NCBI GenBank assembly: GCA_964423455.1
Contig: CAYRFS010000002.1
Span: 1 to 39,373, forward strand
Reading direction: 5' to 3'
Source of the DNA: an uncultured Acidimicrobiaceae bacterium
GTDB lineage: Bacteria > Actinomycetota > Acidimicrobiia > Acidimicrobiales > SZUA-35
DNA: 39,373 bases
Notes under the pieces: generated by a model
Database searches by the model: none
What the model was told of the DNA's origin: nothing
What the model saw: only the letters and a program-made list of their open reading frames with translations
Made by a program: the position numbers and the translations under genes
Shown: positions 1 to 39,373 of the stretch, piece after piece
How positions within the stretch are numbered: position 1 is the stretch's first letter
Layout: every line of letters starts with the position of its first letter

Positions 1-528
1 CAGGCCGGTGTTGACATCATCGCCGGTGTGCACGAGGGCGCTCAGCTCCCGATCGGCCTGGCCCACCCCCACCTCGATGGTGGGGACCGTTCCCGGCGAG
101 CCGTCGGGGGCCAGGGGTACCACCACCCGGGCCACCTCGAGCCCGGCCACCTCGGCCACCAGCTGGCCGTGGTCGTCGATCGGCAGGGCCCCGGCCTCGG
201 TGATCAGGCCGGCCAGGGCCCAGTGGCTGGCCGGCAGGACGGGGGGCTCGGCCACCGGAACGGGCTGGGCCGGGGCGGCGGTGGCACCTTCGGTGGCCCA
301 CACCCCCACCGCCGGTCCGTTACCCTCCGGCGTGATCAACAGCGACGCCCGGCGGGCCAGGTCTCCTGCGACCGACGGCGGAGCGCCTGCGACCGACGGC
401 GGGGCGCCGGCCGCCGCAGCGAGTGGGCCGGCGGCCAGGATCTCCACCCGGCAGGCACCGTTCGACTGGGCCCAGTACAGGGCCCGGCCCACGGCCCGGG
501 GGTCGTCGTCGGCCAGATAGAAGGCCAC
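1..528 (-). CDS. Hypothetical protein, partial. The 3' end runs off the left edge and the 5' end is uncertain.
   Basis: The minus frame with codons ending at position 1 is open with GC3-rich codons and a protein-like composition (...DVAFYLADDDPRAVGRALYWAQSNGACRVEILAAGP...IEVGVGQADRELSALVHTGDDVNTGL). It is not in the ORF track because no stop lies inside the window. The GTG at 528 is the nearest in-frame canonical start below the rpmE stop, but the frame stays open up to 650. The protein is not PrfA, which usually follows rpmE in actinobacteria. Confidence 0.35.
   Translation of the reverse strand, partial: MAFYLADDDPRAVGRALYWAQSNGACRVEILAAGPLAAAAGAPPSVAGAPPSVAGDLARRASLLITPEGNGPAVGVWATEGATAAPAQPVPVAEPPVLPASHWALAGLITEAGALPIDDHGQLVAEVAGLEVARVVVPLAPDGSPGTVPTIEVGVGQADRELSALVHTGDDVNTGL
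366..407. repeat. Two tandem copies of a 21-bp unit (one mismatch) inside the partial CDS
   Basis: ctgcgaccgacggcggagcgc (366-386) is followed directly by ctgcgaccgacggcggggcgc (387-407). On the minus-strand frame this encodes AGAPPSV twice. Confidence 0.8.
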
Positions 529-649
529 ATCGCCAGCGAGGCCGGCCCCGACTGCGGGGTCGACCTCGGTGAGCTGCGCTCCAGCGGCGGCCCGGGCCAG
601 AGCCCTGAGCCTCGCCTCCGCCAGCGCCGGGTTTACGGCCAGGATGCGC

Positions 650-904
650 TTACCGGTTGCGGCGGGCGCCGTAGCGGCGCTCGAAGCGCTCCACCCGGCC
701 GGCGGTGTCGACGATGCGCATCTGGCCGGTGAAGAACGGGTGGCTGGCGGCCGAGATCTCGACCTTGGCCAGGGGATAGGTGTTGCCGTCTTCCCACTCG
801 ATCGTCTCGTTGGTCCTGACCGTGGACTTGGTCAGGAACGAGAAGTTGGCGGCGGCGTCGACGAACACGACCGGCCGGTAGTCGGGGTGGATATCGGTCT
901 TCAT
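650..904 (-). CDS. rpmE: 50S ribosomal protein L31, cysteine-free (type B-like) form
   Basis: 84 aa. Begins [14 protein letters not shown] and contains [25 protein letters not shown], the L31 signature. There are no Cys residues, so no CxxC zinc ribbon. It lies immediately downstream of rho, as in actinobacterial synteny. Confidence 0.9.
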
Positions 905-932
905 ACCAGCTCCAGTGTGCCGGAACAGCCGC

Positions 933-2951
933 CTAAAGCGACGGGCCCTTGGCGATTTCGTTCAGGAAGTCGGCGTTGGTGCGGAACGACTTCAGGCGGT
1001 CGATGAGCATCTCCACGGCCGGGCCGAAGCTGCCGTCGTCGGCCTTCATGCCCGACAGGACCCGCCGCAGCTTCCACGCCACGAGCTGCTCCTGGCGGTC
1101 GAACAGCAGCTCCTCGTGCCGGGTGGACGAGGCGTCGATGTCTATCGCCGGGTACAGGCGCTTGTCGGCCAGGCGCCGGTCGAGACGGATCTCGCAGTTC
1201 CCGGTGCCCTTGAACTCCTCGAAGATCACCTCGTCCATGCGGGAGCCCGTCTCCACCAGGGCGGTGGCCAAGATGGTGAGCGAACCGCCCTCCTCCAGGT
1301 TGCGGGCGGCGCCGAAGAAGCGCTTCGGGGGGTACAGGGCGCCGGCGTCGACCCCGCCCGACATCGACCGCCCGGTGGGGGGCACGGTCAGGTTGTAGGC
1401 CCGGGCCAGCCGGGTGATCCCGTCGACGATCAGCACCACGTCCTCGCCCGCCTCGACCAGCCGCTTGGCCCGCTCGATGGTGAGCTCGGCCACCGCACAG
1501 TGCTCCTCCGGCGGCCGGTCGAACGTGGAGGCCACCACGTCACCCCGGACGAGATGGCGGCTCATGTCGGTGACCTCCTCGGGCCGCTCGTCGAGCAGCA
1601 GCACGATCAGGCGCACGTCGGGGTTGTTGGTCTCGATGGCCCGGGCGATGTCCTTGATGACCGAGGTCTTGCCCGCCTTGGGGGGCGACACGATCAGGGC
1701 TCGCTGGCCCTTGCCGATGGGGGCCACCAGATCGATGATCCGGGTGCTCATGTTGAGCGGCTCCTCCCGCATCTCCAGGCGGAGGCGCTGGTCGGGGAAG
1801 AGGGGTGTCAGGTCGTCGAAGCGGACCCGGTGACGGCCCTCCTCGGCCGGGAGGTCGTTGACCGTCAGGATCTCGTGGAACCCCGGATTCTTCTCGTTGC
1901 GGTTGGCCGGGCGGGACAGGCCGGTGAGCACGTCGCCCTTGCGCAGGCCGAACTGGCGGACCTGTTTGACCGACACGTAGACGTCGTCCTTGGACGGCAG
2001 GCAGCCGTCGACCCGGAGGAAGCCGTAACCCTCGTCCCGCAGGTCGAGCACGCCGGCCACCGGGATCGGCTCGGCCGAGATCGGCTCGAACGCCACCTCG
2101 TCGCGCTCCCGGCCCCGGCCCCGGCCCCGGCGCCGGCTGCGGCGGTTGCTGGCATCGATGTCGTCGCCCAGCTCCCCCTCGCCGCCTGGGCCCTGGCGGC
2201 TGGCGCCGGCGGGGCCGTCCAGCATCAGCTCCCAGTCGGCCGGCGGCTCGGCGTCGGCGCCGACCTGGTGGTCGCCGCCGCCGTGACGGCCCTCGCGCCG
2301 CTCGTTGCGGTCGTTGCGGTCATTGCGGCGCTCGTTCCGCCCTTCGGCCCGGTTGGCCTGGCGGTCGCCCCGGGACGGGGGGCCGCTCTGCTCCCGGCCG
2401 GCGCCCTGCTCCCGGCTGACGCCCTGGTCCCGGCCGGCGCCCTGCTCCCGGCTGAGGCCCTGCTCCCGGCCGCCGTGGCGGGCCGGCACACGCTCGGCCC
2501 GGGGCGCCGGGCGATCGTCGTGATCGTCGTCGGCACCGCCCTGGTCCCCGTCGTCGGGGGCGGCGTCGATCACGACCGGCTCCCGATGGCCGTTGCTCTC
2601 GGCGGCGTCGGCCCCTTCGTCGGGAGACTCGCCGTCGGCGGCGGAGGCGCCGTCGGCGGCGGCGAGGGCCAACTGGTCGCTGCCCTCGGCCACGGCCGTG
2701 GCCTCGGCCTTGCCATCGGGCCCGGCGTCGCCGTCGGCCCCGGCGGACCCGGCGGCATCGCTCGTGGCCTCGCCGTCGTCGTCGTTGCCCATCAGGTTGG
2801 CGGCGCCCGACAGCTCCATGATCATGTCGATCAGGTCGGACTTGCGGGCCCGGGACGTGGAGGTTCCCCCCAGCGCCGAGATGATCGCCTGCAGCTCGCC
2901 CTTTTCCTTCTTCTCGAGTCCACTGCGCTCAACGATCAGTTGGTCGCTCAT
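933..2951 (-). CDS. rho: Transcription termination factor Rho with a long Arg/Gly/Asp/Glu-rich N-terminal insertion
   Basis: The C-terminal two thirds match Rho: a CSD-like region ([15 protein letters not shown]), Walker A (PPKAGKT) and [11 protein letters not shown]. The ATG at 2951 has GAGGAG 8 nt upstream; the ORF-track start at 2960 is a GTG three codons earlier. Confidence 0.95.
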
Positions 2952-3297
2952 GGGAAGCACTCCTCACGTATGCCAGCGGCCCGCGGCCGCCAACGGACTG
3001 GGGTAGGTAGGAACCCTTCGACATCCACACCTTGATCAAACCCGGACGCCCAGACAGGGCCGGCCGAGGCTGGTCGACAGAACTATCCGCGGACCCGGGG
3101 CGGCTTTCGCCGGTGCACAAGAAGGCACCAGGAGAGATCGGCCGTCACCCGGCCAAACGGAACCACCCCGACCCGCTCTGCTCAGACTACCAACCCGCCC
3201 CGGAAAACGCCGCTTTCGTCCCGCGGCCGCCCGGTTGCCCGCCACGCCGGGTTGGACCGAGCCGGATCGAGCCGGCGGCGCCGCCCGGGAGCCGCCG

Positions 3298-4680
3298 TCA
3301 GGCCGGGAGACCCTCGATCACCTCCACCAGGGCGGCCAGGCTGTTGGCCATGGGCCGGAGGTGCTCGGGCCGGCTGAGCAGCTCGGCCAGGAACGGGGGC
3401 AGGGGCGGGCGGGTGCCCACTGCCTTCTCCACCGCGTCGGGGAACTTGGCCGGGTCGGCGGTGGCCAGCGTGATCATCGGCACTGCGGGGTCTCGCCGGC
3501 AGGCCCGGGCGGCGGCCAGGCCCACCGCAGTGTGGGGGTCGATCACCCGGCCCAGCTCGGCGTGGACCCGGGCCATCTCGGAGAGGGTGCCCTCGTCGTC
3601 GAGGCGGAAGCCCGTCATCTCGGCCCGGATGGCGGTGACCCAGGGCTCGGGCACCTCGACCCGGCCTTCGGCCCGGAACCGGGCGAGGAGGTCGGTGACG
3701 GCGTCGCCGTCGCGGCCCGACGCCTCCCACAGGAGGCGCTCGAAGTTCGACGAGACCTGGATGTCCATGCTCGGGCTGAGCGACGGCTCCACCGTGCGGG
3801 CCTCCAGGGCGCCGGTGGCGAAGAAGCGGGCCAGCACGTCGTTGCGGTTCGACGCCACCACCAACTGGTCCACCGCCAACCCCATCCGCTTGGCGTACCA
3901 CCCGGCCAACACGTTGCCGAAGTTGCCGGTGGGGACGGCGAAGCTGACCGGGCCCCCGCCGGGCGACACGGTGCGGGCCGCGGTGACGTAGTAGACGATC
4001 TGGGCCATGATCCGGGCCCAGTTGATCGAGTTGACGGCCGACAGGTGGCGCCCGGCCAGCTCGGGGGCGGCGAAGGCGGCCTTGACCAGGTCCTGGCAGT
4101 CGTCGAAGGTGCCGTCGACGGCCAGGTTGTGGACGTTGGGGGCGTCGACCGTGGTCATCTGGCGGCGCTGCACCTCCGACACCCGGCCCGCCGGGTGGAG
4201 CACCACGGCGTCCACGGCGGGCCGGCCGGCTAGGGCCTCGATGGCGGCCGAGCCGGTGTCGCCCGAGGTGGCCCCGATCACCACCACCCGCTGGTGGCGG
4301 CGGGCCAGCTCCCGGTCGAGCAGGCGGCCCACCAGCTGGAGGGCCACGTCCTTGAAGGCCAGGGTGGGGCCCTGGGTGAGGTCGAGCAGGTGGTGGTTGT
4401 CGCCCAGGCTGATCACGGGGCAGACGTCCCGGTGGCGGAAGGGCCGGTAGGCGTCGGCCACCAGGGCGGCCCACTCGCCGGCCTCGACGGCGCCCTCGAC
4501 GTAGGGCCACATCACCCGGCGGGCCACCTCGGCGTAGGGCAGGCCGGGCTCCAGCTCGGGCAGGGCAGGCACGGTGGCCGGGCAGTACAGGCCCCCGTCG
4601 GCGGCCAGGCCGGTGAGCAGCACGTCGGCGAAACCCAGCTCGGGAGCGCGGCCCCGGGTGGAGACGTAGGCGATGACCAT
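3298..4680 (-). CDS. thrC: Threonine synthase
   Basis: 460 aa. N-terminus YVSTRGRAPELGFADVLLTGLAADGGLYCP, then a PLP-lysine region (TLAFKDVALQ) and GATSGDTGSAA. A GGAGGAG RBS lies upstream of the ATG at 4680. Confidence 0.95.
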   Translation of the reverse strand: MVIAYVSTRGRAPELGFADVLLTGLAADGGLYCPATVPALPELEPGLPYAEVARRVMWPYVEGAVEAGEWAALVADAYRPFRHRDVCPVISLGDNHHLLDLTQGPTLAFKDVALQLVGRLLDRELARRHQRVVVIGATSGDTGSAAIEALAGRPAVDAVVLHPAGRVSEVQRRQMTTVDAPNVHNLAVDGTFDDCQDLVKAAFAAPELAGRHLSAVNSINWARIMAQIVYYVTAARTVSPGGGPVSFAVPTGNFGNVLAGWYAKRMGLAVDQLVVASNRNDVLARFFATGALEARTVEPSLSPSMDIQVSSNFERLLWEASGRDGDAVTDLLARFRAEGRVEVPEPWVTAIRAEMTGFRLDDEGTLSEMARVHAELGRVIDPHTAVGLAAARACRRDPAVPMITLATADPAKFPDAVEKAVGTRPPLPPFLAELLSRPEHLRPMANSLAALVEVIEGLPA

Positions 4681-4701
4681 CGGCGGCTCCTCCCCCCCGC
4701 C

Positions 4702-5988
4702 CTAGTCCCCGACCACGCGCAGCACGCTGCCGATGCCGGACACGACGTCGAGGCGCCGCAGGTCGGCCAGGGTGGCCCGCAGGTTGCGTTCGATGGCCCG
4801 GTGGGTGATGAAGGCGATGCGGGCCCCACTACCCAATCCCTGCTGCTCCATCGACCGAATCGACACCCCGTGGGCGCCGAAGGCGCCGGCCACGGCGGCC
4901 AGCACGCCGGGGGCGTCGCTGACCTCCAGGTTCACGTAGTAGGCGCTGGCCAGGTCGTCGATGGAGCGGATCTTGGCCCGGGCCCCGGTGGGAACCGGGC
5001 GGTGGTGGCCCCGGAGGCGGTTGGCGGCGGCGTCGATCACGTCGCCCAGCACGGCCGAGGCGGTGGGGCGGCCGCCGGCCCCCCGGCCGTAGAACATGAG
5101 CTCGCCGGCCGCGGTGCCCTCCACGAATACGGCGTTGAAGCTGTCCCGCACCGAGGCCAGGGGGTGGTCGACGGGGACCATGGCGGGGTGGACCCGCACC
5201 CCGATCTCCCGCCGGGCGCTCTCCGTGCCGGCGAACGCCTCGGCCACTGCCAGCAGCTTGATCTCGTAACCCAGGCGGTGGGCGTAGTCGATGTCGGCGT
5301 CCGTGAGGCCGGCGATGCCCTCATGGAACACGTCGCCCGCCACCACCTGCTCGCCGAAGGCGATCGAGGCCAGGATGGCGGCCTTCGCCCCGGCGTCGTA
5401 ACCCTCCACGTCGGCCGTGGGATCGCGCTCGGCGTAGCCCAGGTGCTGGGCCTCGGCCAAGGCCTCGGCGTAGCTCACGCCGTCGGTGCTCATCCGGGTG
5501 AGGATGTAGTTCGTGGTGCCGTTGACGATGCCGAGCAGGCGGGTCACGTCCTCGCCCAGCAGCGATTCCCGCAGGGGGCGCACGATCGGGATGGCCCCGG
5601 CCACGGCCGCCTCGAACAACAGGTCCACTCCGGCGGCGTCGGCGGCGGCGTAGAGGTCGGCTCCCACGTTGGCCAGCAGCTCCTTGTTGCCCGTGACCAC
5701 CGACTTGCCGGAGCGCAGGGCGCTCTGGATGAGGCTGCGGGCCGGCTCGATGCCGCCGATGACCTCCACCACCAGGTCGATCGTGGGGTCGTCGACCACC
5801 GACTGGGCGTCGGTGGTGAGCAGGGCGGGGTCGAGCTCGCCGGCCCGTTCCTTGGTGATGGAGCGGACGGCCACCCGGGCCAGCTCCAGCTCCACCCCGC
5901 TGGTGGCGGCGATGGCAGCCCGGCGTTCGTTCAGCAGCTCGACGAAGGCACCACCGACGATGCCGCAACCCAGGAGTCCGATTCTCAC
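4702..5988 (-). CDS. hom: Homoserine dehydrogenase
   Basis: The GTG at 5988 gives VRIGLLGCGIVGGAFVELL (NAD-binding GxGxxG). A catalytic domain and a C-terminal ACT-like region follow. The longer 482-aa ORF-track version adds an implausible N-terminal extension. Confidence 0.92.
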   Translation of the reverse strand: MRIGLLGCGIVGGAFVELLNERRAAIAATSGVELELARVAVRSITKERAGELDPALLTTDAQSVVDDPTIDLVVEVIGGIEPARSLIQSALRSGKSVVTGNKELLANVGADLYAAADAAGVDLLFEAAVAGAIPIVRPLRESLLGEDVTRLLGIVNGTTNYILTRMSTDGVSYAEALAEAQHLGYAERDPTADVEGYDAGAKAAILASIAFGEQVVAGDVFHEGIAGLTDADIDYAHRLGYEIKLLAVAEAFAGTESARREIGVRVHPAMVPVDHPLASVRDSFNAVFVEGTAAGELMFYGRGAGGRPTASAVLGDVIDAAANRLRGHHRPVPTGARAKIRSIDDLASAYYVNLEVSDAPGVLAAVAGAFGAHGVSIRSMEQQGLGSGARIAFITHRAIERNLRATLADLRRLDVVSGIGSVLRVVGD

Positions 5989-6058
5989 GTGGAACGAGAG
6001 TAGTGGGCGCTGCCCCCCACCCCTCGGCCGCCTTCCGTCACACGGGGTAGGGTGGACC

Positions 6059-7789
6059 ATGGCTGAGTACTCCGTGGTGTGGCCCCGTGGGCCCAAGACG
6101 GCCAAGCTCGTGGAGCTGGCCCCCCGACTCGATTCGTTGGAAGGCCGCAAGGTCGCCTTCCTGTGGGACTACCTGTTCCGGGGCGACGAGATCTTCCCCA
6201 TCCTGGAGCGGGAGCTGGCCGCCCGCTATCCGGGCATCACGTTCGTGCCCTGGAGCGAGTTCGGCACCACCCACGGCGAGGGCGAGCACGAGGTGCTGGC
6301 CAACCTGGCCCACCGCTTCACCGAGCTGGGGGTCGATGCCGTCGTAAGCGGCATGGGTTGTTGAGGCAGCTGCACGCCCGCCGTGTTGCGGGCATCCGCT
6401 GCCGCTGAGCTGGCCGGGGTCCCCACCGCCTCGCTGGTGTGCGAGGGGTTCCTGGGCCAGGCCGCCACCACCGCCGTGGGCCTGGGCATGCCCAACCTGG
6501 CCGTGGCCCCGGTGCCGGGCCACGTCGACACCCAGGCCTACGAGGTGCTGGAGCGCAACGTGGTGGAGGTGACGCTGCCGGCCGTGATCGACAACCTGGT
6601 GTCGCCCCGCCCCGAGGCGGTGGAGGTGGCCGACCCCGAGCGCACCGAGGTCGTGTTCACCGGCTCGGTCGAGGAGGTCAACCGGCTGTTCTACGAGAAC
6701 GGTTGGTCCGACGGGCTGCCGATCGTGGCCCCCACGATCGCGGCGGTGGAGGAGTTCCTGGCCTTCACCGATCTCGACGCCGAGCACAGCTTCGGCCCCC
6801 TCCTGCCCGACAACCGGGCCGCCACCGTGTGGTCGGTGGCCGTAAACGGGGTGATGGCGGGGTGCCGGCCCGAGTACCTGCCGGTGCTGCTGGCCATCGC
6901 CGAGGCGCTGGCCGACCCCGCCTACGGGGTTGAGCACTCGGGCAACACCCCAGGGGCCGACACCCTGATCACGGTCAACGGGCCGATCGCGGCCCAGCTC
7001 GGGTTCAACTGCGAGCAGGGCGTGCTGCGCGACGGGTTCCAGGCCAACACCTCGGTGGGCCGCTTCCTGCGGTTGTATCTGCGCAACGTGGCCGGGTTCC
7101 TGCCGTGGCAGACCGACAAGGCCACCTACGGCAACACCTGGCGGGTGGCCATGGCCGAGAACGAGGCGGCGCTGGCCAAGATGGGCTGGGAGCCGCAGTC
7201 GGTCGACTTCGGCTTCGCCCCGGGCGACAACGCCGTCACCATCTCCCGCTACACCGGCGGCGGGGTGGTCACCTCGGTGTTCGGGTCGACCCCGGAGGAG
7301 ATGGTCGACTACCTGGCCGACGGCCTGGCCAAGATCGGGGGCTGGGAGTACGTGTTCACCATCGGGGTGGCGGGCGGGAGCTACCGCCCGCTGCTGCTGC
7401 TGTCGCCGGTGCTGGCCGAGACGATCGCCAAGGCCGGCTGGAGCCGGGCCGACCTCAAGCGGGCGCTGTGGGAGAAGGCCCGGATCCCGGCCTGGCGCTT
7501 CGAGCACTACCTCGGCCACTGGACGAACCTGGTTCCGGGGCGGCGCTCGCTGGAGGACTTCGTGAACATGCGGCGGGCGCCCAAGGTGTACGCCGAGTCG
7601 GCCGACCCCGAGCGGATGGTGCCGGTGTGCACCGAGCCGGACCACATCTCGATCGCGGTGACCGGCGACCCGCTGCGGACCAACGCCTACGTGTTCGCCC
7701 ACAACGGCATGCTCGGGTTCCCGGTGGCCAAGAAGGTCCGCCTGCCCGACGGTTGGGAGGCCAAGCTTTCCGCCGCCCGGGCCCGGTGA
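6059..7789 (+). CDS. Predicted selenoprotein: an N-terminal UGSC-type redox domain (Sec at TGA 6362-6364) fused to an uncharacterised GW(S/T)DGLP domain
   Basis: ORF 5669..6364 (real start ATG 6059, MAEYSVVWPRG) and ORF 6383..7789 share one frame and are separated only by TGA 6362-6364. Read-through gives ...VVSGMGC-U-GSCTPAVLRASAAAELAGVP.... A stable hairpin starts right after the TGA. The C-terminal roughly 390 aa is paralogous to the next gene. Confidence 0.7.
6365..6403 (+). promoter_or_regulatory. SECIS-like stem-loop immediately 3' of the in-frame UGA
   Basis: Lower stem: GGCAGC (6365-6370) pairs with GCUGCC (6398-6403). Upper stem: GCCCGC (6376-6381) pairs with GCGGGC (6388-6393). The apical loop CGUGUU (6382-6387) contains GU and begins 17 nt after the UGA. 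Confidence 0.55.
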
Positions 7790-7816
7790 ACCGCTCGAAC
7801 CACCTCGAACCTTGTA

Positions 7817-7845
7817 GAGAAATACGGCGCTACGCCGCCTTTCTC
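7817..7845 (+). promoter_or_regulatory. Intergenic stem-loop between the two paralogous genes
   Basis: GAGAAA-UA-CGGCG-CUA-CGCCG-CC-UUUCUC. The outer arms (GAGAAA/UUUCUC) and inner arms (CGGCG/CGCCG) are both complementary. It sits in a locally AT-richer 93-nt spacer. Confidence 0.4.
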
Positions 7846-7882
7846 GACGAAGTTCGGCGGCGGGGCGCGATTTGAGCGCCAG

Positions 7883-9118
7883 GTGAGCGGGGCCGAGTCG
7901 CTGTGGGTGGTCGTGCCAACGGCTCAGCGGCGGGACGGTAGCTGGATCGACGACACCCTGGTGACCCGCACGGCCGAGGCGGCGGCCGCCGCCGCCCGGG
8001 AGCCGGGCGGGGGCGGGCTGGGACCGTCGGCGGCCCGGGCCCCCGACGCCGGGCGGTTCCCCCGCCAGCGGGTGGAGTTGTTCCGGGGGCCGGGGGCGGC
8101 CGAGGCCGTCAACATCGCGTTCCGCCGCCGGGGCTGGACCGACGGGCTGCCGGTGGTGCCGCCCACCACGGCCCGGGTGGCCGACCTGGTGGCCGTGTCG
8201 GGCCGCAACCCCCAGGAGGTGGTGGGCGAGCTGGCCCCGCTGGGCGGGCTGGCCACCGTGGAGCGGGTGGCGGCCAACGCCGTGCTGGCGGGGTGCGGGC
8301 CGGAGCAGTTCGGCTACGTGCTGGCGGCGGTGAGCGCGGTGTGCGACCCGGCGTTCAACCTGGCCGGGGTGCAGACCACCGACGAGAACGTGGCCCCGCT
8401 GGTGGTGATCAGCGCCCCGGCGGCGGCTCGGGAGCGGGCCGAGCTGAACGCCGGGTTCGGGGTGCTCGGGCCGGGCTGGCGGGGCAACGCAACCATCGGG
8501 CGGGCCGTGCGGTTCGCCCTCAACAACCTGGGCGGGGGCTGGCCCGGGGTGGTGGCCTTCGCCGGGGCCGGCCAGCCCGGCCGCTACACGCTGGTGGTGC
8601 CGGAAGACGACGAGACCTGCCCCTGGCCGCCGCTGCGGGTGGAGCTGGGGCACAGGCTCGACGACGCCGTGGTGGTGGTGGGCCGGGCCGAGAGCGCGGT
8701 GAACGTGACCGGTGGCGTGGCCGAGGTCGTGTCGGCCATGGGGTCGGCGGCGTCGGCGTTCACCGCCCTGCACGGCGGGTCGGCGGCGGTGCTGCTGGCG
8801 CCCCATACGGCCCGGGAGCTGGCCGGGCGGGGCCTGTCCCGGCGGGGCGTGGCCGAGCGGTTGTGCGCCGAGGCCCGGATCCCGGCCGACGTGTGGCGCC
8901 GGTTCTGGGTGGCCGGGGCGGTGAAGGGGGCCGTTGCGCTCGCCGGCGCCATCGGCAGTGGTGACGGCAGTGGCGACGGCGGCGGGGTGCCGGTGCTGGC
9001 CGACCCCGATCGGCTGCTGGTGATGGTGGCCGGGGGAACGATCCCGATCCCCCAGCACGTCTGGTTCCCCGGCTGGGGCTTCCCCCCGGCCCACGTGGTC
9101 CGGGTCGTGGGCCGCTAA
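7883..9118 (+). CDS. Uncharacterised protein, standalone paralog of the C-terminal domain of the preceding selenoprotein
   Basis: 411 aa. It shares colinear motifs with 6059..7789: RGWTDGLPVVPPT versus NGWSDGLPIVAPT, NAVLAGCGPEQ versus NGVMAGCRPEY, and NATIGRAVRFALNNLGG versus NTSVGRFLRLYLRNVAG. It lacks the UGSC domain. Confidence 0.7.
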   Translation: MSGAESLWVVVPTAQRRDGSWIDDTLVTRTAEAAAAAAREPGGGGLGPSAARAPDAGRFPRQRVELFRGPGAAEAVNIAFRRRGWTDGLPVVPPTTARVADLVAVSGRNPQEVVGELAPLGGLATVERVAANAVLAGCGPEQFGYVLAAVSAVCDPAFNLAGVQTTDENVAPLVVISAPAAARERAELNAGFGVLGPGWRGNATIGRAVRFALNNLGGGWPGVVAFAGAGQPGRYTLVVPEDDETCPWPPLRVELGHRLDDAVVVVGRAESAVNVTGGVAEVVSAMGSAASAFTALHGGSAAVLLAPHTARELAGRGLSRRGVAERLCAEARIPADVWRRFWVAGAVKGAVALAGAIGSGDGSGDGGGVPVLADPDRLLVMVAGGTIPIPQHVWFPGWGFPPAHVVRVVGR

Positions 9119-9278
9119 CGCGGCGCGTCTGTGCGTCCCCCACGACCGTTCTGGCGTCGTGAAACCTGCGAGTTGCGGAGGTTTCGCTGCGCAGTTCGCC
9201 GGCCGGACGCGGTCTCCCTGGCGCAGAACGGGGGGGGGGCGGGGGGCGGATGACCGGGCGTCATGAAAGTATGGGCCG

Positions 9279-10100
9279 GTGCCGGTGGCGACGAGCGATG
9301 ACGGGACCCGGATCCATTGGGCCGAGGTGGGCGACGGGCCTCCGGTGGCGCTGGTCCACGGGCTCACCGAGTCGTCCCGGGCCTGGGATCCGATCGTCGA
9401 CCGGCTGGCCGCCGACCATCGGGTGATCACCCTCGACCTGCGGGGCCACGGGCGGTCGCCACACCCGGCGACGGGCGACTACGGCCACCGGGCGCTGGCG
9501 TCCGATCTGGCGGCCGTCCTCGACACGGCCGAGGTCGGCCACGCCGCCCACCTCGTGGGCCATTCCCGGGGCGGGCTGGTGGTGGCGGCGGTCGGTGCCG
9601 CCCGGCCGGTGGCGTCGGTGGTGGTCGTCGACCAGCCGCTCCGGCTGGCTGGCTTCCGGGACCAGGTGGCGTGGTTCGAGGCCGAGCTACGGGATCCGGC
9701 CACGTTTCCGGCGGTGATGGCGGCGGTGTTCGAGTTCAGCCTGGGCGAGCGCCTGGGGGCCGACGAGAAGCAGCGGCTGGCGGCGCTGCGCCGGGCGGAT
9801 CAGGAGGTCGTTCTCGGCGTGTGGTCGTTCCTGCTGGAGACGCCGCCGGCCGAGATCGAGACCATGATCGACGGGGCCATCGCCACTGGCGCCGCCGGGC
9901 CCCACCTGACGCTGCTCGGCACCGAGCCCGAGCCCGACTACCCGGCCTGGCTGGCCGAGCGGATACCGGGAGCGGTGGTCGAGGTGTGGGCGGGGTGCGG
10001 GCACTACCCCCACCTGGTCGACCCTGATCGGTTCACGGCGCGGCTTCGGGCGTTGTGGTCCGGGCGTAGCCCGTCGTCGGGTCCCACCGCCGGTCGGTAG
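9279..10100 (+). CDS. Alpha/beta hydrolase fold protein
   Basis: VALVHGLTESSRAWDPIVDRLAADHRVITLDLRGHGRS (the HG oxyanion region), a nucleophile elbow GHSRGG, and a C-terminal GCGHYPHL histidine. Confidence 0.85.
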   Translation: MPVATSDDGTRIHWAEVGDGPPVALVHGLTESSRAWDPIVDRLAADHRVITLDLRGHGRSPHPATGDYGHRALASDLAAVLDTAEVGHAAHLVGHSRGGLVVAAVGAARPVASVVVVDQPLRLAGFRDQVAWFEAELRDPATFPAVMAAVFEFSLGERLGADEKQRLAALRRADQEVVLGVWSFLLETPPAEIETMIDGAIATGAAGPHLTLLGTEPEPDYPAWLAERIPGAVVEVWAGCGHYPHLVDPDRFTARLRALWSGRSPSSGPTAGR

Positions 10101-10208
10101 GGCGGCCGGTCACAAGGGGTCAGCAGGGCGACGAGGTGGAGAGACCGCGGGCCGCGCTGTTGGAACGGTCGGCCACCGAACACCGGTGAGTACGCCCTAC
10201 GGGCGCGC

Positions 10209-11237
10209 TCAGTGGGACAGGTCGTTGATGACGGCCCGGCCCACGTAGGCGCCGGCTTCGAGCTCGTCGAAGATCTCGGGCAGGGCCGACAGGGGGCCCA
10301 CCCGGCCGATGTGGCTGCGCACCTTGCCTTCGGCCGCCATGTCCACCAGCTCCCGCATGTCCTGCACGTTGCCGACGGCGGAGTACATGATGGTGAAGCC
10401 CTTGCCGAAGAACTCCATCGGGTTGAGCTGGATGGGGCCCTCGCTGGCCGGCGGGATGCCCACGGCCACGTAGATGCCGCCCCGGCGCAGGACCTTGAAC
10501 CCGAGCTGGAACCCGGCGATGCGGGCGGCGAACACGAGGCAGCCGTCGGCTCCGCCCATCTCCTTGCCCAGGGTGGTGGCCGCCTCGCTGGCGTCGATGG
10601 CCCAGTCGGCCCCCAGCGACTCGATGAAGGCCAGGCGCTCGGCACCGACGTCGATACCGGCCACCTTGTATCCGTAGGCCTTGGCGATCTGGACGGCGTA
10701 GTGACCGAGCCCGCCGGCGGCGCCGACGATGGCCACGGTGCGGCCGGGCAGCACCCCGTGGCGGAACAGCTTCTTCACCGCCCCGTAGGCAGTGAGGCCA
10801 CCGCAGGCCAGGGGCGACTCGTCGTCGCCCACCGCGCTGGGCAGGGTCACCAGCGACTTGGCGTAGACGTTCATCTCCTCGGCGAAGGTTCCGAGGATGC
10901 CTTTGGTCTGGGCGCACAGGCGGGGCTCGCCACCGAGGCAGAACTCGCAGGCCCCGCACCAGTAGCCACCGCCGCTGCCGCCCAGGCCCACGATCACCCG
11001 GTCTCCCACGGAGACGAACCGGTCGGCGCCGGGGCCGAGGGCCTCGACGACGCCGATGCCCTCGTGGCCCAGCTTGCCGGCCGACGGCATGCCGTCCCAG
11101 TGGCCCCGGGCGATGTGGAGGTCGGAGTGGCAGACACCGGCGGTCAGCAGGCGCAGGCGGGCCTGATCAGGCCCCGGGTCACGCACGTTCTCGTCGGTGA
11201 TGACCACCTTGCCGTCGTCGAATCGAGCGGTCTTCAT
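10209..11237 (-). CDS. Zinc-dependent alcohol dehydrogenase (MDR family)
   Basis: GVCHSDLH, GHEGIGVV, the structural-zinc cysteine cluster CGACEFCLGGEPRLC, and the NAD fold GAAGGLG. Confidence 0.9.
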   Translation of the reverse strand: MKTARFDDGKVVITDENVRDPGPDQARLRLLTAGVCHSDLHIARGHWDGMPSAGKLGHEGIGVVEALGPGADRFVSVGDRVIVGLGGSGGGYWCGACEFCLGGEPRLCAQTKGILGTFAEEMNVYAKSLVTLPSAVGDDESPLACGGLTAYGAVKKLFRHGVLPGRTVAIVGAAGGLGHYAVQIAKAYGYKVAGIDVGAERLAFIESLGADWAIDASEAATTLGKEMGGADGCLVFAARIAGFQLGFKVLRRGGIYVAVGIPPASEGPIQLNPMEFFGKGFTIMYSAVGNVQDMRELVDMAAEGKVRSHIGRVGPLSALPEIFDELEAGAYVGRAVINDLSH

Positions 11238-11315
11238 CGCTGGGTTCCCTTCCCCCGGTACCGGTGGGCCGAGTATGGCACCGGTGCCGATGGGCGGGCC
11301 AAGAGACGCCCGGCA

Positions 11316-12830
11316 TCAGGGGCCGGTTGTGGCGATCGGGCCCGGGTCGTCGACGGTGGCGTTGGGCCCCGGCGGCGCGGCGAGGGTGGGGTTGGTCGTC
11401 GGGGGAGCGGTCTCGAAGGTGGTGGCCGGCTGGGCCGGGTAGCGGGCGGTCCAGGTGGCCAGATCGGTGTAGGTGACGGCGTTGGCCACGGCAACGGCCT
11501 GGCCGTTGGTCAGCCCGTGGCCGACGAGCTGGGCCCACCAGCCGTGGTCGTCGAGGGGCCAGGTCAGGGTGATCCCACCGTCCTGCTCGCTCAGGTAGCC
11601 GTCCCGACCGCCTACGGTCACCCGGCTGTGGTCGGATCGGGGATCGATGGCCGGCTGGGCCGTGATCATGATGCGGCTGGCGCCGGTGCCGTAGATGACG
11701 CTCAGCCAGGGCAGCGGCTCGGCCACCGGGCCAGCGGGGCCGGCCAGGACGACCAAACCCGAAGGGAGCTGCCCCTGCACCGCCACGCTGGGCAGGCCGG
11801 TGGCCTGGGGCGTCACCCTCAGCGCGGTGATGAGGTCGTCTACCACCAGGTCGCTGCCCGGGGCGAGGTCGACCGTCATCGTGGCCCCGGCCTCGTCCCA
11901 CTGATAGCGCTGGAACGCCACCCCCGGGTTCACGTTGACAACGCCCGGTCTCTCCAGCCACTCGGCCTGCAGCGCCTCGACCACCGCATGATCGTCGATC
12001 TCGAGGTCGACCTGGAACGAGGTGGGCAGGTCGGCGGGATCGACCAGATCGAGCAGCTCGGGCCGGCTGGCGTAGTGCTGTCGGAAGGTGTCCCAGGTCG
12101 CGTCGGGGCCGGTGTAGGTGAACGAGCGCACCACGAGGGCGTCTTCGAGCAGGGTCCGGAGCGGGTCGATCTCGGCTTGCGACGCTCCAGGCCGCAGCCA
12201 GACGACCAGATCGGCCGTTCCGTCCGTCCCGTACGGCAGGCGGACCGTGCGGGCCCCAACCGATCGGGTAACGGGCGCCACCAAACCCGACGTCAGGTCC
12301 ACCGGGTCGATCGGGTCGGCGGAGACCTCCCCGCCCCCGGTGGCGGGGGCGGCTTCGACCGACACGGTGACCAGGTCGCGGACGTTCTCGCCATCGATCC
12401 GACCCAGCACCAGGGCCGGACCCGTCATCGTGAGCGAATCGCGTTGGATCACGAAGCCGGCCTCCGGGCCGAGGCCGAACGACGCCAGCACCGCCGGATC
12501 GAGCTCGGGATAGATCCGGGCACCGTCGGCAGAGGGCCCGGTGATCGGGACCAGCGGCTCCTGCCCGCCCCGCTGCCACAGGGCCAGAGTAAGCGCGACG
12601 CCCGCCACCAGCGCCGCCGCCGCGAACACGAGCCGTCCCCCCCGGGATAGCGGGCGTCCCGGCCCGAGGTGGCTGGCAGTCCGGCCCGGCCACTCCCCCG
12701 GCCCGGCGATCTGGTCGAGGCGGTCGTCCACCGCCACCCGGGCCGCCCGTTGGCGGAGGGCCCCGGTGGCGCGGGGTGCGAGGTGGTCGCCGTCTGTGTG
12801 GTCGCTCGTCATCCCAGGGCCGCTGGTCAT
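11316..12830 (-). CDS. Single-pass membrane protein translationally coupled to the ECF sigma factor. Putative anti-sigma factor with an FtsX-ECD-like extracytoplasmic domain.
   Basis: The ATG at 12830 overlaps the sigma gene stop (TGATG). One TM helix (LVFAAAALVAGVALTLALW) lies about 70 aa from the N-terminus. The external segment ASQAEIDPLRTLLEDALVVRSFTYTGPDATWDTFRQHY...DLPTSFQVDLEIDDHAVVEALQAEWLERPGVVNV resembles the FtsX extracellular domain. There is no HxxxCxxC zinc anti-sigma motif. Confidence 0.65.
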   Translation of the reverse strand: MTSGPGMTSDHTDGDHLAPRATGALRQRAARVAVDDRLDQIAGPGEWPGRTASHLGPGRPLSRGGRLVFAAAALVAGVALTLALWQRGGQEPLVPITGPSADGARIYPELDPAVLASFGLGPEAGFVIQRDSLTMTGPALVLGRIDGENVRDLVTVSVEAAPATGGGEVSADPIDPVDLTSGLVAPVTRSVGARTVRLPYGTDGTADLVVWLRPGASQAEIDPLRTLLEDALVVRSFTYTGPDATWDTFRQHYASRPELLDLVDPADLPTSFQVDLEIDDHAVVEALQAEWLERPGVVNVNPGVAFQRYQWDEAGATMTVDLAPGSDLVVDDLITALRVTPQATGLPSVAVQGQLPSGLVVLAGPAGPVAEPLPWLSVIYGTGASRIMITAQPAIDPRSDHSRVTVGGRDGYLSEQDGGITLTWPLDDHGWWAQLVGHGLTNGQAVAVANAVTYTDLATWTARYPAQPATTFETAPPTTNPTLAAPPGPNATVDDPGPIATTGP

Positions 12831-13318
12831 CAGAGGGCCTTTCGCATCGTGGTGAGGGCCCGGTGGAGCCAGGGGCCGACGGAGCCGGGCCGGCAGCCGA
12901 GGGAGGCGGCGATCTCGGCTTCGGTGCGGCCCTCGTAGAACCGCAGCACCACCACCGCCCGCTGGTTGAACGGGAGGGCGGCGATGACGTCCCACAGGAT
13001 CTCGTTGTCCCCGGCGGCCGCGGGGGTGGGGGCTTCGGCCTGGCGGGGGGCCATGGCCCGCCACCGGCCCTCGCGACGGGCCCGGTCGCGACAGCCGTTG
13101 AGCACGGAGCGGTTGAGGTAGGGGCCGGGATCGGCCACCGAGCCCCACCGTTGGTACAGGGCGAGGAAGGCATCGTGCACGACGTCGTTGGCGGCGGCCT
13201 CGTCGCCCGCCAGCAACAGGGCGGCCCGGCGGACCTGTACCGGGTTCTCGAACCGGTAGAAGGCCTCGAACGTGGAGCTGGTGGGGGCCGCCACCTCGGC
13301 CGGCGGTGCTGTTGCCAT
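12830..13318 (-). CDS. ECF-type RNA polymerase sigma-70 family factor
   Basis: Region 2 (DVVHDAFLALYQRWGSV...YLNRSVLNGCRDRARR) and region 4 (LPFNQRAVVVLRFYEGRTEAEIAASLGCRPGSVGPWLHRA). The ATG at 13318 has GGAGAGG upstream. An alternative in-frame ATG lies at 13351. Confidence 0.85.
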   Translation of the reverse strand: MATAPPAEVAAPTSSTFEAFYRFENPVQVRRAALLLAGDEAAANDVVHDAFLALYQRWGSVADPGPYLNRSVLNGCRDRARREGRWRAMAPRQAEAPTPAAAGDNEILWDVIAALPFNQRAVVVLRFYEGRTEAEIAASLGCRPGSVGPWLHRALTTMRKAL

Positions 13319-13415
13319 CACCCTCTCCACGCCGGGTAGGGCCGGATCCATACGAACCGAGCGAAATCAGGACCTGATCTCGGGCGCCTCGGCCCGCGGG
13401 CGAGCTGGCACGGGC

Positions 13416-14696
13416 TCAGCCGACGTCGGTGGCGAGCAGATCGTCCCAGGTCTCGCGGCGGACCACGAGGCGGGCGTCGCCGTTGCGGACGAACACCACC
13501 GGGGGCCGGGTGACCTTGTTGTAGTTGGAGCCCATGGAGTGGCCGTAGGCCCCGGTGACGGGGGTGGCGAGGATGTCACCGACGGCAATGTCGGCCGGGA
13601 CCTTGGCGTCACGGACCAGTAGGTCGCCCGACTCGCAGTGCTTGCCCACCACCCGGGCCGCCCGGTGGCGCTCACCGGTCACCGAGCGGGCCAGGAACGT
13701 CTCGTAGCCCGAGCCGTAGAGCACGGGGCGGGGGTTGTCGCTCATGCCCCCGTCGACCGCGACATAGGTGCGGATGCCGGGCAGGTCCTTGATCGTGCCC
13801 ACCGTGTAGAGGGTGACGGCAGCGGCGGCCACGATCGAGCGGCCGGGCTCGATCCCGATGCGGGCCGAGATGCCGGCATCGGCCGCCGCCTTGGCGATGA
13901 TGCGGGACCACTGGGTGATGGTAGGGGCTTCCTCCCCCTCCACGTAGGCCACGCCGAGGCCGCCCCCCACCACCAGCTCGGGCAGGTCGAGGGGGTTGGC
14001 GAAGCGGCCTAGCACGTCGATGGCGGCGGCGAAGCTGTCGACCCGGAACACCTGGGAGCCGATGTGGGCGTGGATGCCGACGAGGTTGACCGAACGGGAG
14101 GCCCGGGCCCGTTCGACGGCGGCGGTGGCGGCCCCGGTGGACACGGTGAAGCCGAATTTCGAGTCGTCGTGACCGGTGGCGATGAACTCGTGCGTCTCGG
14201 CCTTGATGCCGGGGGTGATGCGCAGCAACACGTCGGGGGCCTGATAGGCGGGGCCGGCTTCGGCGGCCAGGGCGTCGAGGCGGTCGAGCTCGTCGAAGGA
14301 GTCGACCACGATGCGACCGATACCGACGCTCAGGGCGTAGCGCAGCTCGTCGGCCGACTTGTTGTTGCCGTGGAACACGAGCCGGCTGGCCGGTACGCCG
14401 GCGGCCAGGCAGGTGTGGAGCTCGCCGCCGGTGGCCACGTCGAGCCCCAGGCCTTCTTCGTGGGCGAGGCGGGCCATGGCCTTGCACAGGAACGCCTTGG
14501 AGGCGTAGACGGCGTGGTCGCCGAAGGCCTCGGCCGCCTCGCGGCACCGGGCCCGGAGATGGTCTTCGTCGTAGACGAACAGGGGCGTGCCCAGCTCGCG
14601 TGCGAGGTCGAGCGTGTCGCACCCTCCGATCAGCAGCTGGCCGGCGGGGCCGACCGAGGCGTTGTCGGGAAGGAGCGACCAGGGGACGGGGATCAT
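13416..14696 (-). CDS. lysA: Diaminopimelate decarboxylase
   Basis: From the ATG at 14696: MIPVPWSLLP...GTPLFVYDEDHLRARC...YASKAF (PLP lysine), GHDDSKFG, GIHAHIGSQ, CESGD. The ORF-track 511-aa version is over-extended at the N-terminus. Confidence 0.93.
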   Translation of the reverse strand: MIPVPWSLLPDNASVGPAGQLLIGGCDTLDLARELGTPLFVYDEDHLRARCREAAEAFGDHAVYASKAFLCKAMARLAHEEGLGLDVATGGELHTCLAAGVPASRLVFHGNNKSADELRYALSVGIGRIVVDSFDELDRLDALAAEAGPAYQAPDVLLRITPGIKAETHEFIATGHDDSKFGFTVSTGAATAAVERARASRSVNLVGIHAHIGSQVFRVDSFAAAIDVLGRFANPLDLPELVVGGGLGVAYVEGEEAPTITQWSRIIAKAAADAGISARIGIEPGRSIVAAAAVTLYTVGTIKDLPGIRTYVAVDGGMSDNPRPVLYGSGYETFLARSVTGERHRAARVVGKHCESGDLLVRDAKVPADIAVGDILATPVTGAYGHSMGSNYNKVTRPPVVFVRNGDARLVVRRETWDDLLATDVG

Positions 14697-14755
14697 CGGG
14701 CGGGCTCGCTGGTTCTCACGCTGTCGTTTGTGCTCGGGGTTGTAGCAGCCGGGGC

Positions 14756-14800
14756 CGCATCGGCTCGGGTCGCATCGGCTCGGGTCACATCTGCTCGGGG
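14756..14800. repeat. Three tandem copies of a 15-bp unit spanning the argS stop codon
   Basis: cgcatcggctcgggt appears at 14756-14770 and 14771-14785. A degenerate copy, cacatctgctcgggg, lies at 14786-14800 and encodes the last argS residues (PEQM-stop on the minus strand). Confidence 0.75.
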
Positions 14801-16389
14801 GCTGAGACCCCGAGGAGGTCGAGGCCGATGGCGAGGCCGGTCCGGGCCGCCTCGGCCAGCCACAGGCGGGCCTGCTGGACGTCGGGTGGCACGTCGCTGC
14901 GCAGGATCGGGCAATCGCGGTAGAAGCCGTGGAAGGCGGCGGCCAGGTCACGCACCCAGGTGGTGATCTTTTGGGGGGCCCGCTCGGTGCACGCCAGCTC
15001 CACCGTCTCGGGCAGCAGCTCGAGCTGGCGCAGCAGCTCCAGCTCCCGTTCGGCGACGAGGGGGGCCAGGCTGACCTCGGCCAGCGGACGACGCTCGATG
15101 CCCCGGGTCGCTGCCTCCCGGGTGATGGAATGGATGCGGGCGTTGGCGTACTGCACGTAGTAGACGGGGTTCTCGGCGGCCTGGGCCCGCAGCACGTCGA
15201 TGTCGATGGTCTGGCCCGAGTCGATCGACTGGAGGAGGTAGGCGAAGCGGGCCACGTCGGGGCCGACGTCGTCTATCAGGTCCCGGATCTCCACCATGGT
15301 GCCGGCCCGCTTGGACAGCTTCAGCTCCTGGCCGTCGCGCAGCAGCTTCACGTTCTGGCCGATGATGACCTCGTAGGTGTCGGGGTCCTTGCCCATGGCC
15401 TGGAGGGCGGCCCGCATGCGGGGGGCGTAGCCGTGGTGGTCGGCGCCCAGGATGTCGATCAGGTGGTCACCCCGGCGGTACTTGTCGAGGTGGTAGGCGA
15501 TGTCGGGCAGGACGTAGGTGAACTCGCCGTCGCTCTTGACCAGCGGGCGGTCCTTGTCGTCGCCGAAGTTGGAGGAACGCAGCCAGGTGGCGCCATCGGC
15601 CTCGTAGGCCTGGCCCCGGGCCCGCAGCTCGGCCAGCACAGCCTCGGGGGCTCCGGTCTCGGTGAGGGCGGCCTCGCTCGACCAGGTGTCGAACTCCACG
15701 TGCATGGCGGCCAGCACCTCGCGGGCGTCTCGCAAGGAGCGCTGGATGCCCCAGGCTGTGGGATCGGCGTCGGCCGGCATCTCGGCCGCCCAGTCCGTGA
15801 TGTACTGACCGAGATAGCCGTTGTCGGGGGCGGGCTCGCCATTGCGGGCGGCCACGAGGGAGGCCCCGAACAGGCGGGACTGGACGCCCCGGTCGTTCAC
15901 GTAGAACTCGCGGTGGACCTTGTAGCCGCAGCGTTCCATGACCCGGGCCAGGGAGTCGCCGTAGGCGCCCCAGCGGCCACCACCAGCGTGGATGGGGCCG
16001 GTGGGGTTGGCCGAGACGAACTCGATGTTCACGCTCCGGCCGGCGCCCAGGTCGGACCGGCCATAGGTGGGCTCGCCCTGGGTCACGACGTCGGTGAGCA
16101 CCTCGTGGAGCCAGGTGGGGGCGAGGTGGAAGTTGACGAAGCCGGGACCGGCCAGCTCCAGACGCTCGACGTGGAGCGGAGGGGCGGCCTGGAGGTGGTC
16201 GAGCAGGGCCTGGCCCAACTCGCGGGGGTTGCGCTTGGCCGCCTTGGCACAAGCCAGGGCGGCGTTGGTCGACCAGTCTCCGTGCTCTCGTCGGGCCGGC
16301 CGCTCCAGCCCCACGCCCTCGGGCACGGGATCGACGCCCAAGTCGGCGAGGGCGGATCGAACTGCGTCGAGCAGTTGCTGGCGAATCAT
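14785..16389 (-). CDS. argS: Arginine--tRNA ligase
   Basis: From the ATG at 16389: MIRQQLLDAVRSALADLG. It shows a class I HIGH-like motif (ANPTGPIHAGG) and a DALR anticodon-binding C-terminus. It lies upstream of lysA, as in mycobacterial synteny. Confidence 0.95.
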   Translation of the reverse strand: MIRQQLLDAVRSALADLGVDPVPEGVGLERPARREHGDWSTNAALACAKAAKRNPRELGQALLDHLQAAPPLHVERLELAGPGFVNFHLAPTWLHEVLTDVVTQGEPTYGRSDLGAGRSVNIEFVSANPTGPIHAGGGRWGAYGDSLARVMERCGYKVHREFYVNDRGVQSRLFGASLVAARNGEPAPDNGYLGQYITDWAAEMPADADPTAWGIQRSLRDAREVLAAMHVEFDTWSSEAALTETGAPEAVLAELRARGQAYEADGATWLRSSNFGDDKDRPLVKSDGEFTYVLPDIAYHLDKYRRGDHLIDILGADHHGYAPRMRAALQAMGKDPDTYEVIIGQNVKLLRDGQELKLSKRAGTMVEIRDLIDDVGPDVARFAYLLQSIDSGQTIDIDVLRAQAAENPVYYVQYANARIHSITREAATRGIERRPLAEVSLAPLVAERELELLRQLELLPETVELACTERAPQKITTWVRDLAAAFHGFYRDCPILRSDVPPDVQQARLWLAEAARTGLAIGLDLLGVSAPEQM

Positions 16390-16702
16390 GGCGAGCTTCC
16401 TTGTCGGGTGGGGCACGGCCCACAGCGGTGGGGCGTCGGTTCGATGCTAACGGGCCGGTGTGACGGTGCCGGCCCGGTATCCGTCGGTGCTGGCGGCACC
16501 ACCAGGATTGATTGCCGGCGCCCGGCTATCCCGGGCTGCCCCCAACGGCGTCACGGTGCACCCTCGTGTGAGCGCAGGAGATTTCCCGCGGGAAAGTCGG
16601 GGACCGACCGGCGAGCAGCCTGAGGGTGGCGACGATTTCTGGCGAAACCATAGAAACCGGGTAGCGACCGGCGCCGGGGTGGCTAACCTTGGTTCGTCCC
16701 TG

Positions 16703-16774
16703 GCCCCCGTAGCTCAGTGGATAGAGCATCGGTTTCCGGAACCGTGTGCGTAGGTTCGATTCCTATCGGGGGTA
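16703..16774 (+). tRNA. tRNA-Arg (anticodon CCG); CCA is not encoded
   Basis: Manual cloverleaf. Acceptor: GCCCCCG/CGGGGGU. D arm: GCUC-AGUGGAUA-GAGC. Anticodon arm: UCGGU-UUCCGGA-ACCGU, with CCG at positions 34-36. Variable loop: 4 nt. T arm: GUAGG-UUCGAUU-CCUAU. Discriminator: A. Confidence 0.88.
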
Positions 16775-17223
16775 CTACCAGATCCGCCGCCTGATCAGGG
16801 CAAACGCCCTGGTGGCAGGACTGGGGCGGATTGACCGCCGTTGCCCGCTGGGGGCCTGGTTTCGCCCTGGTTCGCGGGGCCACCGCGGGGCAGGATGCCA
16901 GAGGGCTCAACTTCGTCGGTCAGGACCCGCGTAGCTGCGATGGCCGCTGGCGGCCCCTTGCCACACAGGTACGCAGATCCCAAATTGCCGCCCGCAGTCA
17001 GCGGAGCTGCGCCAGAATCGACCGGCGTGACCATCGACCAGCCCCAACCTGACCTCCTCGAGCATCTCGTGGTCGAGTTTGGTGATCACGGCCACCGTGC
17101 TGCCGGCTTCCTCGAAGCGGCATACACACTGTTGAGCAGGACAGAGTTCCACGATGTTCCGAGGCTCCCTGAGACGATTGCGTACTGCCTACGCGAGGCC
17201 ATGAAGACGATCCCGGCCTCCGT

Positions 17224-17620
17224 GGCAACCGGCGAGCCGATGGCCTGCTGATCGCCGTCACGGTCGTGGTTGCCAGCACGTCTGACAACGCTGGTGGGAT
17301 CACCGTGGCTGACAAGGCCCGAAAGCGGTCCAGCCGTTTCTCCAAGCTGTGGTGAGATTCCGGGTTCAAGACCCAGTTCATCCGGCACTGCCGGGAGCAT
17401 CACATCGGAGTTGAGGTCGTCAGACGGATCCATGCCCACCAGTTCGTCGTGCTTCCCAAGCGATGGATCGTGGAACGGACGGACCTGGTCATGGATCATG
17501 AACAACCGTCGCCTCCAAGTCGACTACGAACGCGACCCCATCACCACTGAAGGTTTCATATGGGCCGCCCAGACCCGCATCGCCCTCAGGAAACTAGCGG
17601 AAACAACCGCACGAGCCTGA
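17224..17620 (+). mobile_element. Degraded C-terminal remnant of an IS4/IS5-superfamily DDE transposase (one in-frame stop plus one frameshift)
   Basis: Frame 1 reads ...LLIAVTVVVASTSDNAGGITVADKA...SKLW-stop-DSGFKTQFIRHCREHHIGVEVV...HQFVVLPKRWIVERT. The sequence then continues in frame 2 as WSWIMNNRRLQVDYERDPITTEGFIWAAQTRIALRKLA. The RWxVERT...W...RRL..DYE...F...A...I...R.L tail is typical of this transposase class. The N-terminal half is absent. Confidence 0.55.
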
Positions 17621-17793
17621 CCAGCCGAAACTACCGTGACAGCCTCTTATAAGTCTGCCTGGGCCGACCGCCTGCAACGACGGGCGAACCGAGCCGGGTC
17701 GACGACCTCCTAGCCGTGAGCGATCTCGGGCGGCCATTCCTGCAGTTCAGGTGCGCCATCGAGGCAGAGTCGTCGTGCCCGTTATCGAACAGG

Positions 17794-19419
17794 TTAGCCG
17801 TCGACGAACGCAATGATGAACTGCGGGACACCGTCGATAGTCAGCTCGCCCACGACCCTGTTGTCAGCGGTGATCTCGCATTCGCAAGCGACCACAGCCG
17901 CACGACCATCAACCGTGCCTTCGCCCGATCCGCTGAGCTGGCGACTATCGATATCGATCGACCCGGTGATCGTTCCCTCGTGAATGATCACCGAGCCGCA
18001 GGGCTCCTCGCGGTCGATGACGTAGTCGAGGGCGAACTCGTTGGTCTCCGTGACGGTCACGGTGACGGTGTTGCGACCTCTGAACCCGCACGCTTGTCCG
18101 AGTAGACCGAGGCGACCAGTTCGGGTACCCGCTGCTGATCTGGGATCGAGCGGTAGATCTGTCCGCGGGCGGCCGGAGCGGTCGAGTTCGATCACATCGG
18201 TTGTGTCGGGGGTCCAGCTGTAAGCGCTGGATCCATCGGTAACGACGACGTATCTTTGCGTCCAGGTTCCGGCCCAGATGGTGTCGTGGCTATCGGAGGG
18301 CAGGTCGAGGGTCGGTCCGGGGATGTGCCACCAGCGGTCGCTGTCCGGGTCATAGACAGTGGCGTGCTCCCTTCCCGGTTGCCACCAGATGACTTGGTCG
18401 CCGGTCCAGATCGCGATGCCGTCGGTCCAGGCCGGCGCCAGGCTGCTCGCACTCCAGGTACGGGCGGCGGGGTCGTAGATGCCTCCGGGTGCGAGTGGCT
18501 CGGGAAACGGATCGACCTCACCGCCGGTGATGAGCTGTGGCCAAGATGAGGCGACCAGAACCTCACGACCGGTCCAGATCAGCTGCGGTCCCTGCCAGGT
18601 CGCGATCGGCGCGTCTGGAAGCCGAGACCACGTCTGGTCGGTCAGGCTGAGCGAAGCCCCGACGAAAAACGGCTGTTCGTCGGTCGATCCGATCAGGATC
18701 AGGTTCTCACCGTCGATGACGGCCCCCGTCTCGTAGATGCCAGTCGGCAACGGTGGTGGCGGAAGCTCGTCCCATTCTCGCGTGGCGAGGTCGAACGAAA
18801 CTGCCGTGACCGGCACCTCGGCATCAGGGTCCGTTGTCCACGCGATCAGCCCTGTAGAGGTTGCGGCCGCTGATGGGCATTGACCGTCCAGCAGGTCCGG
18901 AACGTCGAAGGGCTCCGCAGTCCCGGCGCTGATATCGACGACGAGGCCGACCACCTTGACAGAGTAGATGGACGCGTTGCCGATCAGAACGGCATCGCCA
19001 TCGAGCGCAACTGCTGTGCCACAGTACGGAATCTCGCCGGCATGCTCGACCGCGTACCAGCCACCGGTCTCGGCATCAACGACCGAAGCCGCACCGTGCC
19101 CCGACGACGTCTGCCCCCAGACAAGGAGTCGATCGTCGAAACTAGCCAACTGTGGCCCAAGCAATGTCTCCGGTGCCTGGTCCAGGGCATCGGCTCGAAC
19201 CTCGTCCGTCACGGTCGCTGAACTCGAGGTCTCGTTGTCTGAGATCGCGGTCGTGTCCGGAACCGTCATGGACATCGCTGTCCGCTCAGGTTCGGAGGAC
19301 CCGCACCCAACCGCGAGCACGGCCCAGAGACCGACCACTCCGAGCAGCCTTCCTCGACCCGATAACACTGCAACAGAATGCCAGACAGAACATGTGCATA
19401 TCCGGCAGGCCCGGGCCAC
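17794..19419 (-). CDS. Lipoprotein with Kelch-like beta-propeller repeats
   Basis: Lipobox LAVGCGSS after a hydrophobic signal. Repeated W-rich blades follow (LLVWGQT, GGWYAVEH, REWDELPPPP, QTWSRLPDAP, RTWSASSLAP, DRWWHIPGP). The exact start is uncertain. Confidence 0.65.
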   Translation of the reverse strand: MARACRICTCSVWHSVAVLSGRGRLLGVVGLWAVLAVGCGSSEPERTAMSMTVPDTTAISDNETSSSATVTDEVRADALDQAPETLLGPQLASFDDRLLVWGQTSSGHGAASVVDAETGGWYAVEHAGEIPYCGTAVALDGDAVLIGNASIYSVKVVGLVVDISAGTAEPFDVPDLLDGQCPSAAATSTGLIAWTTDPDAEVPVTAVSFDLATREWDELPPPPLPTGIYETGAVIDGENLILIGSTDEQPFFVGASLSLTDQTWSRLPDAPIATWQGPQLIWTGREVLVASSWPQLITGGEVDPFPEPLAPGGIYDPAARTWSASSLAPAWTDGIAIWTGDQVIWWQPGREHATVYDPDSDRWWHIPGPTLDLPSDSHDTIWAGTWTQRYVVVTDGSSAYSWTPDTTDVIELDRSGRPRTDLPLDPRSAAGTRTGRLGLLGQACGFRGRNTVTVTVTETNEFALDYVIDREEPCGSVIIHEGTITGSIDIDSRQLSGSGEGTVDGRAAVVACECEITADNRVVGELTIDGVPQFIIAFVDG

Positions 19420-19620
19420 CCGCTCGGTATCGACGGCGGCGCCCGCACGGTATCGGCAGGCGTCGGAGCCGGGCGTGATCCCGAGTGTGAGAGTCGTGCA
19501 GCAGTGGCCCGTCTCCCGCTGGAGGTGAGCGGCGTTGTCGAGCGGGTTGAACTTCGCCGGGACCGCTGAGCGGCGCCGGTACTTCGGCTGCTCAACACCT
19601 TCGGGTCGAGGCGTGCAGAG

Positions 19621-20109
19621 TCAGTGTTTGCGGGTCACGGTCTCGTCGTGGTCGAGTCGCCAAGTTGTGATGTCGAGGTGTCCTTCGTTGATCTGTACTG
19701 CGGCGGCTCCATGGAGATTGGCTCGTAGGAATCGGTCGAATCGCTGGCCACGCAGATCGAGACCGATCAGCTCGAAGAGGTGTGTAGCGAAGCGCTGATG
19801 GAGTGCTTCGTCGTCGATGTGTTCTACGTGGCCCCAGATCTTGGCGTCGCTCTCGGTCACCTTCGGGTCGATCGTTGCGGTGTGCAATGCAAAGCGGGCG
19901 TCGCGTTCGAGATCGGCGAACTTCGTTGTGTTGGGCATACCGACCAGCCAGAGGTCGTGTTCGAACACACGGGGTTCCATGGGGCTGATGCGGGGGAATC
20001 CGTCGGGCCGTAGGGTTGCGAGGAGACACAGGTTGCCGGTGGCTTGGAATCGCCGTTGGAAAACCTCGGCGATGCGTGGCGCTTGTCGAATGAAGGTTTG
20101 CCAGGTCAC
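19621..20109 (-). CDS. Pyridoxamine 5'-phosphate oxidase family (FMN/F420-binding split-barrel) protein
   Basis: 162 aa. LCLLATLRPDGFPRISPMEP...LWLVGMPNTTKFADLERDARFALH matches the PPOX-fold pattern. The ATG overlaps the upstream stop (ATGA at 20106-20109). Confidence 0.65.
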   Translation of the reverse strand: MTWQTFIRQAPRIAEVFQRRFQATGNLCLLATLRPDGFPRISPMEPRVFEHDLWLVGMPNTTKFADLERDARFALHTATIDPKVTESDAKIWGHVEHIDDEALHQRFATHLFELIGLDLRGQRFDRFLRANLHGAAAVQINEGHLDITTWRLDHDETVTRKH

Positions 20110-20567
20110 GGTGTCGTCTCCTTGGTTGGGCCGTCATCTTCGTCGAGTTGCTTGACTGCCCGTGTCGGTGCGACAAGGCGGTAGCTGAGCTCGATCAGCT
20201 CGGCCAGCTCACCCCAGTCGGGGGTGGGTTCGAGTCGGATACCAAGTACCGACGGTGTCCAGCGGGCGCCCCAGGGCGGCGCGAAATACGGGCTGTTCGG
20301 TTGAGCGCGTTCGAGCACGTCGCCACGATCGGCCCGTACCGTCAGCACACATAGCGGGCCGCCGCTCCCCGCGGCGCTGGCATAGGCCGGTGGCCAGCCG
20401 TTGCTGATCATCACGAGATAGGCGAACCCTTTGGCGCCGGCCCTCCACCGCACACCCGTCCATGCTGTCTCCTCAACGACGCTGGGCCACCGGGAGCAGA
20501 TGCTGCGCACCTGGCCCACCACGGCCAGTGGCACCTCGGCTGCCAGGCCGCGGTCGTTTCTGGTCAT
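20106..20567 (-). CDS. MmcQ/YjbR family protein
   Basis: 153 aa. WPSVVEETAWTGVRWRAGAKGFAYLV ... WGELAELIELSYRLVAP follows the YjbR-family pattern. It overlaps both neighbouring genes by 4 nt. Confidence 0.55.
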   Translation of the reverse strand: MTRNDRGLAAEVPLAVVGQVRSICSRWPSVVEETAWTGVRWRAGAKGFAYLVMISNGWPPAYASAAGSGGPLCVLTVRADRGDVLERAQPNSPYFAPPWGARWTPSVLGIRLEPTPDWGELAELIELSYRLVAPTRAVKQLDEDDGPTKETTP

Positions 20568-21070
20568 GGCCGTCCTGTCGCGGTGAGGGATCGCTCATAA
20601 CGCCGCACCGTGATGCTGAGCGGACCTTGCCCGCAGGAGGCGTGGTAGTCGTAGTCCCCGGTGTCGTGCCAGCCTTCGCGCTGGTAGAACCGGCGAGCGC
20701 GGTCGTTACCGGTCGCAACCGCCAGCCACGCCACCGGAAATCCGTTCTCCTGTACGAGCGTCTCGCCGTGCCGCAACAGGTACGACGCCACTCCGGAGCC
20801 TCTAGCGGAACGCTCCACGTAGACCTCTTCGATCTCGTCGGCGGCCACGGTGACGAAACCGACGACACAGTCGCCAAAGCACGCCACCCACGACCGCGCT
20901 AGTCGAGCGGTCACCTCGTCGGCCCAACAGCCGGACAGCCGGGCCTGCTCAAGCTCTGCCGGAACGTGACCGGCATGGCCGTCGCTCCAGCCGAGCCGCC
21001 AGATCGCTGCCATCGCCTCCACGTCGGGCTCACCAGCTCGCCGGATCCGCACTACAGCCGTGTCTCTCAT
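20564..21070 (-). CDS. GNAT family N-acetyltransferase
   Basis: VVGFVTVAADEIEEVYVERSARGSGVASYLLRHGE (acetyl-CoA motif A, R/Q-x-x-G-x-G/A) and NDRARRFYQREGW. Confidence 0.85.
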   Translation of the reverse strand: MRDTAVVRIRRAGEPDVEAMAAIWRLGWSDGHAGHVPAELEQARLSGCWADEVTARLARSWVACFGDCVVGFVTVAADEIEEVYVERSARGSGVASYLLRHGETLVQENGFPVAWLAVATGNDRARRFYQREGWHDTGDYDYHASCGQGPLSITVRRYERSLTATGRP

Positions 21071-21134
21071 GTACCGGCCTCCTCGGCCACGACCCCTGGG
21101 TCACTGTCGTTCACTCATACGGCAGTTACAATGT

Positions 21135-21734
21135 ATGACCATGCGTGACACTGGTCAAGAGTTCTTCACTGGTTACAGCGACGCCGGCATCCACGTCGCC
21201 ATCGGACTCGTGAACGATGTCGCCCTCAGCAAGCCGACCGGCACCGAAGCACTCGACGCGATCGCCCAGATCATCGCCTTCGACCCCCCGACCCACGACC
21301 GACTCCGGCCCCGACACATACCCGGGTTTGTCGCCCTCGCCCACACCGTCCATCAGATCGTCACCTGGATCGACGCCGGAGACCTCGACCCGGCGGCAGC
21401 ACAGCTCAACGAGCTACTGGCCACGCACCCCGCCAATCCCCACCTGTCCAAGGAGAACGGCAGGTGGCAACTCCACCACCACCCCGCCACCGTCGACCTC
21501 GTTCCGATGTACACCTCAATCTGCGCCGAGGTCCTGGCCCGACTCATCGGCACCGGCCACGCCCAACGCCTCGGCCGGTGTGCCGACGCCACCTGCGGAC
21601 GGGCCTACCTCGACCAATCCAAGAACAACAGCCGCCGCTACTGCTCCACAACCTGCCAGAACCGCGCAAAGACCGCAGCCTTCCGCGCCCGCCAACGATC
21701 CACGCACCCAAACCACACTGCATCTCAAGGCTGA
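21135..21734 (+). CDS. CGNR zinc-finger (ABATE-type) putative regulator
   Basis: C-terminal CADATCGRAYLDQSKNNSRRYCSTTCQNRAKTAAFRARQR is the CGNR zinc-finger signature. It is divergent from the GNAT operon. The start is taken at the MTMRDTG ATG. Confidence 0.8.
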   Translation: MTMRDTGQEFFTGYSDAGIHVAIGLVNDVALSKPTGTEALDAIAQIIAFDPPTHDRLRPRHIPGFVALAHTVHQIVTWIDAGDLDPAAAQLNELLATHPANPHLSKENGRWQLHHHPATVDLVPMYTSICAEVLARLIGTGHAQRLGRCADATCGRAYLDQSKNNSRRYCSTTCQNRAKTAAFRARQRSTHPNHTASQG

Positions 21735-22112
21735 CGAGATGAGGCATCCTGAGCCTGGATAATCGGAGTGTCCGAGCCGTCGGAGCGGTCCTGTGGTGGT
21801 ACACGAGCCGCACCGGCCCAGTCGGTGTTTGGGCGGGGGACTCGATCGTGCCACGCCGCTATTGCAGGGTGATTGTTGTTCCGTTAGGAGCATCCGGGGC
21901 ATCCGAGGGTCCGACGAGCCCACTCGCAAAGCGAGTCAGGGCCAACGCGTGCCGCGCGTATGCCGCCCCGATACTCGTGTCCACGACCGTCATCAAACCT
22001 CTCTGCAGCCGCCGACCGCCCCTCCGGCTGACAGCGAGTGAGAAATTCTCCCAAACAGAGCGAGCGCCTCCTGCGAACGAGCTCGATCGCTCGGGCTCCG
22101 GTCGTCGACACG

Positions 22113-23858
22113 TCACGAGCTTGGACGAGCCAGGCGCCGGGGCCCCGCAAGTTGGAGCCCGCGGTCGAGGTAGTGGTCCATGTGGGTCCGGGCGGCGAGC
22201 GCGACCAGGTCTCTGGCCGCTCGTTGGGCCCGGTCCCCGTCGCCGGCCCGGTCGGCGATGGTGGCCTCGGTGTCGTAGATGGCGGCGATGATCGCGACGT
22301 AGCCGTCGGCGTCGCGGGTGGAGCGGCCACGGGCGGCGTCGATCCAGTCGAGCGCGGCGTCGAGGTCCTGCCGACCGGTGTGCGCGATGGCGAGGTTACG
22401 GGCGGTCATGCCCTCCCAGCAGGGATCCGCCAGGTGGCAGCTCGTGGCGAAGTTCTGCTCCAGCTCGTGGAGGTTCACATCGCTGCCTCGCCCGAGGCGG
22501 ATCTCGGCCATGATGCTGAGCGGCCATGGACGGAACGCCAGCCAGCGCAGCTGGTCGACGTGTCGCATGCACTCATCGAGCCAGATCAGGGCGGTGGCGT
22601 CGTCGCCGGTTCGGGCGAGGAGCCAGCCCCCGAGCGCCAGCGCCCATGCTTGGCGTCTCGTATTGCCGGCGGAGCGCGCCAGGTCCAGCGCGTGGTGGTA
22701 CTCCGCCAGCGCGGCGTCCGTCCGACCCCAGTCACCGAGGTTGAACGCGTTCACCGCATGGAGCCCGGCGAGGAGATCGGGATCGTCGTCGGCGAGCTCG
22801 ATCCCCCGGACGAGATGGTCGGCTGCGGTCGGTCGCCGACCGACGAGGGCGTCGACGCAGCCGAGCTCGCGTCGTGCGCCTGCGGCGATACGCCGGTCGC
22901 CGTGAGCTTCCGCCAGTTCTGCGGCGCGCGCCAGCAGGACAGCGCCCTCGTCGTCACGCCCCCGTACCGAGTGCACGAGAGCCGACCCGAGCTCGAACAG
23001 GCATCGGGCGTGGAGGCGTCGGTCCCCAAGCGACTCGCTGCTGCCGGCGGCGCGCCGCAGACAGTCGAGACCGGCATCGGTCGCTCCGGCCGCTAGGGCC
23101 GCCAGGCCCGAGTCGCAGAGCGACACAGCCACAGCGTGCGCAGAGACCCCCAGGGGCGCACCGGCGACAGTGGCCCGGGCTGCGCTGCGCAACGCGCTGG
23201 AATGATCGACGCCGAGCTCAGCTCGCAGTCTCGCCTCGACATCGGCCACGTGGGCGGCGGCCGCCTCCTGGCGCCCGTTCGCGATCAGGCATTTGACCAG
23301 CAGGACGTGGGCGCTCTCGTCGTAGGGACTACGCCGTGCCAGCAGTTCGGCGTCGGCCAGCGCCTGCTCGTTCGCCCCGGTAGCGAGCGCGTCCAGAATC
23401 TCCCGTCGGATCACTTCGTCGATCATCGACGCAACCCGTTGGCGTTGGACGAAGAGCCACGTCTCGAACTCTGCGCTGCATCTCGGCTCCACCGATGCGA
23501 GCAGCTCACCGGCCTCGTTGGAGTCGAACCTTCCCGCCATCAATTCCACGAGATCCACCGTGGTGGCGGCCGGTAGATCGACGGCGATCGGGTCGCCCAG
23601 GAACAGCGTCTTCGACCCGAAGGCCTTGCGGAGCTCGGCCAGGCACCACCTCAGAGCGGCCAGCGGATCTGACGCATCGGCGAACAGCTCGGACGCCAGA
23701 TCCCGACGGAGAACTGGCCGCTCGTCGAGGATCAAGCGGGCCAGCAACGCCCAGGTTTGAAAGCCGCGGACCCGGTGTTCCGTGCCTTCGGCGTCGATCA
23801 ATGCGGGCCGCCCGATAAGCCGGACGATCGACACGGCACCTTCCCCCGCCATCAGCAC
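22113..23858 (-). CDS. SARP/AfsR-family transcriptional regulator (winged helix + BTAD + TPR-like C-terminus)
   Basis: N-terminal VRLIGRPALIDAEGTEHRVRGFQTWALLARLIL...LRWCLAELRK. The BTAD region reads RREILDALATGANEQALADAELLARRSPYDESAHVLLVKCLIANGRQEAAAAHVADVEARLRAELGVDHS. The C-terminus is a long helical repeat. Confidence 0.8.
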   Translation of the reverse strand: MLMAGEGAVSIVRLIGRPALIDAEGTEHRVRGFQTWALLARLILDERPVLRRDLASELFADASDPLAALRWCLAELRKAFGSKTLFLGDPIAVDLPAATTVDLVELMAGRFDSNEAGELLASVEPRCSAEFETWLFVQRQRVASMIDEVIRREILDALATGANEQALADAELLARRSPYDESAHVLLVKCLIANGRQEAAAAHVADVEARLRAELGVDHSSALRSAARATVAGAPLGVSAHAVAVSLCDSGLAALAAGATDAGLDCLRRAAGSSESLGDRRLHARCLFELGSALVHSVRGRDDEGAVLLARAAELAEAHGDRRIAAGARRELGCVDALVGRRPTAADHLVRGIELADDDPDLLAGLHAVNAFNLGDWGRTDAALAEYHHALDLARSAGNTRRQAWALALGGWLLARTGDDATALIWLDECMRHVDQLRWLAFRPWPLSIMAEIRLGRGSDVNLHELEQNFATSCHLADPCWEGMTARNLAIAHTGRQDLDAALDWIDAARGRSTRDADGYVAIIAAIYDTEATIADRAGDGDRAQRAARDLVALAARTHMDHYLDRGLQLAGPRRLARPSS

Positions 23859-23972
23859 AGATCCTAGTCACTCGGCGTTTGCGCAACCGTTTGACAGGAA
23901 CATCGGTGGGCAAACGTTCGGTCCAATGCCCCTGTGTCACCGTGCTCACCTGTCGCCGACGGAGGGGTCGCC

Positions 23973-25247
23973 ATGAACACCGAACGAGTACGAGACCAGG
24001 GACGGTGGCGGCGTTGTCGAGGCTTCGTCTCGCTGTTGCTGGGAAGCTTCCTGGGCGCATCGATCGCGCCGGCGCCGACCGCCGCCGCGGCCCAGCCTGT
24101 CAGCGAATCTGGGTTCGGTGGCGCTGAGGTCGTGCGCTGGAACGAGTTGGCGATGGATGTGCTCACCCCGTCGGGGCGACCGGTCACCACCCAGCACTTC
24201 GTCGTCACGGCCATGCACGTCGCCATGTACGACGCAGTGGTTGCCGTCGAGGGCGGTTTCGAACCCTTCGGCACCGACATCGCAGCCCCCGACGGCGCCT
24301 CGGCGGCCGTGGCGGCGGCCACGGCCGCCCATCGCGTGCTCGTGGGATTCCTTCCGGACAACGCCGGCACCTTCGACGCAGCCCTCGCCGTCACGCTGGC
24401 CGAGTCTCCGGATGGACGAGCCGAGCAGGACGGCTTCGCAGTAGGTGAAGCGGCGGGCTGGGGCACGCTGGCGGCCCGGCTGGGCGACGGGTCCCAGTCC
24501 GGGCCGTCCCCGTCTGTACCCCCGCCGGGAACCGGCGTGTGGCAGCCGACGCCACCGGCCGTCTCCGGTCTCAATCCGTGGATCGCCGAGGCGAAGCCGT
24601 ACACCCTCCACCGCAACGACCAGTTCCGCCCCCGGCCCCCCTCGCTCGACTCCAGACGCTACGTGCGGGACCTGGAGGAAGTGCGCCGGCTCGGCGGGGC
24701 GACCTCGACGGCACGCACGGCCGAGCAGACCGAGATCGCCCGGTTCTGGGCCGATCAGCCGATCGCCCAGAATCAACGCACGCTCCGCCACCACGCCGAG
24801 AAGCTGGGCTGGGATCTCGCCGGGACAGCGCGACTCATGGCCGCCATCCTCACCTCCGAGGCCGACGCCTTCATCGCCTGCTGGGACGCCAAGTTCCACT
24901 ACTGGCTCTGGCGGCCGTGGCAATCGGTACCCGCCCTCGAGCCGGGCTGGGCGCCGTTGCTGGCCACCCCGAACCATCCCGAGTTCCCCTCGGCCCACGG
25001 CTGCCTCACCGGAGCGCTGGCCTACAGCCTCCCCCGGCTCATGGGCACCGACCAGATCGACCTCGAGATCGATGCCACCACCACGAACACGACCCGCCAC
25101 TACGACACAGCCGAGCAGTTGATCACCGAAGTGGGCGACGCCCGGATCTGGGGCGGGCTGCACTACCGCTTCTCCGTCGACGCCGGGGTCAGGATCGCCG
25201 AACGCGTCGTACGCCAGAACCTCGGCCACCACTTCCGCCCCGACTGA
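23973..25247 (+). CDS. Secreted PAP2-superfamily protein (vanadium haloperoxidase / acid phosphatase-like)
   Basis: Signal MNTERVRDQGRWRRCRGFVSLLLGSFLGASIAPAPTAAAA. All three PAP2 motifs are present: KFHYWLWRP, PEFPSAHG, ARIWGGLHYRFSVD. Confidence 0.8.
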   Translation: MNTERVRDQGRWRRCRGFVSLLLGSFLGASIAPAPTAAAAQPVSESGFGGAEVVRWNELAMDVLTPSGRPVTTQHFVVTAMHVAMYDAVVAVEGGFEPFGTDIAAPDGASAAVAAATAAHRVLVGFLPDNAGTFDAALAVTLAESPDGRAEQDGFAVGEAAGWGTLAARLGDGSQSGPSPSVPPPGTGVWQPTPPAVSGLNPWIAEAKPYTLHRNDQFRPRPPSLDSRRYVRDLEEVRRLGGATSTARTAEQTEIARFWADQPIAQNQRTLRHHAEKLGWDLAGTARLMAAILTSEADAFIACWDAKFHYWLWRPWQSVPALEPGWAPLLATPNHPEFPSAHGCLTGALAYSLPRLMGTDQIDLEIDATTTNTTRHYDTAEQLITEVGDARIWGGLHYRFSVDAGVRIAERVVRQNLGHHFRPD

Positions 25248-25309
25248 ACGCCGCCCGACAGACCACCGGCACCCCGCCGTCCACCCCATTCACGAAACGG
25301 AGAACCGCC

Positions 25310-26164
25310 ATGACCACCTTCGATCCGGTCCGCTACAAGACCGACACCCGCCAACAGTGGGAGGACGCCGCCGAGGCGTGGCACCGTTGGGGCCCCACGC
25401 TCGAGACCTGGCTGGGCGAAGCCACTGAGCGGATGCTCGACGCGGCCGGAGTATCGCCGGGATCCCGCGTCCTCGACATCGCGGCGGGCGCAGGAGGCCA
25501 GTCCCTGGCCGCGGCCCGACGGGTCACCGCCTCGGGCTCTGTCGTGGCCACCGACATCTCGCCCACCATCCTCACCTACGCCGCGAAGTCCGCCACCGAT
25601 GCCGGCCTGAGCAACGTGGTGACCCGCGAGCTCGACGGGGAAGCGCTCGACGGACTGCCCGCCGCCCAGTTCGACGCAGCGATCTGCCGTCTCGGCCTGA
25701 TCTACTTCCCCGACCGTCAGCGAGCCCTGACCGGCATCCGCAGCGCGCTCCGACCCGGAGGCCGATTCTCCGCGGTCGTCTACACGACAGCGGATCGCAA
25801 TGCCTTCTTCTCCTTGCCGGTCTCGACCATCCGCCGACTCGCGGAGCTGGCTCCTCCTGGTCCCGACCAGCCCGGGCCGTTCAGCCTCGGCGATCCCGCC
25901 GTCGTCGAACGAGCGCTCACCGGGGCCGGGTTCCACACCGTCACCATCGAAACGGTCGCCGCTCCGCTGCGGCTTCCGTCCGCCGCCGACTGTGTCCGGT
26001 TCGAACGCGAGTCGTTCGGCGCGTTGCACCAGATGCTCACCAACGTCCCCGCCGACCGGCGGCCCGCCGTATGGCAGGAGATCGAGACCCAGCTCGCCGA
26101 GTTCGACGGCGCCGACGGCTTCGTCGGCCCCTGCGAGCTCCACATCGCCAGCGCCACCCGATGA
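25310..26164 (+). CDS. Class I SAM-dependent methyltransferase
   Basis: The ATG at 25310 has GGAG upstream. Motif I is VLDIAAGAGGQS, followed by the post-I acidic residue in VVATDIS. Confidence 0.85.
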   Translation: MTTFDPVRYKTDTRQQWEDAAEAWHRWGPTLETWLGEATERMLDAAGVSPGSRVLDIAAGAGGQSLAAARRVTASGSVVATDISPTILTYAAKSATDAGLSNVVTRELDGEALDGLPAAQFDAAICRLGLIYFPDRQRALTGIRSALRPGGRFSAVVYTTADRNAFFSLPVSTIRRLAELAPPGPDQPGPFSLGDPAVVERALTGAGFHTVTIETVAAPLRLPSAADCVRFERESFGALHQMLTNVPADRRPAVWQEIETQLAEFDGADGFVGPCELHIASATR

Positions 26165-26342
26165 GGAGGACAGAGTCCGTGAACCGCCGACGCGCGGCGG
26201 ACCCTGACTGCCATGAATGAATCCCCATCCGGTCCGGTCCCCACCCACAGGTGGTGGACCCGTCAGGACTCACCCACTTACACAGACTTCACGACAGACC
26301 CGGCTCGTCCGATGCGGTCGAGGTGGTCGGCGGTCCAGGCCT

Positions 26343-26762
26343 TCATCGGTCCTGATTCTGGTGGTGCTCGGTGGGGCGGTCGGCGGTAGTGGCGGGGTCG
26401 GAGTTGGCGGTGGCCCAGCTGGCCAGGAACGCGAGTTGGTCGGTTGCGGTGGTGTCGGGTCTGGGGGTGTAGGCGATGATCACGAGTCCGTCGCCGGGGA
26501 GTTCGAGCGCCTGGCCGGAGAGTTCGATGTCGCCGACGATCGGGTTGTGGACGGTCTTGTCCGCGCTGCGATGTGCCCGCACGTCGTGGCGTGCCCAGCG
26601 AATGGAGAACTCCTCGCTGCGGGTGGTGAGCTCGCCGACGAGGTCGGACAGGGAACGACTGGCGGGGCTGCGCCCCACCTCGCGGCGTAGGTTGGCCACG
26701 ACATCGTCGGCCACGGCTCCCCAGTCGATGAAGAACCCGGCCGAGCGTTCGTCGAGGAACAC
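26343..26762 (-). pseudogene. MmyB-like regulator remnant: C-terminal ligand-binding half only, with no HTH domain
   Basis: RNLARYVFLDERSAGFFIDWGAVADDVVANLRREVGR...ELTTRSEEFSIRWARHDVRAHRSADKTVHNPIVGDIELSGQALELP matches the C-terminal half of MmyB-like domains. The frame is open upstream only to 26942, where it abuts the next gene, and it has no N-terminal XRE-type HTH. Confidence 0.55.
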
Positions 26763-26923
26763 ATAGCGGGCGAGATTTCGTCGGCCCGATCTACCTTGCC
26801 GCCGGACGGTGGCGATTCGATGCTCGGGCCACCGGAGCAGCAGGCTGCTTCGAAGTTGAAATTCCGTTCCCCCAGTCGTGAGGCGGATGCTGTCCTGCCG
26901 CCAGCCACCGTGATGGCTTGGCT

Positions 26924-27295
26924 CTATCCGGGGCCGCAGATGTTATCGAAGAGCGACTGCATTCGATCATATGATCGTTGCGCAGAGGTGCCGCTCGTGT
27001 CGAGCCCGCTAACGTCGGTCACCGGCCAGTATCGCAGACGGTAGTCGTTCGAATAGCCAGCCGGAATCAGGGGTGCAAGCTCTATGACCTTCTCAGCTAC
27101 TTGCTCCGTGGCTACCGGCGAGAGCTGCTCGCCGTTCGCTTCGGCGTAGATCTTGTCGATTCCGCGGGTGAGCTCGCAGAAACGTGGGCTGTCATCGAGG
27201 GCGACAGGGACCTCTCCGCTGCTGCTGCAACCAAGGCAGGCGAAGGCCATGAAGAAGAATAGGCGGCTGATCATCCCACTTCGATCGTAGTTCAA
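26924..27295 (-). CDS. Small hypothetical lipoprotein
   Basis: Signal with lipobox MISRLFFFMAFACLGCSSS. GC content is locally low. I recognised no family. Confidence 0.5.
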   Translation of the reverse strand: MNYDRSGMISRLFFFMAFACLGCSSSGEVPVALDDSPRFCELTRGIDKIYAEANGEQLSPVATEQVAEKVIELAPLIPAGYSNDYRLRYWPVTDVSGLDTSGTSAQRSYDRMQSLFDNICGPG

Positions 27296-27336
27296 CCTCC
27301 AGGATCACCGATTCTTTTTCGGGTGACCGGGCCGGC

Positions 27337-28065
27337 TCACGGCCGGTCGGTGAGATGGCGGCGGAGGAACACGACGATGCGTTCCCGGGCCAGCGCGGTT
27401 GCTGCTCGGTCGTAGCAGGTGCCGGAGAGCCGCCCGAGGACACGGAGTCCAACGGTGAGGTCTTCGGGATCGTGGTCGTTCATGAAGCCGTGACCGGCGC
27501 CGGGGTAGACCGTGATGTCGTGGTCGACACCGAGCCGGTCGAGCGAAGCGTCGAGGCGGCGGGCGGCGCGAGCGCCCAAGGGGGTCCGGTCGTCGGCGCC
27601 GTAGCTGCCGACGATGGGACAGGTCTCGGCGAGCGCGGTATCGGGGTCGCTGGGGCAGCCGCCGTAGTTCACCGATGCGACCGCGAACCCGTGACCCGGT
27701 GCGAGCGCCAGCGCGTAGCCGCCGCCCATGCAGAAGCCGATGACCCCCACCTCTCCGCTGCAGCCAGGGTCGGCGAGAAGCCATCGGCGGGCGCATTCGA
27801 TGTCGTCGAAGGTGCGTCCGGCCGCACGCCCGAGGTCGCGCATGATCGTCCACAGGCAACGGACACGGCCGCCCCACCAGTACAGATCGGGGGCGATGGC
27901 GAGGAACCCTTCGCTGGCCAGCCAGTCTGCTTGGCGGCGGAGGTCGACGCTCATACCGGTGTAGTCATGCACCACCACCATCGCCGGCCACGGGCCCGGA
28001 GTCGAGGGGCGGGCCATGTAGGCCTCCATCAATCCCCGCCCCCGGGGCAACGAGATCACCGTCAT
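27337..28065 (-). CDS. Dienelactone hydrolase family protein
   Basis: AMVVVHDYTGM, the nucleophile elbow GFCMGG (Cys nucleophile), and the C-terminal YPGAGHGF histidine. Confidence 0.85.
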   Translation of the reverse strand: MTVISLPRGRGLMEAYMARPSTPGPWPAMVVVHDYTGMSVDLRRQADWLASEGFLAIAPDLYWWGGRVRCLWTIMRDLGRAAGRTFDDIECARRWLLADPGCSGEVGVIGFCMGGGYALALAPGHGFAVASVNYGGCPSDPDTALAETCPIVGSYGADDRTPLGARAARRLDASLDRLGVDHDITVYPGAGHGFMNDHDPEDLTVGLRVLGRLSGTCYDRAATALARERIVVFLRRHLTDRP

Positions 28066-28341
28066 CGGACCTGGAGCTCCTCCTGTGGGTTCGGGTCGCG
28101 TGCACCGTGGCAGGAAGGGCGTTCACTCGTCGGCATCATCGACCAACCTAGTCTCCCGGCCGCTCCGCCGACGCTCGGGGCCGGGCCGCATCGGGCGGGC
28201 TGCCGAGCCGGCCGGCTGCCAGGCGCACCGCAAGTGCCGCGCCACGCGGGACACCTCGGATCTCAAGGACGTTCGACACTCCCGGCTACCGGCTCGAGAC
28301 CTTCATGATGGAGACGCAGAGCAACCGAGGAAGTGATCGCC

Positions 28342-29187
28342 ATGACAGCTGTTGCCTCGTCCCACAGGGGCCCGCCCCCCGCTGCAGCGCCCGCCACCAT
28401 CAAGCGGGGGCGCCTGCTCCGCTGGTACCTCGCCGGCGCCCTGGTGAGCTTCGCCATCCCCCTGATGGGCGCCGACGTTCTGGAGCTCCACCACGACCTG
28501 TACCTGCTCGTGTACTTCACGGTCGCCGGCACGTTCCTGACGTCGTTCGCGGCACACGCCGGCATCGACTGGAAGAGATGGCTCGCCCCGCGACGCTGGT
28601 GGAGCGTCGGCGCCGGTGTCCTCGTTGCCTTCGCCATCGTGAGCAAGGTGCTCCGCGAGGCGGCGATGCCCCATCCTGAGGGCAGCTTCTTCTGGTTCGA
28701 GTTGGCATGGCGTGGCCTCGTGTACGGCTTCGTCGACGCCTTGCTGCTGTTCGTGTTCCCCGCTGCGGTGGCCCACGCCCTCCTCGGCGATCGTGACCGC
28801 CGCCGCCGTGTTCGGTTCGCCGCCCTGTCCCTTGTGCTCTCGTTCGGCATCACCGCCGCCTATCACCTGGGCTACCCGCAGTTCCGGAGCACCGATCTCG
28901 TCCAGCCCGAGATCGGTGCGGTTGTGGCATGGGTGCCCACAGCACTGACCGGCAACCCGGTGGGGGCGATCGTCGTGCACGACGCCTACCACGTGGCTGC
29001 CAACGTGCACCGGTATCACAGCGAGATCTACCTGCCGCCCGATCTCGACGGCTACGCCGAGCGCGGCAGCGGCGCCGCCGGGATCGCCGCCGCCGGTGCG
29101 TGGGTCGTGCTCGGCGGAGGCGCCGTCTATCTCGCTCGGCGGCGCCTCTTCCCCGGCACCGACATCCCTGGGCCTGCTGTGGTGTGA
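28342..29187 (+). CDS. Polytopic membrane protein, possibly a CPBP (CAAX/Abi) family intramembrane protease
   Basis: The ATG at 28342 has GAGGAAG 8 nt upstream. It has multiple TM helices. The motifs are spaced like CPBP motifs 1-3: FELAWRGLVYG (cf. EExxxR), ITAAYHLGY (FxxxH) and HDAYHVAANV (HxxxN). Motif 1 has only one Glu. Confidence 0.5.
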   Translation: MTAVASSHRGPPPAAAPATIKRGRLLRWYLAGALVSFAIPLMGADVLELHHDLYLLVYFTVAGTFLTSFAAHAGIDWKRWLAPRRWWSVGAGVLVAFAIVSKVLREAAMPHPEGSFFWFELAWRGLVYGFVDALLLFVFPAAVAHALLGDRDRRRRVRFAALSLVLSFGITAAYHLGYPQFRSTDLVQPEIGAVVAWVPTALTGNPVGAIVVHDAYHVAANVHRYHSEIYLPPDLDGYAERGSGAAGIAAAGAWVVLGGGAVYLARRRLFPGTDIPGPAVV

Positions 29188-29305
29188 CGGACATCCGCCA
29201 TGGGGGGCTCGGCCCCGGGAAGGACGCCGTTCGGTAGGGAAGCCCGCCCCGGAAATCAACCGTACGGTGGATGTTCGGTGGCCGCATCGGCCTGATCCTG
29301 TGGCC

Positions 29306-30139
29306 ATGCCACGCATCGACGAGCTCGACGTACCCTTCATCGACACGCTCGGGTCGGCCTATCACGCCGACTTCCACCGCTTCCACGCCGAAGCGCTACA
29401 GCAATCGTGGGTCGCGTCGACCCCGCTCGGCCCGCTGGTTCTGAGCGACCGGCACGTGCGGGCGTTGCTCCGGGACCATCGGCTCGACACGGTCACGATG
29501 CAGTGGACCCTGGAGGCGCAGGGCGTGGGGGATGGGCCGTTCTGGCAGCGAACGACCCGGACCCTGCTCGCTCTCGACGGCGACGATCACCTGCGGCTGC
29601 GGCGGCTGGCCATGCCGTTCTTCACGCCCGAGGCAGTCGATCGCCTCCGGCCCTTCATGCGCCGCACGATGACCACGCTTCTCGACGCAGTGTTCGGTGA
29701 CCGCTGCGACGCGGTGGCGGCGTTGGCCCGCCCCTACGCCTCCGCCGTGCTCTGCGAGCTCGTGGGCGCGCCCGACCGCGACTCGGAGCAGATCGCCGCC
29801 TGGGCAGCCGACGTGCTGTCGGTGTTCGAGTTCCAGTTGGAGAAGGATCGCCGGCGGATCGAAGACGCCCAGGCCGGGATCGACGCCTACGTGCGGGCAC
29901 TCCTGCACCACCGGGGTAGCACCCCAGGCGATGACCTCGTGACCGCGCTCATCGCCCATAGCCAGCAGCACGGCACCTTGAGCGAGGACGAGGTGGCCAT
30001 GATCATCACCGACGTCCTGGTGGGCGGCATCGACACAACCCGGCATCAGCTCGCCCTGGCTCTCTAGGCGATCACGGAGCATCCGGTCGCATGGGAGTTG
30101 CTCAGCGCCGATCCGTCGAATCCCGGTGGGCGGGCATGA
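29306..30139 (+). pseudogene. Cytochrome P450 remnant (N-terminal two thirds, with an in-frame TAG and a 3' truncation)
   Basis: P450-like sequence extends up to the I-helix (DVLVGGIDTTRHQLALAL). TAG 30065-30067 follows, and the same frame continues as AITEHPVAWELLSADPS (typical of the post-I-helix region) before ending at 30139. The ExxR and Cys-heme loop regions are absent. Confidence 0.65.
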
Positions 30140-30147
30140 TTCGCTGA

Positions 30148-30967
30148 ATGAGGGAGGTACAGCTGCGAACGGTGACGGTCGTCGTCACCCGACGTCGAGA
30201 GCTCGACCGGCCTCTGGGCATCCGACCCCGTGGCCGCGGCGAAGGCCGTCCAGCGCATGCACGAATCGGTCGACCACTGGGTGTGGCGACACGACGGCAT
30301 CCGCCGCGTCGAGCAGGACGGTGGCGACTCGACGGTGTCGATCTTTCCAACCGCCGCCTCTGCGGTTCAGGCTGCGCTGGCGATCCAACTCGAGCTGACG
30401 ACATCACAGGCGCCCGACAACCCACCGATCGTGGCCCGGGTTGCCGTGCACGCCGGCACCGCCGAGGTGGGAACGGCGGGAAGCTGGGAGGATGCGACGG
30501 TCGTCCGCTGCCAGCGGCTGAATGAGCTGGGCCGGGGAGGCGATGTGCTCCTGTCTGCCTCGGCAGCGGCGCTGCTCCTCGACGAGGTTCCTGCGGGGGC
30601 CTCCGTCGTCGATCTCGGGGAGCACTGGCTTCGCGACCTCGCCCGGCACGAACGGGTCTGGCGGCTCATCTATCCCGGCTCGAGGTCTTCGGGCCCCCTG
30701 CGAACGACGTCCCGGGGCCAGCGCACCAACCTTCGGCCGATGCCGACACAACTCGTGGGCCGTGACCGGGAGCTGGCCGACCTGGCGGGGCTGTTGGGCA
30801 CCACGAGGGCTCTCACGCTCACCGGCCCGGGCAGGGTCGGTAAGACCCGGCTGGCGCACGCGCTGGCCAGCTCGTGCTTCGAACGCTCGGCCCGGCCGAC
30901 GTGGTGGGTTGATCTTGCCGCGCTGGCCGAGCCCGGCACCGTGGCGGCGGAGGTGGCGGCCAGCTGA
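30148..30967 (+). pseudogene. Remnant of a class III adenylate/guanylate cyclase + AAA ATPase (LuxR-type large regulator): frameshifted and C-terminally truncated
   Basis: Frame 1 gives VQLRTVTVVVT. A +1 shift then gives DVESSTGLWASDPVAAAKAVQRMHESV...GDSTVSIFPTAASAVQAALAIQ (cyclase domain). Next come LVGRDRELADL and the Walker A motif GPGRVGKT, with a stop about 45 aa later. The rest of the ATPase, the TPR and the LuxR HTH are missing. Confidence 0.6.
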
Positions 30968-31036
30968 CTGTCACGCCCCGCCGGCCGCGGCGAGCAGCGC
31001 CGCCGCTCCCACCGGGCCCAGCGCCCACGCGCCCGG

Positions 31037-31759
31037 CTAGGTTCGGCCCTGTGACCGCTTGACCCTACGTCGCAGGAGAGTGCCGGCGACGGCCACCACT
31101 ACCACGAGCACGGCGGCCAGGCCCAGGCCGCGGGATGAGCCCATCTGACTCTCGCCCGTGGCGACGAACGACGGCGCTGAGCTGTCGAGGAACTGCGACT
31201 TGGCCCGGTCGGCGGCGTCCTCGGGCGCGATGGCAGCGGGACGGCCACGATGCAAGCCTTCAGCGGGAAGCTCGGCGCTCGGTGGCCTTGGGGGGCCAAG
31301 AGCCTCGGCGAGGACATCTGTAGGCGGAGCATTCTCGATGGGGAATATCCCGCACATACCGGATACCAGGAAGCCATCTGGGTTCTTCCACGCAACCACG
31401 AACTGCTTACCGTCGGGGACGCCGATGGAGCAGTTGCCGCTGTAGGGCGGACCTCCCGGCGCGTGAACCACCAACGTTTGGCCTGCTTCGCCTACATAGA
31501 CCGTATCGACGGTGAACAGCAGGGCGACACCGGGTATGGGCGGGCGACTGGCCCCTTCCCTGGTCACGTCGCTCTCGCCGCTGTCGGCAACGGAGCCCAC
31601 AAAGACCACATCTGAGGTATCCGAACCCGTCCCGTGCTGTTCCAGGACCTCGCGGGGAGAGTCTGCGGCGCACGTGCAGGCGAGAGCCGGCCGAGCATCC
31701 ATCGTCACCACGCCAACAAGCACTATCAGTGCACCCACTGCTCGCTCCAGGCGGTCCAC
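31037..31759 (-). CDS. Secreted, C-terminally membrane-anchored protein with a TIMP/NTR-like Cys-Thr-Cys mature N-terminus
   Basis: The GTG at 31759 gives the signal VDRLERAVGALIVLVGVVTMDARPALA, followed by CTCAADSPREVLE...SDVVFVGSV. Two more cysteines follow (YSGNCSIGVPDGKQFVVAW...VSGMCGIFP). The C-terminus is FVATGE... plus TM helix LGLAAVLVVVVAVAGTLL plus RRRVKR. Confidence 0.55.
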   Translation of the reverse strand: MDRLERAVGALIVLVGVVTMDARPALACTCAADSPREVLEQHGTGSDTSDVVFVGSVADSGESDVTREGASRPPIPGVALLFTVDTVYVGEAGQTLVVHAPGGPPYSGNCSIGVPDGKQFVVAWKNPDGFLVSGMCGIFPIENAPPTDVLAEALGPPRPPSAELPAEGLHRGRPAAIAPEDAADRAKSQFLDSSAPSFVATGESQMGSSRGLGLAAVLVVVVAVAGTLLRRRVKRSQGRT

Positions 31760-31929
31760 ACGAAGAGGATGCCACGGAACCGGCAGGGCGGGGGCGCCCG
31801 AGACGGTCCTGCGCCGGGGACGGGCGACCGGGGAAACCGGCGACGCGCCGAACCAGCAGCTCAACAACGCCCGTGGCCCGCCGACGGGACCGGGTACCGC
31901 CGCCGACCCGAACGAAGGGGTGACCTCTG

Positions 31930-33138
31930 ATGACCGAGTGCTTCGTCGGACGCCAACCGATCCTGGACCGCCGCAACCAGGTATGGGCCTACGAGCTCCT
32001 CTACCGCCACAGCCTCGACAACGCCATCGGCGACGTCGACCGCACGGTGGCCACCTCCCGGGTGGTGATGAACGCCTTCGTCGACATCGGCCTGGAGAAG
32101 GTGGTGGGCCGGCACCGGGCCCTCGTCCACGTGTCGGACGACTTCCTCCTCTCGCCCGAGCTCACCGGCTTCTCCCCCGAGCGGATCATGCTCCAGATCT
32201 CCGACCCCATCCCGCCCGCCGACCTGGTCACCGCCGCCCTGCAGCGCCTGCGGGACGAGGGCCACTCGATCGCCCTCAACGGCTACCGCAGCCATCTGCC
32301 GCTGGCCACCCTCCTCCCCTGGGCCGACGTGGTGAAGCTCGACGCCCTCGACCTCGACCACGACACGATGGCGGCCGAGGTGGCCACCCTCCGCCGCCAC
32401 AACCGCCCGCTCACCCTGATCGCCAAGCGGGTGGAGACCACCGAGCAGCGCAACGAGCTGGCCGACCTCGGCATCGACTGCTTCCAGGGCCACTTCCTGG
32501 CCCACCCCGAGATCATCACCGGCTCCCGCCTCCCCACCAACAAGCTCGCCATCCTCCAGCTCGTCAGCCGCATGAGCGATCCCGACATGGAGACGGCCGA
32601 GCTGGAGCAGCTGATCACGATCGACCCGTCGCTCAGCCTGCGCGTCCTCCGCTTCGTCAACTCCCCCCTGAGCGGCCTGTCCCGCCGGGTCGACTCGATC
32701 CACCAGGCCGTGGTACTGGTGGGCCGCACGATCATCCGCAACTGGGTGATGCTGCTGGCCGTGGCCAGCCTGGAGGCCGCGATCCCCGAGCTGGTCAAGA
32801 ACGCGCTGGTCCGGGCCCGCCTGTGCGAGCAGCTGGCCCAGGAGGCCGGCGTCACGGGCAAGGAGACCTTCTTCACGGTGGGCCTGTTCTCCCTGATGGA
32901 CGCCATCCTGGCTCGGCCCATGGACGAGCTGCTGGAGAGCCTCCCGTTCACCGAGGACATCCGCAACGCCCTCCTGGCCCATGCCGGCGTGTGGGGCGAG
33001 GCCGTCGAATGCGCCGAGCAGCTGGAACAGGGCGCCCCCCACGGCGCCGGGTTCGCCACCATCAGCAGCCACCGGCTCTCCGACCTCTATCTCGAAGCCC
33101 TCAGCTGGGCCGAGGAGGCCACCGCCACCGTCCGCTGA
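31930..33138 (+). CDS. EAL + HDOD domain signalling protein (COG3434/YuxH-like)
   Basis: FVGRQPILDRRNQVWAYELLYR (ELL variant of EAL), then VVKLD, then CFQGHFLAHP. The HDOD region reads LEQLITIDPSLSLRVLRFVNSPLSGLSRRVDSIHQAVVLVG. Confidence 0.85.
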   Translation: MTECFVGRQPILDRRNQVWAYELLYRHSLDNAIGDVDRTVATSRVVMNAFVDIGLEKVVGRHRALVHVSDDFLLSPELTGFSPERIMLQISDPIPPADLVTAALQRLRDEGHSIALNGYRSHLPLATLLPWADVVKLDALDLDHDTMAAEVATLRRHNRPLTLIAKRVETTEQRNELADLGIDCFQGHFLAHPEIITGSRLPTNKLAILQLVSRMSDPDMETAELEQLITIDPSLSLRVLRFVNSPLSGLSRRVDSIHQAVVLVGRTIIRNWVMLLAVASLEAAIPELVKNALVRARLCEQLAQEAGVTGKETFFTVGLFSLMDAILARPMDELLESLPFTEDIRNALLAHAGVWGEAVECAEQLEQGAPHGAGFATISSHRLSDLYLEALSWAEEATATVR

Positions 33139-33168
33139 GGCAGACCGCACCGGGGCGGCCCGAACGGG

Positions 33169-34146
33169 TCAGCCGTGGCGGGCCCAGGCGTCGGGCCGGG
33201 TGCCGTCGAGGTCGGTGAAGCCGTACACCCGGGCCAGGTCGGCCGCCGTGGCCGACCCCTGGTTCCACCGGGTCCGGTTCGGATCGCAGGCCAGACAGGC
33301 CACGGCCCGGCCCACGAAGCGGGGCGTCTCCGAGGCCTCGAACCCGGGCGGGGCCGGCGGGTGGCCGGGCGCCCCCGTGAGGGCCTGGCGCCAATTGTCC
33401 TCGGTCACGCCGAAGGCGTCGAGCATCATCTCCGACCGAAGCCACCCCGGCGTCACCGACACCGCCGCCGCCCCGTGGGGCGCCAGCTCATGACCCAGCG
33501 AGAAAGCCAGCCGGTTCACCGCCGCCTTGGCCAGGTCGTAGAACACCGAGATGCGGTAGTTGCCGGCGTTGTGGGCCGCGGTGCCGTCGGTGACCTCCAC
33601 CAGCAGCCCGCCCGGCCGGCCGATGAGCAGGGGAAGCAGGTGGTGGGCCGTGATCAGGTGGGTATCGACGGCGAGGCGCAGGATCCGCAGGCCGTCGCCG
33701 AGATCGTGGTCCCAGATGGGGCGGTTCCAGGCCGACGGCGGGCCCGTCAGCGTCTCCGCTCCCCAGATGTCGTTGACGAGGAGATCGATGCGGCCATGGT
33801 CGGCGCGCAGACGGTCGGCCAGGGCCGCCACCTGGGCCGGATCGAGGTGGTCGACCTGCACCGGGATGCCGGTGCCGCCCAGGCGGGTCACCAGCTCGGC
33901 CGTCTCCTCGATCGTCTCGGTCCGGTTGGGATAGTCGGACCGGATCGACGGCGAGCCTGTCGAGCTAGACCGCCCGGTGCAGATCACGGTGGCGCCGGCC
34001 TCGCCCAGGGCGGCGGCGATGCCCCGCCCCGCACCCCGGGTGGCGCCGGCCACCACCGCCACCCGGCCCCGGAGGGCGTCGGGGTCGGGGAACCAGGGCC
34101 GGGCCATGGGGCCCGTCGACGGGGCGGAGGCTCGTTCGTCGCTCAT
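33169..34146 (-). CDS. SDR family oxidoreductase
   Basis: From the ATG at 34146: GRVAVVAGATRGAGRGIAAALGEAGATVICTGR (Rossmann fold), then NDIWG and YDLAKAAV (YxxxK). Confidence 0.85.
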   Translation of the reverse strand: MSDERASAPSTGPMARPWFPDPDALRGRVAVVAGATRGAGRGIAAALGEAGATVICTGRSSSTGSPSIRSDYPNRTETIEETAELVTRLGGTGIPVQVDHLDPAQVAALADRLRADHGRIDLLVNDIWGAETLTGPPSAWNRPIWDHDLGDGLRILRLAVDTHLITAHHLLPLLIGRPGGLLVEVTDGTAAHNAGNYRISVFYDLAKAAVNRLAFSLGHELAPHGAAAVSVTPGWLRSEMMLDAFGVTEDNWRQALTGAPGHPPAPPGFEASETPRFVGRAVACLACDPNRTRWNQGSATAADLARVYGFTDLDGTRPDAWARHG

Positions 34147-34287
34147 GGGCTGACCGCAGCGTACCCCCGACCGTCGAGCGGCAATCCGACTCCCGCCAGG
34201 GCCGATCGTCAGGTCGCAGCCCACGACGTCGAGCTGATCGGGTCTGACACCACCGACCCGGGCCGCGCCATCAGGTGCCGGTGTCCG

Positions 34288-34968
34288 TCATCGGGCTGGC
34301 GGGATGGCGATCACCACGATGTTGGAGGCGTAGTGTCCGACCTCGGGATCGAAGGCGCCGCCGCAGGTGATGAGCACCAGGCGCTCGGGTGAGCTGGGGT
34401 TGAACAGGTCATCGATCGGCAGGTCGGCCTTGAGGTGGACGGCCACCCGGTCGACCTCGTACACGAGCTGGCGGCCGTCGCCGGAGGTCACGGTCGCCCT
34501 GTCCCCCGGCTCCAGTGAGGCCAGGTGGCGGAACACGCCATCCACCCCGTCGTAGGCCACGTGCCCGGCGAGCACGATCGAACCGGCTCCCGCCCCGGGG
34601 CGGGCACCGAACCGGTACCAGCCGACCTCGTGGGTGCCCGGTATCTGCAGGCCGCCGGCGGCGTCGAGGCCCACCGGCACCACCGGGGCACCGTCGACCC
34701 GCAGCGAGGGGATGGCCAACCCGACCGGGTCCGCCGTCTCGGGCGCCGCACCCGTTCCGGAGCCGGCGGGTGGGAGGGCCCGCACCGCTGACAGGTCGAA
34801 TGCTCCGCCCGCCCCCGGCTCGGGCGGCGGGGCCGTCACGCCGGCCGGCGGGGAATGGGCCAGTTCCATCAGCGGGAGGGGGTGGCGGCGGCTGGAGGCG
34901 GCGTCGTAGATCACGCCGGCCAGGGTCGCCGCCACCACCACGACCACCGCACGGATGGGGGCGGTCAA
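34288..34968 (-). CDS. Class F sortase
   Basis: N-terminal TM anchor, then GWYRFGARPGAGAGSIVLAGHV (catalytic His) and LVLITCGG (catalytic Cys, TLxTC-like). The ATG overlaps the upstream stop (ATGA). Confidence 0.85.
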   Translation of the reverse strand: MTAPIRAVVVVVAATLAGVIYDAASSRRHPLPLMELAHSPPAGVTAPPPEPGAGGAFDLSAVRALPPAGSGTGAAPETADPVGLAIPSLRVDGAPVVPVGLDAAGGLQIPGTHEVGWYRFGARPGAGAGSIVLAGHVAYDGVDGVFRHLASLEPGDRATVTSGDGRQLVYEVDRVAVHLKADLPIDDLFNPSSPERLVLITCGGAFDPEVGHYASNIVVIAIPPAR

Positions 34969-35786
34969 CGCCGCCGGCGGGCGGGACGGGCGCCGAGCAG
35001 GCCCGCGGCGACGACCCCCAGGGGAACCGCCAGCGCCCAGGCCGGGAGGCCACTGCCATCCCCGCCCGCCCCGGCCGAGTTGCCGGCGTCGACACCCATG
35101 GGGCGGGGCCCGAGACCGGGGATCGATTCGGTGGCCACCGCCATCGTGTTCCGCTCGATCGACCCCAGCCCGTAGACGATCACCGCTGCCCCCGCCTCCA
35201 GCGTCACCTCGGCCGGGCCCAGGATGGCAGGCCCGGCGCTGCCGGCCGGCACCAGCGAGGCGCTGACCGTGCCGGCTGGCAGGTCGGCCTGCGCCTCGCC
35301 GCCGTTGGCCAGGTTCTCGAACACGGCCTCGCCCGCCGCCACCACGTCGACCGGCGGGGCCGCCGCCAGGTGGCGCACGATCAGCCGGCTCTGCCCCGCC
35401 GGCAGAGGGCCCACGTCGTTGGAGAAGCTGGCCAGGCCCACCGAGCCGTCGATCTTGAGGTGGAGCACCACGGTCACGTTCTCCCCCGCCGGCAGCTCGA
35501 CATCGCCCGCCGCCAGCAGCACCTCACCGGTACCGGCCCGGGTGACCGTCACCGTCTCCAGCCGCGCCCCCAGAGCCGACAGGTCGTACGTGCCCCGGAA
35601 CCCGAGGCCGCGGACGGCGGGACGTCCGCCGATGGCCACATCCAACGAGGTGTCGGGCACCCCCTGGATCAGGTGGACCCGGGTGGGGGCGGCCCCGGCC
35701 GGAGACGGCCCTCCCACCAGGGGCGCCACCCCCACGAGCATCAGGCCCGCCACCGCCACGATCACCGCACGCATCCCACCGCTCAC
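34965..35786 (-). CDS. DUF4397-like secreted protein with a C-terminal TM segment and an Arg tail
   Basis: A signal peptide, then VHLIQGVPDTSLDVAIGG...VTVTRAGTGEVLLAAGDVELPAGENVTVVLH, with a second similar repeat. The C-terminus is GNSAGAGGDGSGLPAWALAVPLGVVAAGLLGARPARRRR. An alternative ATG lies at 35774. Confidence 0.7.
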   Translation of the reverse strand: MSGGMRAVIVAVAGLMLVGVAPLVGGPSPAGAAPTRVHLIQGVPDTSLDVAIGGRPAVRGLGFRGTYDLSALGARLETVTVTRAGTGEVLLAAGDVELPAGENVTVVLHLKIDGSVGLASFSNDVGPLPAGQSRLIVRHLAAAPPVDVVAAGEAVFENLANGGEAQADLPAGTVSASLVPAGSAGPAILGPAEVTLEAGAAVIVYGLGSIERNTMAVATESIPGLGPRPMGVDAGNSAGAGGDGSGLPAWALAVPLGVVAAGLLGARPARRRR

Positions 35787-35936
35787 GACGGCTCTTCATT
35801 CCTCCCCGGGCGCCACCCCAAACCGACCGACGACGATCGGGCGGGGTGGACCAGCCAGCCACACCGGAGCACCGGCCAGCTACACCGGGCAGCGCAGAGG
35901 TGAGAACCGGGCCCCGAGGGGGTAGCGGCGGGTCTC

Positions 35937-36581
35937 ATGGACGCCCCGTCCCACGACACGATCGACGCCCTGCTGGCCGAGCTGGTACCGACCACCAGGC
36001 TGGGCGAGCCGCCGGGCCACGACCTCCCCGGCCCACCGCTCGGCCCCCAACCGGACCGCCAGCCCGACCGGCGGCCGCCGCCGGGGCTGCGCCGCGGCCG
36101 CCCCCGGTGGCCTCTCCGGCTGGCCCTCACCGTGCTGGCCGCCGGCCTGGCCGCCGCCTTGTTCGCCGCCGGCATGGTGGTGGGCCGGCGCACGGCGGGC
36201 GGGCCAGGGGGCGAGGGGGCGGAGATCACCGGCCTCGGCTCCAGCCCAGGCGAGCCGTTCGGCACGGCCAGCCTCCACTCCGAAGCCGGCGACGCCGCCC
36301 AGACCGACCCCACCGGCCTGGTGGCCCGCTACCGGGACGAGCTGGCCGCCCGCGACCTGGACAGCTCGGGCCTGGGCGACGACGACCTCACCCGGTTCGG
36401 CTACGCCGCCTGCGTGTTCGCCGCCAGCTCCGCCAACCCGGCCGACTTCGCCCGGTTCCGGGCCGCCGCCGTGGCCGACGCCGACACCACCCTCACCGAC
36501 GCCGAGGTGGCGGTGGTGATCGACACCGCGGTGGCCGTCTTCTGCCCGGCTGACGCCCAGCGCCTGGGTATCACGGCCTGA
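35937..36581 (+). CDS. Membrane-anchored protein with a DUF732-like C-terminal domain
   Basis: A Pro/Arg-rich N-terminus and one TM helix (LALTVLAAGLAAALFAAGMVV). The C-terminal two-Cys pattern is FGYAACVFAASS...TDAEVAVVIDTAVAVFCP. Confidence 0.5.
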   Translation: MDAPSHDTIDALLAELVPTTRLGEPPGHDLPGPPLGPQPDRQPDRRPPPGLRRGRPRWPLRLALTVLAAGLAAALFAAGMVVGRRTAGGPGGEGAEITGLGSSPGEPFGTASLHSEAGDAAQTDPTGLVARYRDELAARDLDSSGLGDDDLTRFGYAACVFAASSANPADFARFRAAAVADADTTLTDAEVAVVIDTAVAVFCPADAQRLGITA

Positions 36582-36666
36582 GACCCCGACGCCGAGCAGC
36601 AGAGCGGGTGCCCCGGGGAGTTCTGGACTACAACTCTGGGAACCGACCGACGAACGGAGCACCCCC

Positions 36667-37830
36667 ATGGCCGTCACCGACCACTCCCCAGCCACCTCCG
36701 TCGCCGCGGTGGCGGCCGAGGCCGGCGCCCGTTCGGCCGAGATCGAGGATCTGCGGCGCCTGCCGACCGACCTGGTGGCCCGGCTGGTGGCCACCGGCGT
36801 GTTCAAGCTGTGGGTGCCCCGGGCCTACGGCGGGGCCGAGGCCCACATCACCACCCTGCTCGACGCCATCGAGACCTGCGCCTACCACGACGCCTCCACC
36901 GGCTGGTGCGTGATGATCGGCGGCTCCACCGGCCTCAACGCCGGCTTCCTCCCACCCGTTTGGGCCCAGGAGATCTACGGGCCGCCCGGCGCCATCACCG
37001 GCGGCTTCGGCATGCCGGCGGGCACGGCGGTGGCAGTGGAGGGCGGCTTGCGGGTCACCGGCCGCTGGGCCTGGGGCTCGGGCACCGACCACTGCACGAT
37101 GATCGGGGGCGGGGTGCGGGTGGTCGACGCCGCCGGCGCCCCGGCCGCCCTGCCCGACGGCACCCGGGCCCCGTTCGCCTACTTCTCCCTCGACGACGTG
37201 GAGCTGCTCGACACCTGGCACGTGGCCGGGCTCAAAGGCACCGCCTCCACCGACTACACGGTCACCGACGCCTTCGTCCCCCAGGGCCGGTGGGTCGAGT
37301 TCGTGAACGCCAAGGGCCCCCAGGTCGACAGCCCCCTCTACCGGTTCTCGTTCCTCGGCGCCCTGGGCATCGGGGTGGCGTCGGTGCTGGTGGGCCTCGG
37401 CCGGCGGGCCATCGACGAGCTGGTGGCCCTGGGGGGCAAGGTGCCGGTGGGCAGCTCGCGCACCCTGGCCGAACGGCCGACGGTGCAGGCCCAGATCGCC
37501 GAGGCCGACGCCGCCGTGCGCAGCTCCCGGTCGTTCCTGCGGGAGGTGGTGGACCAGTGCTGGGAGGCGGCGGCCACCGAGGGCCGGATGACGGGCGAGC
37601 ACCGCCGGCTGCTGCGCCTGGCCGCCTCCAACATGGCCGAGCGTTGCGCCCACGCCGTGGACCTGTGCTACCACGCCGCCGGCGGCAGCGCGGTGTACGA
37701 GACCAGCGCCCTCCAGCGGGTCTTCCGCGACACCCACGTGGCCACCCAGCACGGCATGATCGCCCCCCGCACGCTGGAGCCTCTGGGCCGCATGGTGTTC
37801 GGCCTGGAGACCGACACCCGCCAGCTCTGA
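36667..37830 (+). CDS. Acyl-CoA dehydrogenase family protein (flavin-dependent dehydrogenase/monooxygenase type)
   Basis: 387 aa with the ACAD layout: LPTDLVARLVATGVFKLWVPRAYGG, then GWCVMIGG, a middle beta-domain (GRWAWGSG), and a C-terminal helical domain with QRVFRDTHVATQH. Confidence 0.8.
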   Translation: MAVTDHSPATSVAAVAAEAGARSAEIEDLRRLPTDLVARLVATGVFKLWVPRAYGGAEAHITTLLDAIETCAYHDASTGWCVMIGGSTGLNAGFLPPVWAQEIYGPPGAITGGFGMPAGTAVAVEGGLRVTGRWAWGSGTDHCTMIGGGVRVVDAAGAPAALPDGTRAPFAYFSLDDVELLDTWHVAGLKGTASTDYTVTDAFVPQGRWVEFVNAKGPQVDSPLYRFSFLGALGIGVASVLVGLGRRAIDELVALGGKVPVGSSRTLAERPTVQAQIAEADAAVRSSRSFLREVVDQCWEAAATEGRMTGEHRRLLRLAASNMAERCAHAVDLCYHAAGGSAVYETSALQRVFRDTHVATQHGMIAPRTLEPLGRMVFGLETDTRQL

Positions 37831-37847
37831 ACCGGGTCTTGGCTCGG

Positions 37848-37873
37848 GTCCGGGGGGCCACACCCCCCCGGAC
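37848..37873. terminator. GC-rich hairpin between convergent genes (candidate bidirectional terminator)
   Basis: GUCCGGGGGG (37848-37857) pairs perfectly with CCCCCCGGAC (37864-37873) around the 6-nt loop CCACAC. It lies between the ACAD stop (37830) and the aqpZ stop (37888). There is no clear U tract. Confidence 0.45.
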
Positions 37874-37887
37874 CGCTGATCGGCGCC

Positions 37888-38667
37888 CTAGACAGCCGAC
37901 ATGGCCGCCACCGACGCCTCAACCTCGGCGTCGTTGTCGAGCGCCGCCTTGTGGATGAGGCCGCCCACGACGCCGCCCACGATCGGGGCCACCCAGAACA
38001 TCCACAGCTGGGTCAACGGTGTCGATGCGCCATCGCCGAACACGGCGGCCACCAGGGCCACCGCCGTGGACCGGGCCGGGTTGACGCTGGTGTTGCTGAT
38101 CGGGATCGACACCAGATGGATCAGCGTGAGCATCAGGCCGATGGCCAGCCCCCCCATCGCCGCCGACGCCGCCCGGGCGGTGGCCCCGAGTATGACGAGC
38201 AGGAACAGGGCGGTGAGCACCGCCTCGGCCACGAACACCGCCGCCAGCGAGTAACCGCCGGGCGAGAAGTCGCCGTAGCCGTTGGTGGCGAACGTGCCGG
38301 CCACGTCGGTGATGTCGAATCCCGACTGACCGCTCTTCACCCCGTACAGGATCAACGCCCCGCCGAGGCCTCCCAGCACCTGGGCCACGATGTACTGCAC
38401 CGCCCGGGCCCCGGGGAACTTCCCGGCCGCCACGAGCCCCAGCGTCACCGCCGGATTGAAGTGTCCGCCCGACACGTGGCCCAGGGCGTAGGCCCCGGTG
38501 ACCACGGTGAGGCCGAACGCCAGGCTCACCCCCAGCAGGCCGATGCCCAGATCGACCTCCGGCGTCCCGCCCATGAACTGGGCGGCGAACACGGCCGACC
38601 CGCACCCTCCCAACACAAGCCACAACGTGCCGATGAACTCGGCGGTCAGCTCCCGGTATGCCTTCAT
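37888..38667 (-). CDS. aqpZ: Aquaporin Z
   Basis: [29 protein letters not shown] and two NPA boxes ([18 protein letters not shown]). The ATG at 38667 has GGAG 8 nt upstream. An alternative ATG lies at 38682. Confidence 0.9.
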
Positions 38668-38836
38668 CGCCTGTACTCCCATGTCTCGCCCAATAGGGCC
38701 CGATGGCAGCGCCAACGAGCAGAAGCCGGGCGGCGGCCCGACGACCCCCAGCGCCGAGCTTCCAGGCGTCACCCTAGGCGAAAACGGCCGTCGGCGCCGG
38801 TGAACACCTGGTGGCCATCAGACGATCGGGCGGCGA

Positions 38837-39373
38837 TCAGGCGATCTCGATCCGGCCGCCGGGGGTGTCGACCACGGCCACCAGCCGGGCCGCCGACGCC
38901 TCGGCCGTGACGATCCCCAGCCCCAGGCCCTCCACCATGGAGCGCACGGCGTGGTCGGGGTGCTCCACCCGCAGCTCCACCAGCGCCCCCATCGACGGCA
39001 GCGACCGGGCCGGGCTGGGGCCGGCCCCCCAGTCGATCACGAAGGGCATGGCCGCCGGGGCGGTGGCGAACGGAGCCAGGGTGAGCCGCCACCGCAGCTC
39101 CTCACCGTCGGGCTTGACCCGGCTCATGGCGGTGACGGGGCCGGGGTCGTGACCCAACGCCCGCAGCCGGTCCACCACCTCCTCGATCGTCTCCCCCGGG
39201 GCCGGGTGCAGGGCGTAGCCGGCGAGGCGGGGCGGGCTGCCCTCGTCGATCCCGAAGGGGCGGGGCCGGGCGGGCTCGCCCTGGTCGGTGTCGACCCCGA
39301 TCACCTCGAAGTAGGTGGTCTCGTCGAACGTGAGCAGGTGGTTGCGGGTCCCCACCCCGCGGTGGGGACCACC
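38837..39373 (-). CDS. VOC / glyoxalase-like domain protein, partial (the 5' end is beyond the window)
   Basis: GTRNHLLTFDETTYFEVIGVD...MPFVIDWG...LVELRVEHPD resembles the glyoxalase-like (Glyoxalase_3) pattern. The frame stays open to the window edge. Confidence 0.55.
   Translation of the reverse strand, partial: GGPHRGVGTRNHLLTFDETTYFEVIGVDTDQGEPARPRPFGIDEGSPPRLAGYALHPAPGETIEEVVDRLRALGHDPGPVTAMSRVKPDGEELRWRLTLAPFATAPAAMPFVIDWGAGPSPARSLPSMGALVELRVEHPDHAVRSMVEGLGLGIVTAEASAARLVAVVDTPGGRIEIA

Follow-up and report, generated by a model that had tools for sequence, protein, structure and literature searches.

A UGA codon almost certainly read as selenocysteine, with a conserved recoding hairpin, in a long-form UGSC selenoprotein gene of an uncultured actinobacterium

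In a 39,373-nt stretch of DNA from an uncultured Acidimicrobiaceae bacterium (the window), we find that positions 6059-7789 form one gene encoding a 576-residue long-form UGSC selenoprotein, in which UGA 6362-6364 is decoded as selenocysteine (Sec); we put the probability of this reading at roughly 0.93. The TGA itself is almost certainly a genuine Sec codon with a recoding hairpin. The original prediction, made from the letters of the window alone, had named this UGA as a probable Sec recoding site, and it is supported by Cys-containing homologs, by conservation of the TGA and by an RNA constraint specific to the Sec forms.

ATG 6059 starts a 577-codon frame whose sole interruption is TGA 6362-6364, codon 102. 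The window's list of open reading frames includes both 5669..6364 and 6383..7789, which, as first described, share one frame and are split by this TGA; read-through gives VVSGMGC, then the TGA, then GSCTPAVLRASAAAELAGVPTASLV, and stays open to the stop at 7787-7789. With ATG 6059 as the true start the N-terminal piece is 101 codons long, and the part of the 5669 frame upstream of 6059, which overlaps hom on the opposite strand, was rejected as spurious. The gene has a GC3 of 0.97, and tblastn with the fused protein matched approximately residues 1-576 in 80 loci. The features of the locus are collected in Table 1.

Table 1. Features of the selenoprotein locus (window coordinates).
Feature	Coordinates	Strand	Basis or description
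Long-form UGSC selenoprotein CDS	6059..7789	+	576 residues + stop, Sec at codon 102; translation
N-terminal UGSC domain	6074..6598	+	residues 6-180; Pfam PF24696
In-frame UGA, almost certainly read as Sec	6362..6364	+	C-U-G-S-C-T-P motif; TGA in 82/82 Sec-form genes, Cys in Cys forms
Full two-tier hairpin	6365..6403	+	minimum-energy fold, -22.5 kcal/mol
Conserved SECIS core	6376..6393	+	6-bp stem GCCCGC/GCGGGC, 6-nt loop CGUGUU; -11.2 kcal/mol
C-terminal domain, ~390 aa, function unknown	6620..7786	+	invariant columns in homologs
Downstream partner gene	7883..9118	+	C-terminal-domain paralog; BLASTP 30% identity, E = 7e-31

Conservation among the homologs runs straight through the TGA. In all 80 related genomic loci, which span about ten phyla or classes, the TGA lies within an invariant C-U-G-S-C-T-P, and when the window's gene is counted with the 81 others that carry C-U-G-S-C, the Sec codon is TGA in 82 of 82 Sec-form genes. 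The hosts belong to the Actinomycetota, the Alpha-, Beta- and Gammaproteobacteria, Chloroflexota, Methylomirabilota, Dormiibacterota, Nitrospinota, Myxococcota and Acidobacteria. A Cys is aligned with the TGA column in each of 11 full-length homologs, and the codon at this position is TGT or TGC in all seven Cys-form loci. The original prediction had called for an alignment of the fused translation to the UGSC family and to Cys-containing homologs, and had listed as contrary outcomes homologs that end at this point ahead of a separate downstream gene, or a loss of conservation across the TGA; the homologs show neither, and the Pfam UGSC domain crosses the TGA. Two of the features by which we would recognize a selenoprotein gene, a UGA aligned with Cys in homologs and conservation with purifying selection on its two sides, are present here.

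The locus could also be read as two genes, in which case TGA 6362-6364 is a genuine stop that ends a 101-aa protein and GTG 6383 independently starts one of 468 aa. TGA is the main stop codon of the window, and most database homologs are recorded as proteins of 454-469 aa that start at the GTG position, with no entry for the window's exact 468-aa product; such 468-aa records are, however, the expected artefact because gene callers cannot read Sec. Furthermore, the GTG forms part of the conserved SECIS loop C-G-U-G-Y-U, no ribosome-binding site was recognised for GTG 6383, the six codons from TGA to GTG encode an invariant G-S-C-T-P-A in 82 of 82 genes, one Pfam domain crosses the junction, and the Cys-form homologs, at 578-607 aa, are uninterrupted proteins. 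Two separate genes are, in our judgment, exceedingly improbable, and the preferred reading is a single gene with an internal Sec codon.

The minimum-energy fold of the sequence following the UGA matches the hairpin originally described exactly. A lower stem pairs GGCAGC (6365-6370) with GCUGCC (6398-6403), an upper stem pairs GCCCGC (6376-6381) with GCGGGC (6388-6393), and the apical loop CGUGUU (6382-6387) starts 17 nt after the UGA. Published criteria for bacterial SECIS elements specify a loop of 3-9 nt, a stem of 4-16 bp, a spacing of 16-37 nt and a minimum free energy <= -7.5 kcal/mol (PMC13188914, Fig 2A), as well as a G within the first two positions of the loop, with U next (PMC13188914). 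The window's hairpin falls within all of these limits, having a 6-nt loop with G at position 2 and then U, a 6-bp stem, a spacing of 17 nt and an energy of -11.2 kcal/mol.

Comparison across the family separates the two tiers. Five pairs of the apical stem are invariant in 82 of 82 sequences, and the closing pair is G-C in 50, A-U in 17 and G-U in 2 of these Sec-form sequences, with a compensatory change from G-C to A-U in 16 of 74 distinct sequences; since five of the six apical pairs do not vary, support from classical covariation rests on one pair. RNAalifold, too, retains the apical helix alone in its consensus. Pairing across the family reaches just 71% in the lower helix (pair 7:39 is present in 18 of 74 sequences), and the lower stem was rejected as a conserved feature because it is not kept across the family, as was an alternative 11-bp register. 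Of the two-tier SECIS hairpin first proposed, what is conserved is the apical 6-bp stem with its 6-nt loop, the lower stem being specific to the lineage.

The constraint on the apical part goes with the Sec form of the gene. Third-codon positions +17, +20, +23, +26 and +29 have zero entropy in the 82 Sec forms, and flanking third positions lie mostly at 1.0-1.96 bits, with two at 0.56 and 0.80. The seven Cys forms encode the same T-P-A-V-x-R-A peptide as the Sec forms; in these, three or four different bases occur at each of +17, +20, +26 and +29, the fifth site, +23, varies in one of the seven, and only two of the seven keep stem pairs 16:29 and 19:26. These sequence comparisons indicate that the apical hairpin is selected as RNA, specifically where the codon is UGA. 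The window's SECIS core is intact and matches the family consensus exactly.

The folding energy of the single sequence was dropped as evidence, being no better than that of shuffles or of codon-usage-matched recodings. Against dinucleotide shuffles the hairpin energy has a z of -0.10, with 81 of 200 shuffles folding at least as well, and against synonymous recodings with the gene's own codon usage the hairpin has p = 0.11 (p = 0.006 under uniform synonymous recoding). Such hairpins are common in this 71% GC genome. It is the comparative evidence (TGA in 82 of 82 Sec forms, Cys elsewhere, and the Sec-specific RNA constraint) that places the site far beyond chance, not the single-sequence fold. 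Rfam searches returned no family at gathering thresholds in the window and none at E<=10 around the site. Like the bacterial SECIS of the bSECISearch model and the E. coli fdhF paradigm, the hairpin lies directly 3′ of the UGA within the coding sequence and has a small apical loop whose second and third positions are G-U, a stable upper stem and a 17-nt spacing. Little sequence similarity is generally described among bacterial SECIS elements; here, in contrast, the 16-nt apical core is essentially invariant across about ten phyla or classes, in part because of the conserved peptide T-P-A-V-L-R-A.

We then considered whether the gene could be a pseudogene, in which a TGC or TGT Cys codon had mutated to TGA, or the Sec machinery had been lost, and the reading frame was decaying. 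A change from TGY to TGA takes a single base, and the window was found to hold no selA, selB, selD or tRNA-Sec by Pfam searches of its 20 predicted proteins, by ARAGORN or by tblastn with SelA, SelB and SelD from loci L059 and L061 as queries. However, the TGA is common to all 82 genes from about ten phyla or classes and is therefore not a private mutation, no other stop or frameshift occurs within the 576 codons, and the SECIS core is intact. Values of dN/dS against Acidimicrobiia relatives, the closest ones, stay far under 1 before the TGA (0.15-0.50) as well as after it (0.09-0.33), and both halves of the gene are, by this measure, under purifying selection. The gene is, moreover, better conserved between the window and locus L066 than any other segment, at 94.2% nucleotide identity. 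A decaying gene is on this evidence very unlikely, and we retain the reading as a selenoprotein gene.

Components of the Sec machinery do lie beside the gene in relatives. A tRNA-Sec is found within 10 kb of it in 5 of 80 loci, these five accounting for half of the 10 tRNA predictions across all loci, and sel genes were detected by tblastn at 9 loci; altogether 10 relatives, from other phyla, have a sel gene or tRNA-Sec near the gene. At L059 the order is selA, selB, tRNA-Sec and then the UGSC selenoprotein gene, and at L061 and L055 selB, tRNA-Sec and selD are adjacent, with NCBIfam scores above cut-off. At the nine Acidimicrobiia-type loci no selA, selB, selD or tRNA-Sec was found. Selenoproteins had earlier been remarked to be uncommon in high-GC actinobacterial-type genomes; in this actinobacterial lineage the gene is nothing out of the ordinary, as nine Actinomycetota/Acidimicrobiia MAG loci carry it with the same TGA. 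The result marks an uncultured Acidimicrobiia-type actinobacterium as a probable Sec user.

Read-through without selenium, whether the UGA is decoded by a near-cognate or suppressor tRNA (for Trp, Cys or Arg) or TGA is a sense codon, would likewise give a full-length protein, although nothing specific speaks in its favor. Reassignment of TGA was rejected on stop-codon usage, since TGA terminates 14 of 20 window genes, the selenoprotein gene itself among them (TGA 7787-7789). In addition, the Cys forms carry their redox Cys at this position, the constraint on the hairpin goes with the TGA, and relatives have the gene beside selA-selB-tRNA-Sec-selD. We regard selenium-free read-through as having only the slightest chance of being correct. 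For Sec insertion in the window's genome we infer, by analogy with the established bacterial pathway and from the selA/selB/selC/selD linkage in relatives, that UGA 6362-6364 would be decoded by Sec-tRNA(Sec) that the elongation factor SelB brings to the ribosome, and that SelB would be recruited by the mRNA hairpin starting right after the UGA. The functional part of this hairpin is predicted to be the invariant core CCCGC-CGUGYU-GCGGG (6377-6392), whose loop begins 17 nt after the UGA. These results leave the picture of the Sec recoding mechanism unchanged.

The protein belongs to a family that is already known. UGSC-containing proteins are established and abundant, with 255 Sec and 21 Cys forms in the GOS data (PMC2398784), and have featured in selenoproteome work since at least 2008 (PMC2398784); the family is reportedly enriched in non-marine aquatic samples, and its function is uncharacterised in the literature (PMC2398784; PMC9312934; PMC13188914). 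Pfam PF24696 matches the fused protein with E = 5.4e-29 and 101.9 bits against a gathering threshold of 25, aligning residues 6-180 to profile positions 2-170 of 172 across the TGA. The U/C-G-S-C motif of NCBIfam NF041046 is present at its conserved position, but the fused protein scores 44.9 bits against that model's cut-off of 125; full-length homologs score 46.6 and 47.8 bits, the long forms all falling at about 45-48, and the 147-position model was apparently made for a short stand-alone form. The original assignment to the UGSC family (seleno)proteins thus stands on the Pfam and motif matches and falls short of the NCBIfam cut-off, and by these profile scores the long forms are best taken as relatives of NF041046 rather than equivalog members. 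As in the rest of the family, the first residue of U-G-S-C is Sec or Cys and Sec forms are far more numerous than Cys forms, in GOS as well as here; the window's protein differs by its extra C-terminal domain of ~390 aa. It is a further member of an already-described selenoprotein family, and in that respect an ordinary finding.

The C-terminal domain contains the motifs W-S-D-G-L-P and N-G-V-M-A-G-C and an invariant Cys269. It had no Pfam match at E<=10 and none in NCBIfam, and a PDB profile search gave no sequence relative. Its AlphaFold2 model (pLDDT 86.8) had no Foldseek match at E<=0.001 against PDB; class I fumarate hydratase and cyanuric-acid-hydrolase-type folds were rejected as too weak (TM<=0.23; two AlphaFold2 models, Foldseek against PDB). 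As the domain is without a recognisable fold relative, any enzymatic function is conjecture. The paralog encoded at 7883..9118 keeps the W-x-D-G-L-P and A-G-C motifs, and 52 of 88 loci encode a separate paralog close to the selenoprotein gene, usually directly downstream; protein P0046 is a natural fusion of selenoprotein and paralog. A UGSC/Unknown_1 fusion is noted in GOS (PMC2398784, Fig S1A). As described there, it also joins UGSC to a domain of unknown function with a conserved Cys, and the Unknown_1 partner domain, again going by the description, occurs as a separate protein too, as the paralog at 7883-9118 does here.

Structure models were made on a Cys-form homolog in place of the Sec read-through. 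In the AlphaFold2 model of this homolog (P0019) the N-terminal domain has an alternating beta-alpha fold, with the Sec position where a strand gives way to a helix. A thioredoxin fold has been suggested for UGSC (PMC2398784), and the U-x-x-C at a strand-to-helix junction does resemble Trx-type CxxC centres; thioredoxin was absent among the best 50 Foldseek matches, all with TM scores <=0.19, of which the best partial ones were the FtsZ N-domain, NQO1, MccF and periplasmic binding proteins. A TrxR paralog is encoded within ~10 kb in 52 of 88 loci, usually right next to the gene; it scores 235-246 bits with TIGR01292, below the cut-off of 343, and has the motif C-A-S/W-C-D-G. No TrxR-like gene was found near the window's selenoprotein gene, for which the reductase link is an indirect one. 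In our best reading of the protein, the N-terminal alpha/beta domain holds the U-x-x-C redox centre at a helix N-terminus. As to its function, and with lower confidence, the selenol/thiol pair might cycle between reduced and Se-S bonded states, a dedicated TrxR-like flavoprotein encoded next to the gene might re-reduce the centre in most lineages, and the Sec domain might act together with the C-terminal domain and the free-standing paralog 7883-9118 on an unknown substrate.

Selenoprotein B of the glycine, betaine, sarcosine and D-proline reductases (GrdB, GrdH, GrdF, PrdB) is likewise a U-x-x-C selenoprotein, and weak profile matches to it recur among 33 family members (PrdB in 8 of 33, GrdH in 4, TIGR01918 in 3, GrdB in 3). 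The best score with the selenoprotein B models (TIGR01917, TIGR01918, TIGR04483) is 19.9 bits against a cut-off of 300, and we treat kinship of the UGSC domain to selenoprotein B as a lead suggested by profile similarity. The grd operons also encode a thioredoxin reductase, paralleling the TrxR-like neighbor of the UGSC genes. In contrast, glycine and proline reductase systems have GrdA/GrdC/GrdD or PrdA-type partners, none of which was seen here, and the hosts of selenoprotein B are amino-acid-fermenting Firmicutes, whereas those of the long-form UGSC proteins are largely aerobic environmental lineages. A speculative idea, to which we give less credence than doubt, is that the long-form UGSC selenoprotein, the free-standing paralog and the TrxR paralog may together make up a selenoenzyme system driven by NAD(P)H and widespread among aerobic bacteria of freshwater, soil and marine habitats, with a Sec domain that is a remote relative of selenoprotein B and not of thioredoxin fold. 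If so, 'reductase-B-type' selenium chemistry would reach far beyond amino-acid-fermenting anaerobes.

UGSC is among the most abundant environmental selenoprotein families, and the conserved arrangement of selenoprotein, paralog and TrxR-like genes, the Sec-specific near-invariant SECIS core and the recurrent weak similarity to selenoprotein B offer starting points for finding its function. As had been anticipated, automatic callers split the locus and miss the selenoprotein, and most database entries consist of the C-terminal ORF only. The gene is systematically mis-called as a 101-aa fragment and a 468-aa ORF with a false GTG start within the SECIS loop, and the corrected call restores the 576-residue selenoprotein. 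NCBI already names such Acidimicrobiia proteins 'UGSC family (seleno)protein'.

The gene at window 6059-7789 (+ strand), which almost certainly encodes a long-form UGSC selenoprotein of 576 residues, is open from ATG 6059 to TGA 7787-7789, with TGA 6362-6364, at codon 102, as its sole internal stop. Read-through gives the peptide ...VVSGMGC-U-GSCTPAVLRASAAAELAGVPTASLV.... The original prediction had described two same-frame ORFs split by this TGA, and the ORF list indeed gives 5669..6364 and 6383..7789; before 6059 the first ORF is noncoding, overlapping there with a homoserine dehydrogenase gene of the other strand. The GTG at 6383-6385, which gene callers choose as the start of a 468-aa ORF, is the G-U-G inside the conserved apical loop (C-G-U-G-Y-U) of the putative SECIS, the mRNA hairpin that follows the UGA, and for this reason many database entries of the family begin at exactly that residue (MLRASA...). 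Among ~5.8 billion proteins searched there were thousands of relatives; the best hits are mostly 454-469 aa long and span just the post-TGA 78-81% of the query. Automatic annotation therefore does split the locus and miss the selenoprotein, as had been anticipated: most of the top database homologs are post-TGA fragments. Reassignment of TGA as a sense codon is ruled out, since TGA is a normal terminator in the window, ending 14 of 20 genes, the selenoprotein gene included.

Folding of the site recovered the predicted hairpin as the minimum-energy structure, with a core energy of -11.2 kcal/mol. It agrees with all four criteria of a published bacterial SECIS model (PMC13188914 Fig 2A), the loop measuring 6 nt, with G and U at its positions 2 and 3, the upper stem 6 bp, and the spacing from the UGA 17 nt. 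The fold energy did not stand out from dinucleotide shuffles (z = -0.10) or from synonymous recodings that follow the codon usage of the gene (p = 0.11); when synonymous codons were drawn uniformly, p was 0.006. Stable hairpins are cheap in this window because its GC content is 71%. Fold energy alone is thus not beyond chance, and the case must therefore be comparative.

Coordinates of the hairpin elements in the window and of two example TrxR-like genes in related genomic loci (L040, L036)
Feature	Coordinates	Strand	Note
Two-tier hairpin, full	6365-6403	+	minimum-energy fold
Lower stem	6365-6370 paired with 6398-6403	+	minimum-energy fold
Upper stem, 6 bp	6376-6381 paired with 6388-6393	+	minimum-energy fold
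Loop CGUGUU	6382-6387	+	starts 17 nt after UGA
TrxR-like gene	L040 11748-12617		example
TrxR-like gene	L036 12938-13846		example

With each GTDB species represented by one genome, 584 relatives were detected, and the analysis was carried out on the best 80 of these, in which tblastn matches span approximately residues 1-576. Together with the window and a second copy in L078, a betaproteobacterial contig, these loci supply 82 Sec-form genes (TGA at codon 102), and in all 82 the TGA lies within an invariant C-U-G-S-C-T-P; a lack of conservation across the TGA in orthologs had been named as a possible refutation, and the reverse was found. The hosts are Actinomycetota/Acidimicrobiia, Alpha-, Beta- and Gammaproteobacteria, Chloroflexota (Dehalococcoidia, Limnocylindria), Methylomirabilota, Dormiibacterota, Nitrospinota, Myxococcota and Acidobacteria, with Steroidobacter flavus as the one cultured host among the 80 loci. 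The proposed alignment to the UGSC profile and to Cys homologs gave a concordant picture. Pfam PF24696 (UGSC family) covers residues 6-180 of the fused translation, across the TGA (E = 5.4e-29), and all 11 full-length homologs (578-607 aa) have Cys at the TGA-aligned column, within the motif ...G-[AC]-C-G-[SA]-C-T-P-A-V.... Within the window's own clade, codons 6-101 have a dN/dS of 0.15-0.50 and codons 103-177 one of 0.09-0.33; both halves flanking the TGA are translated and under constraint. As judged from sequence comparison, the case for Sec recoding is very strong, and the window almost certainly carries a genuine selenocysteine recoding site, of a type that gene callers routinely miss.

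Constraint on the hairpin was then examined with the T of the TGA numbered 0. Stem 15-19/30-26 (CCCGC/GCGGG) does not vary in the 82 Sec-form sequences, and the loop positions are also invariant except for Y/A at +24. At the closing pair, 14:31, 50 sequences have G-C, 17 have A-U, 2 have G-U and 13 have no pair; its compensatory change, which couples a silent Thr third base with an Ala/Val second base, is seen as a double change in 16 of the 74 distinct sequences. Entropy was zero at third-codon positions +17, +20, +23, +26 and +29, and mostly 1.0-1.96 bits at flanking third positions (0.56 and 0.80 at +8 and +11). The seven Cys-form genes (TGT/TGC) encode the identical T-P-A-V-[LIV]-R-A peptide with varied codons (Pro CCA/CCT/CCC/CCG; Ala GCC/GCG/GCA; Arg CGT/CGG/CGC/AGG), and just two of the seven form stem pairs 16:29 and 19:26. 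These Cys forms are a decisive natural control, and show that the constraint acts on the RNA, solely where the codon is UGA. Of the predicted two-tier structure, the apical part is conserved; the lower stem is not shared across the family. The latter is 71% paired overall, with one of its pairs present in 18 of 74 sequences, its register shifts with the Ser codon family (TCN vs AGY), and the RNAalifold consensus retains the apical helix alone. An alternative lower-stem register was no better conserved. A SECIS core that is near-invariant across phyla and Sec-specific is of modest interest.

Selenoproteome studies have included the family itself since 2008 at the latest. In the GOS metagenomes, 'UGSC-containing protein' ranked with the most abundant selenoprotein families (255 Sec and 21 Cys forms) and was enriched in non-marine samples, with a proposed Trx-like fold and an observed fusion to a conserved 'Unknown_1' domain (PMC2398784). 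UGSC was found in 26 organisms among ~5200 genomes in 2016 (PMC5029168), and a 2026 review lists it with NF041046 as functionally uncharacterised (PMC13188914). Close relatives are annotated as such, Acidimicrobiia homologs being already named 'UGSC family (seleno)protein' by NCBI. The window protein is a long form of the family; against NF041046 it scores only 44.9 bits, where the cut-off is 125, and other long forms score near this value. The remark in the original prediction that selenoproteins are uncommon in high-GC actinobacterial-type genomes does not set this case apart, since the gene with its TGA recurs in nine Actinomycetota/Acidimicrobiia loci.

The ~390-aa C-terminal domain has no Pfam family and no PDB relative by sequence profile, and confident models (pLDDT 86-87) gave no convincing fold match (best TM 0.23). 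The next gene, 7883-9118, encodes a paralog of this domain (30% identity, E = 7e-31), and both proteins retain a W-x-D-G-L-P motif as well as an invariant A-G-C cysteine. The model places the Sec/Cys position where a beta-strand gives way to the N-terminus of a helix, the usual site of a redox CxxC. Members of the family show a recurrent weak NCBIfam HMM likeness to selenoprotein B subunits of glycine, betaine, sarcosine and D-proline reductases: in an alignment of 33 members, PrdB was matched by 8, GrdH by 4, and TIGR01918 and GrdB by 3 each, all far below cut-off (best E = 4e-4); in the homolog P0019 the stretch concerned is residues 66-179. This profile likeness hints that the UGSC domain may be a remote relative of the reductase selenoprotein B family rather than a thioredoxin fold, a kinship of modest interest.

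Pfam scans of predicted proteins and tblastn found no selA, selB or selD in the 39-kb window, whose sole tRNA is tRNA-Arg(CCG). Linkage of the gene to the Sec machinery in relatives is striking. ARAGORN placed a tRNA-Sec in 5 of the 80 loci, half of all 10 tRNA predictions there; in L070 and L075 it follows the stop codon of the selenoprotein gene immediately. Locus L059 has the order selA (TIGR00474, 569 bits), selB (TIGR00475, 406 bits), tRNA-Sec and selenoprotein gene, the tRNA-Sec ending ~130 nt upstream of the start codon, and in L061 and L055 selB, tRNA-Sec and selD adjoin the gene. In total, nine loci have sel genes by tblastn, and ten have a sel gene or tRNA-Sec when both counts are merged. 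The L055 selD (15385-16483) matches in two frames, its N-terminal part in the 15385 frame and residues 151-366 from 15836, and the selenoprotein ortholog of contig L066 (about 11500-11960; P0015, 527 aa) is recorded with a garbled C-terminus. Both anomalies have the appearance of frameshifts and may stem from indel errors of long-read MAG assembly.

Of 88 loci, 52 have a separate paralog close to the selenoprotein gene, mostly directly downstream; a thioredoxin-reductase (TrxR) paralog of ~300 aa lies within ~10 kb, mostly adjacent, likewise in 52 (L081-L085, L087 and 46 Sec-form loci). Against TIGR01292, whose cut-off is 343, the latter reaches 235-246 bits; its redox motif is C-A-S/W-C-D-G. 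The order is commonly selenoprotein, paralog, TrxR-like gene in many Alphaproteobacteria, and selenoprotein, TrxR-like gene in Dehalococcoidia and Cys forms (adjacent in 7 of 8 Cys-form places examined); in Gammaproteobacteria the TrxR-like gene is upstream. It is missing near the selenoprotein gene in the window and its Acidimicrobiia relatives, most of which, like the window, have the paralog and a few of which have neither. We speculate that the U-x-x-C selenol/thiol centre would be recycled by the dedicated TrxR-like flavoprotein and would act together with the C-terminal domain and the paralog on some substrate. The conserved cluster is of modest interest.

Synteny links the window to two contigs of uncultured Actinomycetota MAGs, L066 (CAVTAP01; 90.9% nucleotide identity over 14 kb) and L001 (CADEDH01; 87.7% over 15.6 kb), and the selenoprotein gene is the best-conserved segment (94.2% against L066). 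L078 carries two long-form UGSC selenoprotein genes, at 126 and 10298, both with the TGA and SECIS core. At window 14785-16775, argS is followed by tRNA-Arg(CCG), an arrangement kept in L066 17995-20594. The segment 16835-21734, which begins right after this tRNA (16703-16775), has a third-position GC of 0.73-0.77, versus 0.85-0.98 in most other window genes, and few family matches, just a weak Kelch motif; it may be horizontally acquired DNA inserted beside the tRNA gene. At 28309-30067, two overlapping high-GC3 ORFs lie in different frames, the second matching part of the cytochrome P450 profile (positions 191-286 of 462), and this region resembles a P450 gene that has suffered a frameshift or become a pseudogene.

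What the first reader, a model, noticed from the sequence alone, without database searches (positions are those of the whole stretch)
6059..9118. Uncharacterised two-gene module: a UGSC-selenodomain fusion plus a standalone paralog sharing GW(S/T)DGLPxVxPT and AGCxPE motifs
The C-terminal roughly 390 aa of the selenoprotein and the whole next gene (7883..9118) are clear paralogs with colinear conserved blocks:
- NGWSDGLPIVAPT / RGWTDGLPVVPPT;
- NGVMAGCRPEYLPVLLA / NAVLAGCGPEQFGYVLA;
- NTSVGRFLRLYLRNVAG / NATIGRAVRFALNNLGG.

I cannot assign this domain to any characterised family. A Sec-based UxxC redox module is fused to one copy, and both copies keep an invariant Cys. This suggests a heteromeric redox enzyme, perhaps a reductase in the style of the GrdB/PrdB selenoenzymes, whose substrate is unknown. 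This is the best candidate for a previously undescribed system in the window.
Basis: inference. Interest (0 to 1): 0.8.

Follow-up and report, generated by a model that had tools for sequence, protein, structure and literature searches.

The report
UGSC selenoprotein fused to unknown cysteine domain
Two adjacent genes encode a selenocysteine redox module fused to a widespread but uncharacterised, fold-orphan cysteine domain plus a second copy of that domain; relatives in bacteria and archaea link the pair to thioredoxin-reductase-type electron donors, so it is probably a selenol/thiol-driven reductase with an unknown substrate.

Summary
Gene A (6059-7789) reads through an in-frame TGA (6362-6364) inside a UGSC domain (Pfam PF24696). 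Its C-terminal ~390 aa are paralogous to gene B (7883-9118): BLASTP E 6e-31, 29% identity. The shared "AGC domain" has no Pfam, NCBIfam or PDB-sequence match. A confident AlphaFold model (pLDDT 90) has no convincing Foldseek match in the PDB.

The module is not unique to this genome:
- The domain profile hits about 7,000 protein clusters at 50% identity.
- In related loci the interrupting stop is TGA in 58 of 58 cases, followed by a conserved hairpin; 11 homologues carry Cys there.
- The AGC cysteine is invariant in 109 of 109 members.

UGSC and the AGC domain are linked by fusion or by adjacency from Acidimicrobiia to haloarchaea. Recurrent partners are thioredoxin-reductase-like flavoproteins (13 of 81 loci, plus haloarchaeal and Variovorax operons), a fused ferredoxin-thioredoxin-reductase domain, and CcdA in exported forms.

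The best reading is a selenol/thiol relay reductase with an A/B pseudo-heterodimeric catalytic core and an unknown substrate. Homology to GrdB/PrdB is not supported.

Novelty is tempered. UGSC selenoproteins, and a "UGSC/Unknown_1" fusion, were described bioinformatically in 2007-2008, but their function is still unknown.

The parts
6059..7789 (+). Gene A: 576-residue selenoprotein, consisting of a UGSC domain, a linker and the 'AGC domain' (stop codon included)
   Evidence: Single frame with one TGA. Homologues are 64-95% identical across several phyla. The start matches homologues (YEVVWPRG...).
6074..6598 (+). UGSC domain (residues 6-180), predicted flavodoxin-like alpha/beta fold
   Evidence: PF24696 at 101.9 bits. 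AF2 model of the Cys-form homologue P0242. Foldseek hits are only generic flavodoxin/Rossmann-like domains.
6362..6364 (+). In-frame TGA = selenocysteine 102 of the U-G-S-C motif (Cys105 codon at 6371-6373)
   Evidence: TGA in 58/58 interrupted homologues, never TAA or TAG. Cys is aligned here in 11 uninterrupted homologues.
6365..6403 (+). SECIS-like hairpin: lower stem 6365-6370/6398-6403, upper stem 6376-6381/6388-6393, apical loop CGUGUU 6382-6387
   Evidence: Folds. The upper stem is conserved in most loci, and hairpins with different sequences occupy the same place in distant loci (L056, L060, L063, L070, L037, L039). The z-score of the fold alone is not significant in this 71% GC sequence.
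6611..7786 (+). AGC domain of A (residues 185-576), an uncharacterised domain
   Evidence: No Pfam, NCBIfam or PDB match. AF2 pLDDT 90.2, pTM 0.91. Best PDB Foldseek hit has TM 0.21 and E 4e-3.
6863..6865 (+). Codon of invariant Cys269 (MAGC motif), at the N-terminal end of a predicted helix
   Evidence: 109/109 conserved. Secondary structure: Cys85 of the fragment lies between H73-82 and H87-100.
7883..9118 (+). Gene B: 411-residue standalone AGC-domain paralogue with no UGSC domain (stop codon included)
   Evidence: E 6e-31 against the C-terminal part of A. At least 2,026 homologues, all unnamed and without Pfam domains. Encoded directly downstream of A orthologues in 12 or more loci from several phyla.
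8294..8296 (+). Codon of Cys138 of B, equivalent to Cys269 of A
   Evidence: Alignments; sequence.

Best explanation
The module encodes a selenol/thiol-relay oxidoreductase whose catalytic part is a previously uncharacterised 'AGC domain'.

Shown:
- A = UGSC domain (Sec102-x-x-Cys105, at a strand-to-helix junction of a flavodoxin-like fold) fused to an AGC domain.
- B = a second AGC domain.
- Both AGC domains keep an absolutely invariant Cys, together with invariant Asp218, Asn330, Arg335, Asn343, Glu367 and Trp377 (numbering of A).

Inferred:
- The AGC domain of A and protein B form a pseudo-symmetric heterodimer that binds the substrate.
- The invariant Cys, which caps a helix N-terminus, reacts with the substrate and becomes oxidised or covalently modified.
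- Sec102 of the tethered UGSC domain resolves it, forming a selenenylsulfide that Cys105 then takes over.
- The resulting U-x-x-C selenenylsulfide is re-reduced by a disulfide reductase.

In many relatives that reductase is encoded next door: a thioredoxin-reductase-like flavoprotein with a CxxC motif. Other lineages use a fused ferredoxin:thioredoxin-reductase catalytic domain, or the membrane electron shuttle CcdA for secreted versions. In this window no such gene is linked, so an unlinked TrxR/Trx system would have to serve.

The substrate is unknown. The invariant Arg and Asn residues, and the recurrent di-/tricarboxylate transporter and MmgE/PrpD neighbours in some lineages, weakly suggest a small carboxylated compound.
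For: Sec and SECIS.

Invariant Cys and polar residues in both paralogues.

UGSC and the AGC domain are linked both by fusion and as neighbouring separate genes:
- fusions in about 60 loci;
- standalone UGSC selenoprotein genes next to standalone AGC genes in L013, L036, L046 and L064;
- Haloterrigena turkmenica operon UGSC, AGC, TrxR-like;
- Variovorax operon trxB ... AGC, UGSC.

Electron donors:
- a TrxR-like gene is adjacent on the same strand in 13/81 loci spanning Alpha- and Betaproteobacteria, Acidobacteria, Lachnospiraceae and Nocardioides, with CxxC motifs;
- P0444 is a UGSC-AGC-FeThRed_B fusion;
- CcdA/DsbD_TM follows the signal-peptide-bearing Cys forms in Bacillota;
- Sporomusa has the fusion followed by an FAD oxidoreductase.

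Heterodimer idea:
- the A-B order is conserved in the window, L002-4, L006-9, L011, L012, L049, L061 and L081;
- about 25 loci carry two or more family genes;
- single chains of roughly 710-740 aa carry two AGC domains, both with the motifs.

Carboxylate hint: MatC and DASS transporters and PrpD in L043, TctC adjacent in 16 loci, PrpD in 11 loci.
Against: - No biochemical data exist for any member. The 2022 and 2026 reviews still list UGSC as of unknown function.
- No distance between Sec102 and Cys269 could be measured.
- No multimer prediction was possible, so the A-B interaction is inferred from gene order and fusions only.
- In the window itself no reductase is linked.
- Only 13/81 loci have an adjacent TrxR-like gene.
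- TctC genes are very numerous in the betaproteobacterial loci themselves (up to about ten per 21-kb locus), so their adjacency may mean little.
- Many A genes lack a B orthologue within 10 kb (L010, L014-L031), so B is not obligatory for the family.
Confidence: 0.55

Rival explanations
1. A GrdB/PrdB-style reductase. The UGSC domain would be a remote relative of the selenoprotein B subunits. The invariant Gly-Cys of the AGC domain would be a self-cleavage site that generates a pyruvoyl group, as in GrdE/PrdA (this chemistry is from my own knowledge of those enzymes). The pyruvoyl group would bind an amine substrate that Sec then cleaves reductively.
For: The U-x-x-C motif is shared with PrdB/GrdB (table in PMC2398784). 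There is a weak PrdB hit around the Sec (TIGR04483, E 0.077). TrxR genes are adjacent, as in grd operons. The Gly-Cys pair is invariant.
Against: The PrdB hit scores 12 bits against a 300-bit cut-off. 0 of 72 UGSC domains hit the GRDB Pfam family even at E <= 1. In the model the invariant Cys lies between two helices at a helix N-cap; the known pyruvoyl-forming sites, as I recall them, lie in beta-turns. No GrdE/PrdA/GrdA/GrdC/GrdD-like genes are present in the window or in the related loci examined.
Confidence: 0.07
2. A sulfur or selenium trafficking module rather than a substrate reductase. The invariant Cys would carry a persulfide or perselenide (like TusA/DsrE/rhodanese-type carriers), and the UGSC selenol/thiol pair would pass it on or release it.
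For: The single invariant Cys at a helix N-terminus is followed by a conserved Pro-rich stretch (MAGC-x-PE-x-x-P). Two paralogous carriers occur in tandem. The module is associated with thiol-redox partners.
Against: A ~350-residue domain with many invariant polar residues (Asp, Asn, Arg, Glu, Trp) looks more like an enzyme active site than a carrier. No cysteine desulfurase, SelD, rhodanese or Dsr/Tus genes were seen among the recurrent neighbours.
Confidence: 0.12
3. The AGC domains form a non-redox enzyme (isomerase, racemase, hydratase or lyase) that uses paired cysteines from two subunits as acid/base or nucleophile. The UGSC domain would only keep these cysteines reduced, or regulate them.
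For: One invariant Cys per domain, and two domains per module or chain. Neighbours such as MmgE/PrpD, CoA-transferase III and acyl-CoA dehydrogenases are typical of organic-acid catabolism. There is a very weak fold resemblance to class I fumarate hydratase and to the cyanuric acid hydrolase 'Toblerone' fold.
Against: Dedicating a Sec-containing domain and, in many genomes, a private TrxR-like, FTR or CcdA electron supply is an expensive way merely to protect a thiol. The fold hits are not significant (TM about 0.2). hhalign against E. coli FumA gives 0.2% probability.
Confidence: 0.2
4. The TGA at 6362 is a genuine stop. The locus would then encode a 101-residue protein and a separate 468-residue protein starting at GTG 6383, which is how most automatic gene calls have it.
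For: Gene callers in public data split the gene this way (468-aa entries; 101-aa plus 468-aa calls). No Sec machinery or tRNA-Sec lies in the 39-kb window.
Against: The stop is always TGA (58/58) and sits exactly where 11 homologues have Cys in a C-x-x-C motif. The Pfam UGSC domain spans the stop. A conserved hairpin follows it.
Confidence: 0.04

Closest known systems
UGSC-containing selenoprotein family (Pfam PF24696; NCBIfam NF041046; Zhang & Gladyshev 2007/2008, PMC1976440 and PMC2398784), including the reported 'UGSC/Unknown_1' fusion
   Same: The N-terminal domain of A is a clear PF24696 member with the U-G-S-C motif, a TGA codon and a SECIS-like hairpin. The 2008 paper already notes a fusion of UGSC to a conserved unknown domain with a conserved Cys.
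   Different: A scores only 44.9 bits against the short standalone equivalog NF041046 (cut-off 125). The published fusion figure is held only as an image, so I could not verify that Unknown_1 is this AGC domain. The 2008 paper guessed a thioredoxin-like fold; the model here is flavodoxin-like. The B paralogue and the TrxR, FTR and CcdA links are not mentioned in the papers I could search.
Glycine reductase / D-proline reductase selenoprotein B systems (GrdB/PrdB with a pyruvoyl subunit, fed by TrxR-Trx)
   Same: A U-x-x-C selenoprotein, a multi-subunit enzyme and a thioredoxin-reductase gene in the operon. The logic of a selenol attacking an enzyme-bound intermediate, followed by disulfide-relay regeneration, may be similar.
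   Different: No detectable homology. No GrdA/C/D/E or PrdA partners. The catalytic partner here is a different, fold-orphan domain. Most hosts are aerobes of soil and water rather than Stickland fermenters.
Thioredoxin-dependent repair and detoxification reductases (methionine sulfoxide reductases, peroxiredoxins, arsenate reductases), including their exported forms fed by CcdA/DsbD
   Same: The proposed cycle has the same shape: a catalytic Cys is oxidised, a second Cys or Sec resolves it, and TrxR/Trx, or CcdA for extracytoplasmic enzymes, recycles the pair. Sec/Cys interchange occurs within the family.
   Different: No sequence or fold relationship. The redox carrier here is a dedicated flavodoxin-fold domain rather than thioredoxin.
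Class I (Fe-S) fumarate hydratase N-terminal domain and the cyanuric acid hydrolase 'Toblerone' fold
   Same: These are the best, but non-significant, Foldseek PDB hits for the AGC domain model (E 4e-3 to 0.1, TM about 0.2-0.33).
   Different: The TM-scores are far below fold-level similarity. hhalign against E. coli FumA gives 0.2% probability. There is no Fe-S cysteine triad: only one Cys is invariant.

Membership tests
UGSC family (Pfam PF24696) | Domain HMM score above the gathering threshold | tested here: met
   101.9 bits against a cut-off of 25, residues 6-180.
UGSC family (Pfam PF24696) | U/C-G-S-C redox motif with Sec encoded by an in-frame TGA that aligns with Cys in homologues | tested here: met
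   GMGC-U-GSC at 6350-6373. TGA in 58/58 interrupted homologues, Cys in 11 uninterrupted ones.
UGSC family (Pfam PF24696) | Bacterial SECIS-type hairpin shortly downstream of the UGA | tested here: met
   Hairpin at 6365-6403, with the apical loop 18-23 nt after the UGA. It is conserved, with alternative stems in distant loci. The energy z-score alone is uninformative at 71% GC.
NCBIfam NF041046 UGSC_fam (equivalog, short standalone form) | Whole-protein score at or above the curated cut-off of 125 bits | tested here: not met
   44.9 bits. A is a long fusion form, not the ~150-190-aa standalone protein.
GrdB/PrdB selenoprotein B (Pfam GRDB; TIGR04483) | Sequence-profile match | tested here: not met
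   TIGR04483 at 12.4 bits against a cut-off of 300, E 0.077. No GRDB hit in 72 UGSC domains at E <= 1.
GrdB/PrdB selenoprotein B (Pfam GRDB; TIGR04483) | Operon partners (pyruvoyl proprotein GrdE/PrdA, GrdA, GrdC/D) | tested here: not met
   Pfam scans of window neighbours and of recurrent neighbours in 81 loci show none.
Thioredoxin-fold oxidoreductases (as guessed for UGSC in 2008) | Thioredoxin fold | tested here: not met
   The AF2 model of the Cys-form homologue P0242 has a run of alternating strands and helices. Foldseek finds flavodoxin, MetH-B12, MccF and periplasmic-binding-protein-like domains, not thioredoxins.
Class I fumarate hydratase / Toblerone-fold hydrolases | Fold-level structural similarity (TM above about 0.5) or profile similarity | tested here: not met
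   TM 0.17-0.33. hhalign probability 0.2% against FumA.
Selenoprotein (general) | The host encodes the Sec insertion machinery (selA, selB, selC, selD) | not testable with these tools
   None of these genes lies in the 39-kb window. The rest of the genome is not available.

The most novel reading that the evidence does not exclude
The AGC domain is a new enzyme fold that carries out a reduction not yet assigned to any protein family. It would be powered by a dedicated flavodoxin-fold Sec/Cys carrier (UGSC) and private TrxR-like, FTR or CcdA electron inputs. That would make a three-component redox system conserved from Acidimicrobiia to haloarchaea and gut anaerobes, and it would explain one of the most abundant orphan selenoprotein families in aquatic metagenomes.
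Probability: 0.4. Interest if true: 0.8.

Novelty: new member of a known kind. Interest (0 to 1): 0.58.

Why it matters
UGSC-containing proteins are among the most abundant selenoproteins in ocean and freshwater metagenomes. In the GOS survey they were the fifth most abundant family, with 255 Sec sequences (PMC2398784). Reviews from 2022 and 2026 still list them without a function.

This analysis turns the orphan into a defined, testable system:
- an obligate partner domain with one invariant Cys, no Pfam model and no solved structural relative;
- a second paralogous subunit;
- identified electron donors.

It also points to cultured, tractable hosts:
- Vineibacter terrae CC-CFT640, with the Sec form and A-B-TrxR order;
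- Nocardioides sediminis KCTC 19271, with a Cys form next to a TrxR-like gene;
- Haloterrigena turkmenica DSM 5511, with a three-gene Cys operon;
- Variovorax sp. SRS16 and Sporomusa termitida.

If the chemistry is new, it would add an enzyme class and explain why aerobic aquatic bacteria invest in selenium.

Tried and rejected
1. Pfam, NCBIfam and PDB-sequence searches found nothing for the AGC domain or for B, either as single sequences or as an 85-sequence profile.
2. Foldseek of the AGC model against the PDB and BFVD gave only non-significant hits. The fumarate-hydratase lead was tested with hhalign against E. coli FumA and rejected.
3. GrdB/PrdB homology was rejected.
4. A full-length A model with U replaced by C, meant to examine Sec-Cys proximity, failed. 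I modelled the Cys-form homologue P0242 instead.
5. I tried to verify that 'Unknown_1' of the 2008 paper is this domain. Figure S1A is held only as an image, and the stored part of Dataset S1 lacks the UGSC section.
6. A formal fixed-register covariation count on the SECIS hairpin was not run. Distant loci keep a hairpin but in a shifted register, and coding constraint confounds the close ones.
7. The window's own neighbours (alpha/beta hydrolase, Zn-ADH) are not recurrent in related loci, so they give no functional clue.
8. Read-through of A's terminal TGA into B was considered, because the two genes share a frame with no stop at 7790-7882. The frame relation is not conserved in L003, L004 or L006, so I rejected it.
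9. My third protein search was accidentally run with only the first 226 residues, so it targeted the UGSC domain and not the full length.
Full report
**1. What is in the sequence**

On the + strand an ORF starts at ATG 6059 and runs in one frame to the stop at 7787-7789. It has a single internal TGA at 6362-6364, inside the peptide ...VVSGMGC-[TGA]-GSCTPAVLRAS....
- Residues 6-180 match Pfam PF24696 'UGSC family' (101.9 bits, cut-off 25).
- The short standalone equivalog NF041046 is matched only weakly (44.9 bits against 125).
- The remaining ~390 residues match nothing in Pfam or NCBIfam at E <= 1 and nothing among PDB sequences.

The next gene runs from GTG 7883 to the stop at 9116-9118 and encodes 411 aa with no Pfam or NCBIfam match. 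The C-terminal 392 aa of A and the whole of B align colinearly (BLASTP E = 6e-31, 29% identity over 366 columns).

**2. The TGA is a selenocysteine codon**

In the genomic loci fetched with the domain profile, the UGSC reading frame is interrupted by exactly one stop in 58 cases, and that stop is TGA in all 58. Eleven homologues are uninterrupted and carry Cys at that position: C-C-GSC, A-C-GSC, or G-C-G(I/L)-C. The archaeal and Variovorax standalone UGSC proteins also have Cys there.

Twelve nucleotides after the UGA lies the hairpin GCCCGC-CGUGUU-GCGGGC (6376-6393). It is extended by a lower stem 6365-6370/6398-6403. The upper stem is kept in nearly all close loci. Distant loci with a different peptide sequence have different hairpins at the same place: L056, L060, L063, L070, L037 and L039. 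The folding-energy z-score alone is not informative in 71% GC DNA. From my own knowledge, the position of the apical loop (18-23 nt after the UGA) fits the bacterial SECIS pattern.

No tRNA-Sec or sel genes lie in the window. For a 39-kb window that says nothing either way.

**3. The shared domain is large, conserved and orphan**

I call it the AGC domain, after its invariant Ala/Ser-Gly-Cys.
- At least 4,937 proteins match the A copy and at least 2,026 match B. The best 120 A orthologues are 64-95% identical across Acidimicrobiia, Nitrospinae, Alphaproteobacteria, Tectimicrobiota and Binataceae. The best 120 B orthologues are 50-92% identical.
- A profile of both paralogues hits 7,078 clusters at 50% identity in 1.84 billion representatives, 2,010 of them at E <= 1e-30.
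- A tblastn of plasmid records finds 24 records, including haloarchaea, Variovorax, Paracoccus, Neorhizobium, Vibrio and Sporomusa. Where a feature is annotated under the match, it is 'hypothetical protein'.
- In 109 family members from 81 loci, Cys269 and Gly268 are 109/109, Asn330 and Arg335 are 109/109, Glu367 is 108/108, Asp218 is 107/108 and Asn343 is 108/109. Trp377 is nearly invariant.
- AlphaFold2 with an 85-sequence alignment gives a confident model (pLDDT 90.2, pTM 0.91). In it the invariant Cys sits between two helices, at the N-terminus of the second.
- Foldseek against the PDB gives no hit at E <= 0.001. The best hits are class I fumarate hydratase (E 4e-3, TM 0.21), its archaeal alpha subunit (TM 0.33 on the target) and cyanuric acid hydrolases (TM about 0.2). 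BFVD gives nothing. hhalign of the family profile against E. coli FumA gives 0.2% probability.

I therefore treat the domain as having no characterised or solved relative detectable with these tools.

**4. The UGSC domain**

A model of the Cys-form homologue P0242 from Paracoccus sp. MA is mostly above pLDDT 90 over residues 21-190 (pLDDT 80 overall because of a frameshifted tail). It shows alternating strands and helices, with the C/U-x-x-C at a strand-to-helix junction. Foldseek returns only generic flavodoxin-like or Rossmann-like domains: the flavodiiron flavodoxin domain, the MetH B12 domain, the MccF N-domain and periplasmic binding proteins, with E about 5e-4 and TM about 0.3. The 2008 suggestion of a thioredoxin-like fold (PMC2398784) is not borne out. 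A GrdB/PrdB relationship is not detectable either.

**5. Genomic associations**

These carry the functional inference.

(a) UGSC and AGC domains are linked in two ways. They are fused in one chain in about 60 of the loci. They also occur as adjacent separate genes:
- standalone ~190-aa UGSC selenoprotein genes next to standalone AGC genes in L013, L036, L046 (twice) and L064;
- UGSC, AGC, TrxR-like in Haloterrigena turkmenica pHTUR01;
- AGC followed by UGSC, with trxB upstream, in Variovorax sp. SRS16.

(b) A ~310-aa pyridine-nucleotide-disulfide oxidoreductase of the low-Mr thioredoxin reductase type lies adjacent on the same strand in 13 of 81 loci. It carries a CxxC motif: CAWC, CAGC or CAKC.
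- A-B-TrxR order: L003, L004, L006, L007, L008, L012 and L049 (Vineibacter terrae).
- TrxR-A order: L010, L014, L015, L043 and L050 (Nocardioides sediminis).
- A-TrxR order: L017.

(c) One representative protein (P0444) fuses UGSC, AGC and a ferredoxin:thioredoxin reductase catalytic domain.

(d) Cys forms with signal peptides in Bacillota are followed by a CcdA/DsbD transmembrane electron shuttle.

(e) In Sporomusa termitida the fusion is followed by an FAD-dependent oxidoreductase.

These independent links all point to a dithiol/selenothiol relay that needs reducing power.

**6. The second paralogue**

B orthologues lie directly downstream of A orthologues in the window, L002-L004, L006-L009, L011, L012, L049, L061 and L081. 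These come from Acidimicrobiia, Alphaproteobacteria, Burkholderiales, Methylomirabilota and Deferrimicrobiaceae. In Nitrospinae the two genes carry consecutive locus tags.
- About 25 loci carry two or more family genes.
- Proteins of roughly 710-740 aa contain two AGC domains in tandem. In P0371 both keep the TDG(W/L)P and MAGC motifs.
- This is what one expects if two AGC domains work as a (pseudo)dimer, but no interaction was computed.
- B is not universal: many A genes (L010, L014-L031) have no B within 10 kb.

**7. Substrate**

The substrate is unknown. The window's own neighbours are uninformative. The module sits inside an argS-lysA ... hom-thrC-rho housekeeping cluster, followed by an alpha/beta hydrolase and a Zn-ADH that are not recurrent neighbours elsewhere.

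In other lineages there is a loose theme of organic-acid handling:
- TctC receptors adjacent in 16 loci, all or nearly all Betaproteobacteria, where such genes are also very numerous in the loci themselves;
- MmgE/PrpD in 11 loci;
- a Lachnospiraceae locus with three A copies interleaved with MatC and DASS carboxylate transporters, a TrxR-like gene, a nitroreductase and PrpD.

Together with the invariant Arg and Asn residues, this weakly suggests a small anionic substrate. I give it low weight.

**8. Most likely mechanism** (steps marked as inferred)

The AGC domains of A and B form the substrate site (inferred). The invariant helix-capping Cys reacts with the substrate and ends up oxidised or adducted (inferred). 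Sec102 of the tethered UGSC domain resolves it, and Cys105 takes over to give a selenenylsulfide (inferred by analogy with U/C-x-x-C proteins). A TrxR-like, FTR or CcdA-fed system regenerates it (the association is shown, the function inferred). Confidence is about 0.55.

Rivals:
- a non-redox Cys enzyme kept reduced by UGSC (0.2);
- a sulfur/selenium carrier (0.12);
- a pyruvoyl GrdE/PrdA-like reductase (0.07);
- TGA as a true stop (0.04).

**9. Comparison with what is known, and novelty**

UGSC-containing selenoproteins were reported in 2007/2008 (PMC1976440, PMC2398784). The GOS paper lists them as the fifth most abundant selenoprotein family and mentions a 'UGSC/Unknown_1' fusion with a conserved Cys. 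I could not verify that Unknown_1 is the AGC domain, but no other recurrent UGSC fusion partner appeared. Reviews from 2022 and 2026 still give no function, and NCBI names homologues of A 'UGSC family (seleno)protein'.

The instance in this window is therefore a new member of a catalogued but functionally orphan family. I did not find the following in the searchable literature:
- the flavodoxin-like fold of UGSC;
- the fold-orphan status and invariant active-site residues of the AGC domain;
- the conserved B paralogue and the tandem fusions;
- the TrxR-like, FTR and CcdA links;
- the archaeal three-gene operon.

**10. Verdict**

This is an abundant orphan selenoprotein system made directly testable, with about a 40% chance that it represents a new enzyme class.

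Noticed in passing
window 16703-22000: tRNA-Arg(CCG) at 16703-16775 is followed by about 5 kb of lower GC (61-67%, against 70-76% elsewhere). This stretch lacks ORFs with the high GC3 typical of the genome and encodes a Kelch-motif protein, a GNAT acetyltransferase and a YjbR-like protein. It may be an island integrated next to the tRNA.
   Followed up: partly
window 933-16416: The housekeeping genes rho, thrC and hom (minus strand, 933-6150) and lysA and argS (13416-16416) are separated by the A-B module plus an alpha/beta hydrolase, a Zn-ADH and an FtsX-ECD protein. In my recollection these housekeeping genes are usually contiguous in Actinobacteria, so the module appears to be inserted in that cluster.
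   Followed up: partly
window 9230-9249: A run of ten G followed by CGGGGGGCGG lies in the intergenic region between gene B and the alpha/beta hydrolase gene. Its purpose is unknown.
   Followed up: no
window 7787-7882: The terminal TGA of A and the start of B are in the same reading frame, with no stop in the 93-nt spacer. The frame relation differs in L003, L004 and L006, so a conserved read-through fusion is unlikely.
   Followed up: partly
L002 11488-11490: The B orthologue of Acidimicrobiales MAG BC3.65 carries an in-frame TAG upstream of the AGC motif. It is a pseudogene or an assembly error, not a Sec codon.
   Followed up: yes
P0444, P0371, P0405, P0469 (representative library): Unusual architectures occur in the family. 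P0444 is UGSC-AGC-FeThRed_B. P0371 (about 717 aa) carries AGC-AGC in tandem. P0405 and P0469 (about 1,250 and 1,226 aa) combine UGSC-AGC with pentapeptide repeats or copper amine oxidase N-terminal-like domains.
   Followed up: partly
L068, L072, L078, L079, L055, L058; P0287, P0332: Cys-form (G-C-G-I/L-C) family members from Bacillota, Muribaculaceae, Planctomycetota and Kiritimatiellae have N-terminal signal-peptide-like segments. The Bacillota ones are followed by CcdA and preceded by a two-component system. The Muribaculaceae ones lie between rubrerythrin and an FGE-sulfatase-like gene.
   Followed up: partly
P0243: A homologue held without contig information reads G-G-A-C where others have U/C-G-S-C. 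Either it is a true Gly variant or its UGA was translated as Gly (code 25) by its source.
   Followed up: no
L043 (Lachnospiraceae RUG11180) 200-14615: Three UGSC-AGC genes (two Cys forms, one Sec form) lie in one locus. They are interleaved with MatC-type and DASS carboxylate transporters, a LysR regulator, a TrxR-like gene, a nitroreductase, MmgE/PrpD and a Dak2-domain gene. This is the most operon-like context seen.
   Followed up: partly
L085 (Haloterrigena turkmenica pHTUR01) 3564-9021: The archaeal UGSC, AGC, TrxR-like operon is preceded by a Zn-ADH-type gene and an alpha/beta hydrolase. The window has the same two kinds of neighbour, but the proteins are only distantly related and the pairing does not recur in the other loci.
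   Followed up: yes

What the first reader, a model, noticed from the sequence alone, without database searches (positions are those of the whole stretch)
31037..31759. Bacterial surface protein with a TIMP-like Cys-Thr-Cys mature N-terminus
Predicted signal cleavage after ARPALA would expose CTCAADSPREVLE....SDVVFVGSV. Animal TIMPs begin C-T/S-C-x-P...., followed by a hydrophobic strand of the type (V/I)(I/V)RAK(F/A)VG. Their free N-terminal Cys chelates the catalytic zinc of metalloproteases.

Two further cysteines (NCSIG..., GMCGIFP) could form the two disulfides of an NTR/OB module. The protein ends in FVATGE, a TM helix and an RRRVKR tail, which is a sorting-signal-like architecture.

A cell-surface metalloprotease inhibitor in a bacterium would be unusual and functionally interesting.
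Basis: inference. Interest (0 to 1): 0.6.

Follow-up and report, generated by a model that had tools for sequence, protein, structure and literature searches.

The report
Membrane-anchored bacterial TIMP-like protein
An uncultured Acidimicrobiales bacterium encodes an exported, surface-tethered protein whose outer domain is a true remote relative of the animal TIMP metalloprotease inhibitors and keeps their key N-terminal cysteine, but whether it inhibits any protease has not been tested.

Summary
Window 31037-31759 (-) is an intact 240-codon gene. It encodes a signal peptide ending A-L-A, a mature start Cys-Thr-Cys, exactly two more cysteines, a Pro-rich linker, the motif FVATGES, a TM helix and an Arg/Lys tail.

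Alone, the protein matches no Pfam, NCBIfam or PDB entry. It does belong to a large unnamed bacterial family, in which -1 Ala is 98%, Cys1 and Cys3 are 100%, and residue 2 is Ser/Thr in 92%. The third and fourth Cys sit at median mature positions 70 and 98; in TIMP-1 they sit at 70 and 99.

A profile of that family hits the TIMP-2, TIMP-3 and TIMP-1 N-domains from their residue 1 (E = 1.5e-10). AlphaFold models retrieve TIMPs, agrin NtA and PCOLCE NTR as the best Foldseek matches.

Homology to the TIMP N-domain is therefore well supported. Inhibition of metzincin proteases is inferred only: I found no conserved protease neighbour and no co-occurrence with the one metzincin family tested.

A class F-like sortase lies 2.5 kb away, and its coupled substrate carries a similar V-x-T/A-G-x-S motif. 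Cell-wall sorting is possible but unproven.

This scan has flagged the same family on many other genomes. I found no published study of it.

The parts
31037..31759 (-). Whole gene: 240 codons plus stop. The alternative start is GTG 31738.
   Evidence: The ORF is intact. A 98%-identical copy with the same flanks occurs in an independent assembly, with 6 synonymous and 4 non-synonymous differences. GC1/GC2/GC3 of 0.72/0.54/0.73 fits this reading frame.
31679..31759 (-). Signal peptide (residues 1-27): n-region with Arg3 and Arg6, hydrophobic core AVGALIVLVGVV, c-region ending A-L-A.
   Evidence: Read from the sequence. The A-x-A|C junction is conserved across the family. It is not a lipobox, because charged residues sit at -5 and -7 and relatives have H/R/Y/W/Q at -2.
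31670..31678 (-). Predicted mature N-terminus Cys-Thr-Cys (residues 28-30), the equivalent of TIMP Cys1-Thr/Ser2-Cys3.
   Evidence: Cys1 and Cys3 are 100% and position 2 is Ser 83% / Thr 9% in 155 relatives. The motif aligns to residue 1 of TIMP-1/-2/-3.
31322..31678 (-). TIMP/NTR-like OB-fold domain (residues 28-146). It includes Cys110 and Cys136 (mature positions 83 and 109) and a subfamily-specific insertion, ESDVTREGASRPPIPG.
   Evidence: AlphaFold2 gives strands at 51-65, 75-89, 95-101, 119-125 and 138-140 and a helix at 147-154. Foldseek top hits are TIMPs, NtA and PCOLCE NTR. A broad-family profile built without this protein scores it at 84 bits.
31169..31336 (-). Pro/Ala-rich, low-confidence linker or stalk (residues 142-197).
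   Evidence: pLDDT is below 50 for residues 169-178 and 192-209. The region is 19% Pro and poorly conserved.
31148..31168 (-). FVATGES: a possible non-canonical sortase recognition motif.
   Evidence: PSFVATG is conserved in the 61%-identical relative P0003. The pattern V-x-[TA]-G-x-S before a C-terminal TM helix and basic tail occurs in 4 of 177 such ORFs of the genome, two of which are the proteins coupled to class F-like sortases. The pattern was defined after the fact, so this is suggestive only.
31040..31129 (-). C-terminal TM helix (residues 211-229) and basic cytoplasmic tail (residues 230-240).
   Evidence: Read from the sequence. Modelled as helix 209-237. 123 of 155 relatives end in a TM helix.
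34288..35786 (-). Context only: a DUF4397 protein (34965-35786) ending GVDAGNS, TM helix, RRRR, translationally coupled to a class F-like sortase (34288-34968, LITCGG). This sortase could process the TIMP-like protein.
   Evidence: Pfam Sortase at 1.3e-17 and DUF4397 at 3.6e-20. Translations. A second, analogous pair lies on contig C180.

Best explanation
The gene encodes a Sec-exported protein. Signal peptidase I is predicted to cut after A-L-A, leaving Cys28 as residue 1 with a free alpha-amino group. Residues 28-146 form a TIMP-type OB barrel. Two disulfides, Cys1-Cys83 and Cys3-Cys109 in mature numbering, are predicted to staple the N-terminal segment to the barrel, as Cys1-Cys70 and Cys3-Cys99 do in TIMP-1. 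A roughly 55-residue Pro-rich stalk and a C-terminal TM helix with a basic tail hold the domain on the outer face of the membrane of this Gram-positive-type Acidimicrobiales cell. The protein may later be transferred to the wall by a sortase. Shown here: the anatomy, the homology to the TIMP N-domain and the predicted fold. Inferred: that it works like a TIMP. In that mechanism the N-terminal ridge inserts into the active-site cleft of a metzincin-type zinc protease, the Cys1 amine and carbonyl chelate the catalytic zinc, and Thr2 points into S1'. This would shield the cell surface from the cell's own or foreign secreted metalloproteases. The confidence given is for the inhibitor function. Confidence in the homology and architecture is about 0.9.
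For: The family profile A4 (95 sequences) hits TIMP-2 at E = 1.5e-10 and also TIMP-3 and TIMP-1, always from TIMP residue 1. Only TIMPs reach significance (the smaller profile agrees). Seven of 28 relatives match Pfam PF00965 on their own (precomputed). A profile built without the target or its two closest relatives scores the target at 83.7 bits. Foldseek on the full-length model gives TIMPs, NtA or PCOLCE NTR as all 22 top hits, with best E = 2e-5 and TMt up to 0.65. The domain-only model gives TMq 0.58-0.62 to TIMP-2. The features under strongest conservation are the ones TIMPs use to inhibit. These are cleavage directly before Cys1 (-1 Ala 98%), Ser/Thr at position 2 (92%), Cys3, and the S-C-G connector at the third Cys. 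The third and fourth Cys sit at median positions 70 and 98. Many relatives begin CSCAP, as I recall TIMP-4 does (for the relatives; the TIMP-4 sequence is from memory). The genome encodes at least four ORFs with a full HExxHxxGxxH motif, on C10, C19, C74 and C751, and DSBA-family oxidoreductases. Differences from a near-identical copy are 6 synonymous and 4 non-synonymous, which is compatible with purifying selection.
Against: No activity data exist for any member of the family. The target alone gives no Pfam, NCBIfam or PDB sequence hit. Its close subfamily profile alone does not reach TIMPs either, so the link is transitive. No metalloprotease gene lies in the window. Among 20 relatives the neighbours are unrelated housekeeping genes, and only 2 of 20 have a metzincin-motif gene within three genes. 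Presence of the family does not track Reprolysin_4 (2 of 33 versus 15 of 368 genomes). Model confidence around the N-terminal segment is modest, with pLDDT 53-66. The third TIMP N-domain disulfide and the whole C-domain are absent. The gene sits in a lower-GC3 decayed island among truncated genes. VKOR and Thioredoxin_4 were not detected in the 90%-complete genome.
Confidence: 0.5

Rival explanations
1. The domain is a true TIMP/NTR-fold homologue but not a protease inhibitor. It would serve as a surface binding or scaffold module, for example for cell-wall polymers, matrix or a partner protein. Agrin NtA and many NTR modules work this way, and the disulfides would only stabilise the fold.
For: There is no conserved protease partner and no co-occurrence signal. 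Agrin NtA, PCOLCE NTR and complement C345C also appear among the fold matches. Several relatives sit inside cell-envelope precursor clusters such as glmS-acpS. Seven relatives fuse the domain to a roughly 330-residue C-terminal domain of unknown function. In Listeria the TIMP-like protein Tim affects the cell wall rather than acting as a demonstrated inhibitor (PMC8235301).
Against: Non-inhibitory NTR modules lie inside larger proteins and do not need a free Cys1. Here signal cleavage directly before Cys1 and Ser/Thr at position 2 are the most conserved features of the family. By sequence, only TIMPs are hit, not NTR, NtA or C345C.
Confidence: 0.3
2. The CxC N-terminus is a thiol-based metal or redox site, or Cys28 is a lipidated lipoprotein cysteine, rather than a disulfide-locked TIMP ridge.
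For: CxC motifs can bind metals. VKOR and Thioredoxin_4 were not found in this genome. The sequence L-A-C superficially resembles the end of a lipobox.
Against: 125 of 155 relatives have exactly four Cys, at TIMP-like spacing, which fits two disulfides. DSBA-family genes are present. The lipobox fails: Asp and Arg sit at -7 and -5 and Pro at -4 in the target, and relatives have H/R/Y/W/Q at -2. A C-terminal TM anchor makes a lipid anchor redundant.
Confidence: 0.08
3. The gene is decaying, non-functional cargo of a degraded genomic island and does nothing in this organism.
For: GC3 is 0.73, against 0.97 for the EAL-HDOD gene next to it and 0.8-0.98 for most core genes of the window. The flanking P450 and cyclase/AAA_16 genes are truncated. 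The 61%-identical relative on L002 is frameshifted at PPIPG and lies near a transposase.
Against: The frame is intact and all family-invariant residues are kept. The same gene with the same flanks is present at 98.7% DNA identity in an independent assembly, and synonymous changes predominate per site.
Confidence: 0.07
4. The resemblance to TIMPs is convergent or due to chance, and the family is an unrelated OB-fold.
For: Pairwise identity to TIMPs is only 14-18%. OB folds recur often.
Against: The profile-to-sequence E-value is 1.5e-10 over about 105 residues, with all four Cys in register and the alignment starting at residue 1. Independent Pfam PF00965 hits exist. The fold ranking agrees.
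Confidence: 0.03

Closest known systems
Animal TIMP-1 to TIMP-4, N-terminal inhibitory domain (Pfam PF00965; MEROPS I35)
   Same: The signal peptide is cut directly before Cys1, and the mature start is C-[ST]-C. Two disulfides link residues 1 and 3 to Cys at roughly positions 70 and 99. The domain is an OB barrel of about 120 residues and carries the S-x-C-G connector. Homology is significant at family level.
   Different: The host is bacterial. The C-terminal TIMP domain and the third N-domain disulfide (Cys13-Cys124) are absent. A Pro-rich stalk and a C-terminal TM anchor are added, and this subfamily has an insertion between the first two strands that shifts the third and fourth Cys to positions 83 and 109. 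The target alone does not reach the Pfam threshold. Its activity is unknown.
NTR/TIMP-like modules of netrins, sFRPs, PCOLCE, complement C3/4/5 (C345C) and agrin NtA
   Same: They share the same OB-type fold class and appear among the fold matches.
   Different: Those modules lie inside larger proteins, have no free N-terminal Cys and are mostly not inhibitors. None gave a sequence-level hit.
Listeria monocytogenes Tim (LMRG_00714), the TIMP-like lipoprotein paired with the metzincin Mtz (PMC8235301)
   Same: It is a bacterial, envelope-anchored protein with a predicted TIMP-like fold. It is the only bacterial precedent I found in the held literature.
   Different: Tim is a lipoprotein with the lipobox LTAC. 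Its similarity to TIMPs is by Phyre2 fold prediction only, 'not in sequence'. It is always encoded next to its metzincin and is cleaved by it about 50 residues in. The present protein has a type I signal, a C-terminal anchor, sequence-level homology to TIMPs and no adjacent protease.
Other bacterial metalloprotease inhibitors: potempin A of Tannerella (PMC9890683), and the serralysin/alkaline-protease inhibitors (MEROPS I38) and Streptomyces SMPI (I36) recalled from my own knowledge
   Same: These are small exported bacterial proteins that block metzincins. Potempin A is also an OB-fold, surface-anchored protein.
   Different: They are unrelated in sequence and mostly encoded beside their target protease. 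Potempin A uses a bilobal mechanism, not N-terminal zinc chelation.
Sortase substrates with LPXTG/LAXTG cell-wall sorting signals
   Same: The tripartite C-terminus has a short motif, a hydrophobic helix and a basic tail. A sortase gene lies 2.5 kb away. Some relatives of the domain carry true LPETG signals.
   Different: The motif is FVATGES, not LPXTG or LAXTG. It resembles only the GV[PD][TA]GNS motif of the two proteins coupled to class F-like sortases in this genome. Processing is unproven.

Membership tests
TIMP N-terminal domain (PF00965 / MEROPS I35) | Signal peptide cleaved so that Cys is residue 1 of the mature protein | tested here: met
   The A-L-A|C junction obeys the -3/-1 rule. 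In 155 relatives -1 is Ala in 98% and -3 is Ala/Val in 92%. No SignalP tool was run and there is no N-terminal sequencing.
TIMP N-terminal domain (PF00965 / MEROPS I35) | The mature protein starts Cys-Ser/Thr-Cys | tested here: met
   The target has CTC. In the family Cys1 and Cys3 are 100% and residue 2 is Ser 83% / Thr 9%.
TIMP N-terminal domain (PF00965 / MEROPS I35) | Partner cysteines for Cys1 and Cys3 at roughly positions 70 and 99, giving two conserved disulfides | tested here: met
   The third and fourth Cys align with TIMP-2 Cys72 and Cys101. Family median positions are 70 and 98, and the target has 83 and 109 because of an insertion. The actual disulfide bonds were not observed.
TIMP N-terminal domain (PF00965 / MEROPS I35) | Five-stranded OB-barrel fold | tested here: met
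   The AlphaFold2 models have pLDDT 74 and 70. TIMPs are the top Foldseek hits, with TMq 0.58-0.62 and TMt up to 0.65. Confidence is moderate.
TIMP N-terminal domain (PF00965 / MEROPS I35) | Significant sequence match to the family model | tested here: inconclusive
   The target alone gives no PF00965 hit at E <= 10, and the genome scan with PF00965 was also negative. However, 7 of 28 relatives match PF00965. The family profile hits TIMP-2 at 1.5e-10, and the target scores 84 bits against the family profile built without it.
TIMP N-terminal domain (PF00965 / MEROPS I35) | Third N-domain disulfide (Cys13-Cys124) and a C-terminal domain with three disulfides, as in full-length TIMPs | tested here: not met
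   The protein has only four Cys, and a linker plus TM helix follows the barrel.
TIMP N-terminal domain (PF00965 / MEROPS I35) | Tight-binding inhibition of metzincin proteases through the N-terminus | not testable with these tools
   This needs an enzyme assay. Genomic context gives no support.
NTR module (PF01759) | Six-cysteine NTR pattern embedded in a multidomain protein, with a match to the NTR model | tested here: not met
   Neither the target nor any of 28 relatives hit PF01759. The protein has four Cys and the domain is N-terminal.
Sortase-anchored surface protein | LPXTG or LAXTG pentapeptide upstream of a TM helix and a basic tail | tested here: not met
   The motif is FVATGES. No LPxTG, and only one LAxTG (on C134), was found among 177 C-terminally anchored ORFs of the genome.
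Sortase-anchored surface protein | Hydrophobic helix plus positively charged tail at the extreme C-terminus, with a sortase encoded in the genome | tested here: met
   The TM helix spans residues 211-229 and the tail is RRRVKRSQGRT. The genome has three sortase genes, one of them at window 34288-34968.
Sortase-anchored surface protein | The motif is recognised by the resident sortase | tested here: inconclusive
   The target shares V-x-[TA]-G-x-S with the two sortase-coupled proteins. The pattern was defined after the fact from three sequences.
Bacterial lipoprotein | Lipobox [LVI][ASTVI][GAS]C with an uncharged preceding segment | tested here: not met
   The target has A-L-A-C with Pro at -4, Arg at -5 and Asp at -7. 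Relatives have H/R/Y/W/Q at -2.

The most novel reading that the evidence does not exclude
Bacteria hold a large, ancient family of functional TIMP-type inhibitors, so TIMPs would not be an animal invention. In this Acidimicrobiales lineage the inhibitor would be covalently displayed on the cell wall by a class F sortase that recognises a non-canonical V-x-T/A-G-x-S signal. That would supply both the first bacterial TIMP and a first recognition motif for this sortase class.
Probability: 0.2. Interest if true: 0.75.

Novelty: new variant of a known kind. Interest (0 to 1): 0.55.

Why it matters
The TIMP literature I could search treats TIMPs as a metazoan family (PMC4860685). The one paper on a bacterial TIMP-like protein states that its authors found no earlier record of such proteins (PMC8235301).

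A widespread bacterial family that keeps exactly the zinc-chelating N-terminus would change the view of where this inhibitor class came from. It would also offer small, two-disulfide, single-domain scaffolds for engineering metalloprotease inhibitors. And it would point to an unrecognised layer of protease control, or defence, at the surface of Actinomycetota and other phyla.

The hypothesis can be tested directly with a recombinant domain of about 120 residues.

Tried and rejected
- **Single-sequence searches.** Pfam, NCBIfam and PDB searches with the protein alone found nothing.
- **Subfamily profile.** The close-subfamily profile (A2) against the PDB gave no TIMP hit, so the link to TIMPs needed the broad family.
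- **Related-loci scans.** The search for related loci failed with alignments A1 and A2 because no stretch was conserved enough. I spent the single genome-contig scan on ArgRS for taxonomy instead.
- **Conserved protease partner.** Pfam scans of 77 neighbour proteins from 20 relatives showed no recurrent peptidase family. Only L039 (Reprolysin_4, three genes away) and L050 (a 1214-aa Big_2 protein with a metzincin motif) lie near a TIMP-like gene.
- **Co-occurrence.** There was no association with Reprolysin_4 across 401 genomes. Other metzincin families were not tested.
- **Metzincins in the host genome.** PF00413 (matrixin) gave only sub-threshold hits.
- **Lipoprotein reading.** Rejected on the lipobox rules.
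- **Pseudogene reading.** Rejected on the intact frame, the kept invariant residues and the independent copy.
- **Promoter and terminator scan.** The consensus scan found nothing, which is uninformative in a genome of about 70% GC.
- **Model coordinates.** These are not exposed, so disulfide geometry could not be measured.
- **Literature.** Brew & Nagase 2010 (PMC2853873) is not held.

Full report
**1. What is there**

The minus-strand frame 31037-31759 is open for 240 codons. It reads as follows:
- a 27-residue signal-like segment, with Arg3 and Arg6, the hydrophobic core AVGALIVLVGVV and a c-region ending A-L-A;
- Cys-Thr-Cys at residues 28-30;
- only two further cysteines, C110 in GNCSIG and C136 in GMCGIF;
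- a Pro/Ala-rich stretch at 142-197;
- the motif FVATGES at 198-204;
- a hydrophobic helix at 211-229;
- the tail RRRVKRSQGRT.

The start codon is ambiguous. GTG 31759 retains Arg6, which is nearly invariant in the close subfamily. GTG 31738 has a GGAG 6 nt upstream and is the start called for a 98%-identical protein on record. The predicted cleavage site is the same either way.

The gene has GC1/GC2/GC3 of 0.72/0.54/0.73, which fits this frame. Its GC3 is well below that of the EAL-HDOD gene next to it (0.97) and of most core genes of the window (0.8-0.98).

An independent assembly carries the same 1.2 kb, including both flanks, at 98.7% identity. Inside the gene there are 6 synonymous and 4 non-synonymous differences. 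The gene is therefore not an assembly artefact, and it shows no sign of relaxed constraint. The numbers are small.

ArgRS from the same contig is 75% identical to proteins of Acidimicrobiales MAGs. The host is thus an uncultured member of the Acidimicrobiales (Actinomycetota). Its genome is a 7.3-Mb assembly in 1062 contigs and about 90% complete.

**2. Is the pattern more than chance?**

Alone, the protein matches nothing in Pfam, NCBIfam or the PDB. A phmmer scan of 1.8 billion cluster representatives found 42 relatives. In 28 of them A27, C28, C30, C110 and C136 are invariant.

A further indexed search with a domain alignment gave 125 more relatives, all named 'hypothetical protein'. They come from Actinomycetota, Paenibacillus and a Woeseiaceae MAG.

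Over 155 sequences with a signal peptide followed by CxC:
- position -3 is Ala 80% / Val 12%, and -1 is Ala 98%;
- Cys1 and Cys3 are 100%, and position 2 is Ser 83% / Thr 9%;
- 125 have exactly four Cys;
- the third and fourth Cys lie at median mature positions 70 and 98;
- 123 end in a TM helix.

Residues such as H, R, Y, W and Q at -2 in relatives, and Asp/Arg/Pro at -7/-5/-4 in the target, exclude a lipobox.

In a sample of 401 genomes of the phylum, 33 carry a match. None of these, apart from the window's own genome, is in the same order.

**3. Relation to TIMPs**

A profile of 28 relatives hits the N-domains of TIMP-2 and TIMP-3 at about 1e-5. A profile of 95 relatives hits TIMP-2 at 1.5e-10, TIMP-3 at 7e-7 and TIMP-1 at 2e-5. 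In every case the alignment runs from residue 1 of the mature inhibitor over about 105 residues, and the family's third and fourth Cys align with TIMP-2 Cys72 and Cys101. No other PDB family reaches significance.

Seven of 28 relatives match Pfam PF00965 individually, and none matches the NTR model.

The target's own subfamily profile does not reach TIMPs, so the link is transitive. It is nonetheless solid. A profile of the broad family built without the target or its two closest relatives scores the target at 83.7 bits. hhalign between the subfamily and the broad family, without the target in the latter, gives 99.5% probability.

AlphaFold2 was run on the 95-sequence alignment. The full-length model has pLDDT 74 and the domain-only model 70. 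Both show a beta-barrel followed by a helix.

With the full-length model, all 22 best Foldseek PDB hits are TIMP-1/-2/-3, agrin NtA or PCOLCE NTR, with best E = 2e-5 and TMt up to 0.65. With the domain-only model, TIMP-2 again leads at TMq 0.58-0.62.

Confidence is lowest around the N-terminal segment. Coordinates are not exposed, so I could not measure disulfide distances.

**4. Anchor and possible sorting**

The C-terminus is a TM helix plus a basic tail, which gives an N-out, C-in topology.

A few relatives carry canonical LPETG/LPESG/LPATG/LPVTG signals. In some lineages the domain is therefore probably wall-anchored by a sortase.

The genome has three sortase genes. One, at window 34288-34968, is translationally coupled to a DUF4397 protein that ends GVDAGNS, TM helix, RRRR. 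A second such pair on contig C180 has a protein ending GVPTGNS, TM helix, RRQR.

The pattern V-x-[TA]-G-x-S ahead of a C-terminal anchor occurs in 4 of 177 such ORFs: these two, the target, and one probable false positive. PSFVATG is conserved in the 61%-identical relative but not in the rest of the subfamily.

I defined this pattern after seeing the sequences. I rate sortase processing at about one in four.

**5. Function**

The features the family conserves most strongly are the ones TIMPs use to inhibit. From established TIMP structural biology, and as stated in PMC9890683, these are a free alpha-amino group on Cys1, the residue-2 side chain and the disulfide-linked connector. That is the main argument for a TIMP-like mechanism.

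The genome offers possible targets: four ORFs with a full metzincin motif on other contigs.

Against the idea:
- No protease gene lies in the window.
- The neighbours of 20 relatives are unrelated housekeeping genes, such as glmS-X-acpS and ftsH-folE-X. Only two metzincin-motif genes lie within three genes of a family member.
- There is no co-occurrence with Reprolysin_4.

I put TIMP-like inhibition at about 0.5 and a non-inhibitory binding role of the same fold at about 0.3.

**6. Comparison with what is known, and novelty**

The held literature treats TIMPs as metazoan. The only bacterial precedent I found is Listeria Tim. Tim is a lipoprotein with fold-level similarity only, and it is paired with and cleaved by a metzincin. 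Its authors say they found no prior record of bacterial TIMP-like proteins. Other bacterial metalloprotease inhibitors, such as the potempins, are unrelated.

Database models already touch the family, since some members have PF00965 hits, so it is not invisible. It is, however, unnamed and unstudied.

This scan has flagged the same family in many other genomes, with the same conclusion. My evidence here is independent of those notes.

I class it as a new variant of a known kind: a bacterial, single-domain, two-disulfide TIMP homologue that is C-terminally anchored.

Noticed in passing
window 34288-35786 (-) and genome contig C180:94-3293 (-): There are two pairs of a surface protein translationally coupled to a class F-like sortase (LITCGG). 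Both surface proteins lack LPXTG but share GV[PD][TA]GNS about 12-14 residues before a TM helix and an Arg-rich tail. This is a candidate recognition motif for the sortase class.
   Followed up: partly
window 16703-31900: This is a lower-GC3 stretch (0.72-0.85, against mostly 0.88-0.98 in the core genes outside it). It starts at tRNA-Arg(CCG) 16703-16775 and ends exactly at the TIMP-like gene. It contains a P450 truncated at 323 aa (29096-30067) and a cyclase/AAA_16 fragment (30230-30967).
   Followed up: partly
L002:1-692: The closest distinct relative (61% identity, ENA metagenome contig) is split by a frameshift at the PPIPG|VALLF junction. Its contig also carries a DDE transposase.
   Followed up: no
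L011, L014, L015, L022, L025, L026, L033 (genome-search loci): Seven actinobacterial relatives fuse the signal peptide and CSC TIMP-like domain to a conserved C-terminal domain of about 330 residues instead of a TM anchor. That domain has no Pfam match in the one member scanned, the 462-aa protein of G078 (L011/L044), and starts PLPxPDG...VGGSFG.
   Followed up: no
L042:4114-6921, L053:3367-6573: In some genomes the TIMP-like gene sits inside conserved housekeeping clusters. In one it lies between glmS and acpS. In another it follows a 646-aa HExxH gene (not scanned; FtsH by my guess from the conserved actinobacterial ftsH-folE cluster) and folE.
   Followed up: partly
P0015, P0016, P0023, P0024, P0034, P0036, P0042: Giant proteins of 1900-2800 aa match residues of about 107-151 of the query (the GNCS...C segment) in 5-11 separate stretches. 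This suggests a repeated Cys-containing module related to the second half of the domain.
   Followed up: no
whole genome G000: Pfam VKOR and Thioredoxin_4 were not detected, although they are common in Actinomycetota. Two DSBA-family genes are present, on C7 and C888. The genome is about 90% complete.
   Followed up: partly
genome contig C134:8525-12795 (-): A 1015-aa protein ends in a canonical class E-type LANTG sorting signal, next to the third sortase gene of the genome.
   Followed up: no
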